In this document: piece after piece, positions 1 through 28,440 of the stretch
Position numbering within the stretch: the first letter of the stretch is position 1
Layout of the letters: every line of letters begins with the position of its first letter
Origin: Candidatus Rifleibacteriota bacterium
Lineage (GTDB): Bacteria; Muiribacteriota; Ozemobacteria; Ozemobacterales; Ozemobacteraceae
DNA: 28,440 bases
Direction of reading: 5' to 3'
NCBI GenBank assembly: GCA_024710355.1
Contig: JANJUX010000012.1
Span: 64,001-92,440 of the forward strand
Position numbers and translations under genes: made by a program
The notes under the pieces: model-generated
Seen by the model: the letters and a program-made list of their open reading frames with translations, nothing else
What the model was told of the DNA's origin: nothing
Database searches by the model: none

Positions 1-123
1 AGGAAGCCATCGATGGTTTGATCAGGTAAAACAACTGATTTCGGCGTGATAACGCTCTGGAGCGAGAAAGCAGGGCGGGCGTTGAAAAGCACGCGGGCAG
101 ATAGATTCTGAAATGTCGCTTAT

Positions 124-158
124 AAAAAGACACCGGTTGAGTTCCGGTGTCTTTTTTC
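124..158. terminator. Bidirectional rho-independent terminator. An 8-bp GC stem (GACACCGG / CCGGTGTC, loop TTGAGTT) is flanked by an A-tract upstream and a T-tract downstream.
   Basis: Perfect hairpin at 129-136 / 144-151 with aaaaa before and tttttt after. It lies immediately 3' of the minus-strand peptidase gene, whose stop is at 184. Confidence 0.7.
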
Positions 159-183
159 ATCTACGGCGTATTCGGTCGCATTC

Positions 184-2103
184 TCAGGTGCCGGAAAGAA
201 TCTTTCTGAAGAAGATCGCCTCTTTTTCGAGAGAATCGACGAGGTTGGCTTTCTGCCTGAATCCATGCGCTTCGGTGGGGTATTCGTAATATTCGTGCCG
301 GATGTGTTTGCTCGCGAGAATTTCGGCCATTTCGCGTGAATTCTCGGGCGGCACGACCTTGTCTTCTGAACCCTGGAAGATAATCATCGGACTTTTGAGG
401 TTAACGAGATGATTGATCGGCGACCGATCTTCGAAAATGTGGCGATGCGTGCTCATGGGCCCGCCGAGAAGTCCCTCAAGGTAACGCGATTCGAATTTGT
501 GGGTCAGATTCTGCAGGGTGACGAGATTGCCGATGCCGAAATAACTGGCGCCGGTGGCAAACATCTCAGGAAACATCGTAAGCAGTCGTTGTACCGTATA
601 GCCGCCGGCACTGCCGCCAGAAACCACAGCTTTGTCACCGATCATGCGCTTTTCGCGCAGGTATTGCAGACCGTCTTTGACGTCGCTGATCTCAAGAACT
701 CCCCATTCGCCAAGCAGTGCGTCACGATAGGCCCTGCCAAAACCGGTTGAACCGCGATAGTTAACGTCGAAAATCGCATAGCCCTGGCTGGTCCAGAAGA
801 CATGCTCGCGGCTGAAACCGGCTCGTGCCAGGCTGGTCGGGCCGCCGTGCACGAGAACCCTTACCGGCGGGAGCTCCCCTTCGGGAGTTTTGTAATTGCT
901 GTTTTTCGGGGGGTAGAAGTAACCGTGGCATAACTGGCCATCACTGGTTGGAAAGCTGATTTTTTCGGGGCTGCTGATGTCTGCAGCCGAAATATGGCAT
1001 TCTGATGTGTGCCGTAGAATTTCGAGACTGGCATTTTTCTTTATCAGGGCCAGCTGAGTTGGCCTGTCAGCGGGGGTTCCGGTCAGGGCTAGATTTTCGC
1101 CACATACGACTGGCTTCGATATCGACAGAAACGGCGTCGGCAGTTCGGTTAAACTGCCGCTTTCAGCGTCAACCCAGGCCAGACCAGGCATTCCGTCGTT
1201 GAATGTCAGGGCAAGAATCCTGTCTGCAACGTGCAGAATATAGGCAATCTCATGCCCGGCCGCTGTTATGCGCTTTGTAGAGCCATTGTGCCAGGTGTAA
1301 ATGTTGAAAAAATTATCGGTCGAATTCTGCCCGGCCCCTTTTCGGTCGATGCTGTAGCGTATTTCGCCGTTACTGTTGAAGGAAAAGTCGCTTATCGCTT
1401 CACTGTCTGAGCCGGCAATTCTGCACAGGGCCTTCTGGTTCACTTCGCCGTCGGCAAAGGGAGAGCAACAGAGAACCGTTGAATCCCAGGGCATATAGGG
1501 GTGATTCCATTGCAGCCAGGCGATATTTTTGCCGTCCGGCGAAAAAAACGGCTGTTTGTAAAAATCGGCACCGCACACCAGAATTTTGGGCTCCTGAATG
1601 CCAGGTTTTTGCAGGTCCAGAAGGCAGAGAGCGTTTTCTGGCTCATTGTGCCCGCCTTCAAGCTCAAAAGCTGCAACCAGCCAGCGGCCATCAGCAGACA
1701 CGGCTGGCTGCATGAACTTCATCATCCGGCCGTCGGCGGCCTTTTCGGGGGTAATGGGGGCCGGAGTTTCGCTTTTACCGAAATCAAAGGCATAAAGGCG
1801 CTGATCAGAGAAGTTGGCGAATATAACCCGGGTTTCAGTCGTGACGTAAGGCATGCCGCCGTATTCCATGACCCTGGTTCTCGCTGAAAAAGGCGCGGGC
1901 AGCAGTTCTTTGATTGTGCCGTCGGGAGTGCGCAGCATGATGACGCAGCGACCTTTCTCTTCGGGGCGCATTTCAACCCAGAACAGCCTGCCGGCCGCAT
2001 CGCCGGAGAGAAATGAAAAATTCACGGTTGCCTGAAAGACTTCTTCGGCGCTTATTGCCGGTTTCCAGGTGAGATATGACGCTGTGACTGGTGCGCTGTG
2101 CAT
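184..2103 (-). CDS. S9 family serine peptidase (dipeptidyl aminopeptidase / acylaminoacyl-peptidase type): N-terminal beta-propeller plus C-terminal alpha/beta hydrolase.
   Basis: Nucleophile elbow VVSGGSAGGYT (GxSxGG) with downstream D/H region (EYYEYPTEAHGF). The ORF track extends to 2280, but AAGGAGA sits 7 nt before the Met at 2103 (MHSAPV...). The longer N-terminus would overlap the upstream gene by 157 nt. Confidence 0.85.
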   Translation of the reverse strand: MHSAPVTASYLTWKPAISAEEVFQATVNFSFLSGDAAGRLFWVEMRPEEKGRCVIMLRTPDGTIKELLPAPFSARTRVMEYGGMPYVTTETRVIFANFSDQRLYAFDFGKSETPAPITPEKAADGRMMKFMQPAVSADGRWLVAAFELEGGHNEPENALCLLDLQKPGIQEPKILVCGADFYKQPFFSPDGKNIAWLQWNHPYMPWDSTVLCCSPFADGEVNQKALCRIAGSDSEAISDFSFNSNGEIRYSIDRKGAGQNSTDNFFNIYTWHNGSTKRITAAGHEIAYILHVADRILALTFNDGMPGLAWVDAESGSLTELPTPFLSISKPVVCGENLALTGTPADRPTQLALIKKNASLEILRHTSECHISAADISSPEKISFPTSDGQLCHGYFYPPKNSNYKTPEGELPPVRVLVHGGPTSLARAGFSREHVFWTSQGYAIFDVNYRGSTGFGRAYRDALLGEWGVLEISDVKDGLQYLREKRMIGDKAVVSGGSAGGYTVQRLLTMFPEMFATGASYFGIGNLVTLQNLTHKFESRYLEGLLGGPMSTHRHIFEDRSPINHLVNLKSPMIIFQGSEDKVVPPENSREMAEILASKHIRHEYYEYPTEAHGFRQKANLVDSLEKEAIFFRKILSGT

Positions 2104-2123
2104 TTGAATGTCTCCTTTGCCTG

Positions 2124-3143
2124 TCAGCTGTCTTTGCGGTTGAGAACGCACTGTGGGTCGTCGCCGAGCGGGTCGCCCGAAAGGGCCCGCGCCAGAGCCC
2201 GGCACCCAGGGCAGTCGTCGTATGGGCATGAGCCGCAGGCTATGCCATGCAGTTTTGGCCTTATGCGGCTGCATTCCCATTCTGCCAGCCGCAGTCTGAT
2301 TGCAGAGAATGGCTCATGCAGGATATTGCCGACCGGAATCTGCAGGCGGCGGCACGGAAAAACGGTGCCGTCTGGCATCAAAGCCATCGATTCATGCCCG
2401 AGATTGCATAAAGCGGCTTCAAGCATGTCTTCTGGTTCTGCTTTGCCATTGGTAACCAGGCCAAAAGCCCGGCATGCAGCCAGTTCGTCGGGGTCGATTT
2501 CGAGACCGGCAGCGGCGCCGATGCTTCTTATGGCTTTATACCAGTCATCTGCCGACAACAATGACTCTGAAATGTCCAGACCTGTGCCCAACGGTATGAA
2601 GCGCTCGAAGAGAATGTCGTCAGCGCCGGTTTCTCTGGCGAAGTCGACCGTTTCTTTTATCGTTTCACAGTTGAGGCGCGAGAGTGTCATCATCAGCGTC
2701 ACCGATTTGCCGGTGATTTCGCGGTAGAGTGGAATCGTGCGGCGCAGACCGCTCAATGAGCCGGTCCCGCGGATGAAATCGTTGATTTTTTCATCACCCG
2801 ATTCGAGAGAGATTCTGAATGATCGCAGACGCTGAAAACTGCCGAGTCTGGTCAAAAGCGCCCGGTCTTCGATGGTGCCGTTGGTGATGATATTTATTTC
2901 GGCGAGGTTTTCGTAGCTTTCAAGGTGAGCGATAAGGTCAGTCAGGTCAGGCAGAAGCAAGGGTTCGCCGCCGGTAAGATTGACGGTTACCGGTTCATTG
3001 GGGATCGCCGCCAGAACAGCATCTGCTGCCAGACGTCGTCTGTCTGCCCCGTCAGACAAACTCTCGCGTTCATGTGCATTTTGATAACAGTGCCGGCACC
3101 GGCGATTGCACAGATCGGTCAGATGCCACTGAAACCCAAACAT
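2124..3143 (-). CDS. Radical SAM enzyme with C-terminal SPASM/twitch-like Cys cluster (peptide-modifying maturase or anSME-like).
   Basis: N-terminal CNRRCRHC (Cx3Cx2C) at residues 12-19. C-terminal DGTVFPC and CGSCPYDDCPGC motifs are typical of SPASM auxiliary cluster ligands. The protein is 339 aa. The 20-nt gap to the peptidase gene contains an RBS, so the two are an operon. Confidence 0.85.
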   Translation of the reverse strand: MFGFQWHLTDLCNRRCRHCYQNAHERESLSDGADRRRLAADAVLAAIPNEPVTVNLTGGEPLLLPDLTDLIAHLESYENLAEINIITNGTIEDRALLTRLGSFQRLRSFRISLESGDEKINDFIRGTGSLSGLRRTIPLYREITGKSVTLMMTLSRLNCETIKETVDFARETGADDILFERFIPLGTGLDISESLLSADDWYKAIRSIGAAAGLEIDPDELAACRAFGLVTNGKAEPEDMLEAALCNLGHESMALMPDGTVFPCRRLQIPVGNILHEPFSAIRLRLAEWECSRIRPKLHGIACGSCPYDDCPGCRALARALSGDPLGDDPQCVLNRKDS

Positions 3144-3176
3144 TCAGTCACCACCAGATATGATAAAAAGGCCCGG

Positions 3177-3272
3177 TCAGGAACATAACACTTTAAGCGG
3201 TCTGCAACAAGCCATTTTCTGCCTGAACGGTGCCTTTGCGGGAATGGCCCGGAAGAATGACCGTGCCATCAT
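3177..3272 (-). CDS. Candidate small Cys-containing peptide (31 aa: MMARSFFRAIPAKAPFRQKMACCRPLKVLCS). It may be a precursor or substrate for the adjacent rSAM/SPASM enzyme.
   Basis: I translated this ORF by hand from the minus strand between the MFS stop (3283) and the rSAM start (3143). It falls below the six-frame track length cutoff. It has a basic N-terminal half and a C-terminal CC...C cluster. There is no convincing Shine-Dalgarno, so this is speculative. Confidence 0.25.
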   Translation of the reverse strand: MMARSFFRAIPAKAPFRQKMACCRPLKVLCS

Positions 3273-3282
3273 CGTGGCATAT

Positions 3283-4593
3283 TCAAGAATTATTGAGGTT
3301 TTCGGCAGCCTGCTTTTCTCTCTGGATACGGGCTCTGTTTGTCCAGGTGTGTGGCAGAAGCACGAGCATCAGCCAGCCGATCAGCATCAAAACGATAGCC
3401 AGACCAAATGCCGCCTGAAAAGCGGCTGTTTCTCTGGTGCCGTCAGGTGATACCCAGCCGATGATCAGGCCCATGACCCACATTCCGAGGCCGCCGCCGA
3501 CGAAACCGGTGAAATTGTAGACGCCGAGGGCGGTGCCGGCCATCGAGGCCGGAAAACACTCGCGTGCAATGCCGAAACTGATCGAAAAGAAGCCGGCGCA
3601 GAAACCCATAACCGCGAGCAGCGGAATCAGATAGCTCTGCATTGTTGAAGTGGCGAAAACCAGAGGTACCCAGCACAGCAGATAGCCGAACATTCCGGCT
3701 GTCAGAACCGTGTGGCGCCGCTGAACCGATTTCCCGGCCAGAATGCCGGAGACGATTGCCCCGAGCATCAGGCCAAGGGCAAGCCAGGTCAGGGCATAGC
3801 CGACCGATGTGTCTGGCATCTGATAGATGCGCTTGAGAAATGGGCCGGCCCAGAGGCCCTGAAAACTGATTATCGTGGTTTCGAAAGCGAAGAAGTAGAG
3901 AGTTACGGCCCAGAATCTTTTTGATTTGAGCATGCCGCGCAGGCCTGAACGCTCGCCCGGTTCCACTGTTTCGTCAGAGTCGTGGTGCTTTGCAGAACCG
4001 GCTTCTGGCCCACTTTCTTTTGGGCGTTCAGATTCTGGTGGCTGGTCTTTGACCACGAGCCAGACAAATATCACCAGAAGCAGGGTAATGACGCTGACGA
4101 GTTCCATCGTGGCCCGCCAGCCCCAGACGCTTTTTATTACAGCCAGCGGCCATGTCGAACTCAGTGCGCCAAGGTTGCCTACTGCCAGCATCATGCCGGT
4201 CATAAATACAAAAGATTCGCCGCCAAACCAGCAGCCCATAAGTCTGAGCGCCGGCACATAAACGCAGCCGACCCCGGCACCGACCAGCCAGCGCGATAGA
4301 ACCGCCGTTTCGAATGAAGCCGCCTTGCCGAAAGCAAAGGCGCCGAGGCTTGCCAGCAGCAGAAACAGTGATATGGTCTTGCGGGCACCCCAGCGGTCTG
4401 AAAGGATGCCGACCGGTATCTGTACCGTTGCATAGCCAAGCAGATACATCGATGAGAGAAAACCGAGTGCTGCCGGTTCAAGGCCAAGGTCGGCGGTGAG
4501 GTCGCCGGCCATTACCGCAGTGCAGAACCGATGAAACATGACAAAGAAATAGGCAATCGCCAGAACCCAGAATATGGCCCACTTTCTTGTCAT
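3283..4593 (-). CDS. Major facilitator superfamily transporter, 12-TM type.
   Basis: MFS motif A (GILSDRWGARKT), multiple hydrophobic helices and a central cytoplasmic loop rich in charged residues. RBS AAGGAAAG precedes the ATG. Confidence 0.85.
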   Translation of the reverse strand: MTRKWAIFWVLAIAYFFVMFHRFCTAVMAGDLTADLGLEPAALGFLSSMYLLGYATVQIPVGILSDRWGARKTISLFLLLASLGAFAFGKAASFETAVLSRWLVGAGVGCVYVPALRLMGCWFGGESFVFMTGMMLAVGNLGALSSTWPLAVIKSVWGWRATMELVSVITLLLVIFVWLVVKDQPPESERPKESGPEAGSAKHHDSDETVEPGERSGLRGMLKSKRFWAVTLYFFAFETTIISFQGLWAGPFLKRIYQMPDTSVGYALTWLALGLMLGAIVSGILAGKSVQRRHTVLTAGMFGYLLCWVPLVFATSTMQSYLIPLLAVMGFCAGFFSISFGIARECFPASMAGTALGVYNFTGFVGGGLGMWVMGLIIGWVSPDGTRETAAFQAAFGLAIVLMLIGWLMLVLLPHTWTNRARIQREKQAAENLNNS

Positions 4594-4744
4594 TGCGGCT
4601 TTCCTTGTTAATGTTCTCTTTACTTAAGCTTGCCTGTAAAGAAGCGTTTATGCAACTATTTTCTGATAGGACTGCCGGTTTTCCGCTTCGGGTATTTCTG
4701 TTACAATCGTCTGCATAATTTTGCTCAGACAGGGAAGAAATCTT

Positions 4745-5434
4745 ATGACCTTTTCATTATCGCCCAGAAAAAGTCTGAAAGTCGTGCTGTTGCTGGCAGT
4801 GCTTTTTCTCGTGCTGGCTGTTGAACCTCAGCCATTGCAGGCAGATGATATCGAGAAACAGATGCGCGAACTGCTCGCTGAGGCTGGCCCTTTCCCTGAG
4901 GCGGTTGCCAGGCCGCGCGACCCTGTAAACACTGAGCTGACGATTCGTGAAAGATTTAATCGTATCTGGAACAATTTTCTGGGCTTCAGGGTCACCTATG
5001 CGACCGCGAGAGGTAAAGCCTGCCACGCAAACCAGCGGGTAATCGCCGGTGCGATTGAAATGTACAACATGGATAACGCGACGATGATGAAAACATTGCG
5101 GCACGACGACGCCGTTATGGCCTCGGGAGCGCTGGTCAGGGGCCTTTACCTTAAGAATGGGATTCGCCCGCCTGAATCTGACTGTGAATATTTCAGTTTT
5201 GGTGATCTGACAAAAAATGGCATAGTTTATTGCCGGCGACATGGCACGATTGAACCGTATTATAAAGCCATAGCAAAGGTTGCTGGTGTTAAAATGCCTG
5301 TCGATGAGCGGGCAGAAAATCTTCAGATTGCTTTGGCCGGCATGGTCGGTCTGATTCTGATCTCAATGGCGGTTCTGATCGTTCTGTTTTTCAGTCGCCG
5401 CCAGTCGTCAGAGGCATCAGACGCAGATAAATAG
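4745..5434 (+). CDS. Secreted/membrane-anchored protein with a GspG-like (T2SS major pseudopilin) globular segment. It has an N-terminal Sec-type signal peptide and a C-terminal TM anchor.
   Basis: AIEMYNMDNATMMKT...GLYLKNGIRPPESDCEYFSFGD resembles the conserved GspG/PulG ALDMYKLDN...YPTT...DPWG..Y..FSLG region, from memory. The N-terminus (MTFSLSPRKSLKVVLLLAVLFLVLAV) is a classical signal peptide, not a prepilin G-FTLxE leader. The C-terminal hydrophobic stretch is IALAGMVGLILISMAVLIVLFF. The start was moved to the Met at 4745, which has GGGAAGAAA upstream. Confidence 0.55.
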   Translation: MTFSLSPRKSLKVVLLLAVLFLVLAVEPQPLQADDIEKQMRELLAEAGPFPEAVARPRDPVNTELTIRERFNRIWNNFLGFRVTYATARGKACHANQRVIAGAIEMYNMDNATMMKTLRHDDAVMASGALVRGLYLKNGIRPPESDCEYFSFGDLTKNGIVYCRRHGTIEPYYKAIAKVAGVKMPVDERAENLQIALAGMVGLILISMAVLIVLFFSRRQSSEASDADK

Positions 5435-5539
5435 GCCTTTTTTGCCGGTTCTGTTTTTTGGCAGGTTTTATTTGAATCTGAGTGCCAAAAAAGGTTATAG
5501 TTAGAGCAATACATAGAAAGTTTCAAGTTCTGCAAAGTC

Positions 5540-6619
5540 ATGTCATGCTTTAAGCGGCAGTTAACCTGCTTTCGCCCGCGCAACAGCGGTTTCGTTTTTC
5601 CGCTGATTCTTTTTGCATCCCTGGCGGTCGGCCTGTTTATTCTGACGCTTACCCAGTATCAATCAGCGAATCGAGTCAAGCTTCAGCATCTCAACGACTA
5701 CCAGGGTGCATTTAACATCGCCTGGTCGGCACTTGTCGAAGTGCTGGCCGACATTCAGGCGAAGCAGTGGAGCAACCGTTCTTTTAAATCCGGGCCGAAA
5801 GACAAGTCTGCCAGCCTGTTCGGCGGCAGTTACAATCTCAGGGTGGCTGACCATGATGTGGCGCAGTATCTGTTCAATGTTAAAGTCAGGGTGAGCTTTA
5901 AAAACAAAAATCACCTGTTCTACTGGCGCATGAAATACAACCCGAATTTGCTCGATTTTACCAATCTTTTCATACCTGTCTGCTATGATGACATGCTCGA
6001 TGAGCCTGGTGCGGCGCCTGGCGATATCGATGCAATCGTCGATGATATGCTCGAAACCCGTGAAGAGAACCGTGAGAAGGCCGAAGAGATCGCCAAAGCC
6101 ATCAAAGCGACGCCGACTCTTAAGGAGGCACTGCAAAAAATCGGCATCAAACCCGACAAAGTCAAGGATGCCGACAAGCCAAGACCAGCGCCCCCAACGG
6201 TGCCGACTGCGCCGACTCCGCTGACGCTGAAAGATATCGCGGCCCTGGCTACCGGTGCTGACCCTGAAGTGGTCTTTGCAATCAAAGATTTTCATTTTGG
6301 TGGTGACGTCGCAGTGCTTACCGAAGAACAGAAAGACCTGCTCGACGCTATGGCTAAAATTCTTGCCGACCGGCCCGAGATTAAAATCGAGCTGCGTGGC
6401 CATACGACCGGTCTGGTTGGTACCGCCGAAAGCAATCTTGAATTCTCGATTCAGCGGGCACAGAACGTGGCCGACTATCTTATCAGTGTTGGTATTGCAT
6501 CTGAAAGGCTCACAGTTAAAGGTTTTGGTCGCGATAAACCGCTCGCCAGCAACGACACAGAGGCCGGTCAGACGAAAAACCGCCGCGTCGAATTCGTTCT
6601 TTCATCCACATCAAGTTAG
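5540..6619 (+). CDS. OmpA/MotB-like peptidoglycan-binding protein with N-terminal TM helix and Pro-rich linker.
   Basis: C-terminal OmpA-like domain (TAESNLEFSIQRAQNVADYL...GFGRDKPLASNDTEAGQTKNRRVEFVL). The linker is KPRPAPPTVPTAPTP, and the N-terminal hydrophobic helix is FVFPLILFASLAVGLFIL. Confidence 0.8.
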   Translation: MSCFKRQLTCFRPRNSGFVFPLILFASLAVGLFILTLTQYQSANRVKLQHLNDYQGAFNIAWSALVEVLADIQAKQWSNRSFKSGPKDKSASLFGGSYNLRVADHDVAQYLFNVKVRVSFKNKNHLFYWRMKYNPNLLDFTNLFIPVCYDDMLDEPGAAPGDIDAIVDDMLETREENREKAEEIAKAIKATPTLKEALQKIGIKPDKVKDADKPRPAPPTVPTAPTPLTLKDIAALATGADPEVVFAIKDFHFGGDVAVLTEEQKDLLDAMAKILADRPEIKIELRGHTTGLVGTAESNLEFSIQRAQNVADYLISVGIASERLTVKGFGRDKPLASNDTEAGQTKNRRVEFVLSSTSS

Positions 6620-6651
6620 TTACAGCCGCAGCGGAGTTTGGGTTACCGACT

Positions 6652-7224
6652 ATGAAAAATCGATCTGACAGAAGTTCTTTAACGGCCGCAAGTAGCGGTT
6701 TTACGGTATTGGAACTCGTGGTTGTCGTCGGCATAATGGCTCTGCTGGCGGCAATGGTATTCGGCATGTTTTCTACGACCAGTTCCAACCAGCAGAAGGT
6801 TTCGACCGACATGCAGATGCAGGCAATGATACTTAACTCGCAAAATCGCATCGTAAGAGCGGTCAGAGAAGGCATCGATTTTATTCTGCCCGAACTTGGT
6901 GAAGAGTCGGCTGCCCTCTTTTTTGCTGACAGTGAAAATAACATCAGGGTGCTCTATCAGCAGAAAGACGAAGAACTGTCAAAACGCACCGGCAAAACTT
7001 TGTACAAGCTCGTTCATCAAAAGGTTGAAACGAAAGGCTTTAATAGCAGCAGCCCGGCATCTGACCCGAAAATGTCGTCGACGGTTGCCGAGTATGTTAA
7101 AGACATCAAATTTCGCGTTTCAAGCGCCAATACGGTCAATGTTACCGCCAGTTTTGCGACCGAGCGCGCCGAATTTCAGACAATGTTCGAGATTGGCCTG
7201 CAGAATTCGGGAGTTGTTGAATGA
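6652..7224 (+). CDS. Prepilin-type N-terminal cleavage/methylation domain protein (pseudopilin / type IV pilin-like), 190 aa.
   Basis: Class III signal: charged leader, then G|FTVLELVVVVGIMALLAAMVF (G-F-T-x-x-E motif followed by a hydrophobic helix). Confidence 0.8.
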   Translation: MKNRSDRSSLTAASSGFTVLELVVVVGIMALLAAMVFGMFSTTSSNQQKVSTDMQMQAMILNSQNRIVRAVREGIDFILPELGEESAALFFADSENNIRVLYQQKDEELSKRTGKTLYKLVHQKVETKGFNSSSPASDPKMSSTVAEYVKDIKFRVSSANTVNVTASFATERAEFQTMFEIGLQNSGVVE

Positions 7225-8498
7225 ACCAGCGAGCAAACCGTGGTATGACACTGCTTGAACTGCTGATCGGCTTTTTTCTGCTGGTTTCGGCCTCGATTAT
7301 TTTTTTTCAGGCCATGCACAGCTTTAAAAAAGAAACCACCTTTACTTCGGAAAATTTCCTCGCGGCTTCTCTGACTGAAAAAGTGCTCGAGCAATGCTAC
7401 CAGGAGGCCGACCTGAACCCGCATGGCCTGCAGGCAATCGGTCTGGCCGATGCCGACGGCGCGCTCTACCCGTTTTCGACCTTTGTGACTGACAGAGAGA
7501 CAATTTTCTTTTCGAACCCGGGCATAACCGACACCGAAACCCCTAATCTACACAAGGTTCTCAAAGAAAATTTCAACCTCAAGGTGTCTGGTGAGAAGAA
7601 ACCCGGGTTTTATGAAATCAACGCCGGTTTTAACTGGAAAGCTGGTTCAGGCAAGGGCGGTTCGTTTGCCTCTACCCGTATTCTCTCGTTCACCGGCGAA
7701 AAGGAAGTGCTGACCACCTTCGCTTTGTCGGATACCGAGGTGAAAAACCGCCTGGTAAAAGATGTGTTCAACGCGCCCGGTGCCGCCCTCGGCAGCAAAG
7801 TCAGCAGTGCCGGTGCCGAAAAACTGCTGCTCAGCGTCGGGCATGTCTATTACACCTGCCTCGACTGGTTGAATTCTTCCGAGTTCAAAGACCGCTATCA
7901 GAAAGCCCGCAGCCTCGAAATTATTTCGTCACCTGCATCTGAAGACTATGCTGACTGCACCCGCATGTATTTTGAGCTCGCCAGAGACATGCTGCATCTT
8001 ATGATGAGTCTGAAAGGGCATGCAGAAGAGGCGGGCAAAGACATCAGCTTTCTTGCCGCCCTTCCGAAAACTGAGAAATACATCGTCGAGAGTCGTATCG
8101 AACGCGGTGGCCTGTTTTATCGCCAGCTGCGCCGTCTTTTCTTCAATTGCCTTTTCAGGGTTGCTGAGCGTTACGAGCAGCAGAGCAGGCATTCCGGGTC
8201 GCCAAAGCAACAGCGCCAGCTGATTGTGCGGCTGTTCAACATCAACCGGATTCTCTATGCCAATCGCAGCTTCAGCGATGAGGTTCCGGCAGCTGAGATC
8301 GAAAGCCGTTACCGCGATTTCATCACGAGAATGCAGACGGCGTTTCGTGATGCCGACCCTTCGATTTTTCGCCTTGCCGACCAGGAAAAGACGTTTATCA
8401 CCGCCGGCAATCTCAAAGACCGCTTTTTCATGTTGAAGTTGACCGGCGAGCTTTTTGCCACCATCGATAAATTTCTGACGGTTCTCGACCCGGCCTAA
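7221..8498 (+). CDS. Large prepilin-type N-terminal domain protein (minor pseudopilin-like), 425 aa.
   Basis: MNQRANRG|MTLLELLIGFFLLVSASIIFF matches the prepilin peptidase motif. Its start overlaps the upstream pseudopilin stop (ATGA), implying translational coupling. Confidence 0.75.
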   Translation: MNQRANRGMTLLELLIGFFLLVSASIIFFQAMHSFKKETTFTSENFLAASLTEKVLEQCYQEADLNPHGLQAIGLADADGALYPFSTFVTDRETIFFSNPGITDTETPNLHKVLKENFNLKVSGEKKPGFYEINAGFNWKAGSGKGGSFASTRILSFTGEKEVLTTFALSDTEVKNRLVKDVFNAPGAALGSKVSSAGAEKLLLSVGHVYYTCLDWLNSSEFKDRYQKARSLEIISSPASEDYADCTRMYFELARDMLHLMMSLKGHAEEAGKDISFLAALPKTEKYIVESRIERGGLFYRQLRRLFFNCLFRVAERYEQQSRHSGSPKQQRQLIVRLFNINRILYANRSFSDEVPAAEIESRYRDFITRMQTAFRDADPSIFRLADQEKTFITAGNLKDRFFMLKLTGELFATIDKFLTVLDPA

Positions 8499-8520
8499 AG
8501 GTTTTCTGCCAGACAAAAAT

Positions 8521-8547
8521 ACCCGGCCTTCACATTCCGGGCCGGGT
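8521..8547. terminator. GC-rich hairpin (ACCCGGCC / GGCCGGGT, 11-nt loop) between convergent genes. The T-tract is on the minus strand, so it most likely terminates the ALDH transcript.
   Basis: Perfect 8-bp stem. On the minus strand it is followed by ATTTTTG. The plus-strand tail is weak (TAAATAC). Confidence 0.45.
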
Positions 8548-8627
8548 TAAATACGCTTTAAGTGGCTGATGCGGTTATTTTCGCGTCAATACTTCACAGG
8601 ATGTCTTAAATGCGGCAATCAAGACGT

Positions 8628-10250
8628 TCAGAACAGAAAGTCGGTGGTCAGAAAGCTCGACAGGTCGTCTTTGAGAATTTTCGTGATCAGCTGCTTGTTG
8701 TCGTCACTGTCTTTGGCAGCGACCAGGGTTCTGATCGAGAAAACCCGCAGAGCGTCGGAGACCGAAAGGGTTCCTTCGGCTGAATCCTTGCGGCCGGTGA
8801 ACGGAAAGGTGTCGGGGCCGCGCTGGCACTGGCTGTTGATGTTGACGCGGCAGACCTGGTTAACCAGCGGGTCGATCAGTGAAGCCATCTGCTTCGCATC
8901 CTTGCCGAAAATACTGACCTGCTGGCCATAATCCGATTCGACGACATAGCTGATCGCTTCTTCGATCCGATTGTAGGCTGCAATCGGTATGACCGGGCCG
9001 AACTGTTCTTCGCGATACAGTTTCATTTTATCGTTCACCGGGTAGACAACGGCGGGAAAGAACAGAGAGTCGGAGAAAACGCCGCCCGAAGGGTTGACGA
9101 TTCTGGCGCCGTTTGCCTGGGCATCTTTGATAAGATCGGTAAGGCGCTCTGCTTTGCCGGGCTCAGCGAGCGGAGTAATCTGGGCGCCCTTTTCCCAGGG
9201 CAGGTTGATCTGCAGCTTTTCTACTTCGGCCGAGAATTTTGCCAGAAACGCATCGGCAATTGAAGAATGCACAAAGATCATTTTCAGGGCGGTGCAGCGC
9301 TGGCCATTGAATGACAGACTGCCGAGAAGGCATTCTTTTACCGCCAGGTCGATATCGGCATCCGGAAGAATGATGCAGGGATTCTTGGCATCGAGACCGA
9401 GCACGCAGCGCAAGCGGTGCGGTTTCGGGTGTGATTTGCGGATAACGTCAGAAACACGGCTGGTGCCTATAAAAGCCAGAACATCGACTTTGCCTGAAGC
9501 CATCATCGGTGTGATTACGGTCTGGCCACTGCCATAAACCGTATTGATTACCCCTTTCGGAAATGAATCGCGAAAAGCTTCGAGCAGCGGCTGAAAAAGC
9601 AGCACGCCGAGTTTCGGCGGCTTGAAAACGACAGTGTTGCCCATGATCAGGGCAGGGATCAGCGTCGTAAAAGTTTCATTGAGCGGGTAATTGAACGGGC
9701 CCATGCAGAGTACGACGCCAAGGGGCGCCCGCCTGATCTGGCCGATGATCTTCTGCTGAATGGTAAAGCGCGATGAAGTGCGGTCGAGCTCTTTCAGAGC
9801 TTCGACCGTGTCGCGGATATAGTCGATGGTGCGGTCGAATTCCTTCTGGGCATCGGCAAGGTTTTTGCAGATTTCCCACATCAGCAGGTTGACGACGCGG
9901 TCACGGCAGCCGAGCATGCGCTCGACAAAATTCTGAACGTGCCTGATGCGTTCACCAACCGACATTGTCGGCCATTTTCCCCGACCGTTGTCATAGGCCG
10001 CAGCCGCTGCATTCAGAGCCTCGGTGGCGGCCTGTTCAGACATGCTTGGCACGCTGCCGAGTTTTACCTGTTCAGGCGCGTTGCCATTTCTGATTCTGAC
10101 CGGCGAACTGATTTCCTGCATCGGGCCCTGCCACTGCCGGATTTCTCCATCGATCAGATATTCGCGCTGTTCGATCCGCGGTGCTTTGAACTCAGTCGGA
10201 ATATTTGCATCCTGCGGGAAAAGGGCCGCAAGGGTTTCGCTTTTCAACAT
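8628..10250 (-). CDS. NAD(P)-dependent aldehyde dehydrogenase family protein.
   Basis: ALDH signatures: catalytic Cys motif FNGQRCTALK, EEQFGPV, and the LGLDAKNP glutamate-box region. It is 540 aa, and GGAGGAACCCG precedes the ATG. Confidence 0.9.
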   Translation of the reverse strand: MLKSETLAALFPQDANIPTEFKAPRIEQREYLIDGEIRQWQGPMQEISSPVRIRNGNAPEQVKLGSVPSMSEQAATEALNAAAAAYDNGRGKWPTMSVGERIRHVQNFVERMLGCRDRVVNLLMWEICKNLADAQKEFDRTIDYIRDTVEALKELDRTSSRFTIQQKIIGQIRRAPLGVVLCMGPFNYPLNETFTTLIPALIMGNTVVFKPPKLGVLLFQPLLEAFRDSFPKGVINTVYGSGQTVITPMMASGKVDVLAFIGTSRVSDVIRKSHPKPHRLRCVLGLDAKNPCIILPDADIDLAVKECLLGSLSFNGQRCTALKMIFVHSSIADAFLAKFSAEVEKLQINLPWEKGAQITPLAEPGKAERLTDLIKDAQANGARIVNPSGGVFSDSLFFPAVVYPVNDKMKLYREEQFGPVIPIAAYNRIEEAISYVVESDYGQQVSIFGKDAKQMASLIDPLVNQVCRVNINSQCQRGPDTFPFTGRKDSAEGTLSVSDALRVFSIRTLVAAKDSDDNKQLITKILKDDLSSFLTTDFLF

Positions 10251-10440
10251 CGGGTTCCTCCATTTTTGTCAACGACAGCTGTAATCTTTAAGTCTGGTTT
10301 TTGCGATTTTAACTGACCGCCGGGTGCCAGTCCAATTTATTCGCAGCGACCCGTTCAAAGCTTGATTTTGTAACCTGAAACCATGTAGTCATCCTTGCCG
10401 AGGTGGTGAATGGTCTTCGGTTCAGAAATTTCCGGGTCGA

Positions 10441-11073
10441 TTATTTTGTTTTCGGATTGAGTTCTTTGACCAGATCAGACCGCTTCGGCCATGGCTGAAA
10501 ACCGTATCTGGGGCCGGGGCATGCTTCATTGATATATCTGATAAGATTGTTGGGCCTGGGGAAATGTGCCATCGGCACAATTTGCGAACCGACGAAGGCA
10601 TTGAGTGCCTCCGAGTCTTCGAGGCCATCGTCACGCGCCGCTTCAAGGCTTGCTTCCAGTTCCTGTGGACTGAACAGAGGTTTTTCCCATGGCTGCTGCT
10701 CACCTTCAGCGACCAGCCACATAAAATCTCCCCATTGCAGGTTTCTGACCAGACTGCCGTTGCTCCAGGCAGCATAAATTCCTGAGGTGAGACCTCCGTC
10801 GATCAGATAAAAAGCTATTACCTCGCCAACCTGTGCCGACAGCTCGGCAAGTTCTTTTGCAATGGCCGGATCTGAAGCTTCAACCCACATTGGCGGGTAA
10901 TCGGTGCGGTTCCAGCGGTCAACGACCGCAAACTGATGCACGGCCGGGTCGCCACCGAGAACCTTTAACGGACTGAACTCTTTCCCGGCGGCTCTGGCCT
11001 TTTTGATTGCCTCTTCAAGGGCTTCGATGCCTCCGTCAGGAAATTTTGCGTAAACTGCTCCGTCACAATCCAT
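10441..11073 (-). CDS. Hypothetical cytoplasmic protein (no recognised domain).
   Basis: Long ORF with a strong RBS (AGGAGG) 7 nt before the Met at 11073 (MDCDGAVYAKF...). The track ORF starts further upstream at 11142 without an RBS. Confidence 0.6.
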   Translation of the reverse strand: MDCDGAVYAKFPDGGIEALEEAIKKARAAGKEFSPLKVLGGDPAVHQFAVVDRWNRTDYPPMWVEASDPAIAKELAELSAQVGEVIAFYLIDGGLTSGIYAAWSNGSLVRNLQWGDFMWLVAEGEQQPWEKPLFSPQELEASLEAARDDGLEDSEALNAFVGSQIVPMAHFPRPNNLIRYINEACPGPRYGFQPWPKRSDLVKELNPKTK

Positions 11074-11329
11074 ATTTCTGTCCTCCTGTGGCGTCTGCCG
11101 CCCTGTTTCTGTTTTTATGCAGCGCCACCAATTTAATACCAATTTAGCTTACCTTTTCTGCCTCGACAAGAAAAATGAGCATCCAACCAGTCTGGTTCCT
11201 TGTCGAAAATGGATTCGAGGACAGGCCGCCGAAGCAGGGAGCTTGAATCTTTATTGCCGAGCCTGCACTGCAATAGAAAAAAACTGCAACTCAAATGCAG
11301 TAATGGTCCGGAAGAATGATCTGCAAAGT

Positions 11330-11358
11330 TTGACAATTACAATTAAATTGAATACAAT
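11330..11358 (+). promoter_or_regulatory. Sigma70-type promoter TTGACA-N17-TACAAT driving the GPx-OhrR-rSAM operon.
   Basis: Exact -35 TTGACA at 11330-11335, a 17-nt spacer, and -10 TACAAT at 11353-11358. The ATG lies 30 nt downstream, with a TAAGGAG RBS. Confidence 0.6.
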
Positions 11359-11368
11359 TTAATTGTAA
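11337..11368 (+). promoter_or_regulatory. OhrR-type operator: perfect 14-bp inverted repeat TTACAATTAAATTG-AATA-CAATTTAATTGTAA overlapping the spacer and -10.
   Basis: I verified the inverted repeat by reverse complement. It closely resembles the AT-rich TACAATT-AATTGTA operators bound by OhrR in Bacillus (established knowledge). An OhrR homologue is encoded two genes downstream. Confidence 0.6.
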
Positions 11369-11387
11369 TAAATCGTAAGGAGCTGCT

Positions 11388-11957
11388 ATGAATATTTATG
11401 AATTCACGGTTAAAGATATACATGAAAACCCGGTATCGCTGCGTGACTATCAGGGGCGGGTGCTGCTGATTGTCAACACTGCCACCGGCTGCGGGCTGAC
11501 CCCGCAGTATGAAGGCCTTGAAAAGCTTTATAAAAAATATCATGACCAGGGATTCGAAATTCTCGATTTTCCGTGCAATCAGTTTCTTAACCAGGCTCCA
11601 GGCACCGGCGAAGAGATTGCCAGTTTCTGTCAGCTCAAATACGGCGTGTCGTTCCGCACTTTCGGTAAAGTCGAGGTAAATGGCGACAAAGCCGATCCGC
11701 TGTATGTTTACCTCAAACAGCAGGCGCCGGCCGATGTTGAAAATGCCGAGGCCGGAGCATTCAGGCAGATTCTTGTAAAACTCGCTCAGACGGTTGCCGG
11801 CAGCGGTATCAAATGGAACTTTACCAAATTTCTGATCGACCGCCAGGGCAGAGTGGTTACCCGGTTCGCTCCGACGGTTAAGCCCGAAGAACTTGAAGCT
11901 GCCATTGTTAAATTGCTGCCGCAGGAGAAAAAATGTGAAAAAGCCGGCGAAAGATAA
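11388..11957 (+). CDS. Glutathione peroxidase family (Cys-type, BtuE/Gpo-like).
   Basis: LLIVNTATGCGLTPQY ... FEILDFPCNQF ... FCQLKYGVSF ... VNGDKADPLY, which are canonical GPx blocks with the peroxidatic Cys. Confidence 0.9.
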   Translation: MNIYEFTVKDIHENPVSLRDYQGRVLLIVNTATGCGLTPQYEGLEKLYKKYHDQGFEILDFPCNQFLNQAPGTGEEIASFCQLKYGVSFRTFGKVEVNGDKADPLYVYLKQQAPADVENAEAGAFRQILVKLAQTVAGSGIKWNFTKFLIDRQGRVVTRFAPTVKPEELEAAIVKLLPQEKKCEKAGER

Positions 11958-12420
11958 ATTTGCCGCATTAAGGCTTGATAATCAGCTGTGTTTTCCGCTT
12001 TATGCTGCTTCGAGGCTGGTGATCAAACTTTATAAGCCTTTTCTGGATCGGCATGGGCTGACTTATACTCAGTATATTGCGATGATGGCACTCTGGGAAA
12101 AGGATAATGTCGCGGTAAACGAACTGGGAGAGCGCCTTTTTCTCGATTCCGGCACCCTGACGCCGCTTTTGAAAAAACTCGAAACTCTCGGTTTTATCAG
12201 AAGAGAGCGCGATGCCGCCGACGAACGCACAGTGCGCATTCAACTGACCGGCCAGGGAAAAATGCTGCAGAAAACCATGTGCGATGTTCCCAGGCAGATG
12301 GCCGCCTGCGTTCATCTCGGCAGAGAAGAAGCCGGCAACCTGCATGAACTTCTCCACAATCTCATCAGAAATCTGAGCAGCACTGACGGCCGCAAAAACA
12401 GCCGGCCCGGTATTTTCTGA
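11893..12420 (+). CDS. ohrR: MarR-family organic hydroperoxide resistance regulator OhrR (2-Cys type).
   Basis: LDNQLCFPLYAASR (reactive Cys), QYIAMMALWE, and LDSGTLTPLLKKLETLGFIRRERDAADER are strongly OhrR-like. The likely true start is the GTG at 11935, which has AGGAG upstream; the ATG at 11893 gives a 14-aa extension. The stop overlaps the next ATG (TGATG). Confidence 0.85.
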   Translation: MKLPLLNCCRRRKNVKKPAKDKFAALRLDNQLCFPLYAASRLVIKLYKPFLDRHGLTYTQYIAMMALWEKDNVAVNELGERLFLDSGTLTPLLKKLETLGFIRRERDAADERTVRIQLTGQGKMLQKTMCDVPRQMAACVHLGREEAGNLHELLHNLIRNLSSTDGRKNSRPGIF

Positions 12421-14054
12421 TGCGGGCGGCACTGATTTTTCCGCCACAGTGGGATCCGCGGCAGCCGCCGCTGGCGCCGTCAATTCTCGCTGGCACCATG
12501 CGACGTGCCGGTGCCGATACCCGGGTATTCGATCTGAATGTCGCTTTGTACCGCCATCTGCTTCTATCACACGAGCCAGGAGGAATCGGGAGTTTTCTGC
12601 TGCAGAAACTGCTCGATCCGAAGAATCTGGTCGATGTACAAAGCTATCTGCGTATCAGTCAGGAAGCCCAGAAAATTTTCGATTCAGAGTTCGATCCGGC
12701 AGGCCGGGCGCGCTTGTTCTGGGATGCCTGCGGCGGGCTGCCATCGGTTAGTTCTTCTGCAGGCTGGAAGATAGCTGCAGAGAAACCGGAAAAGCTGCCG
12801 TTCATCGGGCATCTTGGCAAAGAACTGGCCGAAATACTGAGCTGGTCATCCGACTTCATTGGTTTTTCGATAATATCAGATACGCAGTTGCCGGCAGCGT
12901 TGGCTCTGGCGGCATTTATGCGTAAACGTCTGCCGGCTGCGAAGATTGTTTTTGGTGGTGACGCTGTTACTTACCGGCGCCGCCTTCTCACTAGTCAGGG
13001 CTGGCTTGGCTCGATAATCGATGCGGTCTGTCTTGGTGATGGCGAGCCGTTTGTCACAGCCGCTGCCAAGGGCATGAGTCCTGCCGGTTCGCCGAATTCT
13101 TTGAGCTGGGAGGTTGCCGGGCGCAGCTGTGGCGTGCAACAGTCTCTGCATGATTTTTCAAATTCAAGCCCGGCCGAATTTTCGGCTCTGCCGCTGCATG
13201 ACTATCTGACTCCGCATCTGGTAATGCCGGTAGAAACAGCCAGGGGCTGCCCATGGGGCAGATGTGCATTCTGCATCCATCCTGTGCGGGCGGCGAGCGG
13301 CCGACCATTGTACCGGCCGCGTTCCATGGCTGCCGTCACCGAAGAAATTGAAACCCTTTTTGCGGCCGGGCATCGTCGGTTCTTTATTGTTGATGAAGCT
13401 TTGCCGCCTGCGCGTCTGCGTGAGCTGGCAGAAATTTTTGCCGCTCTGCCTGAACCGGTTTTCTGGATCGGTTATGCCCGCCTCGACGCCGGGCACACTC
13501 TTGAAGGCTTTTTGCGGGCCCGCGCTTCGGGGTGTCTGAAACTCTTTATTGGTCTTGAGACAGGATCAGATCGTATTCTTGCCAGATTCAACAAGGGTGT
13601 CGATCGGGCGCAGACCCGCCGGGTGCTGCTCGACGCTGCTGCTGCCGGCCTCGCGGTGCATACATTTCTGATGACCGGGTTTCCGGGCGAAGATGCGTCG
13701 GATCGGCAGGCGACCCTCGATCTGCTTGCCGATGTCTGGCCGGCCTTTGCCCCATTCGGAGTATCGTTCGATCTGTTCGCGCTGACCGGCGAACTCGAAA
13801 CTGAAATGGCTGCCGATCCAGCATCCTTCGGGTGGGAAGGCCCGAAATTTGACGGGCGTAACGATCTTGCCTGGCAGTTTCCGCTGCTTACGGGTCCAGC
13901 TGCGGCCGAAACGCTGGCCGAATTCAGAGCCAGCCTGCACAGCCTTGCCGACAGGGTTCTGGGCAGAGAGTTTGGTTTGCGTCACGCCGCCCTGGCCCAG
14001 GATTCCCTGCATCTGCTGCTGCTCGAAGCAAAAACCAGTCTGCGTCGGCCATAA
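12420..14054 (+). CDS. B12-binding-domain radical SAM protein (class B rSAM, methyltransferase-like), 544 aa.
   Basis: N-terminal Rossmann/B12-like region (KIVFGGDAVTY). The Cys cluster is ARGCPWGRCAFC, a CX4CX2C variant. The radical SAM core has IGLETGSDRILARFNKGVD and MTGFPGED, typical of the B12-binding rSAM family. Confidence 0.8.
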   Translation: MRAALIFPPQWDPRQPPLAPSILAGTMRRAGADTRVFDLNVALYRHLLLSHEPGGIGSFLLQKLLDPKNLVDVQSYLRISQEAQKIFDSEFDPAGRARLFWDACGGLPSVSSSAGWKIAAEKPEKLPFIGHLGKELAEILSWSSDFIGFSIISDTQLPAALALAAFMRKRLPAAKIVFGGDAVTYRRRLLTSQGWLGSIIDAVCLGDGEPFVTAAAKGMSPAGSPNSLSWEVAGRSCGVQQSLHDFSNSSPAEFSALPLHDYLTPHLVMPVETARGCPWGRCAFCIHPVRAASGRPLYRPRSMAAVTEEIETLFAAGHRRFFIVDEALPPARLRELAEIFAALPEPVFWIGYARLDAGHTLEGFLRARASGCLKLFIGLETGSDRILARFNKGVDRAQTRRVLLDAAAAGLAVHTFLMTGFPGEDASDRQATLDLLADVWPAFAPFGVSFDLFALTGELETEMAADPASFGWEGPKFDGRNDLAWQFPLLTGPAAAETLAEFRASLHSLADRVLGREFGLRHAALAQDSLHLLLLEAKTSLRRP

Positions 14055-14101
14055 TGGCTGTTACAGACTGGTTGAGGTGTCGAAAAAAGAATCAGATTGA
14101 G

Positions 14102-14968
14102 TCAGTCTTCCCCGTTATCAACAGGGGATTCTGGAATCATTTCGTTGGCGGTATCGTCGTCGAATTCACTGGAAAAATCGAAAACGGCATCAGGAAAACG
14201 TTTTCGCAGCTCTTCCTGGTCTTTGAGCTTCAATGCCGCATTGCCCATGGCAATATTGAGGCCTTTCAGATTTTTAAGTGAATCAGGCAGTCTGGTACCG
14301 CCGTTGGAGTTGATTGTAAGGTTTTTCAGATTCTTAAGATTGCCGACAAACTCTGGCAGTTCTTTGATGCCGTTATAATCCAGATTCAGGGTGACAAGTT
14401 TTGCAAGAGAGGCAACCTGCGGCGGCACTTCATTGAGCCCGTTTCTGCCAATATCGAGAACTTCAAGATTTTGAAGAGCTCCCAGAGCCTGCGGCAGCTT
14501 TTTTGCCTTAACCGGTTCGCCTTTTTCGTTTTCCATAATACCCGAAGCGTCGAAAGCCCCGTAGAGACGCAGAATTTTCAGCTTCTCAAGACCGGCAATC
14601 GTTTCAGGCAGCGAGACATTCATCTGGTAGCCATTGCCGTTGTCGATAACGATGCTTTCAAGGTTCTTGAGATTGCCGAGTTCCTTTGGCAGTTCTTCCA
14701 GTGCTTCAAGGCCGCCGATATTCAGTTCTTTCAGATTGGTCAGGCTGCCAAAGGCTTCGGGCAAAAGTTTCAGAGAAAAGTCCGGGTTGTTTTCTTCGAC
14801 CGGTTCAGCCGCATCTTCCTGATATACTGCCCCAAGATCCAGTCTTGTAGCTTTTTCGGGGTTAGCCAGGGCCTCTGACAGATGTTTGTATGTTTCGGCC
14901 TGTGCTGAAACCGAAGAGCCGATTGCAAAAGCGATAAGCAGAGCACATACCTGTTTTAGTGAAGGCAT
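14102..14968 (-). CDS. Secreted leucine-rich repeat (LRR) protein.
   Basis: Signal peptide MPSLKQVCALLIAFAIGSSVSAQA. Repeated LxxLxxLxLxxN units follow (LTNLKELNIGG, LGNLKNLESIVIDNG, LQNLEVLDIGRNGL, LAKLVTLNLDYNGI, VGNLKNLKNLTINSNG). RBS AGGAG is present. Confidence 0.8.
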   Translation of the reverse strand: MPSLKQVCALLIAFAIGSSVSAQAETYKHLSEALANPEKATRLDLGAVYQEDAAEPVEENNPDFSLKLLPEAFGSLTNLKELNIGGLEALEELPKELGNLKNLESIVIDNGNGYQMNVSLPETIAGLEKLKILRLYGAFDASGIMENEKGEPVKAKKLPQALGALQNLEVLDIGRNGLNEVPPQVASLAKLVTLNLDYNGIKELPEFVGNLKNLKNLTINSNGGTRLPDSLKNLKGLNIAMGNAALKLKDQEELRKRFPDAVFDFSSEFDDDTANEMIPESPVDNGED

Positions 14969-14973
14969 GATAA

Positions 14974-15750
14974 TTACTCCTGATCGTTATAGGTTTTCCA
15001 ATATGGTTCCATGTCGATGCCGGCCGCTTTGCACGCAGATTCAAACACGTTCGCCTGGTCTCCGAGAACCATTTTTTCAATGATGGGGCCGGCTTCCATT
15101 GCGTTGGCGTCGGTTTCGTGGCCATTGGCGCGCCAGACCTGTTTGATCTGCTGTATGAGGGCGATTTTGCCGGCTTCGTCGAGGAGCTGCCAGTCGAAAA
15201 TATCTTTCGTCACAAGGTTTTTGACGTGCTCCTTGTCGAGTTTCGGGGCGTTGTCTGCCTTTTTGGCAGGTTCTGCCGCCGGTGCTTCAGAGCCTTCGAG
15301 CGGGTCGGTAATTGATTCGCAGATCATCGGGCCGGTACTGGCGTCATCGGCCGGCGAAATGCACATGAATACCGGTCCTGAGGGCTCTTTATATTTGAAC
15401 AGGATGCCTCTGGCATCGTCAGAAACCACGGTAGTCAGCGGCGATTGCAGCTGCAGGCCCTTGACCTGCCCAAAGCTCACCTGTGGCTGGCACACGGAAA
15501 ACACATTCGTGACCTTGTTATTTTCGTAGCCAAGCATTCCCATCATCAGAAAATCGGGAGAGTCTGAGATGAGCCAGGTGTCGAGCTCGCCTGCATCAGC
15601 TGGTTTGCCGAGCATTTTGTGAGCTTCTTCTCTGGAAACCCCAATAAAGCTGGTTTCGGTCCAGAATTTCGCCGTAATTGCTTCGGCACTGCCGGCTGCG
15701 ATAATTAACAGAACGAAGACGAGAATGATAATACTGTTGCGGTTTTTCAT
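14974..15750 (-). CDS. Hypothetical secreted protein (signal peptide, no known domain).
   Basis: MKNRNSIIILVFVLLIIAAGSAEA signal peptide. RBS AAGGAA. It lies 5 nt upstream of the LRR gene. Confidence 0.6.
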   Translation of the reverse strand: MKNRNSIIILVFVLLIIAAGSAEAITAKFWTETSFIGVSREEAHKMLGKPADAGELDTWLISDSPDFLMMGMLGYENNKVTNVFSVCQPQVSFGQVKGLQLQSPLTTVVSDDARGILFKYKEPSGPVFMCISPADDASTGPMICESITDPLEGSEAPAAEPAKKADNAPKLDKEHVKNLVTKDIFDWQLLDEAGKIALIQQIKQVWRANGHETDANAMEAGPIIEKMVLGDQANVFESACKAAGIDMEPYWKTYNDQE

Positions 15751-15755
15751 TGATT

Positions 15756-16400
15756 TTATTCCTTGTTATCTGTGGGAGTGGCTGATTCTGAGGCAACAGG
15801 TGTGGCTTCGTCGGCAACGATTTCGGTCGGAAGATATTCGACGAGAATGTGGCGTTCATCCTGAGCTTTGATCAAAGCTGAGAACTTACCGGCGACGCTT
15901 ACTTCTTCACCGGCTTTTTCCCATTCTGCGGGAGTTGCATGTACATCGGGCGTGCCACCTGAACCGGTGCTGTAAATGGTGCCGCTGGCTTTGAAGGTGT
16001 CACTGCCAATGTCTTCGAGCGTGTCGAGCTGTGAGAAAACAAACATATCGCCATCGGCAACCGGTATTGAATATAATTTTTCCTTGTGCTGCGAAGGCTT
16101 CTGCCCGAAGTATTTTATCGCTGCCGTGTCAACCTGCTCAGTGGTCGCCGTGACATAATACCCGTCTTTAGAGGGTTTCAGCGATTTGAATTTGTTGAGA
16201 TACAGGTGCCGAAGAGCAAAGTCGATCATCGCCTGGTCGGTCAACGCACCCTGCGAAAAGCTTGCCACATGGGCTTCAGAGAAGTTGCTGAAAAATACGT
16301 TCAGGTTCTTCTGCAGAGCCGGTTCGAGCTGCATCGGCTCTGCCAGACCCATCGAGGCCACGGTCATTATTACTGCCAGTAAAGTCAGGATTTTTCTCAT
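15756..16400 (-). CDS. Hypothetical secreted protein.
   Basis: MRKILTLLAVIMTVASMGLAEP signal peptide. RBS GGAGA. The gap to the next gene is 5 nt. Confidence 0.6.
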   Translation of the reverse strand: MRKILTLLAVIMTVASMGLAEPMQLEPALQKNLNVFFSNFSEAHVASFSQGALTDQAMIDFALRHLYLNKFKSLKPSKDGYYVTATTEQVDTAAIKYFGQKPSQHKEKLYSIPVADGDMFVFSQLDTLEDIGSDTFKASGTIYSTGSGGTPDVHATPAEWEKAGEEVSVAGKFSALIKAQDERHILVEYLPTEIVADEATPVASESATPTDNKE

Positions 16401-16438
16401 TGAATTCTCCGTTTCAGATCATACTGTAAAGGTTCTGA

Positions 16439-17008
16439 TCACTTCGCCGACAGCGGAACGATGGTGAAGGAATAGGCGGTATCTTCACCATCACCACCGG
16501 TTCGCAGCGTAAATTTCCAGCCCTGGTGTTCCCATACGGTGTTTTGGTAGCCTTCTTCTTTTTCGCCGTCTTTGCCGGCTCCGGCATTTTTTTCAAGCCA
16601 TGTCTGCAGTTCTTTGTTCGGAACTTCTTCGCCGTCGATGCAGATTTCGGCGATTTTACCGGCTTCGTCCCAGTCGATGATAAGGGCTACCGGAGCTGAT
16701 TCGGTTTCGATCTGGAAATCATACTGCAGTCTGCTCGCTTCTTCCATTTCGGCAGCTTCGCCGAGAATCGGCGTCAATTTGGCAGCCAGGTCATCGCGAG
16801 TGGCGTCTCTGCCGATGAAGACTTCGGTTCCCTTCAGCATCAGCGGAAATTCTGCCGTGGCGCTGGCGACATCAGCTGTGACTGCGGTTGTTGATGCAGT
16901 TTCTACTGCTGCGGCTGCGGCGGGTTTGACTTCGACTCCGGCAAAGCTCTGACAGGCTGCTGCCACGATGAATGCGAGAGCGACGGTTGTGAATCTGGTG
17001 TTGATCAT
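16439..17008 (-). CDS. Hypothetical secreted protein with an Ala/Thr-rich linker.
   Basis: MINTRFTTVALAFIVAAACQSFAG signal peptide. RBS TGGAGAAAAAAAT. Confidence 0.6.
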   Translation of the reverse strand: MINTRFTTVALAFIVAAACQSFAGVEVKPAAAAAVETASTTAVTADVASATAEFPLMLKGTEVFIGRDATRDDLAAKLTPILGEAAEMEEASRLQYDFQIETESAPVALIIDWDEAGKIAEICIDGEEVPNKELQTWLEKNAGAGKDGEKEEGYQNTVWEHQGWKFTLRTGGDGEDTAYSFTIVPLSAK

Positions 17009-17049
17009 ATTTTTTTCTCCATGTGAAATTTTGTCAGCTGTATCTGCTG

Positions 17050-17790
17050 TTATTGCTGCGCCGGGGTGAATTTGCCGCTGATCGCCATATAGCGGAAGTT
17101 CGGGCCTTCAAAGCCGGGGCTGGTGTAAGAAACGATCACGACAATGCCGTCTTTGCAGCTGGTTACCCGGCGAACCTGGTAAGAAAGCGGATAGGCGCGG
17201 CTTTTTGGCAGACGCTTGTCTTCCTGAAGAATCTGTATGGTCCCGGAAGCTTCTTCAAGACCGGCAATCGACAGTTTGAGCATTTTTGCCGGGCCAAAAT
17301 CAGTCGGCATATCTTTGATGGCAGGTGTTGTGTCAGTGGTTTCGAGCCTGACTTCATATTTTGCGGTGATACCTGAGGCTCCGCCATCGATGCCGGGCGT
17401 CAGAGAGAAAATATTGCCGGTAAATGGGCTGTGGTCGGTCGGCAGGTGTACCAGAAGGTCTGAACCCTGATTTTCATTGACTTTCAGTGCGAAGCGTTCG
17501 AGTCTGGCGGCTTCGATTGCTTTTTTGAGTGCCGGTTCGGCTGAGCCCGCCTCGATATCTTTGTCTTCGGTCAACTCGGTGGCGCTGGTGGCGACCTGCT
17601 CATTTTTCAGAACATCGATTACCCACAGTTCCGCATATGGAACCCCTGAGCCATCGTGGATACCCATCTGGGCAAAAGCGTAATACTGGCCTGATTGAGA
17701 GAAACCGAGCGGCCGGAATTCGGCAATATCGCCGGCCTGGCAGCTGGCAACAAAAAAGAACATGGCAAGGGTGACTAAAATGCGTTTCAT
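17050..17790 (-). CDS. Hypothetical secreted protein.
   Basis: MKRILVTLAMFFFVASCQAGD signal peptide. RBS AGGAGAAAATA precedes the Met at 17790. The track ORF extends to 17844 without an RBS. Confidence 0.6.
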   Translation of the reverse strand: MKRILVTLAMFFFVASCQAGDIAEFRPLGFSQSGQYYAFAQMGIHDGSGVPYAELWVIDVLKNEQVATSATELTEDKDIEAGSAEPALKKAIEAARLERFALKVNENQGSDLLVHLPTDHSPFTGNIFSLTPGIDGGASGITAKYEVRLETTDTTPAIKDMPTDFGPAKMLKLSIAGLEEASGTIQILQEDKRLPKSRAYPLSYQVRRVTSCKDGIVVIVSYTSPGFEGPNFRYMAISGKFTPAQQ

Positions 17791-17810
17791 TATTTTCTCC
17801 TGGGGTGTGA

Positions 17811-18500
17811 TTATTTTCCGGGTCTGAATTCGATCAGTCGGCAATTGACTTCGCTGGTGGTTCCCTGATGTGAATAGATGTAGCCGGTAAAACCGACGCC
17901 ATGGGTAAATTTCCAGGTGGTTGTGTCCGGGCCGGTAGACAGGCTGATCGAAACTTCGTCGGGAGTGCCGGTAAGCTTCAGACCTTTTACCGCTGCGGCA
18001 GAAAACGGTGTTTTGCCTTCAACCCGGTAAACATACATCGGAATGCCCGAAAGCAGCTGCGCAGTTTCGCCGAAGGTTTTTTCTTCTACCAGCGGAAAAT
18101 CGAGCAGCAGATCAGCTTCGGTAACCGATTCGCCCAGGCTCTCGCCGGTGATGGCCTTTTCCCAGACCTCTTTGATTCTCTCGTCGCCCTGAATCAGATA
18201 GAGCCGCCAGGGCCCGGCCAGAATCATCAGAAATGGTGACGGTTTTTTGCCTTTTTCATAAAAGGTCAGGTCGCTCGGCAGGCCAGAGCCTTTTGCAAAA
18301 GTAATGTTTTCCCAGGCGGTTACCGAGGTTATTTCGGTTGTCCAGGTGAGGGTTTCGCTCAGTTCTTTGCCTTCAGAATCGGCTTTGACGTCGGCGCTGT
18401 AGACCCATGCGGTGCCGGTTGCCAGCTGCAGCGGCAGGCTTTCGGCTGCCGTTACGGTGAGGGAAATAAGACAGAAAATGACAATAAGAGCGTGTTTCAT
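17811..18500 (-). CDS. Hypothetical secreted protein (first gene of the secreted-protein operon).
   Basis: MKHALIVIFCLISLTVTAAESL signal peptide begins at the internal Met at 18500, with AGGA upstream. The longer track ORF (to 18713) has no signal-peptide logic. Confidence 0.6.
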   Translation of the reverse strand: MKHALIVIFCLISLTVTAAESLPLQLATGTAWVYSADVKADSEGKELSETLTWTTEITSVTAWENITFAKGSGLPSDLTFYEKGKKPSPFLMILAGPWRLYLIQGDERIKEVWEKAITGESLGESVTEADLLLDFPLVEEKTFGETAQLLSGIPMYVYRVEGKTPFSAAAVKGLKLTGTPDEVSISLSTGPDTTTWKFTHGVGFTGYIYSHQGTTSEVNCRLIEFRPGK

Positions 18501-18890
18501 AGGTTTAATCCTGCTTTTGGAGTAATTGTCCTGGCGGTGTCCTGCTAAAAACCGGAAAACTGGCTGGTTTATTTTGTGTACCCTCTGATCCTCTCTAAGA
18601 TTATGAAAAATATCACAAACTTCGCAAAGGTTCAAGTTTTTGCTCTTTGACTTTTCAAAGCCAGTTCTGATGCGAATCGGAGCGGTCGATTTTTCGTGTA
18701 AAGCTCGTTGCAAAGCTTGGTCAGGCGCAGCGGCAATTTATGTCATGGTTAAGGGTGGCCCGGCGCTCTGTGCGTAAAAATCAGTTGGTGAATCATTGCC
18801 GATCTGATAGACTCAGGTTTCACATACGGGGCTGTAATTGCCTGGATTTTTTGTGGGAACCTGTATTTTCGAACAAAAGGGGACATAAAG

Positions 18891-19487
18891 ATGAAAAGAA
18901 ATTTCAATCACCTGATTCTTGCAGTATTACTCGCTTTTACCGCACCGGGCTTTGCCGGCGAAGTTAAGCCGGCTGATGCTGCCGGGCAGCCGGTGACCGA
19001 ACAGGCCGCTGTAACTGAACAGGCTGCTGTAAATCAGGAAACCGACATCGATATAAATAACCCGATTGAAAAAGCCTTCGCCAAAGATTTTGAGATGGCC
19101 CAGGCCACCCCGGAAATCAATTATGTGAACGAAGCTTATCTCGAAGCCTGGAAGGCGGAGATGGCCAATGCCGCCGCAGTTGTTAAAAAATCACTGCCAC
19201 ATCAGGATGACGGCAAGCGGGTTGATGAGTATGTTGCCGTCGGCAGCGCTCTTGCAGACAAAGCCTTTGAACTTGAAATGCTCAACTGGATTTCAGACCC
19301 CGAAGCGCCGATTGCCGACCGTTCTTTCGGAACCGGCGCCACCGGCGGTGCCATGCTTGCTCAGGCCAGAGTCTATAAACAGGTGACTTTGAATCTGATC
19401 ACGCATTATCAGGCAAATCCAGATATGGCTTATTCCTTTATCTACAGCGGCAAAGGCGCCGATCTCGAAAAACTCAGAGCACAATAA
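18891..19487 (+). CDS. Hypothetical secreted protein. It is divergent from the secreted operon and has a short tandem repeat PVTEQAAVTEQAAV.
   Basis: Signal peptide MKRNFNHLILAVLLAFTAPGFAGE. RBS AAAGGGGA. Confidence 0.6.
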   Translation: MKRNFNHLILAVLLAFTAPGFAGEVKPADAAGQPVTEQAAVTEQAAVNQETDIDINNPIEKAFAKDFEMAQATPEINYVNEAYLEAWKAEMANAAAVVKKSLPHQDDGKRVDEYVAVGSALADKAFELEMLNWISDPEAPIADRSFGTGATGGAMLAQARVYKQVTLNLITHYQANPDMAYSFIYSGKGADLEKLRAQ

Positions 19488-19662
19488 CTCTCTGATTCGA
19501 AGAAATCCCGTTCAATAAAATAAACCGACTCGGCTTTTGTCGAAGCTTACTGGCTTTTGAAGAAGCTGTCAGAAATGTTTTCTCTGCAAATATGTCGGGT
19601 ACTGTCTATGGTTGACGCCCTGTAAATTCAGGCTGCCGCATTTTATCTTGCCCGGAAATAGA

Positions 19663-21138
19663 TCAATGTGAGTCAGGCGGTTGTATTTGTTCTTTGATCC
19701 AGTCGGTTACAAGGCTCAGAGTCTCAGTTGCCACGGTTTCTGCAAGCGGGTAAGTTGCAGAGGCATATTTGACCGGTCTGCGCATCTGGTGGTCTAAATC
19801 TGGAAAAGTGTGGATTTTGAATGACGGGCATTGACTGGCACGCAGATGTTTTTCAAGTTCGGCTGCATTAGGTTCTGGCAGAACATTTTCGTCTAAGCCT
19901 GCAAAGACGCCAAGGACCGGGCAGGAAATCCCCCGATATGACGCGGCAGGGTCGAAAACTGCCATGAATAGCATCCAGGGACTGCACCATTCTTGTAATT
20001 CATTTTCTATGCCGATCTGTCCTTTTTCTCTTGCTGGAAACCCGATCATTACACGGTCTTCTTCTGACAGGCCGGCAAGAAAAGATGTGTAAAAAGTTCT
20101 GAAAATCAACTTGTCTGAGTTGTCTCTTGAGATTTTCACAAGTTTCTGCCAGGCTTCGGCTTCAAACTTTCTGCGCAATTCTGCCTGTCGCTCATTGGTT
20201 CCTTTTCTGCGGTTTATCGAAGGGGCCTGCTGTTCCCATATTTTGCTGATTGGAAAAACCGGCGGAGCCAGCAGAACCAGAAAGTCGACAGACCGACATT
20301 CTGAAGCGACCATGGCGGCAACCAGACCGCCTTCGCTGTGCCCGAGAATGCCGGTTCGGCTGACTTCGGGGCGTTTCTTCAGAAAGTCGATGCAGGAACT
20401 GGCATCTGCCGAAAAATCTGCAGTGGTAGCTTCATTAAAAATGCCTTCTGAGCCGCCAACGCCCCGGTCGTCACAGCGAAGCACAACCAGGCCGCTTCTT
20501 GTCAGGTGGTCGGCCCAGACCAGGAACGGGCGATGGAAATAACATTCTGAATCGCGGCCCTGAGCATGCTGGCCGTTTAAAAGGAGAATGGCGGTATAAG
20601 ATCCTGGCTCAGCAGGTCTGGTGATGGTGCCTGCCAGTTCGGGCCGGTTGTCTTTGCCGGGTATTATGACCTCCTCGACCAGATAGGGAAACGGCGGCCA
20701 GGGGTGCTGCTTCGTGAACATGAAGGCTGGAGTTGCCACTGAGTTCATCGTCAGCCACCATGAAGTGTAAGGTTCTTCATTCCAGGCGCCAGTGATTGTG
20801 TTTGAAGCAATTGTTCCTGAAAAAGAAACGTTTCTGGTTGAGATTCTGAAGCTTAACTGGTTTCCCGATAGTTTCAGGTGGTCAACCGGGCCGGCCCAGC
20901 CCGGCCGCGAGGCGGTAACACTCATTTTCGGCTGTTTCCCGTCTGTGGACATCTGCAGGTAGAAGTGCAGCGGAAATTTGTCCGCTTCAAGGCGCCCTTC
21001 CCAGAAGGTCGTGGAACCGGGAGTTATTGCCGGTGCATTCGTCGCCTCTTGTTCGCCGCAGCCGCAGAAAAGTGTTGCCAGCAAAATGCCGATAATCGCG
21101 GCTGCATAAGTTTTATTCCGGTTAAAACATTTTTTCAT
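19663..21138 (-). CDS. Alpha/beta hydrolase fold protein, probable lipoprotein (S9/dienelactone-hydrolase-like esterase or peptidase).
   Basis: Nucleophile elbow ILGHSEGGLVAA (GxSxG). N-terminal hydrophobic leader ending in CGC (AIIGILLATLFCGCG). A beta-rich N-terminal domain precedes the hydrolase fold. Confidence 0.75.
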   Translation of the reverse strand: MKKCFNRNKTYAAAIIGILLATLFCGCGEQEATNAPAITPGSTTFWEGRLEADKFPLHFYLQMSTDGKQPKMSVTASRPGWAGPVDHLKLSGNQLSFRISTRNVSFSGTIASNTITGAWNEEPYTSWWLTMNSVATPAFMFTKQHPWPPFPYLVEEVIIPGKDNRPELAGTITRPAEPGSYTAILLLNGQHAQGRDSECYFHRPFLVWADHLTRSGLVVLRCDDRGVGGSEGIFNEATTADFSADASSCIDFLKKRPEVSRTGILGHSEGGLVAAMVASECRSVDFLVLLAPPVFPISKIWEQQAPSINRRKGTNERQAELRRKFEAEAWQKLVKISRDNSDKLIFRTFYTSFLAGLSEEDRVMIGFPAREKGQIGIENELQEWCSPWMLFMAVFDPAASYRGISCPVLGVFAGLDENVLPEPNAAELEKHLRASQCPSFKIHTFPDLDHQMRRPVKYASATYPLAETVATETLSLVTDWIKEQIQPPDSH

Positions 21139-21435
21139 TGCGAGAGGAGAGGGTAATTCAAGGCCTCATTTCGGTCAATTTTTTTGTCAGACTTTTTCTT
21201 AAGCCCGGTTGGTTTGCAACTCAATAAATATGCGTAGTTTAAATCGCCACAATGGCCCTGCCCACACCGTTTCAAATCGCTAAATTGCACATACTGGTAA
21301 TTAACAGGCAGGTGTAATAAGATAACCTGATGATCGCAGTGCAAATGGCTTTGTCTCGAAAAACATCAGGACTGGTTAAAGATCTGGAGAATTAAATAAG
21401 GTGTAATCTGCTCATTACGAGCTATTTAAACAAAT

Positions 21436-22089
21436 ATGGACATCTCAAACTATCAAGGCATTATCTTTGACCTCGACGGAACTCTTCTCGATACCCTGAC
21501 CGATCTCGCCGATGCGACGAACCGGGTGCTGGCGCGCCACGGCTTTGCAACGCATCCTGCCGCTGCCTACCGCTATTTCGTTGGCGATGGTATGCGCATG
21601 CTCGTCGAACGCGCCTTGCCGCCAGAACAGAGGGTTGCTGCGGTTATCGACGCGGTTTTTTTAGAGCTGCATGCCGATTACGGGGAAAACTGGGCCGTGG
21701 CCACCAGGCCATACGCGGGCGTGGTCGAACTGCTGGCCGGGTTGCAGCAGCGTGGCATAGTCATGTCGGTTCTTTCGAACAAACCCGATGAATTCACCGG
21801 CATCATGGTCAGAAAATATTTCCCTGACATCCCGTTTAAATGCATCTATGGCCTCAGTGAGCGGGTTGCGAAAAAACCTGACCCGTCCGGGGCACTGCGC
21901 ATTGCCACCGAAACTGGCATAAAACCAGAACAGACACTGTATCTTGGCGATACTCTTGTAGATATGAAAACGGCCGTCGCTGCAGGCATGTTTTCGATTG
22001 GCGCTCTGTGGGGTTTTCGCGATGAAACCGAACTGCGCGCCGGCGGCGCAAAACTTTTGCTGCAGCACCCGATGCAGTTGTTTGCTTAA
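21436..22089 (+). CDS. HAD-IA family hydrolase (phosphoglycolate phosphatase-like).
   Basis: Motif I IIFDLDGTLLDT. Motif II SVLSNK. Motif III/IV K...GDTLVDMKTA. Confidence 0.85.
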   Translation: MDISNYQGIIFDLDGTLLDTLTDLADATNRVLARHGFATHPAAAYRYFVGDGMRMLVERALPPEQRVAAVIDAVFLELHADYGENWAVATRPYAGVVELLAGLQQRGIVMSVLSNKPDEFTGIMVRKYFPDIPFKCIYGLSERVAKKPDPSGALRIATETGIKPEQTLYLGDTLVDMKTAVAAGMFSIGALWGFRDETELRAGGAKLLLQHPMQLFA

Positions 22090-22748
22090 TTGTCCAGGCT
22101 TTCTTTTTCGACGGTTTTTTTGAGCAGCTGACACAGTTCGAGAGCTTCTCTGGCAAGAGTTTCAAAATCAGGTGCCCATTCCAGCCGACCCTTGTGAAGA
22201 AACAGGGTTGAGCCGACGCCTTCGATCTGTGCCGCAGAACCGGCATAGCGCATCACGAAATTTCGAACCTCATTGTTGAAAAGATACCTTGCCAGAACTT
22301 CATCTTTGCTCTGCAATACAAAGGCCTTCGAAAACGGCAGATCTTCTTCGAAGTTGATATCCTGCATATCAAAAAAACGCCCGATACCGTCAGAAAGACT
22401 GTCTTCATATCTTAAATAAAAACTCGGCAGATTCATGCGGTAATCGATGATCAGGCAGGTCGTCGCGGCGCGCACCGAACCATCTTTGGAATAGTGAAGA
22501 TCAGCAATTTTAATTTCAACGTCTTCATCTTTTTTTGAAAAACAGTTCGAGGCGCTTACTGCGCGGCACAGATAATTACTCTTTTTGACGATGCGCAAAA
22601 AGTCCGCATCGCTTTCTTTGAAGGCAAAACCGAGTTTTTCGGCAGTCGCCTTCAGCGATTTCGTTCTCTCGCGGCGATATTCCCGCCGTTGCACTAAAAT
22701 CCACACGACAAACACTAAAAGCATCAAATACGGAAGAATATAGAGCAA
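22086..22748 (-). CDS. Hypothetical membrane-anchored protein (single N-terminal TM).
   Basis: MLYILPYLMLLVFVVWILV hydrophobic N-terminus followed by a soluble domain of unknown function. The 3' end overlaps the convergent HAD gene by 4 nt. Confidence 0.55.
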   Translation of the reverse strand: MLYILPYLMLLVFVVWILVQRREYRRERTKSLKATAEKLGFAFKESDADFLRIVKKSNYLCRAVSASNCFSKKDEDVEIKIADLHYSKDGSVRAATTCLIIDYRMNLPSFYLRYEDSLSDGIGRFFDMQDINFEEDLPFSKAFVLQSKDEVLARYLFNNEVRNFVMRYAGSAAQIEGVGSTLFLHKGRLEWAPDFETLAREALELCQLLKKTVEKESLDN

Positions 22749-23078
22749 AACTGATTTTCAACTCCTTGCCCTTATTTCATCAACAAAAATCCTGGCTGAA
22801 ACCATTGATTATTGCCAAACAAAAGCAATCCGGCTTATAACCGGGTCGAAGAACCGGCTCAACTTCGTTTGTGTGCTAATAATGCCTGGCAGTTGTTCGC
22901 ACTCGTATGATCCCCACAATATGGCGCTGCGAAGCAAAAATCAAGGGAAAAATTGAGATATAAAGGTGCTTCGCCTGACTTTGGCGGGCAACCGTCAAGA
23001 AAATCAGATCTAATCTTCTACGACCATCTTACTGATAACAAGCAGGTTTTAGTTCTGCCGGCCGGCGCGATTCGGCCC

Positions 23079-23723
23079 TTAGATCAGGCCTTTCTGTATG
23101 GCGAACTGAACCAGAGACGCGACATTCTTCGAGCCAAGTTTTTCGGAAAGGTTGGCGCGGTGATTTTCGACGGTGTGAATGCTTATCTGTAGATCGTGTG
23201 CAACTTCTTTGTTGGTCTTGCCGCTCGCGATCATAGTAAGAACCTGTTTTTCTCTTCGGGTGAGAATCTCGACTGACTGATCGTTTGCGTTGTCCATATT
23301 GTGAAGTTGCCTTTCAGCCAGCAGATTGTTCACAGATGGCGAAATGTACATTTTTCCGTTCTGGATTTTTTGTATTGCCCTGCACAATTCGTCTCCGGCG
23401 TCTTCTTTCGACATAAAACCTGCGGCCCCGAGGTTTTTTGCCTTTTCGAAGTGGGTGTAATCGCTCATCATCGACAGCATGAGCACTTTGATGTGAGGAA
23501 AACGATTTGAAATCTCTTTTAGGGCAGACAGGCCATCCATCTCGGGCATGGCGATATCTAGAACTATCAGGTCGCAGCTGATCTTTTTGAGCATTGCGAG
23601 AAGATCGATTCCATTTCTGGCTTCGCCAACGACTTTCCATCCCGGGTGCTTTTCTATGGCGCATTTAAGACCTTCGAGAAGGATGCTGTGATCGTCAGCC
23701 ACAATAATTTTACATTCTTTCAT
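23079..23723 (-). CDS. NarL/LuxR-family response regulator (REC + LuxR-type HTH).
   Basis: IIVADDHSILLEGL ... LDIAMPEMDG receiver motifs. C-terminal REKQVLTMIASGKTNKEVAHDLQISIHTVENHRANLSEKLG is a LuxR HTH. Its start overlaps the HK stop (ATGA). Confidence 0.9.
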   Translation of the reverse strand: MKECKIIVADDHSILLEGLKCAIEKHPGWKVVGEARNGIDLLAMLKKISCDLIVLDIAMPEMDGLSALKEISNRFPHIKVLMLSMMSDYTHFEKAKNLGAAGFMSKEDAGDELCRAIQKIQNGKMYISPSVNNLLAERQLHNMDNANDQSVEILTRREKQVLTMIASGKTNKEVAHDLQISIHTVENHRANLSEKLGSKNVASLVQFAIQKGLI

Positions 23724-25576
23724 ACCACTTTTTTCTCCTTGACCGGTATCGTAACCTTAAGCAGAGTACCTTTGCCCTTGTGAGATTCAATGCTCAATCT
23801 GCCTTTAATCAGGGCCGCCTGCTGTTTCATGAGAGCCAGGCCCAGGCCTTTTGCTGAAGATGTAAGCGAAGAGTTAAAGCCTTTGCCATTGTCGCTGACC
23901 TCAAGGGAGAAAACCGTCTTCTTCATGACAACGCTGACTCGCACCCTGGTCGCCTCCGAGTGCTTATGGATATTGTGAAGTGCTTCCTGAAGAATGCGAT
24001 AGATGATGATGTCTTTTTCTTTGAAACTTGCCTCATCAACATTGTTGTGAAAAAAGCGAATCTGAAGCTTTTCTGTCATCGAAGATTCAACCAGTTCCTT
24101 TATTGCCGGAATCAGACCGGCATACTTCAGACCCGGTGGCGAGAGTTTGTGTGCGAGAGTCCTGGTGTCACTGATTATCTTGTCGAGTTGCGACCTGATT
24201 TTTGCAAAAGCAGTGCGCATCAGGTGGTCTTTCTCGGGCAGAACTGAAGACGTGACGACCGTAAAAAGCTTTAAAGCGATGAGGGCCTGGCCGAACTCGG
24301 AATGAAGCACCTGAGAAATTCGGCTTCTTTCTTCTTCCTGGGCTATGATAATTCGTCTCGGAAGGTCCTGAAGCGAGGCAAATAAAAGGTTGTGACTGGT
24401 AATGTCTCTTTCGGTCGTTGCGAGGGCGAAAATTTTTCCATTCTGAATCAGGCGGGTTGCCTTTAGGCAGATGTCCAGTATGCTGCCGTCTCTGGCTATT
24501 CGCCTGGTTTCGAATGGTTTGATCAATACACCTGTGCGAACATCATCGAGCAAGTGGACTGTTTGTTGCTTGAGACGGGCAGGAGTCAGGTCGAATATCG
24601 ACATTTTTATCGCATCAGCAGCAGAATAACCATACATTTTTTCTGCCATCTGGTTCCAGGCCATGATGTTGCCTTTTAAATCCATCAGACAGATAGCATC
24701 GTTTGAATCTTCGATGACCGTGATCAGTCTTTGCCGGGAAGGGTTCTCATCGACCAAGCATCTGAAATTCTGCAGAACCTCATTGCTGAGCGACTCGCAC
24801 GTGCCCGCCGCGAGGTCATCTGCGCAGCATGTCTCGCCGACCTTGATACCACTGTTCATCGCTGTCCGGTTCGCGACGATTACTTTTCGATTTCTGTCGA
24901 CAAGAACTGCCGATTGCGGCAGCAGACTCAGAAGCATTGCATTGAGATCGGCGCTTTCTTTGAGAGCAATTGCATTGAGTTTGCTTTCGTTAATATCAGT
25001 GAACGAAACCCGGATATTGGTGGTGGTGCTTTCTTCACAGCAGATAGCCATGCTTTCAAGATGGGCAAAAAATGGCCTGCCGGCAACTTTTTTTAATTTT
25101 AGATCACAGGACTCATGAGCTTCGCTTTTTCGCACCTTCGCAAGGTAGAAATACAGGGCGTCCTGGAATTCCGGGGTAACAAAATCGGTAAACGGGTGGT
25201 GCAGAACCTGTGGCTTATCGACACCGAGAAGCCTGGCTGCAGTCAGGTTCGCTTCGATGATTTTTCCCTTTTCGCCGAGGGTAATATAGCCAACCGGTGC
25301 GAAATCATACAGGTCTTTGTATTTTGCCTGAACCCGCTCGGCATTTTCATGGGCCAGACGAAGATCTTCGTTTTGCATTTCGAGTTCGATCTGGTGAATA
25401 CGGAGTTCTTCGATAACCCTCTCCGGGGCCATTGCATTGTCATTGCCCGTGTAATCAGGCTTATTTCGCAAATACTTGACGGCGCGCCTTCGCAGCAAAG
25501 TTTTGCCCACAGTTTTTTTCTTCACGAGTTCCCCACCGTCCTTCCCGATTTCTGGCTCATTTCGAGCAGTCGGCAA
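23720..25576 (-). CDS. Cytoplasmic multi-PAS sensor histidine kinase, HisKA_3/NarX-type with HATPase_c.
   Basis: No TM segments. Several PAS-like blocks. HisKA_3 dimerisation/phospho-acceptor region RRIIIAQEEERSRISQVLHSEFGQ (conserved His). The C-terminal ATPase has N, G1 (DNGKGF) and G2 (GLGLALM) boxes. The start is uncertain, with no clear SD at 25576 or at the alternative Met at 25432. Confidence 0.85.
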   Translation of the reverse strand: MPTARNEPEIGKDGGELVKKKTVGKTLLRRRAVKYLRNKPDYTGNDNAMAPERVIEELRIHQIELEMQNEDLRLAHENAERVQAKYKDLYDFAPVGYITLGEKGKIIEANLTAARLLGVDKPQVLHHPFTDFVTPEFQDALYFYLAKVRKSEAHESCDLKLKKVAGRPFFAHLESMAICCEESTTTNIRVSFTDINESKLNAIALKESADLNAMLLSLLPQSAVLVDRNRKVIVANRTAMNSGIKVGETCCADDLAAGTCESLSNEVLQNFRCLVDENPSRQRLITVIEDSNDAICLMDLKGNIMAWNQMAEKMYGYSAADAIKMSIFDLTPARLKQQTVHLLDDVRTGVLIKPFETRRIARDGSILDICLKATRLIQNGKIFALATTERDITSHNLLFASLQDLPRRIIIAQEEERSRISQVLHSEFGQALIALKLFTVVTSSVLPEKDHLMRTAFAKIRSQLDKIISDTRTLAHKLSPPGLKYAGLIPAIKELVESSMTEKLQIRFFHNNVDEASFKEKDIIIYRILQEALHNIHKHSEATRVRVSVVMKKTVFSLEVSDNGKGFNSSLTSSAKGLGLALMKQQAALIKGRLSIESHKGKGTLLKVTIPVKEKKVV

Positions 25577-25723
25577 AGCCTGGGTGATTTCGGGCCATTA
25601 TGAATAAAGGGTGCATCTATGGCCTTTGTAATATCTGATTTACCGTCGTCAGGCCAAGACGCTGATGCTTTTGCTGATTGCATATACATTCTACCACGCC
25701 GGCAAAAAACAGGCCAAATAATT

Positions 25724-25733
25724 CGATGAAGGC
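25724..25733. repeat. Left copy of the 10-bp direct repeat CGATGAAGGC (putative target-site duplication).
   Basis: Identical to 25883-25892. It abuts the left TIR. Confidence 0.5.
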
Positions 25734-25882
25734 CAGGGCAAACGCATTAAATTCATGGATTCCGGGTCTACGCCCGGAATGACGGAACCGGATTACGTCA
25801 TTCCCGCGTTTATGCCCGGAACGGGTACAGGCGGGAATCTGGTCCAATTGAGATTCTAAGGTGTTTTAATGCGTTTGCCCTG
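25734..25882. mobile_element. Non-coding MITE-like element, 149 bp, with perfect 18-bp terminal inverted repeats (CAGGGCAAACGCATTAAA / TTTAATGCGTTTGCCCTG) and nested internal palindromes.
   Basis: I verified the TIRs by reverse complement. The element is immediately flanked by a 10-bp direct repeat CGATGAAGGC (25724-25733 and 25883-25892), consistent with a target-site duplication. It has no coding capacity. Confidence 0.55.
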
Positions 25883-25892
25883 CGATGAAGGC
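25883..25892. repeat. Right copy of the 10-bp direct repeat CGATGAAGGC (putative target-site duplication).
   Basis: Identical to 25724-25733. It abuts the right TIR. Confidence 0.5.
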
Positions 25893-26117
25893 CTTCTGAA
25901 AAAATGTCACAAAACATAATTGGGGAGCCGGGAAGTTACAACTGCAGAAGTTTCGGTTTCAATGCATAGTTTGAATTTGTCATTTTTATGAATATTTCAG
26001 AGGATTTTACCTGTAAGAAAACAGCGCTATTCTTAAATTACCACCAGAAGAAGCGCTTTAGCTGCAACCAGGCATTTAAAAAGCGCTGAAAACGATGAGG
26101 TGGAAGGAGGAAGGCGT

Positions 26118-26444
26118 ATGAATATTAGAAACTGGCTGTTTTTGGGGGTTTGCGCAATTGCTGTCGCGGGAGTCTTTCTGATTGTCGGTTGTTGCAAAAA
26201 GACCGGCATTGTTGAAAATCCGGCGGCCGGCCCTGCTGAGAAGGCCGGGGCCGCACTGGATAAGGCCGTCAAAACGACAGGTGAAGAGGCCGGAAAGCTT
26301 GCAGAAAAGGTAAATACAGAGGCCAGAGAAGCTGCCGGCAAGGCGATCAACAAAACCGGTCAGGCTCTTGAAAAAGCTGGTGACGGCCTGGCAAAAACTG
26401 GTGCAGATCTGCAGGAGAGCCTGGGTAATGCAATAAACCCATGA
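26118..26444 (+). CDS. Small lipoprotein with Lys/Ala/Gly-rich amphipathic repeats (LEA/YtxH-like low-complexity).
   Basis: Lipobox LIVGC after a hydrophobic leader (MNIRNWLFLGVCAIAVAGVFLIVGC). Repeats EKAGAALDKAVKTTGEEAGKLAEKVNTEAREAAGKAINKTGQALEKAGDGLAKTG. RBS GGAGGAAGG precedes the Met at 26118. Confidence 0.6.
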   Translation: MNIRNWLFLGVCAIAVAGVFLIVGCCKKTGIVENPAAGPAEKAGAALDKAVKTTGEEAGKLAEKVNTEAREAAGKAINKTGQALEKAGDGLAKTGADLQESLGNAINP

Positions 26445-26500
26445 CAAGAAATTGCCCCGTTCGTTTCACGCATGTGGAGCAAATCAAAAAAGGAGTAAAA

Positions 26501-26878
26501 ATGACCTTATCGGAGAAAAAAGAAAAAGCGCGAGTAAACTTCGGGATTTCGGCGGCCCCGGGCAGTCAGGTGTCTGTTGCCGGAACTTTTAACAACTGGG
26601 ATCCTACGGCAGCCCCGATGCATGACCAATCCGGCAAAGGCTACTTCAGGACAGATATGCTTATTCCGGAGGGTAAGCATGAATACAAATTCGTTGTCAA
26701 CGGCGTCTGGGCAACAGATCCATCATGTCATAACCGGGTTCCGGGCCCATTCGGCTCTGAGAATTGCGTGCTTCAGGTTCAGAAAACAGAATTAAAAGCG
26801 CCTGAGCCAGTTAATTCCGGCAAAAAAAACGCCAAAATTGAAAAATCAAAGGATGTGGAATTATGCAGAAAAAGATGA
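26501..26878 (+). CDS. Small protein with a CBM48 / AMPK-beta glycogen-binding-like domain (E-set).
   Basis: VAGTFNNWDP ... GKHEYKFVVNGVWATDP matches the CBM48/AMPK1_CBM signature. RBS AAGGAG is 5 nt before the Met at 26501. The track ORF starts at 26441 without an RBS. Confidence 0.65.
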   Translation: MTLSEKKEKARVNFGISAAPGSQVSVAGTFNNWDPTAAPMHDQSGKGYFRTDMLIPEGKHEYKFVVNGVWATDPSCHNRVPGPFGSENCVLQVQKTELKAPEPVNSGKKNAKIEKSKDVELCRKR

Positions 26879-27630
26879 ATGTTCCGGCTTCAAATGCTGC
26901 GGCCAAAGCGCCTTTTACCGACCCGACCGGCAAACCCGGTTCGCCAGAAATTGACAAAAAAATCCTGTCTTCTTTCAGGCATTCCTACGTTTACCAGACC
27001 TTTCTCTCTGCAGACTCTATAGATGTTGCAGCCAAAGAAGGTGTTGTGACTTTGACCGGAACTGTTGAAGATGAATCTCATAAAATGTTGGCACAGGAAA
27101 CCGTAGCCCGACTGTATGGAGTTGTTCGTGTCGACAATCAGCTGATTACGCCTTCAGAAGCGGCAGCCGAAAACGCTGACACCTGGATTGCACGCAAGGT
27201 AAAACTCACTCTTATTTTTCACTTTCACGTCAGCGCCAGTGCTACCATCGTTGAGGTAAAAGATCGCGTGGTGACCTTGAAGGGCGAGGCGACAAGCCTG
27301 GCTCAAAAAGAGCTGACTGCGGAATACGCTGGAGACATCGAGGGCGTAAAAATGGTTATTAATCAGATGACAGTGGCAAAAACTCCGTCACCGGCAAAAC
27401 GTAGTGCCGAATCGAGGGTAGACGATGCATCGATCTTTGCACAGGTTTATTCTGCGTTGCTGACTCATCGATCTACCAGCGCCATGAAAACCACTGTGGA
27501 AACCAGAAATGGGGAGGTTATTCTGACCGGAACGGTCAAGAATGCTGCTGAAAAAGCTCTGGTTACCAAAATAGTGTCTGATATACACGGCGTTAACAGT
27601 GTGAATAACTTGATGGTGATAGAAGAATAA
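26863..27630 (+). CDS. OsmY-like periplasmic protein with three BON domains.
   Basis: Three repeats of the BON pattern (V..G.VTLTG.V......A......GV..V.N.L). Its start overlaps the upstream gene by 16 nt. RBS AAAGGA. Confidence 0.85.
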   Translation: MQKKMNVPASNAAAKAPFTDPTGKPGSPEIDKKILSSFRHSYVYQTFLSADSIDVAAKEGVVTLTGTVEDESHKMLAQETVARLYGVVRVDNQLITPSEAAAENADTWIARKVKLTLIFHFHVSASATIVEVKDRVVTLKGEATSLAQKELTAEYAGDIEGVKMVINQMTVAKTPSPAKRSAESRVDDASIFAQVYSALLTHRSTSAMKTTVETRNGEVILTGTVKNAAEKALVTKIVSDIHGVNSVNNLMVIEE

Positions 27631-27655
27631 AAATTCTCCCAAAACGCCTGATTTT

Positions 27656-27691
27656 ACCGGTGGGTATATTTTATACTCACCGGTTTTTTTC
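27656..27691 (+). terminator. Rho-independent terminator of the lipoprotein-CBM48-BON operon.
   Basis: ACCGGTGGGTAT ... ATACTCACCGGT stem followed by TTTTTTT, 26 nt after the BON stop. Confidence 0.7.
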
Positions 27692-27839
27692 TGTACAGGA
27701 GCGCATTGAATATTTCTCGCCGATTCGGCGGTGCAGCCTATCAGCCGGGTTACTATAGACATTTTCAATGAGCTTTTAATATAAAACAGTTAAAACTTTG
27801 CATGAGCTGCGGTTCAGATGCATGTTTGTTTTTGGGGAT

Positions 27840-28328
27840 TCAATTGGGGAATTGCTCCGGAACCGTTTCGGGGCCAAGAAGAACGGCAAACCAGAGAGTA
27901 TCAGGGTTGTTCTCGCAGGCAAATTTAAGGGTCATGGTCAGCGGTATGCAAAGAACCATGCCGACCGGGCCAAGCAGATTGCCCCAGAAAATCAAAGACA
28001 GAAAAACAACCAGATTGGATAAGCCGAGTTTTTGCCCAGTGACCATTATTTCAATGATATTGCCCAGAATGAAGTTGATGACCAGAAACCCGGCCCCGGC
28101 CAGGAGGGCGCCTTCAATTCCATGGCTGATCAATGCAATAATGGAAGCCGGAATGGCAGCAATGACAGAACCAACGTTTGGTATATAGTTGAGCAGGAAA
28201 GCCAGGAACCCCCACAGAATTGGGAAATCTATATTGATCATAAAAAGCCATATTCCGATCAACAAGCCCGTCAATAAACTGAAAATCGTATGGATTATCA
28301 CCCTGAATTCCCGGAAATTTGTAACCAT
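27840..28328 (-). CDS. Membrane protein resembling the C-terminal half of AI-2E/PerM (UPF0118) family transporters. It may be a truncated gene or remnant.
   Basis: LNYIPNVGSVIAAIPASIIAL and the following TM helices match the conserved AI-2E C-terminal signature. The ORF is only 162 aa (about 4 TM). The ATG at 28328 is immediately preceded by an in-frame TAA and has no SD. Confidence 0.5.
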   Translation of the reverse strand: MVTNFREFRVIIHTIFSLLTGLLIGIWLFMINIDFPILWGFLAFLLNYIPNVGSVIAAIPASIIALISHGIEGALLAGAGFLVINFILGNIIEIMVTGQKLGLSNLVVFLSLIFWGNLLGPVGMVLCIPLTMTLKFACENNPDTLWFAVLLGPETVPEQFPN

Positions 28329-28377
28329 TTAACCAGCTAAAATTCTTTTCTGATCGATAATTTAATGCATTTTCTGC

Positions 28378-28406
28378 TTGACTTTTTCATCGTTATAATA
28401 TATTAT
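28378..28406 (+). promoter_or_regulatory. Putative sigma70 promoter TTGACT-N17-TATTAT reading out of the window. ATGs at 28414 and 28432 begin an ORF that continues beyond 28440.
   Basis: A -35 and -10 with 17-nt spacing inside an AT-rich block (28330-28410). The short distance to the first ATG suggests a leaderless or short-leader transcript. Confidence 0.4.
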
Positions 28407-28440
28407 TGTAACGATGAAAGGCGGTGCGGGAATGGCGACA

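Follow-up and report, generated by a model that had tools for sequence, protein, structure and literature searches.

Our analysis of a 28,440-nucleotide stretch of DNA from a Candidatus Rifleibacteriota bacterium (the window) identified a conserved three-gene cassette, B-C-D, coding for three proteins of predicted pilin type, one of which bears an OmpA-like domain. The cassette is confined to the candidate phylum Riflebacteria, where its products are currently annotated as "hypothetical", "OmpA family" or generic "type II secretion system protein". By analogy with known minor pseudopilins, we consider the chances about even that they serve as a tip or priming set resembling GspK/I/J, working with a type IV filament machine whose genes lie elsewhere.

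The cassette and its conservation

A preliminary description of this DNA had treated four adjacent plus-strand genes as one module, and an ORF check recovered all four, here termed A to D, where they had been placed. The features are as follows:

4745-5434, plus strand: gene A (229 aa), with a Sec-type signal peptide, a spacer of ~55 aa, a GspG-like head and a C-terminal TM anchor
5435-5539, plus strand: A-B intergenic region, containing a promoter-like site (5472-5501; consensus match only)
5540-8498, plus strand: B-C-D cassette, the conserved unit
5540-6619, plus strand: gene B (359 aa), a predicted modular minor pseudopilin made up of leader, pilin fold, helices at residues 160-201, Pro-rich tether and OmpA domain
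5591-5992, plus strand: predicted GspK-like pilin-fold module of B (residues ~18-151), from structure and leader motif
within gene B, plus strand: Pro-rich disordered tether (residues ~205-250), between helices 160-201 and the OmpA domain
6296-6583, plus strand: OmpA-like, putatively peptidoglycan-binding module of B (PF00691, residues 253-348)
6652-7224, plus strand: gene C (190 aa), a small prepilin-type protein with leader ...SSG/FTVLELVVVVG
7221-8498, plus strand: gene D (425 aa), a large prepilin-type protein with leader MNQRANRG/MTLLELLIGF
7728-8495, plus strand: all-helical module of D (residues 170-425), confidently predicted

Genes C and D overlap at 7221-7224, where an ATGA holds both the start codon of D and the stop codon of C. 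All OmpA-type loci of Riflebacteria with sufficient flanking sequence (L001-L004, L007-L010, L012-L018, L020 and L021) keep the B-C-D order, at 51-92% identity to the window and in unrelated genomic contexts; the conserved unit is B-C-D only, not A-B-C-D. The cassette often occurs in at least two copies per genome, arranged in tandem (B-C-D-B-C-D) in Ca. Rifleibacterium amylolyticum and on separate contigs in DAOPYA01 and likewise in CAZPCO01. In divergent Riflebacteria cassettes the B-like protein retains its pilin module and other C-terminal modules replace OmpA, which agrees with what has been described as the "modular pilin" principle for PilB, PilC, CofB, ComZ and GspK (PMC8179133).

The window contains no tRNA genes and no Rfam RNAs, and the cassette is flanked by short repeats of chance-like appearance, so that a mobile-element signature was not found. 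D had no exact match in public assemblies, and a scan of viral contigs returned no D homologues and hence no sign of phage carriage.

Gene A is an independent neighbor

The preliminary description envisaged an orphan pseudopilin module of four genes in which a GspG-like A works with B, C and D. In its favor, A is adjacent to and co-oriented with the cassette in both the window and L008, its head resembles that of GspG, and in L003 the second cassette is followed, 2.4 kb downstream, by an A-like gene. Synteny of the four-gene block in relatives had been set beforehand as a test of this model, and the block proved not to be conserved as a unit. In close relatives, A alone, B-C-D alone or both occupy one and the same slot between MFS and Aldedh genes: L006 reads MFS-A-Aldedh, without B-C-D, whereas L007 reads MFS-B-C-D-Aldedh, without A. 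The proteins flanking this slot in L006 and L007 are 85-96% identical to those of the window, from which both loci are separated within the slot by clean DNA indels. In HGW-Riflebacteria-2 (GCA_002839435.1), A (L005) and B-C-D (L018) lie on different contigs. Among OmpA-type loci with flanks reaching upstream of B, A precedes B only in L008 besides the window. A also has a Sec-type signal and a C-terminal anchor rather than a class III leader. The four-gene model is thus largely refuted by synteny, and we hold it to be very improbable; gene A is an unrelated neighbor outside the cassette.

The proposed GspG-like domain of A fared better. Its head contains the motifs KACHANQRVIAGAIEMYNMD ... 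YLK ... DCEY ... CRRHG, and K91, C93, Q97, E105, M106, D110, Y135 and C147 are invariant in the family (alignment A2). Over 60 columns, hhalign aligned A with a PulG sequence at a probability of 71.6% (E 3.5e-5), and P0048, a distant A homologue, has a true N_methyl leader (26.6 bits) preceding the same domain. Neither A nor its 17 relatives matched the GspG families of Pfam and NCBIfam (T2SSG PF08334 / TIGR01710); Pfam recovered no pilin family in any A relative save the N_methyl of P0048, and the A profile had no match among PDB sequences. There is therefore moderate sequence support for a GspG-like head on a protein that is itself not a GspG.

Homology between L007 and the window restarts at window position 5461, indicating that the A-B intergenic region travels with B-C-D. 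B-C-D is probably its own transcription unit, judging from these sequence features.

Gene B combines a predicted pilin module with an OmpA domain

The structural model of B shows a long helix at the N-terminus lying against an antiparallel beta-sheet of five consecutive strands, with further helices only after the sheet; the N-terminal ~150 aa are accordingly modeled as a pilin fold, with GspK the nearest. Family-wide, the leader is basic, and its last residue, Gly17, is conserved; [YF][VI]FP comes next, then a hydrophobic helix without Glu5. GspK, too, is known to lack Glu5 (Korotkov & Hol 2008). The N_methyl signature is not detectable in B, no Pfam pilin family matched the N-terminal domain in any of 30 B-family members, and T2SSK (PF03934) had no match among the 30 homologues at E <= 1. 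Since no Pfam pilin family matches, the GspK-like assignment rests on the structure and the leader motif: B resembles GspK in predicted fold and leader type and is not a member of its family.

The C-terminal module is a clear OmpA-like domain, scoring 70.5 bits against PF00691 (cut-off 27.2) over residues 253-348 and adopting a beta/alpha/beta OmpA_C fold in the model. Its GHTTG motif aligns with GYTDN of Rv0899, which places a Thr at the canonical Asp of the TD motif, with a one-residue insertion; this Thr is seen in the window and most homologues, and some homologues keep GHTD. The Arg of the SxxRA motif is conserved. In A. baumannii OmpA, the Asp of the TD motif and the Arg of SxxRA contact diaminopimelate.

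B had originally been described as an OmpA-like anchor. The OmpA domain, the N-terminal TM segment and the Pro-rich linker all stand; the error lay in taking the protein for a non-pilin. With the predicted pilin fold of B, the number of pilin-like proteins in the cassette rises from two to three, and together with the GspG-like head of A this makes the type IV filament or pseudopilin character of the region stronger than had been claimed.

The OmpA domain also raises the question of a MotB/ZorB-like stator or an anti-phage system of the Zorya type, since PADLOC matched B to ZorB. These matches span only residues 280-355, i.e., the OmpA-like part, and C and D are without PADLOC matches. No MotA/ZorA/ExbB-type partner was found in the window or among the Pfam-annotated neighbors of cassette loci, and the TM sequence of B (FVFPLILFASLAVGLFILTL) has no Asp or Glu. 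We consequently rejected both a defense system, for which PADLOC offers only the OmpA-based ZorB matches, and a MotB-like stator, which would need a partner and an acidic TM residue; either is scarcely credible.

Genes C and D encode prepilin-type proteins

C and D have class III signal peptides, as had been proposed (G/FTVLE and G/MTLLE), with Glu5 invariant across both families; B has only the basic leader with Gly17 and the helix, as in GspK and PilX. No further class III leader was found in the window by motif scan. The N_methyl matches of the window proteins (18.0 bits for C and 16.1 bits for D) fall under the Pfam cut-off of 21.2; the signature is nevertheless found in 14/14 members of the C family (best 5e-7) and 26/28 of the D family, so the matches in the window are not due to chance.

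Matches of C in PDB and NCBIfam (geopilin, PilA, GspG/GspH) cover the N-terminal helix only. Membership of C in the Verru_Chthon family TIGR02596 was rejected, the match being N-terminal and sub-threshold (E 0.02, 15 bits vs a cut-off of 70). In most C homologues position -1 is Ala, not Gly. Classical prepilin peptidases cut poorly at Ala -1.

D had been described as unusually large and devoid of a recognizable pilin fold. Its extra size is accounted for by the C-terminal helical module. The second part of that claim is probably incorrect: residues 1-166 are modeled, at low confidence, as a helix with five or six strands, which suggests a pilin-like topology at the N-terminus. The globular parts of C and D matched no pilin family in Pfam or NCBIfam, and none of the cassette proteins matched T2SSK, T2SSI or T2SSJ.

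Absence of linked machinery and alternative functions

Pfam scans of all real window ORFs of at least 200 aa detected no T2SSE, T2SSF, secretin or Peptidase_A24 domain, in agreement with the earlier observation that ATPase, platform, secretin and prepilin peptidase are all absent from the window; within it, "orphan" is thus the correct term. The annotated flanks of L001-L004 likewise lack GspE/PilB, GspF/PilC, secretin and prepilin peptidase, so that core genes of a complete T2SS or T4P locus are missing from both the window and these flanks. More generally, within flanks of up to 8-10 kb on each side, contig permitting, none of the OmpA-type cassettes has a gene for a major pilin, ATPase, platform, secretin or prepilin peptidase nearby, and the partner machine is therefore hypothetical. 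The divergent cassette L022 has a T2SSE-family ATPase (MshEN+T2SSE, 1140 aa) at a distance of 5.4 kb and is the only cassette with one near it; this indicates that the ATPase family is present in the phylum.

The lack of adjoining machinery would also suit a static, filament-independent envelope tether or scaffold: an inner-membrane complex standing on pilin-type helices, with the OmpA domain of B reaching peptidoglycan and no ATPase-driven polymerization. The Pro-rich tether and OmpA domain of B resemble wall anchors of the MotB, TssL and Pal types, and the Riflebacteria, which are diderm Terrabacteria, are reported to be without Pal and to have a patchy OmpA distribution (bioRxiv 10.1101/2021.05.31.446380), which speaks for such a tether. 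However, the retention of Glu5 in C and D and its selective absence from B form a filament-stacking pattern, unlike that of simple anchors, and OmpA is not universal among the B-like proteins of the wider family. The cassette is, moreover, accessory, being missing from the L006 slot, and so fits poorly with a core envelope tether. On balance we judge a static tether unlikely.

A different set of neighbors points to envelope or surface sensing, with the pilin-like triad serving as periplasmic signaling input and the helical module of D touching a membrane sensor. In 4/6 loci from the divergent branch of the D family, the D-like gene lies immediately beside a gene for a CHASE2-SpoIIE (PP2C) membrane phosphatase, a FecR-domain gene or both: the stop codon of the D-like gene overlaps the phosphatase start in L024; the phosphatase gene directly follows it in L025, succeeded by FecR; the D-like gene and its CHASE2-SpoIIE/FecR neighbor are divergently adjacent in L027; and FecR and SpoIIE lie within 9 kb in L026. 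Yet this link is one of neighborhood, drawn from paralogues at about 25-30% identity, and none of the OmpA-type cassettes, window included, has CHASE2/SpoIIE or FecR genes on its flanks, except in L020, where a SpoIIE domain that looks unrelated lies 7 kb off. A sensing module is thus distinctly improbable as the function of this cassette.

The triad might alternatively build, or itself be, the tip of a peptidoglycan-tethered periplasmic "endopilus" whose cap grips the wall via OmpA, with sister cassettes swapping that module and wiring D to the CHASE2-PP2C phosphatase. We think this rather unlikely; if true, Riflebacteria would have turned type IV pilin modules into an envelope-spanning anchor or mechanosensor, neither a surface pilus nor a secretion piston.

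A proposed minor-pilin tip or priming set

Under the preferred reading, that of a tip or priming set, B-C-D would be a self-contained operon for a minor-(pseudo)pilin set of three subunits, comparable to GspK-GspI-GspJ or PilX-V-W. B would be the capping subunit, with its GspK-like fold, Gly(-1) leader and missing Glu5, bearing on its Pro-rich tether an exchangeable C-terminal module, here the OmpA-like peptidoglycan-binding domain. C would be a small conventional subunit, and D a modular pilin displaying the 255-aa helical module. All three would be cleaved by a prepilin peptidase encoded elsewhere and assemble, presumably as a heterotrimer, in the inner membrane through their N-terminal helices. 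The trio could then seed or cap a filament made by an ATPase and platform likewise encoded elsewhere, with the OmpA module fixing the tip complex to the cell wall and, through it, a short periplasmic filament or the machine itself. Paralogous cassettes in one genome would provide alternative tips.

Several observations count against the tip model, namely the absence of a Pfam or NCBIfam pilin family match for the B N-domain and the globular parts of C and D, the low-confidence N-terminal fold of D, the Ala at -1 in most C homologues, and the Thr replacing the peptidoglycan-contacting Asp in the OmpA module. A literature search found no precedent for a peptidoglycan-binding domain on a tip pilin, and nothing relevant on Riflebacteria pili or T2SS or on OmpA-fused pilins.

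The role of a type IV filament is decided by its minor-pilin tip complex, and modular pilins are held to be the main reason why such filaments are so versatile. Fusion of a GspK-like cap pilin with a peptidoglycan-binding domain would represent a new type of module and would suggest a role in the periplasm, attached to the wall. The cassette joins this OmpA-fused pilin with one bearing an unrecognized 255-aa helical module, in multiple copies that are gained and lost between close relatives of a single uncultured diderm-Terrabacteria phylum, and it offers a small, concrete protein set for structural work.

Comparison with known systems

Compared with the T2SS tip GspK-GspI-GspJ (PDB 3ci0; XcpX-V-W, 5vtm), B lacks the alpha-domain that GspK carries in its sheet and instead has a C-terminal tether and OmpA domain, whereas the extra helical domain of the cassette sits at the C-terminus of D. 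The cassette has no neighboring gspG, gspH or other T2SS genes, is multi-copy and limited to one phylum, and has no members of the T2SSK/T2SSI/T2SSJ families. B differs from the wall anchors MotB, TssL/TagL, PomB and YiaD in that a complete predicted pilin fold separates its TM helix from the linker, its leader is class III-like, and it is without a MotA/TssM-type partner.

Myxococcus xanthus and Pseudomonas have several minor-pilin/PilY1 clusters that serve as alternative tips for one machine, and these likewise are multiple paralogous cassettes away from the core machinery genes. The likeness is one of layout, as the Riflebacteria cassette has three genes and no PilY1-like protein, against four pilins plus PilY1. 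The Verru_Chthon cassette proteins A-D (TIGR02596-02600; Verrucomicrobia, Chthoniobacter) also form lineage-specific, multi-copy prepilin-type cassettes, of which the Riflebacteria cassette is not a member, only C giving the sub-threshold TIGR02596 match.

The modular pilins (S. sanguinis PilB with vWA and PilC with lectin, ETEC CofB, V. cholerae TcpB and Thermus ComZ; PMC8179133) differ in that the cassette grafts an OmpA-like domain and a novel helical bundle, and in that B has no detectable N_methyl. Such grafts lie outside the architectures in the text of that survey and were not found in the accessible part of its supplementary files. In other respects the likeness is close, for these proteins, too, join an N-terminal pilin module to a C-terminal module grafted through a linker, are large (about 420-520 aa), and have been proposed to be located at the filament tip.

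The B-C-D cassette and its genomic setting

Four co-oriented genes of the window, A to D, were previously read as an orphan four-gene pseudopilin module, and the ORFs are indeed found at the positions assigned to them:

4745-5434, plus strand: gene A, ORF of 229 aa
5472-5501: promoter-like site in the A-B gap, by consensus match only
5540-6619, plus strand: gene B, ORF of 359 aa
6652-7224, plus strand: gene C, ORF of 190 aa
7221-8498, plus strand: gene D, ORF of 425 aa

The C stop and D start overlap as ATGA, whereas the spacing is 32 nt between B and C and 105 nt between A and B. The reported lack of machinery in the window also holds: no pilus ATPase, platform, secretin or prepilin peptidase was found among its real ORFs of at least 200 aa, and a motif scan of the window recovered no class III leader beyond those of the cassette.

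Upstream, on the minus strand, lies a conserved trio (184-4593) of an S9 prolyl-oligopeptidase, a radical-SAM/SPASM enzyme and an MFS transporter, which looks like a peptide-maturation (RiPP-like) cluster. Parts of it adjoin B-C-D cassettes in several genomes (L009, L010, L012) in differing arrangements. The S9 and radical-SAM ORFs as listed overlap by 157 nt in the window; hence, one start is probably mis-set. Downstream are genes for an aldehyde dehydrogenase, a glutathione peroxidase, a B12-radical-SAM protein, an LRR protein and others. Another operon for envelope or secreted proteins may lie on the minus strand at 14102-18713, where six genes in the same orientation code for an LRR protein, three ORFs of 189-258 aa without a Pfam match, a DUF2259 secreted protein and a 300-aa ORF. 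Further on, about 1.26 kb (25604-26862) without any ORF of at least 150 aa, and with no match to an Rfam family or tRNA, separates a PAS histidine kinase/LuxR-type regulator pair from a protein with three BON domains.

Using A-D as tblastn queries against 21 loci, we found B, C and D contiguous and in that order wherever a locus had enough flank, at 51-92% identity to the window proteins. Their surroundings vary widely: L001, for example, has genes for a malic enzyme and an M17 peptidase, and L003 has an ECF sigma cluster. Several genomes carry more than one cassette. The three-gene cassette is thus strongly supported.

Genomes with two B-C-D cassettes
Ca. Rifleibacterium amylolyticum: in tandem (L003/L014)
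DAOPYA01: on separate contigs (L009, L015)
CAZPCO01: on separate contigs (L012, L019)

Gene A is independent of the cassette

The slot between the MFS and aldehyde dehydrogenase genes differs in contents among close relatives whose flanking proteins are 85-97% identical to those of the window:

window and L008: A and B-C-D
L007: B-C-D only
L006: A only

At the DNA level, 158 bp in L006 stand in place of window 5341-8627, and 58 bp in L007 in place of 4666-5460; neither repeats nor tRNA genes nor integrase-like features were found at these indels. HGW-Riflebacteria-2 carries A (L005) and B-C-D (L018) on separate contigs. Together, these observations indicate that the four genes are not conserved as one block, an outcome that the preliminary description itself had named as refuting its module, and a model in which A works with B-C-D is very improbable, as the two come and go separately among close relatives.

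In protein A, a Sec-type signal peptide and a spacer precede a conserved head (K-x-C-x-x-N-Q-R-V-I-x-G-A-I-E-M-Y-N-M-D ... YLK ... C-E-Y ... C-x-x-H-G), which is followed by a C-terminal TM anchor; the protein has no match in Pfam or NCBIfam. Its distant homologue P0048 bears a genuine N_methyl leader (26.6 bits) immediately ahead of an A-type head, and hhalign of the family with a PulG sequence gave 71.6% probability (E 3.5e-5), aligning the alpha1-C helix and the 'Y..lP.DPWG..Y' region; "GspG-like head" is therefore a reasonable label. A is nevertheless neither a polymerisable pilin nor a cassette member. It is an envelope protein that evolves fast or has been replaced, with only 53-72% identity (window 4745-5434 versus L006 9962-10639 and L008 5547-6191) between genomes that share 85-97% identity in the flanking proteins. 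Its three conserved Cys and C-x-x-H-G motif could form a disulfide or metal site. A 426-aa gene in L006 (4040-5338), directly 3' of genes for an ECF sigma factor and a 138-aa putative anti-sigma protein, holds two A-type heads; in L003 (5446-7567) a similar sigma/small-ORF/~390-aa trio directly precedes B-C-D, but its ~390-aa protein does not match the A profile.

Domain architectures of the cassette proteins

Thirty B homologues share an N-terminus of basic residues, a nearly invariant Gly17, [YF][VI]FP and a hydrophobic stretch, and lack Glu at +5. In the AF2 model of B, a 58-residue helix (20-77) is followed by five consecutive antiparallel strands (87-151), after which come two helices (160-201), a disordered Pro-rich segment and the OmpA fold. 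On this leader pattern and model, B is predicted to be a modular GspK-like pilin fused to an OmpA domain, rather than the mere OmpA-like anchor proposed earlier. The pilin assignment is structural, since no Pfam pilin family detects the N-terminal domain. The OmpA domain (residues 253-348; 70.5 bits against a Pfam cut-off of 27.2) conserves the Arg of SxxRA but has Thr at the position aligned with Asp in the canonical TD motif, plus a one-residue insertion, making peptidoglycan binding likely but not certain. A MotB/ZorB-type unit has next to no probability, the matches being OmpA-based only and no partner gene being found in the window or among the Pfam-annotated neighbours of cassette loci.

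The prepilin nature of C is upheld by a class III leader in all 14 family members, with Phe+1 and Glu+5 invariant and N_methyl matches up to 5e-7; residue -1 is Ala in most members and Gly in the window protein. The window C and D proteins score below the N_methyl cut-off (18.0 and 16.1 bits versus 21.2). Matches of C in PDB and NCBIfam are confined to the N-terminal helix.

Phyletic distribution and divergent versions

D has 35 word-index homologues (98-45% identity), the named ones all Candidatus Riflebacteria, Rifleibacterium or Ozemobacteraceae. Its profile HMM recovered only 70 matches, 39 below 1e-10, among 1.84 billion representative proteins; of ten looked up, every named one is from Riflebacteria. 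In public data the D family is thus specific to the phylum, and no homologues were found on viral contigs. The N-terminal half of B and protein A are likewise confined to Riflebacteria, save two MAG records labelled Erysipelotrichia and Clostridiales.

Other Riflebacteria encode divergent D-family members (profile E values of 1e-20 to 1e-30), which also adjoin a C-like gene, and three of the four loci searched with the B profile have a B-like gene, B'. Gene order varies (C-D-B' in L022, B'-C-D in L023). All B' proteins retain this GspK-like N-domain, and past a Pro-rich stretch they carry other C-terminal modules; OmpA is thus one among several exchangeable modules. A gene for an MshEN+T2SSE ATPase (16780-20202, minus) is found 5.4 kb away from the L022 cassette; at 1140 aa the ATPase is unusually long, and its gene is set amid others without a Pfam match. 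In L023, two more prepilin-type genes (280 and 174 aa; 11535-12886, minus; leaders G|VTLVELL and A|LTMIEIL) converge on B'-C-D, followed by a 666-aa gene without a Pfam match.

In four of six divergent loci, a CHASE2-SpoIIE phosphatase and/or FecR-domain gene is adjacent or close to the D-like gene:

L024 11395-13365, L025 11423-13959, L027 850-3557, L026 1-1918: CHASE2+SpoIIE (PP2C) membrane phosphatase/FecR regions

The D' and phosphatase genes of L024 overlap at the stop of the former and the start of the latter, with a CheA/CheW/response-regulator cluster next. This linkage hints at a signalling connection for the divergent paralogues and suggests a sensory input module, which we consider improbable for B-C-D; OmpA-type cassettes show no such association.

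Functional implications and comparison with known systems

All three cassette proteins have a pilin-type N-terminus, two with grafted modules, and one pilin without Glu5 is co-translated with two that have it. This is the pattern of a GspK-I-J/PilX-V-W type tip or priming complex, and we accordingly favour, with moderate confidence, a minor-pilin set serving a putative type IV filament machine whose genes lie elsewhere. The cap subunit would be B, its OmpA module might fix the tip or a short periplasmic filament to the wall, and paralogous cassettes could supply alternative tips. A static, filament-independent tether from inner membrane to wall would use the same OmpA module, and we regard it as rather unlikely.

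B-C-D is best called a minor-pilin cassette, lineage-specific and multi-copy, that has been gained and lost, bears unusual grafted modules and has a function that we infer. It should be useful to type IV filament specialists and for Riflebacteria annotation. We found no account in the literature of an OmpA-fused pilin or of D's helical module. The cassette would work in the manner of the GspK-I-J complex but does not belong to its sequence families. A "modular pilin" pattern has been reported for PilB, PilC, CofB, ComZ and GspK (PMC8179133); the cassette fits this concept, and the module swapping in B' is the same pattern.

Follow-up and report, generated by a model that had tools for sequence, protein, structure and literature searches.

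A gene was identified in the candidate phylum Riflebacteria whose product is predicted to carry the globular head of a type IV pilin on an inverted membrane anchor. The protein appears to begin with a Sec-type signal peptide instead of the hydrophobic helix of a prepilin, and to end in a C-terminal transmembrane (TM) helix. The gene covers positions 4745..5434, including the stop codon, on the + strand of the window, which is the whole stretch of 28,440 nucleotides that was analysed. It is supported by its open reading frame, by 17 homologues and by its dN/dS ratio. The encoded protein of 229 residues is probably a paralogue of the Riflebacteria major type IV pilin head that is tethered to the membrane and does not polymerise. 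The head family is an unnamed, widespread and mobile module, which occurs with alternative anchoring and is probably stapled by zinc.

The reading frame is intact and extends over 229 codons from the ATG at 4745 to the TAG at 5432-5434. This ATG was preferred over an upstream TTG at 4721, because the homologues start within a few residues of it. A longer form, corresponding to the 274-residue database call P0001, does not agree with the window, where the frame it would need is closed by a stop codon, as read from the sequence. The 17 homologues were obtained by a word-indexed search, and ten of them are full-length with E-values of 1e-48 to 1e-144. Comparison with two syntenic relatives (L008 and L011) gave a dN/dS of 0.22-0.28 for the gene, which therefore is translated and under purifying selection. 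The gene is real, far beyond chance. The window derives from the Ozemobacteraceae within the Riflebacteria, and the closest loci are found in MAGs of the same origin, with flanking genes that are 88-97% identical.

The pilin head was assigned to residues 81-170 (4985..5254, + strand). It consists of the helix alpha1-C (about residues 85-110), which carries NQRVIAGAIEMYNMD, two short helices, the motif YLK and a beta-hairpin with strands at residues 149-152 and 160-163; the core segment AIEMYNMDN...CEYFSFGD lies within this block of 90 residues. In an AF2 model of the target, calculated with the family alignment, the core was predicted with pLDDT values in the 90s. The core modelled alone reached a pLDDT of 90 and a pTM of 0.82, with three helices, one of them long and the other two short, and a beta-hairpin. 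The target has a globular head with alpha1-C on an antiparallel beta-sheet, homologous to the heads of pilins. A search with a profile of the core identified the head in 984 representative clusters at E<=1e-3, 495 of which were matched at E<=1e-10.

The closest relationship was found to the uncharacterised major type IV prepilin of the Riflebacteria (L082 5917-6264, with counterparts in L038, L047 and L068), which contains the same head over its whole length. Residues 81-170 of the target and residues 29-111 of the L082 prepilin share 48% identity over 90 residues with an E-value of 3e-26. The L082 protein matches the Pfam model N_methyl at 1.9e-10, and its gene lies between those for a PilB-type ATPase with T2SSE and MshEN domains, a PilT-type T2SSE ATPase of 353 residues and an A24 prepilin peptidase. 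Short true prepilins with the pattern C.Y...G.I.C..HGT, of which the L082 protein is one, were found among the 984 clusters and among 306 genomic loci. Judged by these alignments, the head of the target is a homologue of a true pilin head, and its closest kin is the type IV pilin of its own phylum rather than GspG of the type II secretion system (T2SS).

The earlier note had described the core as similar to GspG/PulG. The homology to pilins was upheld by the match to the prepilin, while for GspG itself only E-values around 1 were obtained and the nearest relative is the type IV pilin. Neither the target nor its core was matched in sequence searches of Pfam, NCBIfam and the PDB, the core giving no match in Pfam even at E<=10, and the T2SSG and TIGR01710 profiles did not match the target. 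The profile A3 aligned to GspG structures with E-values of 0.9-1.7, which are not significant alone. The resemblance to GspG is nevertheless real and collinear, with AvEMYnmDn opposite ALDMYKLDN, and YLK..p..C.Y.s.GD opposite GYIKRLPKDPWGNDYQYLSPGD. The structural similarity to GspG/PulG that the note had proposed to look for was not recovered, since Foldseek returned nothing significant and the TM-scores to EpsG and PulG were 0.42-0.45. For relatives of the target, several links were identified: multi-copy members match Pfam PilJ_Pilin (4e-10), T2SSG (3.5e-6) and DUF1559, in all cases inside the core copies. PilJ_Pilin is matched by six relatives and T2SSG by three multi-copy relatives, with 3.5e-6 as the best value, and one relative matches PulG in the PDB with an E-value of 0.001. 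Because of these links to the prepilin, PilJ_Pilin, T2SSG and PulG, a lack of any similarity to GspG-like pilins does not apply. For the core as a pilin head the direct searches were thus negative, and the support, although indirect, is strong.

Residues 1-33 (4745..4843, + strand; MTFSLSPRKSLK-VVLLLAVLFLVLAV-EPQPLQA↓DD, the arrow marking the predicted cleavage site) were assigned as a Sec-type signal peptide for signal peptidase I (SPase I) on the basis of hydropathy and conservation in homologues. A basic n-region (R8, K9 and K12; +3) opens the protein, followed by an h-region of 14 residues, V13-V26, with a mean Kyte-Doolittle value of 3.59, by the helix-breaking P-x-P of P28 and P30, and by the sequence L31-Q32-A33↓D34. 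Most of the 10 close homologues retain a site of the type L/V-x-A↓acidic, with an aliphatic residue at -3 and a small one at -1. In P0009 (SRPASSDE) and P0010 (CLPAAGNE) the sites differ and are still rich in small residues. By these heuristics, the segment looks like a signal peptide for SPase I and not like a 20-residue anchor or a prepilin leader, and we infer that cleavage occurs after A33.

If the N-terminal segment stayed uncleaved as an anchor, the protein would be a helical hairpin, its head exposed in a loop on the periplasmic side and its two termini cytoplasmic. The relatives which combine a prepilin N-terminus with a C-terminal TM helix would have this same topology before processing. 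However, the h-region of the target is just 14 residues long, and P-x-P and the conserved L-x-A↓D site come after it, so that the hairpin is considered highly doubtful. A prepilin leader was likewise not identified: the N-terminus, which reads MTFSLSPRKSLKVVLLLAVLFLVLAVEPQPLQADD, gave no match to N_methyl (Pfam, E<=0.01) or to TIGR02532 (NCBIfam, E<=1), and the class III signal peptide, a short basic leader that ends in Gly or Ala and is cut ahead of Phe or Met, is absent from the target together with its G↓FxxxE motif and the Glu at +5. An internal prepilin-like site, LG↓FRVTY, was rejected, since LGFRVTY aligns with the alpha1 residues NFRKAR of the true pilin. The Sec signal peptide that the earlier note had described instead of a prepilin helix was supported by the n- and h-regions and the L-x-A↓D site, which are heuristic indications, and by the missing matches to N_methyl and TIGR02532.

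Residues 34-80 (4844..4984, + strand) are located where a pilin has its hydrophobic alpha1-N. This region is specific for a subfamily and, by subfamily conservation and the AF2 model, comprises a helix, the motif AGPfPEav.rP and the amphipathic helix ERFNRIWNNFLG. The 47 residues ahead of the head are polar or amphipathic (DDIEKQMRELLAEAGPFPEAVARPRDPV...ERFNRIWNNFLG) and contain no hydrophobic window, so alpha1-N, the stretch of about 20 hydrophobic residues that is continuous with alpha1-C, is absent from the target. The region is conserved in the signal-peptide-type subfamily, which consists of the target, P0002-P0011, P0034, P0035, P0043, P0047 and P0059 and also takes in P0072, P0076, P0107 and P0108. 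In the AF2 model, residues 41-50 have a pLDDT of 94, and residues 61-90 a pLDDT of 59-65.

The protein resembles a pilin in its head, yet falls outside the class of type IV pilins and pseudopilins, because two defining features of this class, a class III signal peptide and alpha1-N, were looked for and are missing. Without these two elements and Glu5, the protein would be neither cleaved by the prepilin peptidase nor packed into a filament core. That such a protein is unable to polymerise follows from established pilus structures, and the expectation of the earlier note that assembly in the usual way would be impossible was confirmed to this extent.

Behind the head, residues 171-192 (5255..5320, + strand) form a helix (PYYKAIAKVAG) and a linker that leads to the membrane, assigned from the AF2 model and the close homologues, in which these residues are conserved. 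AF2 predicts a helix at residues 170-180 with a pLDDT of about 89. The C-terminal TM helix was assigned to residues 193-216 (5321..5392, + strand; LQIALAGMVGLILISMAVLIVLFF) from hydropathy, AF2 and homologues: L193-F216 is a hydrophobic helix of 24 residues, its best 19-residue window has a Kyte-Doolittle value of 2.83, and a helix predicted by AF2 at residues 185-222 spans this stretch. It is followed by a short, presumably cytoplasmic tail of 13 residues (217-229; 5393..5431, + strand; SRRQSSEASDADK), which was assigned from the basic cluster directly after the helix, opens with S-R-R-Q and is partly acidic. A basic cluster at this position is retained in homologues as RRQ, KRRK, RKKK or KKKKK, and its placement at the cytoplasmic side of a TM helix fits the positive-inside rule. 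The helix and the short charged tail described in the earlier note were thereby supported, again by heuristics (L193-F216, a hydropathy of 2.83 and the following RR).

The C-terminal TM helix was found in the close homologues with a complete C-terminus, with P0008 and P0036 ending without one. Both hydrophobic ends are conserved in close homologues, so that the architecture is shared, as the note had proposed to check. AF2 with the family alignment placed helices at both of these ends and positioned residues 41-50 and 171-180 confidently. Judged by heuristics, the n- and h-regions, L31-x-A33↓D34, the TM helix 193-216 and the RR pair describe a substrate of Sec and SPase I with a type I (N-out, C-in) anchor. 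We infer that the C-terminal helix is inserted into the membrane such that the protein has a type I orientation and a periplasmic head. In the proposed model, the protein would be exported by Sec and its signal peptide cut off after A33; the single C-terminal helix would then hold it in the inner membrane, N-out/C-in, with the 13-residue tail in the cytoplasm. The part facing the periplasm would comprise about 160 residues, namely an N-terminal helical cap, the pilin head of about 90 residues and a short stalk.

A TM helix with a basic cluster at the extreme C-terminus is also known from tripartite sorting signals, and VIT-VWA proteins, a combination in which the head was also found, often carry C-terminal sorting signals elsewhere. 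The helix and tail might accordingly be read as a cleavable signal of the PEP-CTERM, LPXTG or GlyGly-CTERM style, by which the head would be released or moved to the surface. However, no motif ahead of the helix is shared by the paralogues (ENLQIAL, ETAFMIAG, KEFAVIG, SPLFPYIL), no NCBIfam sorting-signal model was matched at E<=1, and the tail, with 13 residues, is longer and partly acidic. This explanation is hardly credible for the target, and a permanent anchor in the inner membrane is the preferred reading.

Within the head, three cysteines and one histidine were identified as a putative metal site. Cys93 (5021..5023, + strand), the first putative ligand, is located on alpha1-C and is a Cys in all 202 aligned copies of the domain. 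Cys147 (5183..5185, + strand), just ahead of the first strand, is the second, and is conserved in 195 of 202 copies when a Cys at the same column or five columns earlier is counted. Among the seven copies without this middle Cys, five have a His nearby (SHY or SSHY), and the two copies of P0122 have none. The putative third and fourth ligands are provided by the CxxH knuckle Cys163-Arg-Arg-His166 (5231..5242, + strand), with the Cys present in 201 and the His in 200 of the 202 copies; a single copy has CxxC instead of CxxH. Exactly three cysteines are contained in 139 of the 202 copies, and the number of cysteines is odd in most. The near-invariant Cys-Cys-CysxxHis pattern together with the odd number of cysteines suggests a Zn(Cys3His) staple, and a single metal ion, most likely Zn, with C93, C147, C163 and H166 as its ligands, probably holds the head together. 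It counts against this assignment that thiolate-bound Zn sites are unusual in the oxidising periplasm. A Zn staple, as predicted for this head family, is rare among pilins.

The distribution of the head was examined in 163 proteins, comprising 147 of the top profile matches and 16 earlier matches, a set which is biased towards the query. At least six architectures were identified. The head follows a class III motif in five of the proteins, and in two of these five a C-terminal TM helix is present as well; in about 20 it is located behind a zinc ribbon and a TM helix, and in 27 directly behind an N-terminal TM helix. The layout of the target, with a signal-peptide-like N-terminus, the head and a C-terminal TM helix, was found in 29 + 18 proteins. 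Tandem arrays of two to four heads occur in 33, and the head is also present in proteins of more than 700 residues, either as VIT+VWA+head+TM or within polytopic proteins of about 1850 residues. A second copy of the domain was looked for within the 28-kb window and none was found, and several head paralogues are present in each of the Riflebacteria genomes. In total, about 50 of the 163 proteins, roughly a third, carry a C-terminal TM helix; the topology is thus not an isolated case.

A further search identified a coherent family of proteins of about 200 residues, which open with a genuine prepilin N-terminus, continue with the head and a K/E-rich linker, and end in a C-terminal TM helix with a KKK tail. 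One protein of this type stands alone, with no machinery nearby. Such doubly anchored relatives, with a prepilin N-terminus and a C-terminal TM helix, are P0013, P0123 and P0167-P0180. Since prepilin, doubly anchored and signal-peptide forms share the same head, the inverted anchoring can be viewed as one state in a series, and a plausible order would lead from a prepilin to a prepilin with an additional C-terminal TM helix, and further to a protein with a signal peptide and a C-terminal TM helix. That the head is found in VIT+VWA proteins, in polytopic giants, behind zinc ribbons with a TM helix and in tandem arrays implies that it works outside of filaments.

In the genomic neighbourhood, the 28-kb window contains no machinery for pili or a T2SS, with neither an assembly ATPase or platform nor a secretin or peptidase near the target, and no PilB/GspE, PilC/GspF or PilD was found beside the orthologues in L001, L003, L005 and L008-L012. 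An OmpA-domain gene (5540-6619, + strand), whose product has an N-terminal TM helix, is located 106 nt downstream of the target, followed by two prepilin-like genes (6652-7224 and 7221-8498, both on the + strand). This arrangement would be consistent with a filament-associated base or terminator, in which the tethered head docks on the growing end of a pilus, or on a filament formed by the products of the neighbouring genes, and anchors it, stops it or sets its length, comparable to the role of the basal pilin in sortase pili. The genes are on the same strand, and no terminator was called between the target and the OmpA-domain gene. In addition, the doubly anchored relatives P0013, P0123 and P0167-P0180 could enter a filament and yet stay tethered. 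However, the OmpA and pilin-like cassette is shared with the close relatives L008 and L088. It is missing from the otherwise syntenic L011 and L003, where the target abuts an aldehyde dehydrogenase gene, as well as from L001 and L005, and a conserved operon of the target with these genes was rejected for this reason. The missing machinery also stands against such a role, and the target, having neither alpha1-N nor Glu5, could not be inserted into a filament core. A base or terminator function of the target is distinctly unlikely.

The contexts of the gene are heterogeneous, and among the loci compared no neighbour is universal and none is conserved in a way that would indicate a partner. The distant orthologues in L001 and L005 follow a cNMP-binding/AAA_31/TPR gene, a group of paralogues follows the RND pump genes AcrB+OEP in five genomes, and an MFS gene is found near the target group in the window, L008, L011, L001 and L005. 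The presence of TolC-like OEP and OmpA-family genes supports a diderm envelope, with which a periplasmic location of the head is consistent. The transporter genes could point to a generic envelope module unrelated to pili, that is, a small metal-stabilised scaffold or ligand-binding domain of the periplasm, which in the target would act as an accessory of a membrane transporter or as a spacer. The non-pilus contexts of the head, which include VIT-VWA proteins, polytopic giants, zinc-ribbon-anchored proteins and a protein encoded in an ECF-sigma operon, would also agree with this. However, the neighbourhoods differ between loci, the linkage to the MFS gene could be residual synteny, the 13-residue tail offers no route for signalling, and nothing points to a ligand. 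Overall, a function without any relation to pili is rather unlikely, and the tethered paralogue of the pilin head remains the favoured description.

The target gene evolves much faster than the genes flanking it. In the comparison of the window with L008, the target has a dN of 0.20 and an omega of 0.22, whereas the flanking genes have values of 0.02-0.06 and 0.04-0.09, respectively. With L011, a dN of 0.35 and an omega of 0.28 were obtained for the target, as compared to 0.02-0.06 and 0.04-0.10 for the flanking genes. Within the gene, the head is under purifying selection (omega 0.06-0.13), whereas the signal peptide and the anchor are relaxed (omega 0.3-0.8). For the head, dS is saturated at 1.7-2.1, as compared to 0.4-0.8 in the flanking genes. 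The identity between homologues also changes along the sequence: P0004 and P0006 are 95% identical in the C-terminal segment and 50-54% elsewhere, while P0005 and P0006 are 91-93% identical in the N-terminal region and the head and 64% in the C-terminal segment. These mosaic alleles look like an old recombining polymorphism and not like simple decay.

The role of the tethered head is the weakest step of the model. It may serve as a docking or binding module in the periplasm, with a face that is invariant in the family (N96, R98, E105, Y107, N108, D110 and Y135-K137) being kept for a partner that the members have in common. In contrast to this face, the anchor, the flanks and the alpha-beta loop vary quickly. 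The most obvious candidate for the partner would be a pilin or pilus, and a component of the envelope would be equally possible. On a wider scale, it can be speculated that the Riflebacteria and some AT-rich uncultured lineages have freed the head of their major pilin as a metal-stapled periplasmic module. The C-terminally tethered forms, the doubly anchored ones included, would then constitute a class of proteins that interact with filaments and have so far gone unrecognised. They could be basal anchors, terminators or length regulators of type IV filaments, or alternatively decoys. Periplasmic decoys for phages or toxins that target pili are conceivable because the locus evolves fast and is mosaic. 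As a whole, this wider scenario has, in our estimation, little chance of being correct.

The N-terminal helix is the defining feature of type IV pilins, on which the head is normally viewed as a cargo. In the present case, selection maintains the head by itself, on a membrane anchor of the opposite kind, and in hundreds of clusters that are essentially unannotated. Should the tethered forms make contact with the pilus, they would provide a handle on anchoring, termination and regulation at the base of the filament, for type IV pili as well as for T2SS pseudopili. If they do not, they would represent a clear case of a filament subunit that was turned into a general periplasmic domain. The architecture should come as somewhat of a surprise to a pilus specialist. 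With the head, a sizeable unannotated family has been defined, which in both cases merits a profile model of its own, so that the annotation of its members as 'hypothetical' could be ended.

Among the known systems, the major prepilin of the Riflebacteria is the one most similar to the target. Both share the signature NxRVxxGAxEMYNMD / YLK / C..Y / CxxHG, and the heads are about equal in size. However, the prepilin has a class III signal peptide, Glu5 and alpha1-N, ends right behind the head, and is encoded beside PilB, PilT and the A24 peptidase. In the target, these features are replaced by a Sec signal peptide, a polar N-terminal region and a C-terminal TM helix, and no machinery is located nearby. 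Compared to GspG, PulG and EpsG, the target has no prepilin N-terminus, no match to T2SSG or TIGR01710 and no T2SS operon. GspG is stabilised by a Ca2+ site in a loop near the C-terminus, as seen in the structures of EpsG and PulG. In place of such a site, the sequence of the target contains the Cys/Cys/CysxxHis pattern.

PilJ from Clostridioides difficile (PDB 4ixj; PilJ_Pilin, PF22473) is a genuine prepilin with a dual-pilin fold, which is incorporated into pili. In contrast, the target contains only one head, lacks the helix for polymerisation and scores below the Pfam PilJ_Pilin model. A search of the literature on zinc in PilJ, on pili of the Riflebacteria and on pilin-like proteins with a C-terminal TM helix returned nothing relevant. 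For ComGC_C (PF26697), precomputed matches were found on the distant members P0012, P0016, P0189, P0192, P0199 and P0201, and the one that was graded (P0012) is faint. ComGC is a polymerising competence pilin, unlike the target.

A lineage-specific expansion or modular re-use of a pilin module, as found here, is likewise known from the DUF1559 (SBP_bac_10) proteins of planctomycetes and from PilB of Streptococcus sanguinis, and the N-terminal region of DUF1559 weakly matches two members of the head family. The prepilin-like DUF1559 proteins and S. sanguinis PilB keep the class III signal peptide and alpha1-N. In the head family described here, many members have lost both of them, and the anchor has moved to the opposite end of the protein.

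The target gene (4745-5434, +), which codes for a pilin head between a Sec-type signal peptide and a C-terminal TM helix, was compared with its counterparts in two syntenic loci, L008 (5767-6450) and L011 (5758-6438). The dN of the target was about 3 to 18 times that of the flanking genes in these comparisons. In addition, the target alleles were found to be mosaic, since in the head-family proteins P0004, P0005 and P0006 the head has other nearest relatives than the C-terminal anchor segment. This pattern suggests that old target alleles have recombined among themselves.

Downstream of the target, a cassette of three genes was identified at 5540-8498 (+). Its first gene (5540-6619, +) codes for a protein that has an OmpA_C domain and an N-terminal TM helix. 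The other two, which overlap by 4 nt, code for prepilin-like proteins of 190 aa (SSG|FTVLELVVV; 6652-7224, +) and 425 aa (RG|MTLLELLIG; 7221-8498, +). The cassette occurs in the window as well as in L008 and L088/L089, but is missing from the otherwise syntenic L011/L003, and thus behaves as an insertion/deletion unit.

A second group of paralogues shares the architecture of the target, with signal peptide, head and C-terminal TM helix. In five Riflebacteria genomes, these genes are located directly downstream of genes for AcrB-type RND and OEP (TolC-like) proteins, with intergenic gaps of 15-285 nt (loci L024, L033, L034, L039 and L041, each around position 5700-6450).

The head was also identified in other protein contexts. 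Of the 163 proteins examined, a set biased towards the query, about 20 have a zinc ribbon on the cytoplasmic side (Pfam DZR, Zn_Ribbon_1), followed by a TM helix, frequently terminating in AAIAIPNF, and then by the head (P0048, P0056, P0062, P0065, P0067, P0071, P0075, P0077, P0135 and others). Here, P0071 and P0135 have retained AFTFIEV or LTLIEL behind a zinc-ribbon 'leader' of 45-55 residues. Larger carriers (P0097, P0120, P0133; loci L015, L021, L069 and others) are either proteins of ~830-930 aa, consisting of signal peptide, VIT, VWA, pilin head and C-terminal TM helix, or polytopic proteins of ~1850 aa, which form a distinct conserved group with the head in a loop near residues 740-890.

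'Doubly anchored' pilins were identified in AT-rich uncultured organisms (P0013, P0123, P0167-P0180, P0190; locus L090, 7001-7633). Their N-terminus is that of a genuine prepilin (G|F(T/S)xIEL); behind it come the pilin head, a linker rich in K and E, and a C-terminal TM helix followed by a KKK tail. No pilus genes were found near the L090 copy.

In the near-identical relative L089, the segment corresponding to the region just left of the window start (2475-4703) contains genes for an ECF sigma-70 factor and two further proteins, one of 138 aa with a single TM helix and one of 424 aa with a signal peptide. In the 424-aa protein, residues 248-321 are a divergent copy of the pilin-head core (E 3e-13). 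In the window itself, genes for a leucine-rich-repeat protein (14102-14968, -) and a DUF2259 predicted secreted protein (17050-17844, -) are interspersed with several ORFs without a family match (14974-17008, 17811-18713).

A row of three genes at 184-4593 (-) codes for S9 prolyl-oligopeptidase-family, radical SAM/SPASM and MFS transporter proteins, with an overlap of ~157 nt between the first two ORFs; this set resembles a peptide-maturation (RiPP-like) cluster. At loci carrying the true Riflebacteria pilin, the pilin gene is directly adjoined by genes for large Sulfatase-family membrane proteins (L082, 3081-5831; L047, 85-4304), which may be modifying enzymes of the pilin phospho-form or lipoteichoic-acid-synthase-like type.

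Follow-up and report, generated by a model that had tools for sequence, protein, structure and literature searches.

Two evolutionarily independent units, a gpx-ohrR peroxide-stress module and the gene of an orphan radical SAM (rSAM) enzyme, probably came to adjoin each other in a Candidatus Rifleibacteriota bacterium through an insertion and a subsequent deletion (probability about 0.7), and read-through into rSAM would be a by-product of this rearrangement rather than a conserved partnership. The window, i.e., the whole stretch of DNA analysed, comprises 28,440 nucleotides. A preliminary description had reported a gpx gene, a MarR/OhrR open reading frame, an rSAM of 544 amino acids, a TGATG overlap between the latter two, and a CX4CX2C motif, all of which were retrieved from the open reading frames, Pfam, NCBIfam, and the sequence itself (Table 1). 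The first unit (gpx-ohrR; 11330-12420) would be a self-contained, autoregulated organic-hydroperoxide module of the OhrR/OspR kind. A reduced OhrR dimer, bound to tandem TACAATT-N-AATTGTA boxes at the gpx -10 region, would repress transcription and be released once an organic hydroperoxide oxidises Cys19. After derepression, gpx and ohrR, whose reading frames overlap by 23 nt, would be translated in a coupled manner from one transcript, supplying the Cys-based GPx-family peroxidase and additional OhrR. The second unit (rSAM; 12390-14054) is a member of a small family that stands alone in most genomes. A cassette of gpx-ohrR, accompanied by a hypothetical gene, would have been inserted recently between an aldehyde dehydrogenase gene and rSAM in one genus-level clade. 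In the sub-clade containing the window, a deletion, probably the later event, took the spacer together with the stop codon of ohrR; OhrR thereby gained 10 residues and ends on the TGA at the rSAM start codon. In the window genome, transcripts starting at the OhrR-controlled promoter would thus probably read through into rSAM.

Table 1. Features of the gpx-ohrR-rSAM locus, with positions in the window
Feature	Position	Strand	Evidence or remark
gpx-ohrR sigma-70-like promoter (TTGACA, 17-nt spacer, TACAAT)	11330..11358	+	11/12 consensus bases
Predicted OhrR operator, TACAATTAAATTGAATACAATTTAATTGTA	11338..11367	.	Two tandem palindromic boxes within a perfect inverted repeat
gpx Shine-Dalgarno sequence, AAGGAG	11377..11382	+	Read from sequence
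gpx, Cys-type GPx-family peroxidase, 189 aa	11388..11957	+	Pfam GSHPx, E 1.7e-39, 134 bits
ohrR, MarR-family organic-hydroperoxide sensor-repressor, 161 aa, GTG start	11935..12420	+	Pfam MarR; NCBIfam OhrR, E 1.2e-46
Conserved rSAM leader of ~30 nt, CAAAAACAGCCGGCCCGGTATTTTCTG, now within the ohrR frame	12390..12419	+	Alignments A2 and A4
rSAM, orphan radical SAM protein with N-terminal B12-type Rossmann domain, 544 aa	12420..14054	+	
CX4CX2C [4Fe-4S]-binding motif, C277/C282/C285 in GCPWGRCAFC	13248..13274	+	Invariant in alignment

The gpx product is a Cys-type GPx, possessing a GSHPx domain, a peroxidatic Cys35 (not Sec), a resolving Cys81 in the Cys block, and the WNF motif; both cysteines align with those of yeast Gpx3/Hyr1 (3cmi). 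The GSHPx fold, the TGCG peroxidatic Cys, and the FCQLKYGV resolving Cys are shared with Gpx3/Hyr1 and the Escherichia coli BtuE-type Cys-GPx, whereas about 25 residues (about 114-138) are extra compared with Gpx3, and the score against the NCBIfam BtuE-type model was 195 bits, under the equivalog cutoff of 270 bits. Gpx3/Hyr1 and the BtuE-type enzymes are thioredoxin-dependent thiol peroxidases, and the gpx product is probably a thioredoxin-dependent peroxidase as well. Concerning ohrR, the start at TTG 11893 in the open reading frame list was replaced by GTG 11935, given the AGGAGA Shine-Dalgarno sequence 5 nt upstream of the latter. Counted from this likely start, the gpx/ohrR overlap was identical in all six cassette-bearing genomes. 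The protein matched Pfam MarR and SarA/Rot, as expected of a MarR-type winged helix, and its best solved relatives were the OhrR proteins of Bacillus subtilis (1z91, E 5.6e-35) and Xanthomonas (2pfb, E 2.5e-32). Indeed, Cys19 in LDNQLCFPLY, an instance of the (L/E)NQLCF sensing-Cys motif, aligns with the sensing C22 of the Xanthomonas protein. The score against NCBIfam NF052638 was 158 bits, below the cutoff of 200; this model is named TransRegOhrRVib and, judging by its name, was built on Vibrio sequences, so that a sub-cutoff score would weigh little against an OhrR identity in a distant phylum. Judged from domain matches, sensing Cys, and predicted operator, the latter lying on the gpx promoter, the ohrR product can be regarded as a true member of the OhrR type. 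In addition, it carries Cys116 and Cys125, and C125 sits one residue off Xanthomonas C127, suggesting membership of the two-Cys OhrR subfamily.

The predicted operator is AT-rich, has an AATT-N-AATT core, and overlaps the strong gpx promoter in its -10 element and spacer; its boxes lie within an inverted repeat (perfect, 15 nt, 11336-11369) that likewise overlaps this promoter. It is identical in 28 of 30 bases to the B. subtilis ohrA operator, for which the 30-bp sequence of PMC2651793 was used. Within the window, the OhrR-box pattern was matched twice, versus 0.08 matches expected by chance. The operator was invariant in four genomes while the flanking DNA diverged; similarly, the promoter was 100% identical across loci L001, L019, and L024, the flank 5' of it having diverged.

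The rSAM protein shows the features of class B enzymes, namely a radical SAM core (PF04055, 52 bits) with the three-Cys [4Fe-4S] motif, and an N-terminal Rossmann-like cobalamin-binding domain, although the Pfam B12-binding match is marginal (32.6 bits versus a cutoff of 32.1). Use of cobalamin may be supposed from this B12-type domain, the presence of which is not proof; indeed, AprD4 has the same domain type, yet is not cobalamin-dependent. The family set consisted of 26 full-length members, drawn from species-representative genomes, among them a more distant subgroup of 35-41% identity; as sampled, the family is small, mostly confined to Riflebacteria with scattered carriers outside (L021, L022, and L025), and stand-alone in most genomes. 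The CX4CX2C motif was invariant in 24 members (alignment A1). This spacing, earlier set against the canonical CX3CX2C, is not novel, being family-wide in this branch of B12-type rSAM enzymes, and it was already documented for the solved cobalamin enzyme OxsB (PMC9204698), which aligns with rSAM at the identical spacing. The protein fell below the curated cutoff of every NCBIfam family searched, the comparison including PhpK (TIGR04479), RiPP C-methyltransferase (TIGR03975), HpnJ, MgmA (TIGR04014), HpnR, and BchE, with best scores against cutoffs of 86/600, 85/282, 65/578, and 56/360 bits. By these scores, it clusters with no characterised family. OxsB, TsrM, MgmA, TokK, CysS, and AprD4 share the N-terminal B12-type Rossmann domain at an identity of only 12-21%, whereas rSAM differs from all six in a helical insertion (about residues 39-131) within this domain and in a distinct conserved C-terminal region (GLRHAxLAQDSLHLLLLE). 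The chemistries of this group comprise methylation, ring contraction, and dehydration; since the reactions of these OxsB-like neighbours are so diverse, that of rSAM could not be transferred from them. A search for riboswitches and known RNAs near rSAM with Rfam at the gathering threshold gave no matches in the window, L001, L018, L019, and L024.

Across relatives, the two units do not travel together. Clustering of open reading frames over 27 loci, combined with Pfam searches on the neighbours, revealed no conserved partner gene of rSAM across the family. The gpx-ohrR cassette was located 5' of rSAM in only three of the 26 full-length relatives (L001, L019, and L024; 82-86% identical) and was missing in the remaining 23, all other sampled Riflebacteria included. 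Elsewhere, the neighbours of rSAM were unrelated, encoding an MFS transporter, a HAD hydrolase, DUF362, Smr, HD-GYP, RecQ, an ABC transporter, Fic, and others. In L018 and L026, an aldehyde dehydrogenase gene directly abuts rSAM, and in L060 and L061, of which the rSAM is 91% identical, type I restriction-modification genes lie upstream and no cassette is present. Among the outcomes that the preliminary description had named as speaking against its reading, lack of conservation of the locus holds; its companion, a place of rSAM in a well-characterised family, was not borne out. An MFS-rSAM-HAD/DUF362 arrangement was limited to a handful of Rifleibacterium-like genomes. In L069, another member of the Riflebacteria, a further B12-rSAM lies about 2.9 kb from gpx; as it is unrelated (22% identity), has the canonical CX3CX2C motif, and is separated from gpx by an opposite-strand gene, its position was judged a coincidence.

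The junction itself bears the traces of its origin. The ohrR TGA (12418-12420) and the rSAM ATG (12420-12422) share one base, and the spacing between stop and start amounts to -1 nt in the window and L063, 0 nt in L062, 84 nt in L019, 141 nt in L001, and 305 nt in L024. The window regains homology with L019/L024, and with L060, which lacks the cassette, at about 12389/12390, the deletion junction, and the homology of L060/L061 to the window starts only about 30 nt before the rSAM ATG. Comparison with the tails of relatives indicated that the former rSAM leader now supplies the last 10 codons of ohrR (GRKNSRPGIF). According to these alignments, the overlap arose by deletion of the ohrR stop codon and spacer in the sub-lineage of the window. 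The functional meaning earlier attached to the coupling is thereby undercut, as the arrangement is confined to one narrow clade in which ohrR originally ended 84-305 nt upstream, and as a 91%-identical rSAM follows unrelated genes. That insertion came first and deletion second, as opposed to a loss elsewhere, is suggested by a handful of loci and not by a species tree. OhrR orthologues of at least 88% identity occurred only in the gpx-ohrR/rSAM clade, the next matches being at most 66% identical and, where named, mostly from Clostridia; because of this gap, the cassette may have been acquired by horizontal transfer. A check of base composition placed its GC and GC3 inside the range of the window. 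A 73%-identical gpx was found elsewhere in other Riflebacteria, and the transfer picture is less clear for GPx than for OhrR. As a counterpoint to a mere by-product, the cassette has been kept beside rSAM over about 15-18% protein divergence, with a shorter spacer in some lineages, and selection for co-expression could fit this.

The three genes are co-oriented with zero intergenic DNA in the window. A consensus scan of 11400-12420, which a weak promoter inside ohrR may escape, revealed no plus-strand promoter-like site, and no terminator-like site was found in ohrR or at the ohrR/rSAM junction, a single match inside gpx being at the level of shuffled sequence. Nothing convincing thus parts rSAM from ohrR. 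The RNA fold at the junction was not unusually stable versus shuffled sequence (z = -0.75), and the ohrR-rSAM spacers of relatives contained weak terminator or promoter matches only, at chance level. Since there is no space for a separate promoter or terminator, read-through into rSAM from the OhrR-controlled promoter is plausible in the window genome, and the earlier proposal of one transcript spanning the three genes stands to that extent. The rSAM ATG is preceded by no recognisable Shine-Dalgarno sequence, and termination-reinitiation coupling may be functionally relevant in the sub-clade. Such read-through is nevertheless not evidence of a functional link between rSAM and gpx-ohrR.

Alternatively, rSAM might be served by its own, OhrR-independent promoter in the 3' part of ohrR, leaving the overlap without regulatory meaning. 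Relatives with spacers of 84-305 nt must have promoters close to rSAM, as must loci in which rSAM and the aldehyde dehydrogenase gene point away from each other, and the spacer of L019 displays a TTGCAG-18-TATAAA-like element (read from the alignment). However, the mere 30 nt or so of ancestral upstream DNA left in the window are too short for -35 and -10 elements plus a 5' UTR, and the above scan yielded no candidate site, making this explanation unlikely. Slightly less probable still is an adaptive recruitment of rSAM to the OhrR regulon, where it might benefit the cell under organic-hydroperoxide stress by replacing oxidatively inactivated enzyme, or by repairing or modifying a peroxide-damaged lipid, cofactor, or protein. 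The adjacency kept in six clade sequences, with spacer lengths between 305 nt and 0 or -1 nt, would agree with such recruitment, and the stop-start overlap could drive rSAM translation when a Shine-Dalgarno sequence is lacking. Yet, besides the missing linkage in most of the family, the 91%-identical rSAM retains this 30-nt leader behind its unrelated restriction-modification genes, an exact OhrR box was present in L001 and L019 alone among the 67 loci examined (both times 5' of gpx) and never adjoining a cassette-less rSAM, and no tie exists between the rSAM fold and peroxide chemistry.

In a bolder version, the ohrR-rSAM fusion would have put an oxygen-labile Fe-S/B12-type enzyme under organic-hydroperoxide control and been kept by selection; if so, the cell would replenish or deploy this enzyme during lipid-peroxide stress. 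This version is equally doubtful, as is the separate idea that the CX4CX2C family catalyses a reaction not yet described, with a housekeeping compound as substrate. Finally, a role as RiPP maturase or natural-product tailoring enzyme, with the neighbours forming a biosynthetic cluster, could be invoked from the match to TIGR03975 (RiPP-maturation rSAM C-methyltransferase), which was among the two best NCBIfam matches and extended over residues 4-438. This is highly improbable, as neighbours differ in nearly every genome, no precursor-like open reading frame, transporter, or tailoring gene is conserved next to rSAM, and the sampled TIGR03975-like relatives carry CX7CX2C instead.

The preferred reading, of two independent units joined by insertion and deletion, calls for caution, in that a stop-start overlap may resemble a functional operon while close relatives trace it to a deletion that came after a recent insertion. 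On a small scale, the locus could also illustrate how, in nature, a gene is drawn into an operon through spacer loss. In addition, a predicted OhrR-controlled gpx module with a near-Bacillus operator is recorded in the poorly known candidate phylum Riflebacteria, and attention is drawn to B12-type rSAM proteins with an OxsB-like CX4CX2C motif that form a small, well-conserved orphan family.

Modules of the gpx-ohrR kind have been described before. Control of gpx by OhrR had been considered unusual, but the gpx-ospR operon of Pseudomonas aeruginosa (PA2826-PA2825), experimentally characterised as being under the OhrR homologue OspR, which reacts specifically to organic hydroperoxides, provides a precedent (PMC4999210), and gpx-ohrR or ohrR-gpx pairs stand alone in L070 and L065. 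Indeed, the independent gpx-ohrR module of L070 has the same TTGACA-plus-box architecture without rSAM. As in P. aeruginosa, where the two genes are co-transcribed, gpx comes first in the window and is followed by the co-oriented gene of an OhrR-family repressor, and a predicted operator with an AATT-N-AATT core lies on the gpx promoter. The operators differ in type, being TACAATT-N-AATTGTA as in B. subtilis in the window and AATTCAA-N-TTGAATT in the OspR proposal, and the third gene fused 3' in the sub-lineage of the window has no counterpart in gpx-ospR. Compared with B. subtilis OhrR/ohrA, the peroxidase regulated belongs to the GPx instead of the OsmC/Ohr family, and B. subtilis OhrR is of the one-Cys type, whereas OhrR of the window has the added Cys116 and Cys125.

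The open reading frames of gpx, ohrR and the B12-type radical SAM (rSAM) gene were found where the preliminary description had placed them (see the table). The TGATG overlap that it reported was also recovered, the ohrR stop codon (TGA, 12418-12420) and the rSAM ATG having one A in common (TTCTGATGCGG). The GTG at 11935, with AGGAGA 5 nt upstream, appears to be the best-placed ohrR start, so that ohrR would overlap gpx by 23 nt. Strong Shine-Dalgarno sequences were present at both gpx and ohrR, in contrast to the rSAM start, where none was recognisable in the window or in the relatives having an ohrR-rSAM spacer.

Features of the window and of two related loci (L060 and L069)
Feature	Position	Strand	Description
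S9 peptidase ORF	184-2280		
SPASM radical SAM gene	2124-3143	-	unrelated to rSAM
MFS transporter gene	3283-4593	-	
Hypothetical gene	6652-7224	+	
Hypothetical gene	7221-8498	+	
gpx promoter	11330-11358	+	near-consensus, TTGACA-17-TACAAT (11/12); immediately 5' of gpx
Operator-like 30-mer	11338-11367		
gpx	11388-11957	+	full-length Pfam GSHPx match, E 1.7e-39
ohrR	11935-12420	+	GTG start; MarR family; top NCBIfam match OhrR, E 1.2e-46
rSAM	12420-14054	+	544 aa; Radical_SAM domain and B12-binding match
Five hypothetical genes	14974-18713	-	one DUF2259
L060 (and L061), in place of gpx-ohrR	1-3932		N6_Mtase, RhuM, Methylase_S and AAA_15 fragment
L069 gpx	4001-4558		
L069 B12-type radical SAM gene	7428-8558		canonical CX3CX2C

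Comparison with homologous loci of relatives (L-numbers) indicates that a deletion produced the overlap. In L024, L001 and L019, ohrR stops at a TGA after ...S-x-T-D/G and is followed by a non-conserved spacer (305, 141 and 84 nt, respectively), homology to the window restarting ~30 nt before the rSAM ATG. This ancestral-type stop codon and the spacer are missing in the window, L063 (94% identity) and L062 (92%), where the ohrR frame crosses the rSAM leader, gains GRKNSRPGIF and ends at the TGA beside the ATG, with a gap of -1, -1 and 0 nt, respectively. This 30-nt leader, together with TGATG, recurs in L060 and L061 (91%) behind type I restriction-modification genes, not gpx-ohrR, which argues that this TGA belongs to the leader of rSAM itself and that the overlap is a by-product of the deletion. 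In this restriction-modification relative, a 77-aa ORF crosses the same leader to the same TGA.

The preliminary description had named a lack of conservation of the locus as part of what would refute its proposal, and such a lack was found. Among 26 loci with full-length rSAM family members (one genome per species), tblastn with the window proteins retrieved gpx and ohrR 5' of rSAM in three only (L001, L019 and L024), all close relatives (82-86% identity). Elsewhere, the flanks of rSAM vary (MFS transporter, HAD hydrolase, DUF362 ferredoxin, Smr, HD-GYP, RecQ, ABC transporters, Fic and arginine decarboxylase). An aldehyde dehydrogenase gene, 2.2 kb 5' of rSAM in the window, abuts it divergently in L018 and L026, suggesting that an insertion between the two brought in the gpx-ohrR cassette together with a hypothetical gene. 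OhrR orthologues of at least 88% identity were confined to this clade, the next being at most 66% identical and, where named, mostly from Clostridia; such a drop would fit lateral acquisition. Only two of 67 scanned loci had an exact OhrR box (L001 and L019, 5' of gpx in both), and no cassette-less rSAM had one beside it.

The MFS transporter gene of the window, 7.8 kb from rSAM and on the opposite strand, is 74% identical to one located immediately 5' of the rSAM orthologue, on the same strand, in L009, L010, L013 and L015, and may be left over from an earlier arrangement in which the MFS gene and rSAM adjoined. It lies next to the SPASM radical SAM gene, the ORF of which shares sequence with the S9 peptidase ORF at the predicted start of the latter. 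The five-gene DUF2259 block is kept whole in L002, L004 and L060, and its side relative to rSAM differs between genomes, illustrating the extent of rearrangement around rSAM. The two overlapping hypothetical genes, conserved in L001, L007 and L019, encode N-termini resembling prepilin/pseudopilin signal sequences (GFTVLELVVV... and RGMTLLELLIGFF...).

Just 30 nt of ancestral sequence is retained 5' of rSAM in the window. Neither a plus-strand promoter-like site between gpx and rSAM nor a terminator-like site in ohrR or at the ohrR-rSAM junction was found, as the proposed operon would have it; an Rfam search of the window returned no element, and the junction held no unusually stable structure. 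Hence, transcription of rSAM would most likely rely on read-through from the OhrR-controlled promoter, which would make the enzyme peroxide-inducible in this sub-lineage. An operon is thus plausible in this genome, but its functional reading was not supported: as the linkage is not conserved and the overlap traces to a deletion, read-through is no reliable guide to rSAM function.

End-to-end rSAM homologues (34-100% identity) form about 70 clusters at 90% identity and are, where named, nearly all from Riflebacteria or Ozemobacteraceae. An exhaustive profile search gave ~12-17 representatives at 50% identity matching end to end with high score, and a more distant superfamily beyond the family (4070 proteins at E 1e-30 or better). 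In the family alignment, two motifs were invariant, FPPQWDPRxP at the N-terminus and ETxRxCxWxxCxFC; it also displayed an xDE motif, a signature of B12-binding type (S150-x3-D154, then G179-G180) and, towards the C-terminus, a conserved DSLHLLL. The Pfam B12-binding match barely passed its threshold (32.6 versus 32.1 bits), every NCBIfam match was far under cutoff (PhpK, 86 versus 600; TIGR03975, 85 versus 282), and the AlphaFold2 model was confident (mean pLDDT 92). The protein has a class-B architecture outside every characterised subfamily, one among many uncharacterised B12-type rSAM families, and its reaction cannot be deduced from its neighbours (OxsB, TsrM, MgmA, TokK, CysS and AprD4), since these cover several chemistries. 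Very long proteins (1000-2700 aa; P0347, P0348, P0350 and others) match the family profile in 4-8 separate stretches, as if several B12-rSAM modules had been fused in tandem. The CX4CX2C motif (GCPWGRCAFC; C277, C282 and C285) was present as described, but is not the oddity it was taken for. Indeed, it is shared with OxsB (HMMER alignment; PMC9204698), is listed for one RadicalSAM.org megacluster (PMC9477430) and occurs in most ~700-aa distant homologues, the TIGR03975-like ones having CX7CX2C instead.

The gpx promoter is overlapped by a perfect 15-nt inverted repeat (ATTACAATTAAATTG/CAATTTAATTGTAAT). The pattern TACAATTNAATTGTA occurs there in two tandem copies and nowhere else in the 28 kb (0.08 expected by chance), and the operator-like 30-mer has only two mismatches to the B. 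subtilis ohrA operator (TACAATTAAATTGTATACAATTAAATTGTA, as quoted in PMC2651793). This promoter/operator segment is unchanged in three related genomes, the DNA just 5' of it being unalignable, as expected of a phylogenetic footprint. The top solved relatives of OhrR were those of B. subtilis (1z91, E 5.6e-35) and Xanthomonas; Cys19 (LDNQLCF) aligns with the sensing C22 of the latter, and Cys125 is one residue off the position of its C127. Similarly, the peroxidatic (C35) and resolving (C81) cysteines of yeast Gpx3/Hyr1 are both kept in GPx, which places it among the Cys-type enzymes of the BtuE/Gpx3 sort and makes thioredoxin dependence probable. A gpx of 73% identity lacks an adjacent ohrR in another Riflebacteria genome (L069, from the assembly that also contains L004) and lies ~2.9 kb from a different B12-type radical SAM gene (22% identity), from which an opposite-strand gene separates it; this proximity is probably coincidence. 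Control of gpx by OhrR, presented as unusual, has precedents. On a metagenomic contig (L070), gpx (74% identical) and ohrR (60%) occur without rSAM, behind a TTGACA and palindromic box arranged as in the window, and gpx adjoins ohrR in a Lachnospiraceae genome. Moreover, an OhrR homologue governing a gpx-regulator operon is an already known arrangement: the gpx-ospR operon of P. aeruginosa, identical in gene order, is under such control, responds specifically to organic hydroperoxides and has an AATT-N-AATT operator (PMC4999210).

Follow-up and report, generated by a model that had tools for sequence, protein, structure and literature searches.

A conserved operon of exported proteins in Candidatus Rifleibacterium with a candidate three-part periplasmic core

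The window analysed here, a stretch of 28,440 nucleotides, is chromosomal DNA of Candidatus Rifleibacterium (phylum Riflebacteria), an uncultured sludge bacterium, and it contains a conserved operon of exported proteins. Six genes follow one another on the minus strand: g1 (17811–18500, 229 aa), g2 (17050–17790, 246 aa), g3 (16439–17008, 189 aa), g4 (15756–16400, 214 aa), g5 (14974–15750, 258 aa) and g6 (14102–14968, 288 aa). The open reading frame listing and a reading of the sequence give intergenic gaps of exactly 20, 41, 38, 5 and 5 nt. The true start of g1 is the one that opens with MKHALIV, within a longer TTG-initiated frame, and a Shine-Dalgarno-like GGAG, AGGAG or AGGA lies 6–10 nt upstream of every ATG in g1–g6, that of g1 (AGGA) being the weakest of the six. 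A seventh gene, g7 (18891–19487, plus strand, 198 aa), diverges from g1 across 390 bp. This layout, down to the individual ribosome-binding motifs and the divergent gene for a secreted protein, agrees with a preliminary description of the same DNA.

Elements at both ends of the operon are consistent with a single transcript. The 390-bp control region from which g7 and g1 diverge (18501–18890) contains blocks conserved among relatives, and in an alignment of nine orthologous spacers its best-conserved columns are the TTGAA and TG-n-TA blocks, which are kept even in the distant loci L006, L100 and L008. The putative sigma-70-type promoter predicted from this alignment (18607–18635, minus strand) consists of TTGAAC (18635–18630), a 17-nt spacer and an extended -10 element, TGaTATTTT (18615–18607). 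One candidate from a generic promoter scan overlaps this putative promoter, in a scan whose total matches are no more numerous than in shuffled sequences. At the other end, just 3' of g6, lies a terminator-like hairpin followed by UUUUU (14028–14073, minus strand), with an 11-bp outer stem and a minimum free energy of -24 kcal/mol (z = -4.9 relative to shuffled sequences); L001 has no g6, and there the same terminator-like sequence directly follows g5. The hairpin also overlaps the 3' end of a convergent rSAM gene. Between the operon genes, minus-strand terminator-like sites do not exceed the level of shuffled sequence. From the gaps of at most 41 nt, the promoter-like element, the terminal hairpin and this absence of internal terminators beyond chance, we infer that g1–g6 are co-transcribed.

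All seven proteins carry a signal-peptide pattern by a simple home-made heuristic, namely a basic n-region, an uncharged h-region (ten-residue Kyte-Doolittle means of 2.7–4.1) and an AxA-like cleavage site, and by the same heuristic the rSAM control protein has no such features. The signal peptides that had been noted on the six operon products are thus found again, and g7 has one as well. The sequences VASC in g2 and AAAC in g3 might alternatively mark these two as lipoproteins. The operon products are acidic. Pfam and NCBIfam reveal no recognisable catalytic domain in g1–g6, as had been reported, and match only g2 (DUF2259) and g6 (LRR_14, LRR_8 and LRR_4), leaving g1, g3, g4 and g5 without any assignment. 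To call all six proteins of unknown function is correct in that none has a known function, but g2 does belong to a named, if uncharacterised, Pfam family. The six families show no detectable kinship with one another (hhalign probabilities of at most 1.5%), and none was found to be related to a characterised complex. No operon protein matches a PADLOC anti-phage defence profile, the sole PHROGs match is to the leucine-rich-repeat (LRR) region of g6, and relatives of g4 and g2 are absent from IMG/VR contigs.

The conserved unit comprises g7 and, divergent from it, g1-g2-g3-g4-g5, and it is syntenic in every Rifleibacterium-like relative found, down to approximately 50% protein identity (loci L002, L003, L006–L008, L010–L014 and L092–L102). 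In all relatives but L097/L098, where it lies some 3 kb downstream, g7 diverges from g1. Order and orientation are kept at synonymous saturation (dS >1.5 against L006 and L008). Measured against several orthologues, dN/dS is 0.06–0.21 for every gene, similar to that of flanking enzymes, which indicates that g1–g7 are real genes. The co-conservation expected from the preliminary description therefore holds for the order of g7 and g1–g5 and not for a fixed set of six: g6 is optional, g2 is missing in one lineage (L097/L098), and the g5 N-terminal domain is deleted in L091/L095/L096, whose g2 and g6 proteins are nevertheless 97–100% identical to those of the window. Sliding-window DNA identity further delimits a recombination tract (15950–16800) that spans the 3' portion of g3 together with most of g4, where identity falls to 83–93% with strains that are 100% identical on either side (L001, L002 and L003); dN/dS inside the tract is 0.14–0.21. 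Where a habitat is stated for a relative it is activated sludge (L102), and host association is not indicated.

The last gene, g6, encodes an LRR protein with an acidic C-terminal tail, which scores 90.1 bits against a threshold of 40 for LRR_14, 40.4 against 27 for LRR_4 and 39.7 against 27 for LRR_8, with three or four matched stretches for each. It is present in L003, L012, L013, L006/L014, L091–L096 and L109, and absent from L001, L010, L008, L097/98 and L100. L001 is identical to the window at the DNA level across g1–g2 yet lacks g6 through a clean indel. This gene is an optional accessory and the least conserved member of the operon. Its repeats, of the type LxxLxxLxLxxNxLxxLPxxIGxLxxL, are shared with Leptospira LRR lipoproteins and adhesins and with Xanthomonas XopL, XopAE and XopAC. 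Sec-signal LRR proteins are not unusual among environmental bacteria.

This similarity, together with export signals on all products, would fit a secreted toolkit, as had been suggested earlier, or a surface adhesin set, acting on other cells or a host, with the LRR protein as its key component. The scores of g6 nonetheless lie far below every NCBIfam equivalog cut-off: 78 bits for XopAE, 68 for XopAC and 53 for XopL against 600, 450 and 500, in alignments that cover only about 85 LRR residues, and 44.6 bits against 1000 for LIC_11051, the Leptospira fibronectin-binding LRR protein. Neither assignment can be upheld for g6, which has a Sec signal in place of the T3SS signal of the Xanthomonas effectors, contains no effector, E3-ligase or kinase domain, and is variably present at the locus, being missing from several lineages in which the other genes persist. 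The 28-kb window contains no secretion-system gene, and neither toxins nor any signal of host association lie nearby. We consider a toolkit or adhesin set highly improbable.

The evidence for joint action comes from g3, g4 and g5. In g3, an Ala/Thr-rich linker joins the signal peptide to a domain of roughly 135 aa that bears the motifs RLQYDF and GGxGEDxxY; the protein has no Pfam, NCBIfam or PDB match. In g5, the signal peptide and N-terminal domain (15301–15750, minus strand, aa 1–150) form a dispensable module that in other settings stands on its own or is joined to Sel1 repeats, as in P0128. The C-terminal domain, g5C (14974–15273, minus strand, aa 160–258, about 95 aa), bears the signature DIFDW...GK...W...DQANIFExAC, has no PDB match, and outside these loci occurs in tandem or by itself, preceded by a membrane anchor or a lipobox. 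Every Rifleibacterium-like locus keeps g5C, either within g5 or fused in frame to g4, the latter in L006/L099 (P0052), L008 (P0058), L100 and L091/95/96 (P0047). In two independent cases (P0075 and L125) it is g3 that is fused in frame behind g4, and L125 is the one operon-type locus without g5C. The genes g3 and g4 are adjacent in 17 loci, including distant lineages at 32–37% identity; g3-like genes lie beside g4 in the distant L108, L110–L113 and L125. Outside Rifleibacterium, signal-peptide-like N-termini occur in 65% of same-strand neighbours of g4, compared with 24% of genes at least four positions away (Fisher p = 3e-7, by a crude heuristic).

The gene fusions support a physical complex, and g3, g4 and g5C probably form one in the periplasm. 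The earlier proposal of a periplasmic or cell-surface complex thus gains support from fusions for these three partners; g1, g2 and g7 take part in no fusion among the loci compared. The fusions also bear on a simpler account, in which functionally unrelated exported proteins share a transcript and neighbourhood in one lineage merely by descent. That account fits families without mutual kinship, a DUF2259 gene that is solitary in other genera, and a phylum reported to carry more novel gene families per genome than any other (PMC10849945). It does not sit well with independent in-frame fusions of g4 to two different partners, with g3-g4 adjacency recurring in distant lineages and DUF2259 beside g4 in L009, or with order and orientation preserved at synonymous saturation, and we regard it as very unlikely.

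The hub of the cluster is g4, a new family with an invariant FFSNFSE motif, an SGGTPDxH loop and a low-complexity C-terminal tail (approximately aa 195–214). Its distribution is much wider than that of g1, g5 or g7, and it occurs also in Deltaproteobacteria-like and other environmental genomes. In an alignment of 51 sequences, 18 columns are invariant and 36 nearly so, with a mean column identity of 48% across lineages, and the conserved polar residues are S38, N39, S41, E42, H65, Y67, D91, H105, Q124, D152 and H154. The structure model (pLDDT 87) is an alpha+beta roll that appears NTF2/cystatin-like, with weak fold similarity; the known proteins nearest in kind are cystatins, latexin, SnoaL-like proteins and MlaC-type periplasmic carriers. 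Assignment as a cystatin protease inhibitor is disfavoured, the inhibitory wedge motifs QxVxG (first hairpin) and PW (second hairpin) being absent both from the sequence and from the conserved columns. Assignment as an MlaC/Ttg2D lipid carrier was rejected, with no family profile match and no mla linkage.

The conserved polar residues would also suit an NTF2-type enzyme, and a 'non-catalytic' label for g4 is not established. In one alternative, g4 would act in the periplasm as an NTF2-fold enzyme or as a carrier of small molecules or lipids, in the manner of MlaC, SnoaL or ketosteroid-isomerase-like proteins, and the other genes would encode substrates, chaperones or unrelated, co-transcribed envelope proteins. 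The invariant polar residues and FFSNFSE, which suggest a specific pocket, speak for it, as does the wide spread of the family. Yet at E <=1 neither Pfam nor NCBIfam links g4 with MlaC, SnoaL or families akin to them, no Mla, Lol or Lpt genes adjoin it, and the fold similarity is weak. This alternative appears fairly unlikely.

The g1 family is restricted to Rifleibacterium-like genomes: a set of 5.8 billion proteins contains only 15 clusters of it at 90% identity, all lacking a Pfam domain; g1 matches no PDB sequence, whether searched as a single sequence or as a profile, and is the first operon gene in every locus found. The g2 protein is a full-length member of DUF2259 (PF10016), described as 'predicted secreted protein', with residues 38–240 covering all 189 profile positions (90.2 bits against a gathering threshold of 25). 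By our heuristic it has a typical secretion signal, with a basic n-region, a hydrophobic core, a CQA|GD site and the possible lipobox mentioned above. In other phyla DUF2259 is a solitary gene, with housekeeping genes as neighbours in genera such as Roseibium and Treponema, and the Rifleibacterium lineage alone has it within the operon described here. A DUF2259 gene divergently adjoins a g4 gene in L009, and in L123/124 there is a short g2-like match only, beside g4. No paper mentioning DUF2259 was found in the literature searched, and the confident structure model of g2 has no solved structural relative. The g7 family is lineage-restricted and highly conserved (mean column identity of 76% over eight sequences, dN/dS of 0.06–0.13), with the motifs EINYVNEAYLEAWKAEM and RSFGTGATGGAMLAQ. 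It matches nothing in Pfam, NCBIfam, PADLOC or PHROGs, nor any PDB sequence with the family profile. A possible resemblance of g7 to DUF1311/LprI-type lysozyme inhibitors was not borne out, with no Pfam family at E <=1 and no PDB profile match.

Small, acidic, exported proteins without a recognisable catalytic domain could also be an array of independent periplasmic inhibitors or immunity proteins, each neutralising a different incoming enzyme (a protease, a lysozyme or a competitor's injected effector) and sharing one operon because they share a defensive purpose. Orphan T6SS immunity islands are likewise rows of small exported proteins of strain-variable content, and close strains of Rifleibacterium do differ in the g6 indel, the g5 N-domain deletion, the loss of g2 and the g3-g4 recombination tract. 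Elsewhere, g4 lies within long rows of small exported proteins without Pfam matches, nine in succession in L090. However, the genes are under ordinary purifying selection, which, with the column identity of g4, is unlike that of immunity genes in an arms race; g4 lacks the cystatin motifs; the window contains no toxin, T6SS or Rhs gene; no protein matches an Imm or PADLOC family; and fusions between members point to joint rather than independent action. An inhibitor array is in our judgement unlikely.

Taken as a whole, our preferred reading, to which we give slightly less than an even chance, is that g7 and g1–g6 encode a lineage-restricted periplasmic binding complex built around g4, with g3, g4 and g5C as its core and the remaining proteins as partners or add-ons. 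Transcription would probably start at the conserved sigma-70-type promoter and stop at the hairpin terminator, and the Sec pathway would carry the acidic products across the inner membrane. There, g4 would bind the g3 domain and the approximately 95-residue g5C in a three-part periplasmic or envelope-associated complex, its roll, whose polar surface or pocket is conserved to an unusual degree, serving as the binding element. The g1 protein, DUF2259 (g2) and the divergent g7 may be lineage-specific partners that accompany the core, and the g5 N-domain and g6 would be optional add-ons. Such a complex would most likely bind a ligand or some other protein of the envelope and not work by a known catalytic mechanism. 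A more specific version, in which g3, g4 and g5C with DUF2259, g1 and g7 as partners constitute an undescribed periplasmic machine based on a new NTF2-like family and having a specific biochemical role, we hold to be fairly unlikely; if it is true, that role might be, for example, to carry or sense a hydrophobic ligand of the envelope, and DUF2259 would represent a new fold within the complex.

Riflebacteria are already known to surpass all other phyla in novel gene families, and the interest of one more such operon is accordingly modest; it would otherwise be one among many uncharacterised envelope operons, with no tie to a long-standing open question. Should the inference from the fusions be correct, however, the orphan families g3, g4 and g5C gain their first functional link, and there are first candidate partners for DUF2259, which occurs in Roseibium, Treponema, Leptospirales and other groups. 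The locus thereby offers concrete, testable hypotheses of protein-protein interaction in Riflebacteria.

Seven genes for exported proteins make up the locus: six lie on the minus strand, read from the ORF table and the sequence as g1 (17811-18500), g2 (17050-17790), g3 (16439-17008), g4 (15756-16400), g5 (14974-15750) and g6 (14102-14968), and a divergent gene, g7 (18891-19487 in the ORF table), begins 390 bp from g1. Intergenic gaps from g1 to g6 are 20, 41, 38, 5 and 5 nt, and a GGAG or AGGA motif stands 6-10 nt 5' of the ATG of each of the six. By a simple heuristic, 7/7 proteins carry a Sec-type signal peptide, which the control, the convergent radical-SAM neighbour (rSAM), lacks. The mature products of g1-g7 are all acidic, and g2 (VASC) and g3 (AAAC) could, judging from these motifs, be lipoproteins. 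Pfam and NCBIfam yield only DUF2259 (PF10016; g2) and leucine-rich-repeat (LRR; g6) families. The preliminary description of six co-directional genes with these gaps, each with its own Shine-Dalgarno motif and signal peptide and without a recognisable catalytic domain, is thus correct as written.

A conserved element, TTGAAC-17-TGnTATTTT, lies ~110 nt upstream of g1, and a hairpin with a trailing UUUUU (-24 kcal/mol, z = -4.9) lies immediately 3' of g6. A generic scan detected no minus-strand terminator-like site in the gaps separating the genes, its overall count being no higher than in shuffled sequence. The promoter-like element and the terminal hairpin would delimit a single operon.

The window proteins belong to clusters at ≥90% identity that bear the NCBI name Candidatus Rifleibacterium sp. 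For comparison, 170 loci were assembled, and the window proteins and iterated HMMs were run against them. The order of g1-g2-g3-g4-g5 with g7 divergent is found in every Rifleibacterium-like locus long enough to show it, and is kept down to ~50% identity (L008, L100), a distance at which synonymous substitutions have reached saturation. Among named relatives, a Candidatus Riflebacteria MAG comes nearest for the locus as a whole, with 60-74% protein identity over the seven operon proteins; an activated-sludge metagenome is the source of one related contig. Purifying selection acts on each gene (dN/dS 0.06-0.21), as on the neighbouring hydrolase and rSAM genes, and these values rule out diversifying selection of the arms-race kind. 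Co-conservation holds for g7 and g1-g5, but the six-gene unit first described is not fixed, as g6, g2 and the N-terminal domain of g5 vary. That the genes are co-located but unrelated is, given this recurrent order, very unlikely. The same operon also occurs in an NCBI assembly labelled 'Erysipelotrichia bacterium' (tags MASR1M12_...), probably a taxonomic mislabel or binning error; all remaining cluster members with a name are assigned to Candidatus Rifleibacterium sp.

The LRR gene that the preliminary description had highlighted proves to be accessory. It is missing from L001, a locus whose DNA is identical over g1-g2 and in which the terminal hairpin comes straight after g5, and also from L010, L008, L097/98 and L100. 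A secreted toolkit, one of the two possibilities raised at the outset and here taken as centred on the LRR protein, is accordingly a highly improbable reading. In L091/L095/L096, where the g2 and g6 proteins are 97-100% identical to those of the window, a ~0.5-kb deletion takes out the g5 signal peptide and N-domain and joins g4 in frame to the C-terminal domain of g5 (g5C), while L097/L098 lack g2 and have g7 displaced too. In the window, a stretch of ~0.85 kb (~15950-16800) that takes in the 3' portion of g3 and the bulk of g4 is divergent (83-93% identity), whereas 100% DNA identity with L001/L002/L003 spans g7-g1-g2 and g5-g6. Such a tract between identical flanks indicates a strain-level recombination mosaic. 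In L096 and L101 the divergent block is g1 instead (88-92%).

The best evidence for joint action comes from gene fusions. A g4::g5C fusion occurs in L006/L099 (protein P0052), L008 (P0058), L100 and the L091 group (P0047), and g5C directly follows g4, fused or within g5, in every Rifleibacterium-like locus. Two independent sequences, P0075 and L125, fuse g4 to a g3-type domain, which in L125 takes the place of g5C. Genes similar to g3 (32-37% identity) also adjoin g4 in other lineages (L108, L110-L113, L125). By Rosetta-stone logic, these fusions suggest that g3, g4 and g5C act together physically. A DUF2259 gene lies divergently beside g4 in L009, and L123/124 have just a 34-residue g2-like match there.

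Outside Rifleibacterium loci, g4 genes typically have as neighbours small exported proteins that no Pfam family matches. With Rifleibacterium loci left out, 65% of same-strand g4 neighbours look exported versus 24% of genes at least 4 positions away (p = 3e-7), a comparison made with a crude heuristic on non-independent loci. Recurrent g4 partners in these lineages gave no match in a Pfam scan. An array of inhibitor or immunity proteins would accommodate such neighbourhoods; it is unlikely, and PADLOC, PHROGs, Pfam and NCBIfam scans of the seven window proteins returned nothing beyond DUF2259 and LRRs. On an unrelated metagenome contig (L090, 4760-11086), at least 9 consecutive same-strand genes without a Pfam match surround a g4 homologue, most encoding small products with signal-peptide-like N-termini. 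Two families of this array adjoin g4 elsewhere, a ~140-aa protein (10 loci) and a ~130-aa protein (L089, L090); a PPC-like domain considered for the 140-aa partner was dropped after the Pfam scan gave nothing. Sigma-54-dependent (NtrC-type) response regulators lie within ~3 kb of g4 homologues in nine non-Rifleibacterium loci (L090, L123-L125, L127, L142, L156, L163, L170), and another lies ~5.6 kb away in L009. This proximity could be chance if such regulators abound in these genomes; reading by eye revealed no sigma-54 promoter upstream of g1 in the window.

The g4 family comprises 76 clusters at 90% identity, of which none has a Pfam domain, and 51 members have 18 invariant and 36 nearly invariant columns in common, among them the FFSNFSE motif and an SGGTPDxH loop. 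The confident AlphaFold2 model (pLDDT 87, core >95) combines three helices with a curved sheet built from 5-6 strands, a putative NTF2/cystatin-like alpha+beta roll. The conserved polar residues would allow g4 to be an NTF2-type enzyme or ligand carrier. A carrier or enzyme of this type with the other genes as bystanders is an unlikely alternative.

The g2 protein scores 90 bits for DUF2259 (cut-off 25). In Roseibium, Treponema, Fermentibacteria and Leptospirales, all of other phyla, DUF2259 stands alone among unrelated neighbours, judged by eye to be housekeeping or membrane genes in Roseibium and Treponema, so that this context offers no functional clue; the literature searched gave nothing relevant on DUF2259 or PF10016. 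Gene g1 is confined to the Rifleibacterium-like lineage (15 clusters), and neither Pfam nor the PDB sequences contain a relative of g3 or g7. The g5 family is a rare one, forming 29 representative clusters in a set of 1.84 billion proteins. Its N-domain stands alone or joined to Sel1 repeats, which in one protein were all that a Pfam scan of distant relatives returned, and g5C (DIFDW...DQANIFExAC) is found by itself after a membrane anchor or lipobox, as tandem copies, or as part of a g4 fusion. PDB sequence searches with single g1, g4 and g5 proteins and with profiles of g1, g2, g3, g5C and g7 gave no credible match, the sole borderline one being a blade-length DUF2259 stretch against the designed propellers Ika8/Ika4 (E = 0.01). 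Profile-profile comparison detected no paralogy among the operon families.

Taken together, the best-supported reading, a tentative one, is an operon-encoded envelope complex centred on g4. The exported products would assemble round g4 in the periplasm or in association with the envelope, with g3 and g5C as direct partners, g1, DUF2259 and g7 as lineage-specific associates, and the g5 N-domain and LRR protein as optional parts. The complex would probably act by binding and not by a known catalytic mechanism.

The operon is flanked by ordinary chromosomal genes, encoding a lipoprotein-type alpha/beta hydrolase, a B12-radical-SAM enzyme preceded by MarR and glutathione peroxidase, an aldehyde dehydrogenase, an OmpA-family protein, a two-component system and a BON-domain protein. 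An origin in a mobile element or phage was rejected: integrase and phage genes are missing from the window, its G+C is unremarkable, and relatives of g4 and DUF2259 are absent from IMG/VR contigs. Neither Rfam families nor tRNAs were found in the window. The rSAM gene (12420-14054, +) encodes a B12-binding radical-SAM protein whose best NCBIfam matches, all sub-threshold, are PhpK-type P-methyltransferases and RiPP C-methyltransferases. The gene remains beside the exported-protein cluster in several relatives (L006, L010, L094, L096), convergent past g6 or g5 in most loci and upstream of g7 in L010. Its start is overlapped by the stop of MarR (11893-12420), itself preceded by glutathione peroxidase (11388-11957). 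Just 5' of these co-directional genes, a near-palindromic 15-16-nt unit, TACAATTAAATTGTAA, is present in 2.1 copies (11338-11370) and looks like a MarR operator. A possible three-gene stress cluster (26100-27630, +) comprises a lipoprotein-like, Ala/Lys-rich ORF of 114 aa (26100-26444), a 145-aa ORF (26441-26878) whose FNNWDP...HEYKFVVNGVW motif recalls glycogen-binding or E-set domains, and a protein with three BON domains (26863-27630).

Riflebacteria reportedly exceed all other phyla in the number of novel gene families per genome (PMC10849945), so that unknown genes clustered in one of their genomes are to be expected; five more ORFs of 190-425 aa without a Pfam match (6652-8498, 10441-11142, 22086-22748, 4721-5434) agree with that density. 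All operon proteins are already public as 'hypothetical', 'DUF2259' or 'LRR' proteins, and the operon, built partly on a known fold, is of the same kind as familiar operons of exported envelope proteins. What is new is the definition of a conserved unit with the LRR gene demoted to accessory, the linking of three orphan families by fusion evidence, and the fold assignment for g4, alongside a DUF2259 family without a solved structural relative. Major open questions are not touched, and the operon yields testable hypotheses.

Follow-up and report, generated by a model that had tools for sequence, protein, structure and literature searches.

Between a two-component system on the minus strand (a PAS/HisKA_3/HATPase histidine kinase and a LuxR-type response regulator) and a divergent operon on the plus strand (a small ORF, a CBM48/AMPK1_CBM protein, and a triple-BON protein) lies a 149-bp segment dense in inverted repeats. 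This locus raises the question of whether the segment is a mobile element that was inserted here or a structure that belongs to the region – and, if it was inserted, whether it altered the regulation of its neighbours. An original prediction, which described the same divergent gene arrangement, proposed a MITE placed by transposase-mediated insertion. We analyzed the segment within the whole 28,440-nucleotide stretch of DNA (hereafter the window) and against related and unrelated genomes and metagenomes. We conclude, with a probability of roughly 90%, that positions 25734-25882 are a non-autonomous MITE with the terminal inverted repeats (TIRs) of an ISAs1-family insertion sequence. This reading is supported because the ends match those of autonomous ISAs1 elements, a 10-bp duplication flanks the segment, related genomes carry the empty site, and sibling copies exist at other loci – the evidence on which the predicted transposase-mediated insertion now stands.

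Anatomy of the element

The features of the element and its immediate borders are as follows.

25734-25882: probable MITE, 149 bp, non-coding, with ISAs1-type ends
25724-25733, unstranded: left copy of the target-site duplication, 10 bp, CGATGAAGGC (repeat search and sequence reading)
25734-25751, plus strand: left TIR, CAGGGCAAACGCATTAAA, 18 nt, an ISAs1-type end that begins CAGGG (repeat search)
25752-25864, unstranded: non-coding core of the MITE, comprising hairpin 1, a central palindrome, and hairpin 2 (repeat search, folding)
25759-25780: core hairpin 1, ATTCCGGG-TCTACG-CCCGGAAT
25776-25804: core central palindrome, GGAATGACGGAA/TTACGTCATTCC
25800-25838: core hairpin 2, ATTCCCGC...GCGGGAAT, its loop containing about 20 extra nt
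25865-25882, minus strand: right TIR, the reverse complement of the left TIR (repeat search)
25883-25892, unstranded: right copy of the target-site duplication, 10 bp, CGATGAAGGC (repeat search)

The outline drawn in the original prediction – perfect 18-bp TIRs, identical 10-bp repeats at both borders, and a non-coding, palindrome-rich core – was borne out by sequence reading and by repeat searches. The TIR arms are complementary at 18/18 nt (100%) and are separated by 113 nt according to the repeat finder. When up to three mismatches were allowed, the 18-mer occurred at just these two sites in the 28.4-kb window, against a chance expectation of 0.01, and 0/100 shuffled windows contained two or more matches. 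Likewise, CGATGAAGGC occurs in the window only at 25724-25733 and 25883-25892, in both cases abutting a TIR arm. The insertion boundaries thus read ...AATTCGATGAAGGC followed by CAGGGCAAACGCATTAAA on the left and ...TTTAATGCGTTTGCCCTG followed by CGATGAAGGCCTTC... on the right.

The repeat finder formally reported an 11-nt direct repeat, CGATGAAGGCC, at 25724-25734 and 25883-25893, since the left arm opens with a C, which is also the first base past the right repeat. The 10-bp duplications and CAGGG-starting ends of the ISAs1 family favour parsing these letters as a 10-bp repeat followed by an 18-nt end, which we adopt as the probable arrangement.

The only ORF that overlaps the element, 25617-25847 on the minus strand, has no Pfam match. 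A tblastn search of the 28-kb window found no similarity to ISAs1 transposases, and the window contains no second copy of the element. Two intergenic 24-mers (3237-3260 and 11296-11319) superficially resemble the core and proved on reading to be unrelated to it. The element is shorter than ~600 bp, lacks a transposase gene, and has TIRs with an abutting target-site duplication, as a MITE does. At 149 bp and without a transposase, it is therefore incapable of autonomous movement.

The ends are shared with ISAs1-family elements in many phyla

We scanned a collection of species-representative genomes with the 18-mer CAGGGCAAACGCATTAAA and obtained matches in at least 119 DNA stretches from many phyla. 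Hosts among the matches listed are Bacteroidota, Methylococcales and other Gammaproteobacteria, Betaproteobacteria, cyanobacteria, Verrucomicrobiota, Desulfobacterota, Leptospiraceae, Fibrobacteres, a Tenericutes MAG, and four Riflebacteria MAGs. When occurrences were brought into a common orientation, identity between them ended directly inside and directly outside the 18-mer. Such an abrupt loss of identity at both borders is the signature of a transposon end.

An inverted partner was then sought at each listed locus, with up to three mismatches allowed. Among the matches listed, at least eight TIR pairs lie 1191-1267 bp apart, seven of the eight having perfect (10/10) flanking direct repeats, and at least 30 further pairs delimit short, transposase-less elements of 120-752 bp, with flanking repeats that agree at 10/10 positions in eight and at 8-9/10 in 13. 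The long elements each contain a single ORF of 366-384 aa. Those of L067 and L054 match the NCBIfam model NF033564, 'ISAs1 family transposase' (E 1.6e-117 and 2e-124), and also Pfam DDE_Tnp_1_assoc and DDE_Tnp_1. Elements of this ISAs1 type were recognized at L067 5720-6959, L054 2571-3837, L025 5933-7163, L085, L113, L114, L120, L053, and L009, and they are found in at least eight phyla among the matches listed. Counted across listed TIR-bearing loci, an ISAs1-family transposase gene adjoins the end at 20/119.

The 18-mer is therefore the end of very widespread elements that include 1.19-1.27-kb insertion sequences (ISs) encoding an ISAs1 transposase, and related TIRs do exist. The original prediction had also supposed that a cognate autonomous element exists elsewhere. 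Such elements do occur in other genomes, one of them a Riflebacteria MAG (L025) with a 1231-bp element, a 10/10 duplication, and a 375-aa transposase ORF; the window itself holds none. Consistent with membership of the same family, whose published hallmarks are inverted repeats of 14-22 bp beginning CAGGG and direct repeats of 10 bp (PMC11946415), the window element has an 18-nt inverted repeat starting CAGGG and a 10-bp direct repeat.

The ends of L067-type elements equal the 18-mer exactly or with one mismatch, and their transposases are just 41-55% identical to the L067 reference. Such conservation of the ends against such divergence of the transposases seems unusual for an IS family, among loci that were themselves chosen by an exact match to the 18-mer.

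No parent IS sharing subterminal sequence with the window element emerged, as BLAST comparison to all recovered loci returned the TIR and a few nt. The longest match beyond the TIR covers 35 nt at 88.6% identity and joins the right subterminal region (25848-25882) to L071 5385-5419 and L018 6880-6914, which are 590-594-bp non-autonomous elements in Methylotuvimicrobium and Methylococcales genomes. This match hints at a conserved subterminal site or at common ancestry of that end. Because the full-length ISs share only the TIR with the window element, we assign it to no specific parent IS; and because its core has no similarity to the interior of any recovered IS, it is not a simple internal-deletion derivative of any of them.

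Related Riflebacteria carry the empty site

The CBM48 protein encoded beside the element is 76% identical to a protein of Ca. Riflebacteria bacterium GWC2_50_8. Six contigs that encode this protein (L125-L130) have the same arrangement as the window, with the histidine kinase and response regulator on one strand and the small ORF, CBM48, and BON genes on the other. Their intergenic DNA aligns to the window on both flanks and has nothing opposite the element, which is missing from all relatives recovered (L124-L130). Once 25734-25892 is removed from the window, the alignment runs without a gap over the junction, where AATTCGATGAAGGC followed by CTTCTGAA in the window stands opposite AATTCAAGAAATGC followed by TGTCTGAA in the relatives (or, at another extent of the same alignment, AATTCGATGAAGGC followed by CTTCTGAAAA opposite AATTCAAGAAATGC followed by TGTCTGAATG). 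The relatives carry a single, diverged copy of the target, CAAGAAATGC. Since the alignment is colinear and gap-free after excision, the relatives represent the empty site with one diverged target copy, and the orthologous comparison points to an insertion in the lineage of the window.

A 69-aa ORF is called over the empty site in three of these contigs (L125 4882-5091, L128 1512-1721, and L129 1445-1654, all on the minus strand), and its counterpart in the window, 25617-25847 on the minus strand, would be broken by the MITE. We considered whether the element had disrupted a small gene and rejected this idea, as the relatives and the window do not share its reading frame (1-nt indels, ~11 similar residues). 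The ORF is probably a spurious call.

Copies of the short form occur at unrelated loci

A scan of metagenomes with a 22-mer covering the inner TIR and the left subterminal region returned five contigs that represent four loci (L131, which is the same as L135; L132; L133; and L134). These sibling copies are 75-91% identical to the window element over 110-153 bp that include the core, and their flanks are unrelated to it. All four loci are intergenic. The element is thus present at four further loci across genomes and communities and, since the same hairpin core recurs at unrelated loci, the short form itself must have spread. All refuting conditions that the original prediction had set, checked in turn, spoke for an insertion.

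The copies differ in their state of preservation. The L131/L135 copy is 129 bp long, with a short hairpin-2 loop and an 8/10 duplication; the ~20 extra nt in this loop are common to the window element and L134. The right end of the L133 copy has decayed, and the right half of the L134 copy is replaced by further hairpins of the core motif. Recognizable ends are kept in all four, although TIRs or target duplications are degenerate in some (L132, L133, and L134), and the element family may therefore have lost its activity. L132 and L134 derive from the same assembly. L132 is a Riflebacteria contig. Its copy lies within 8449-8770 (reverse strand) and is flanked by a cardiolipin-synthase-like gene and by a radical-SAM gene; the former encodes a product that shares 78-80% identity with proteins of Ca. 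Rifleibacterium amylolyticum and GWC2_50_8. In L136, a related MAG whose corresponding protein is 89% identical, the element of the L132 locus is absent (4474-4713).

Short-read assemblies of the source community offer a further, indirect hint of repetition. Contigs from two runs (L001, L002, and L003) end at 25777 and resume at 25812, and no independent short-read contig spans 25778-25811. Both break points fall some 31 nt, about one k-mer, within the block that is conserved among family copies (~25744-25842), which fits a repeat-induced assembly break of the kind expected of repeated sequence. As the breaks fall one k-mer inside the conserved core, we infer at least one further copy of the core in that community. 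A metagenome scan with the central 29-mer palindrome, GGAATGACGGAACCGGATTACGTCATTCC, gave 0 matches, probably because assemblies break there. The join over 25778-25811 rests on the assembly that produced the window, on the matching duplications, and on synteny; an assembly artefact is unlikely.

The element lies in a poorly conserved spacer between two conserved blocks

To place the insertion relative to the neighbouring genes, two flanking features are relevant.

25688-25717, minus strand: candidate sigma-70-type promoter of the histidine-kinase gene, TTGGCC-18-TAGAAT with TG, outside the element (consensus match only)
25960-26118, plus strand: conserved block, candidate promoter or leader of the small-ORF/CBM48/BON operon (alignment with relatives)

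The -35 hexamer of the candidate kinase promoter is 16 nt from the left TIR. This is the sole promoter-like site in 25300-26300, and the block that contains it is kept in the relatives. The scan of the same interval found no promoter-like or terminator-like site inside the element and no terminator-like site anywhere in the interval. A potential outward promoter at the TIR (TTTAAT after TG, 25862-25870), which is similar to an extended -10, was rejected: its second position is not the key A, and the scan did not call it.

On the operon side, the conserved block begins ~68 nt beyond the right target-site duplication. These ~160 nt show very strong conservation in every relative, L124 among them, where the neighbouring gene on the other side is a different one (CheB/CheR). 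The block contains an inverted repeat (AGCGCTTTA...TAAAAAGCGCT) and has no Rfam match. We regard it as a candidate promoter together with a structured leader.

Where the histidine-kinase gene starts is ambiguous. The longest ORF begins at a TTG at 25576 (618 aa), the gene caller's product begins near 25432 (570 aa), and the alignment of the relatives suggests a conserved GTG near 25525 that is preceded by a G-rich stretch. The choice among these alters the distance between the MITE and the gene.

The element sits between conserved blocks on the kinase side (~25560-25720) and the operon side (25960-26118), in the least conserved stretch of the region. The original prediction had suggested that the insertion may have rewired regulation. 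The lack of a promoter or terminator inside the element leaves that suggestion unsupported, and the position in a poorly conserved spacer speaks against it as well. A more specific form of the idea is that the MITE has been co-opted, either by separating the kinase promoter from sites upstream of it or by placing a hairpin as a barrier between the two divergent promoters, and would thereby alter how the two-component system or the CBM48/BON operon is expressed. The position of the left end, 16 nt upstream of the -35 hexamer of the region's only promoter-like site, agrees with this idea. The L132 copy has a comparable position: its end precedes a near-consensus promoter (TTGACT-16-TATCAT) by 15 nt, and this promoter is also kept in the MITE-less L136. 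However, two similar spacings do not make a pattern, and the 15-16-nt distance to a -35 hexamer in these two copies is possibly coincidental. A spacer of low conservation between two conserved blocks is also where neutral insertions are tolerated. We consider co-option unlikely; the insertion most likely has little or no regulatory effect and resembles a tolerated, near-neutral one.

The core resembles a REP-like hairpin doublet

The core consists of two head-to-head hairpins built on the motif GTCATTCC-S-G-S...GGAAT (where S is C or G). Within the window this motif is present only inside the element (25756-25842). The same motif forms solo or clustered hairpins without TIRs in the Riflebacteria contig L134 (2785-2843 and 11376-11395), and on this account the core resembles a REP-like doublet. 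In the surrounding regions of L134 (2770-2850 and 11200-11400), one hairpin pair adjoins an intrinsic-terminator-like hairpin. The MITE as a whole resembles a doublet of REP-like hairpins set between ISAs1 ends, and its core is not a deleted transposase gene.

Other short elements that have the 18-nt ends carry very different cores. L102 832-909, from a Deltaproteobacteria MAG, has a comparable hairpin (GTCATTCCGGC...GCCGGAAT) inside the same ends. Short elements with these ends are also found in the Riflebacteria MAG nDJH6bin19 (L011 3437-3594, L073, and L078), where the cores of L011 and L073 are long G+C-rich palindromes (GGTAGGGCGCGACCGCCGGGCGCGCC...), and the Riflebacteria MAG nDJH14bin3 has two 130-bp copies ~1 kb apart (L097 3613-3742 and 4755-4884). 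The same ends thus seem to have repeatedly framed differing hairpin cargoes.

A bolder proposal would make of this a class of chimeric MITE that has not been described, in which the conserved 18-bp end of one ISAs1 subgroup repeatedly frames host REP-like hairpins, lands preferentially ~15 nt upstream of -35 boxes, and modulates the adjacent genes – here the two-component system and the CBM48/BON envelope operon. We hold this proposal, taken as a whole, to be improbable.

Two further accounts concern how the short form arose. The element could be the remnant of a full-length ISAs1-family element whose interior was deleted in situ, so that the short form never transposed. Its TIRs and target duplication are indeed those of full-length elements, and the window lacks another copy. 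Against this, the core is unlike any transposase gene or IS interior, the same hairpin core stands between like ends at four unrelated loci, and the flanks of the siblings show that these copies are not segmental duplications of this locus. In-situ deletion is thereby largely refuted and very unlikely.

Alternatively, the segment could be a REP/BIME-type palindrome cluster, spread by a RAYT-type enzyme or by recombination, in which case the outer repeats would be incidental. The two motif hairpins of the core, the solo hairpins without TIRs in L134, and the replacement of half of the MITE copy in that contig by more such hairpins would all suit a cluster of this type. Incidental outer repeats are hard to reconcile with an outer 18-mer identical to ISAs1-family ends, with a pair that is expected by chance ~0.01 times per window, with a flanking repeat of exactly the 10 bp of the family, and with the retention of recognizable ends in all four other copies. 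Moreover, REP elements are not known to make target duplications. We consider this account very improbable.

The remaining notion, that the segment is a structured cis-regulatory element or a small RNA, ancient and conserved, that belongs to the divergent promoter region, is almost certainly wrong: the very stable predicted fold of the whole element as single-stranded DNA (-42 kcal/mol, z = -8.3) is a trivial consequence of its TIRs and hairpins, Rfam gives no match for the whole window at gathering thresholds or for 25550-26130 even at E <= 1, and the empty sites in the orthologous region of every relative recovered refute it.

A model for the insertion

These results suggest a simple course of events for the non-autonomous MITE that we favour. 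A full-length element elsewhere in the cell would have supplied an ISAs1-family DDE transposase in trans, and this transposase would have bound the two 18-bp ends. The element would then have been placed in a cut with a 10-bp stagger at CGATGAAGGC, within the spacer that separates the histidine-kinase and response-regulator genes from the small-ORF/CBM48/BON operon, and repair of the stagger would have yielded the direct repeats.

The locus provides a clean, documented case of an ISAs1-derived MITE in Riflebacteria (Rifleibacteriota), a little-studied candidate phylum. The element accounts for the break that short-read assemblies of this population show here, and it draws attention to an insertion of 159 bp, specific to this lineage, that lies directly upstream of a candidate promoter for the histidine kinase. 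The end CAGGGCAAACGCATTAAA, which is common to ISAs1-type elements and to many MITE families in distant phyla, is a useful annotation signature. The current understanding of transposition is unchanged by these results. No earlier description of ISAs1-derived MITEs, of such Riflebacteria insertion sequences, or of this TIR turned up in the literature searched.

Comparison with known systems

The closest known systems are the ISAs1-family ISs, such as ISAs1 of Aeromonas salmonicida, ISArsp11 of Arthrobacter, and the Francci3_2330/2941 elements of Frankia. The window element shares with them the CAGGG start, an inverted repeat within the range of 14-22 bp, and the 10-bp duplication, and full-length elements with exactly its 18-mer encode NF033564 transposases. 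It differs from them in being 149 bp long, in having no transposase, and in an interior that is unrelated to the recovered IS interiors. ISArsp11 is 1306 bp long with the inverted repeat CAGGGCTGATGCAAAGTCG and a 10-bp direct repeat, and the 18-mer of the window diverges from this published repeat after CAGGGC (PMC6305408).

Bacterial MITEs – which are defined as multi-copy elements of <600 bp flanked by inverted repeats (PMC2779907) – offer the nearest match in form. Like the MaeMITE families of Microcystis, the Correia elements of Neisseria, and RUP of Streptococcus pneumoniae, the window element is small and non-coding, has TIRs and a target duplication, lies between genes, folds strongly on itself, and is found at several unrelated loci. 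It is set apart by its ends and 10-bp duplication, which link it to ISAs1. Correia elements duplicate TA, and RUP is linked to IS630-Spn1.

The likeness to REP/BIME sequences lies in the short G+C-rich stems, the head-to-head pairs, and the solo copies beside terminators in a related genome. REP/BIME sequences lack long TIRs that match an IS and lack a target duplication, whereas the window element has both. A MITE of an IS family is a well-known kind of element, and the one described here is ordinary in kind and real.
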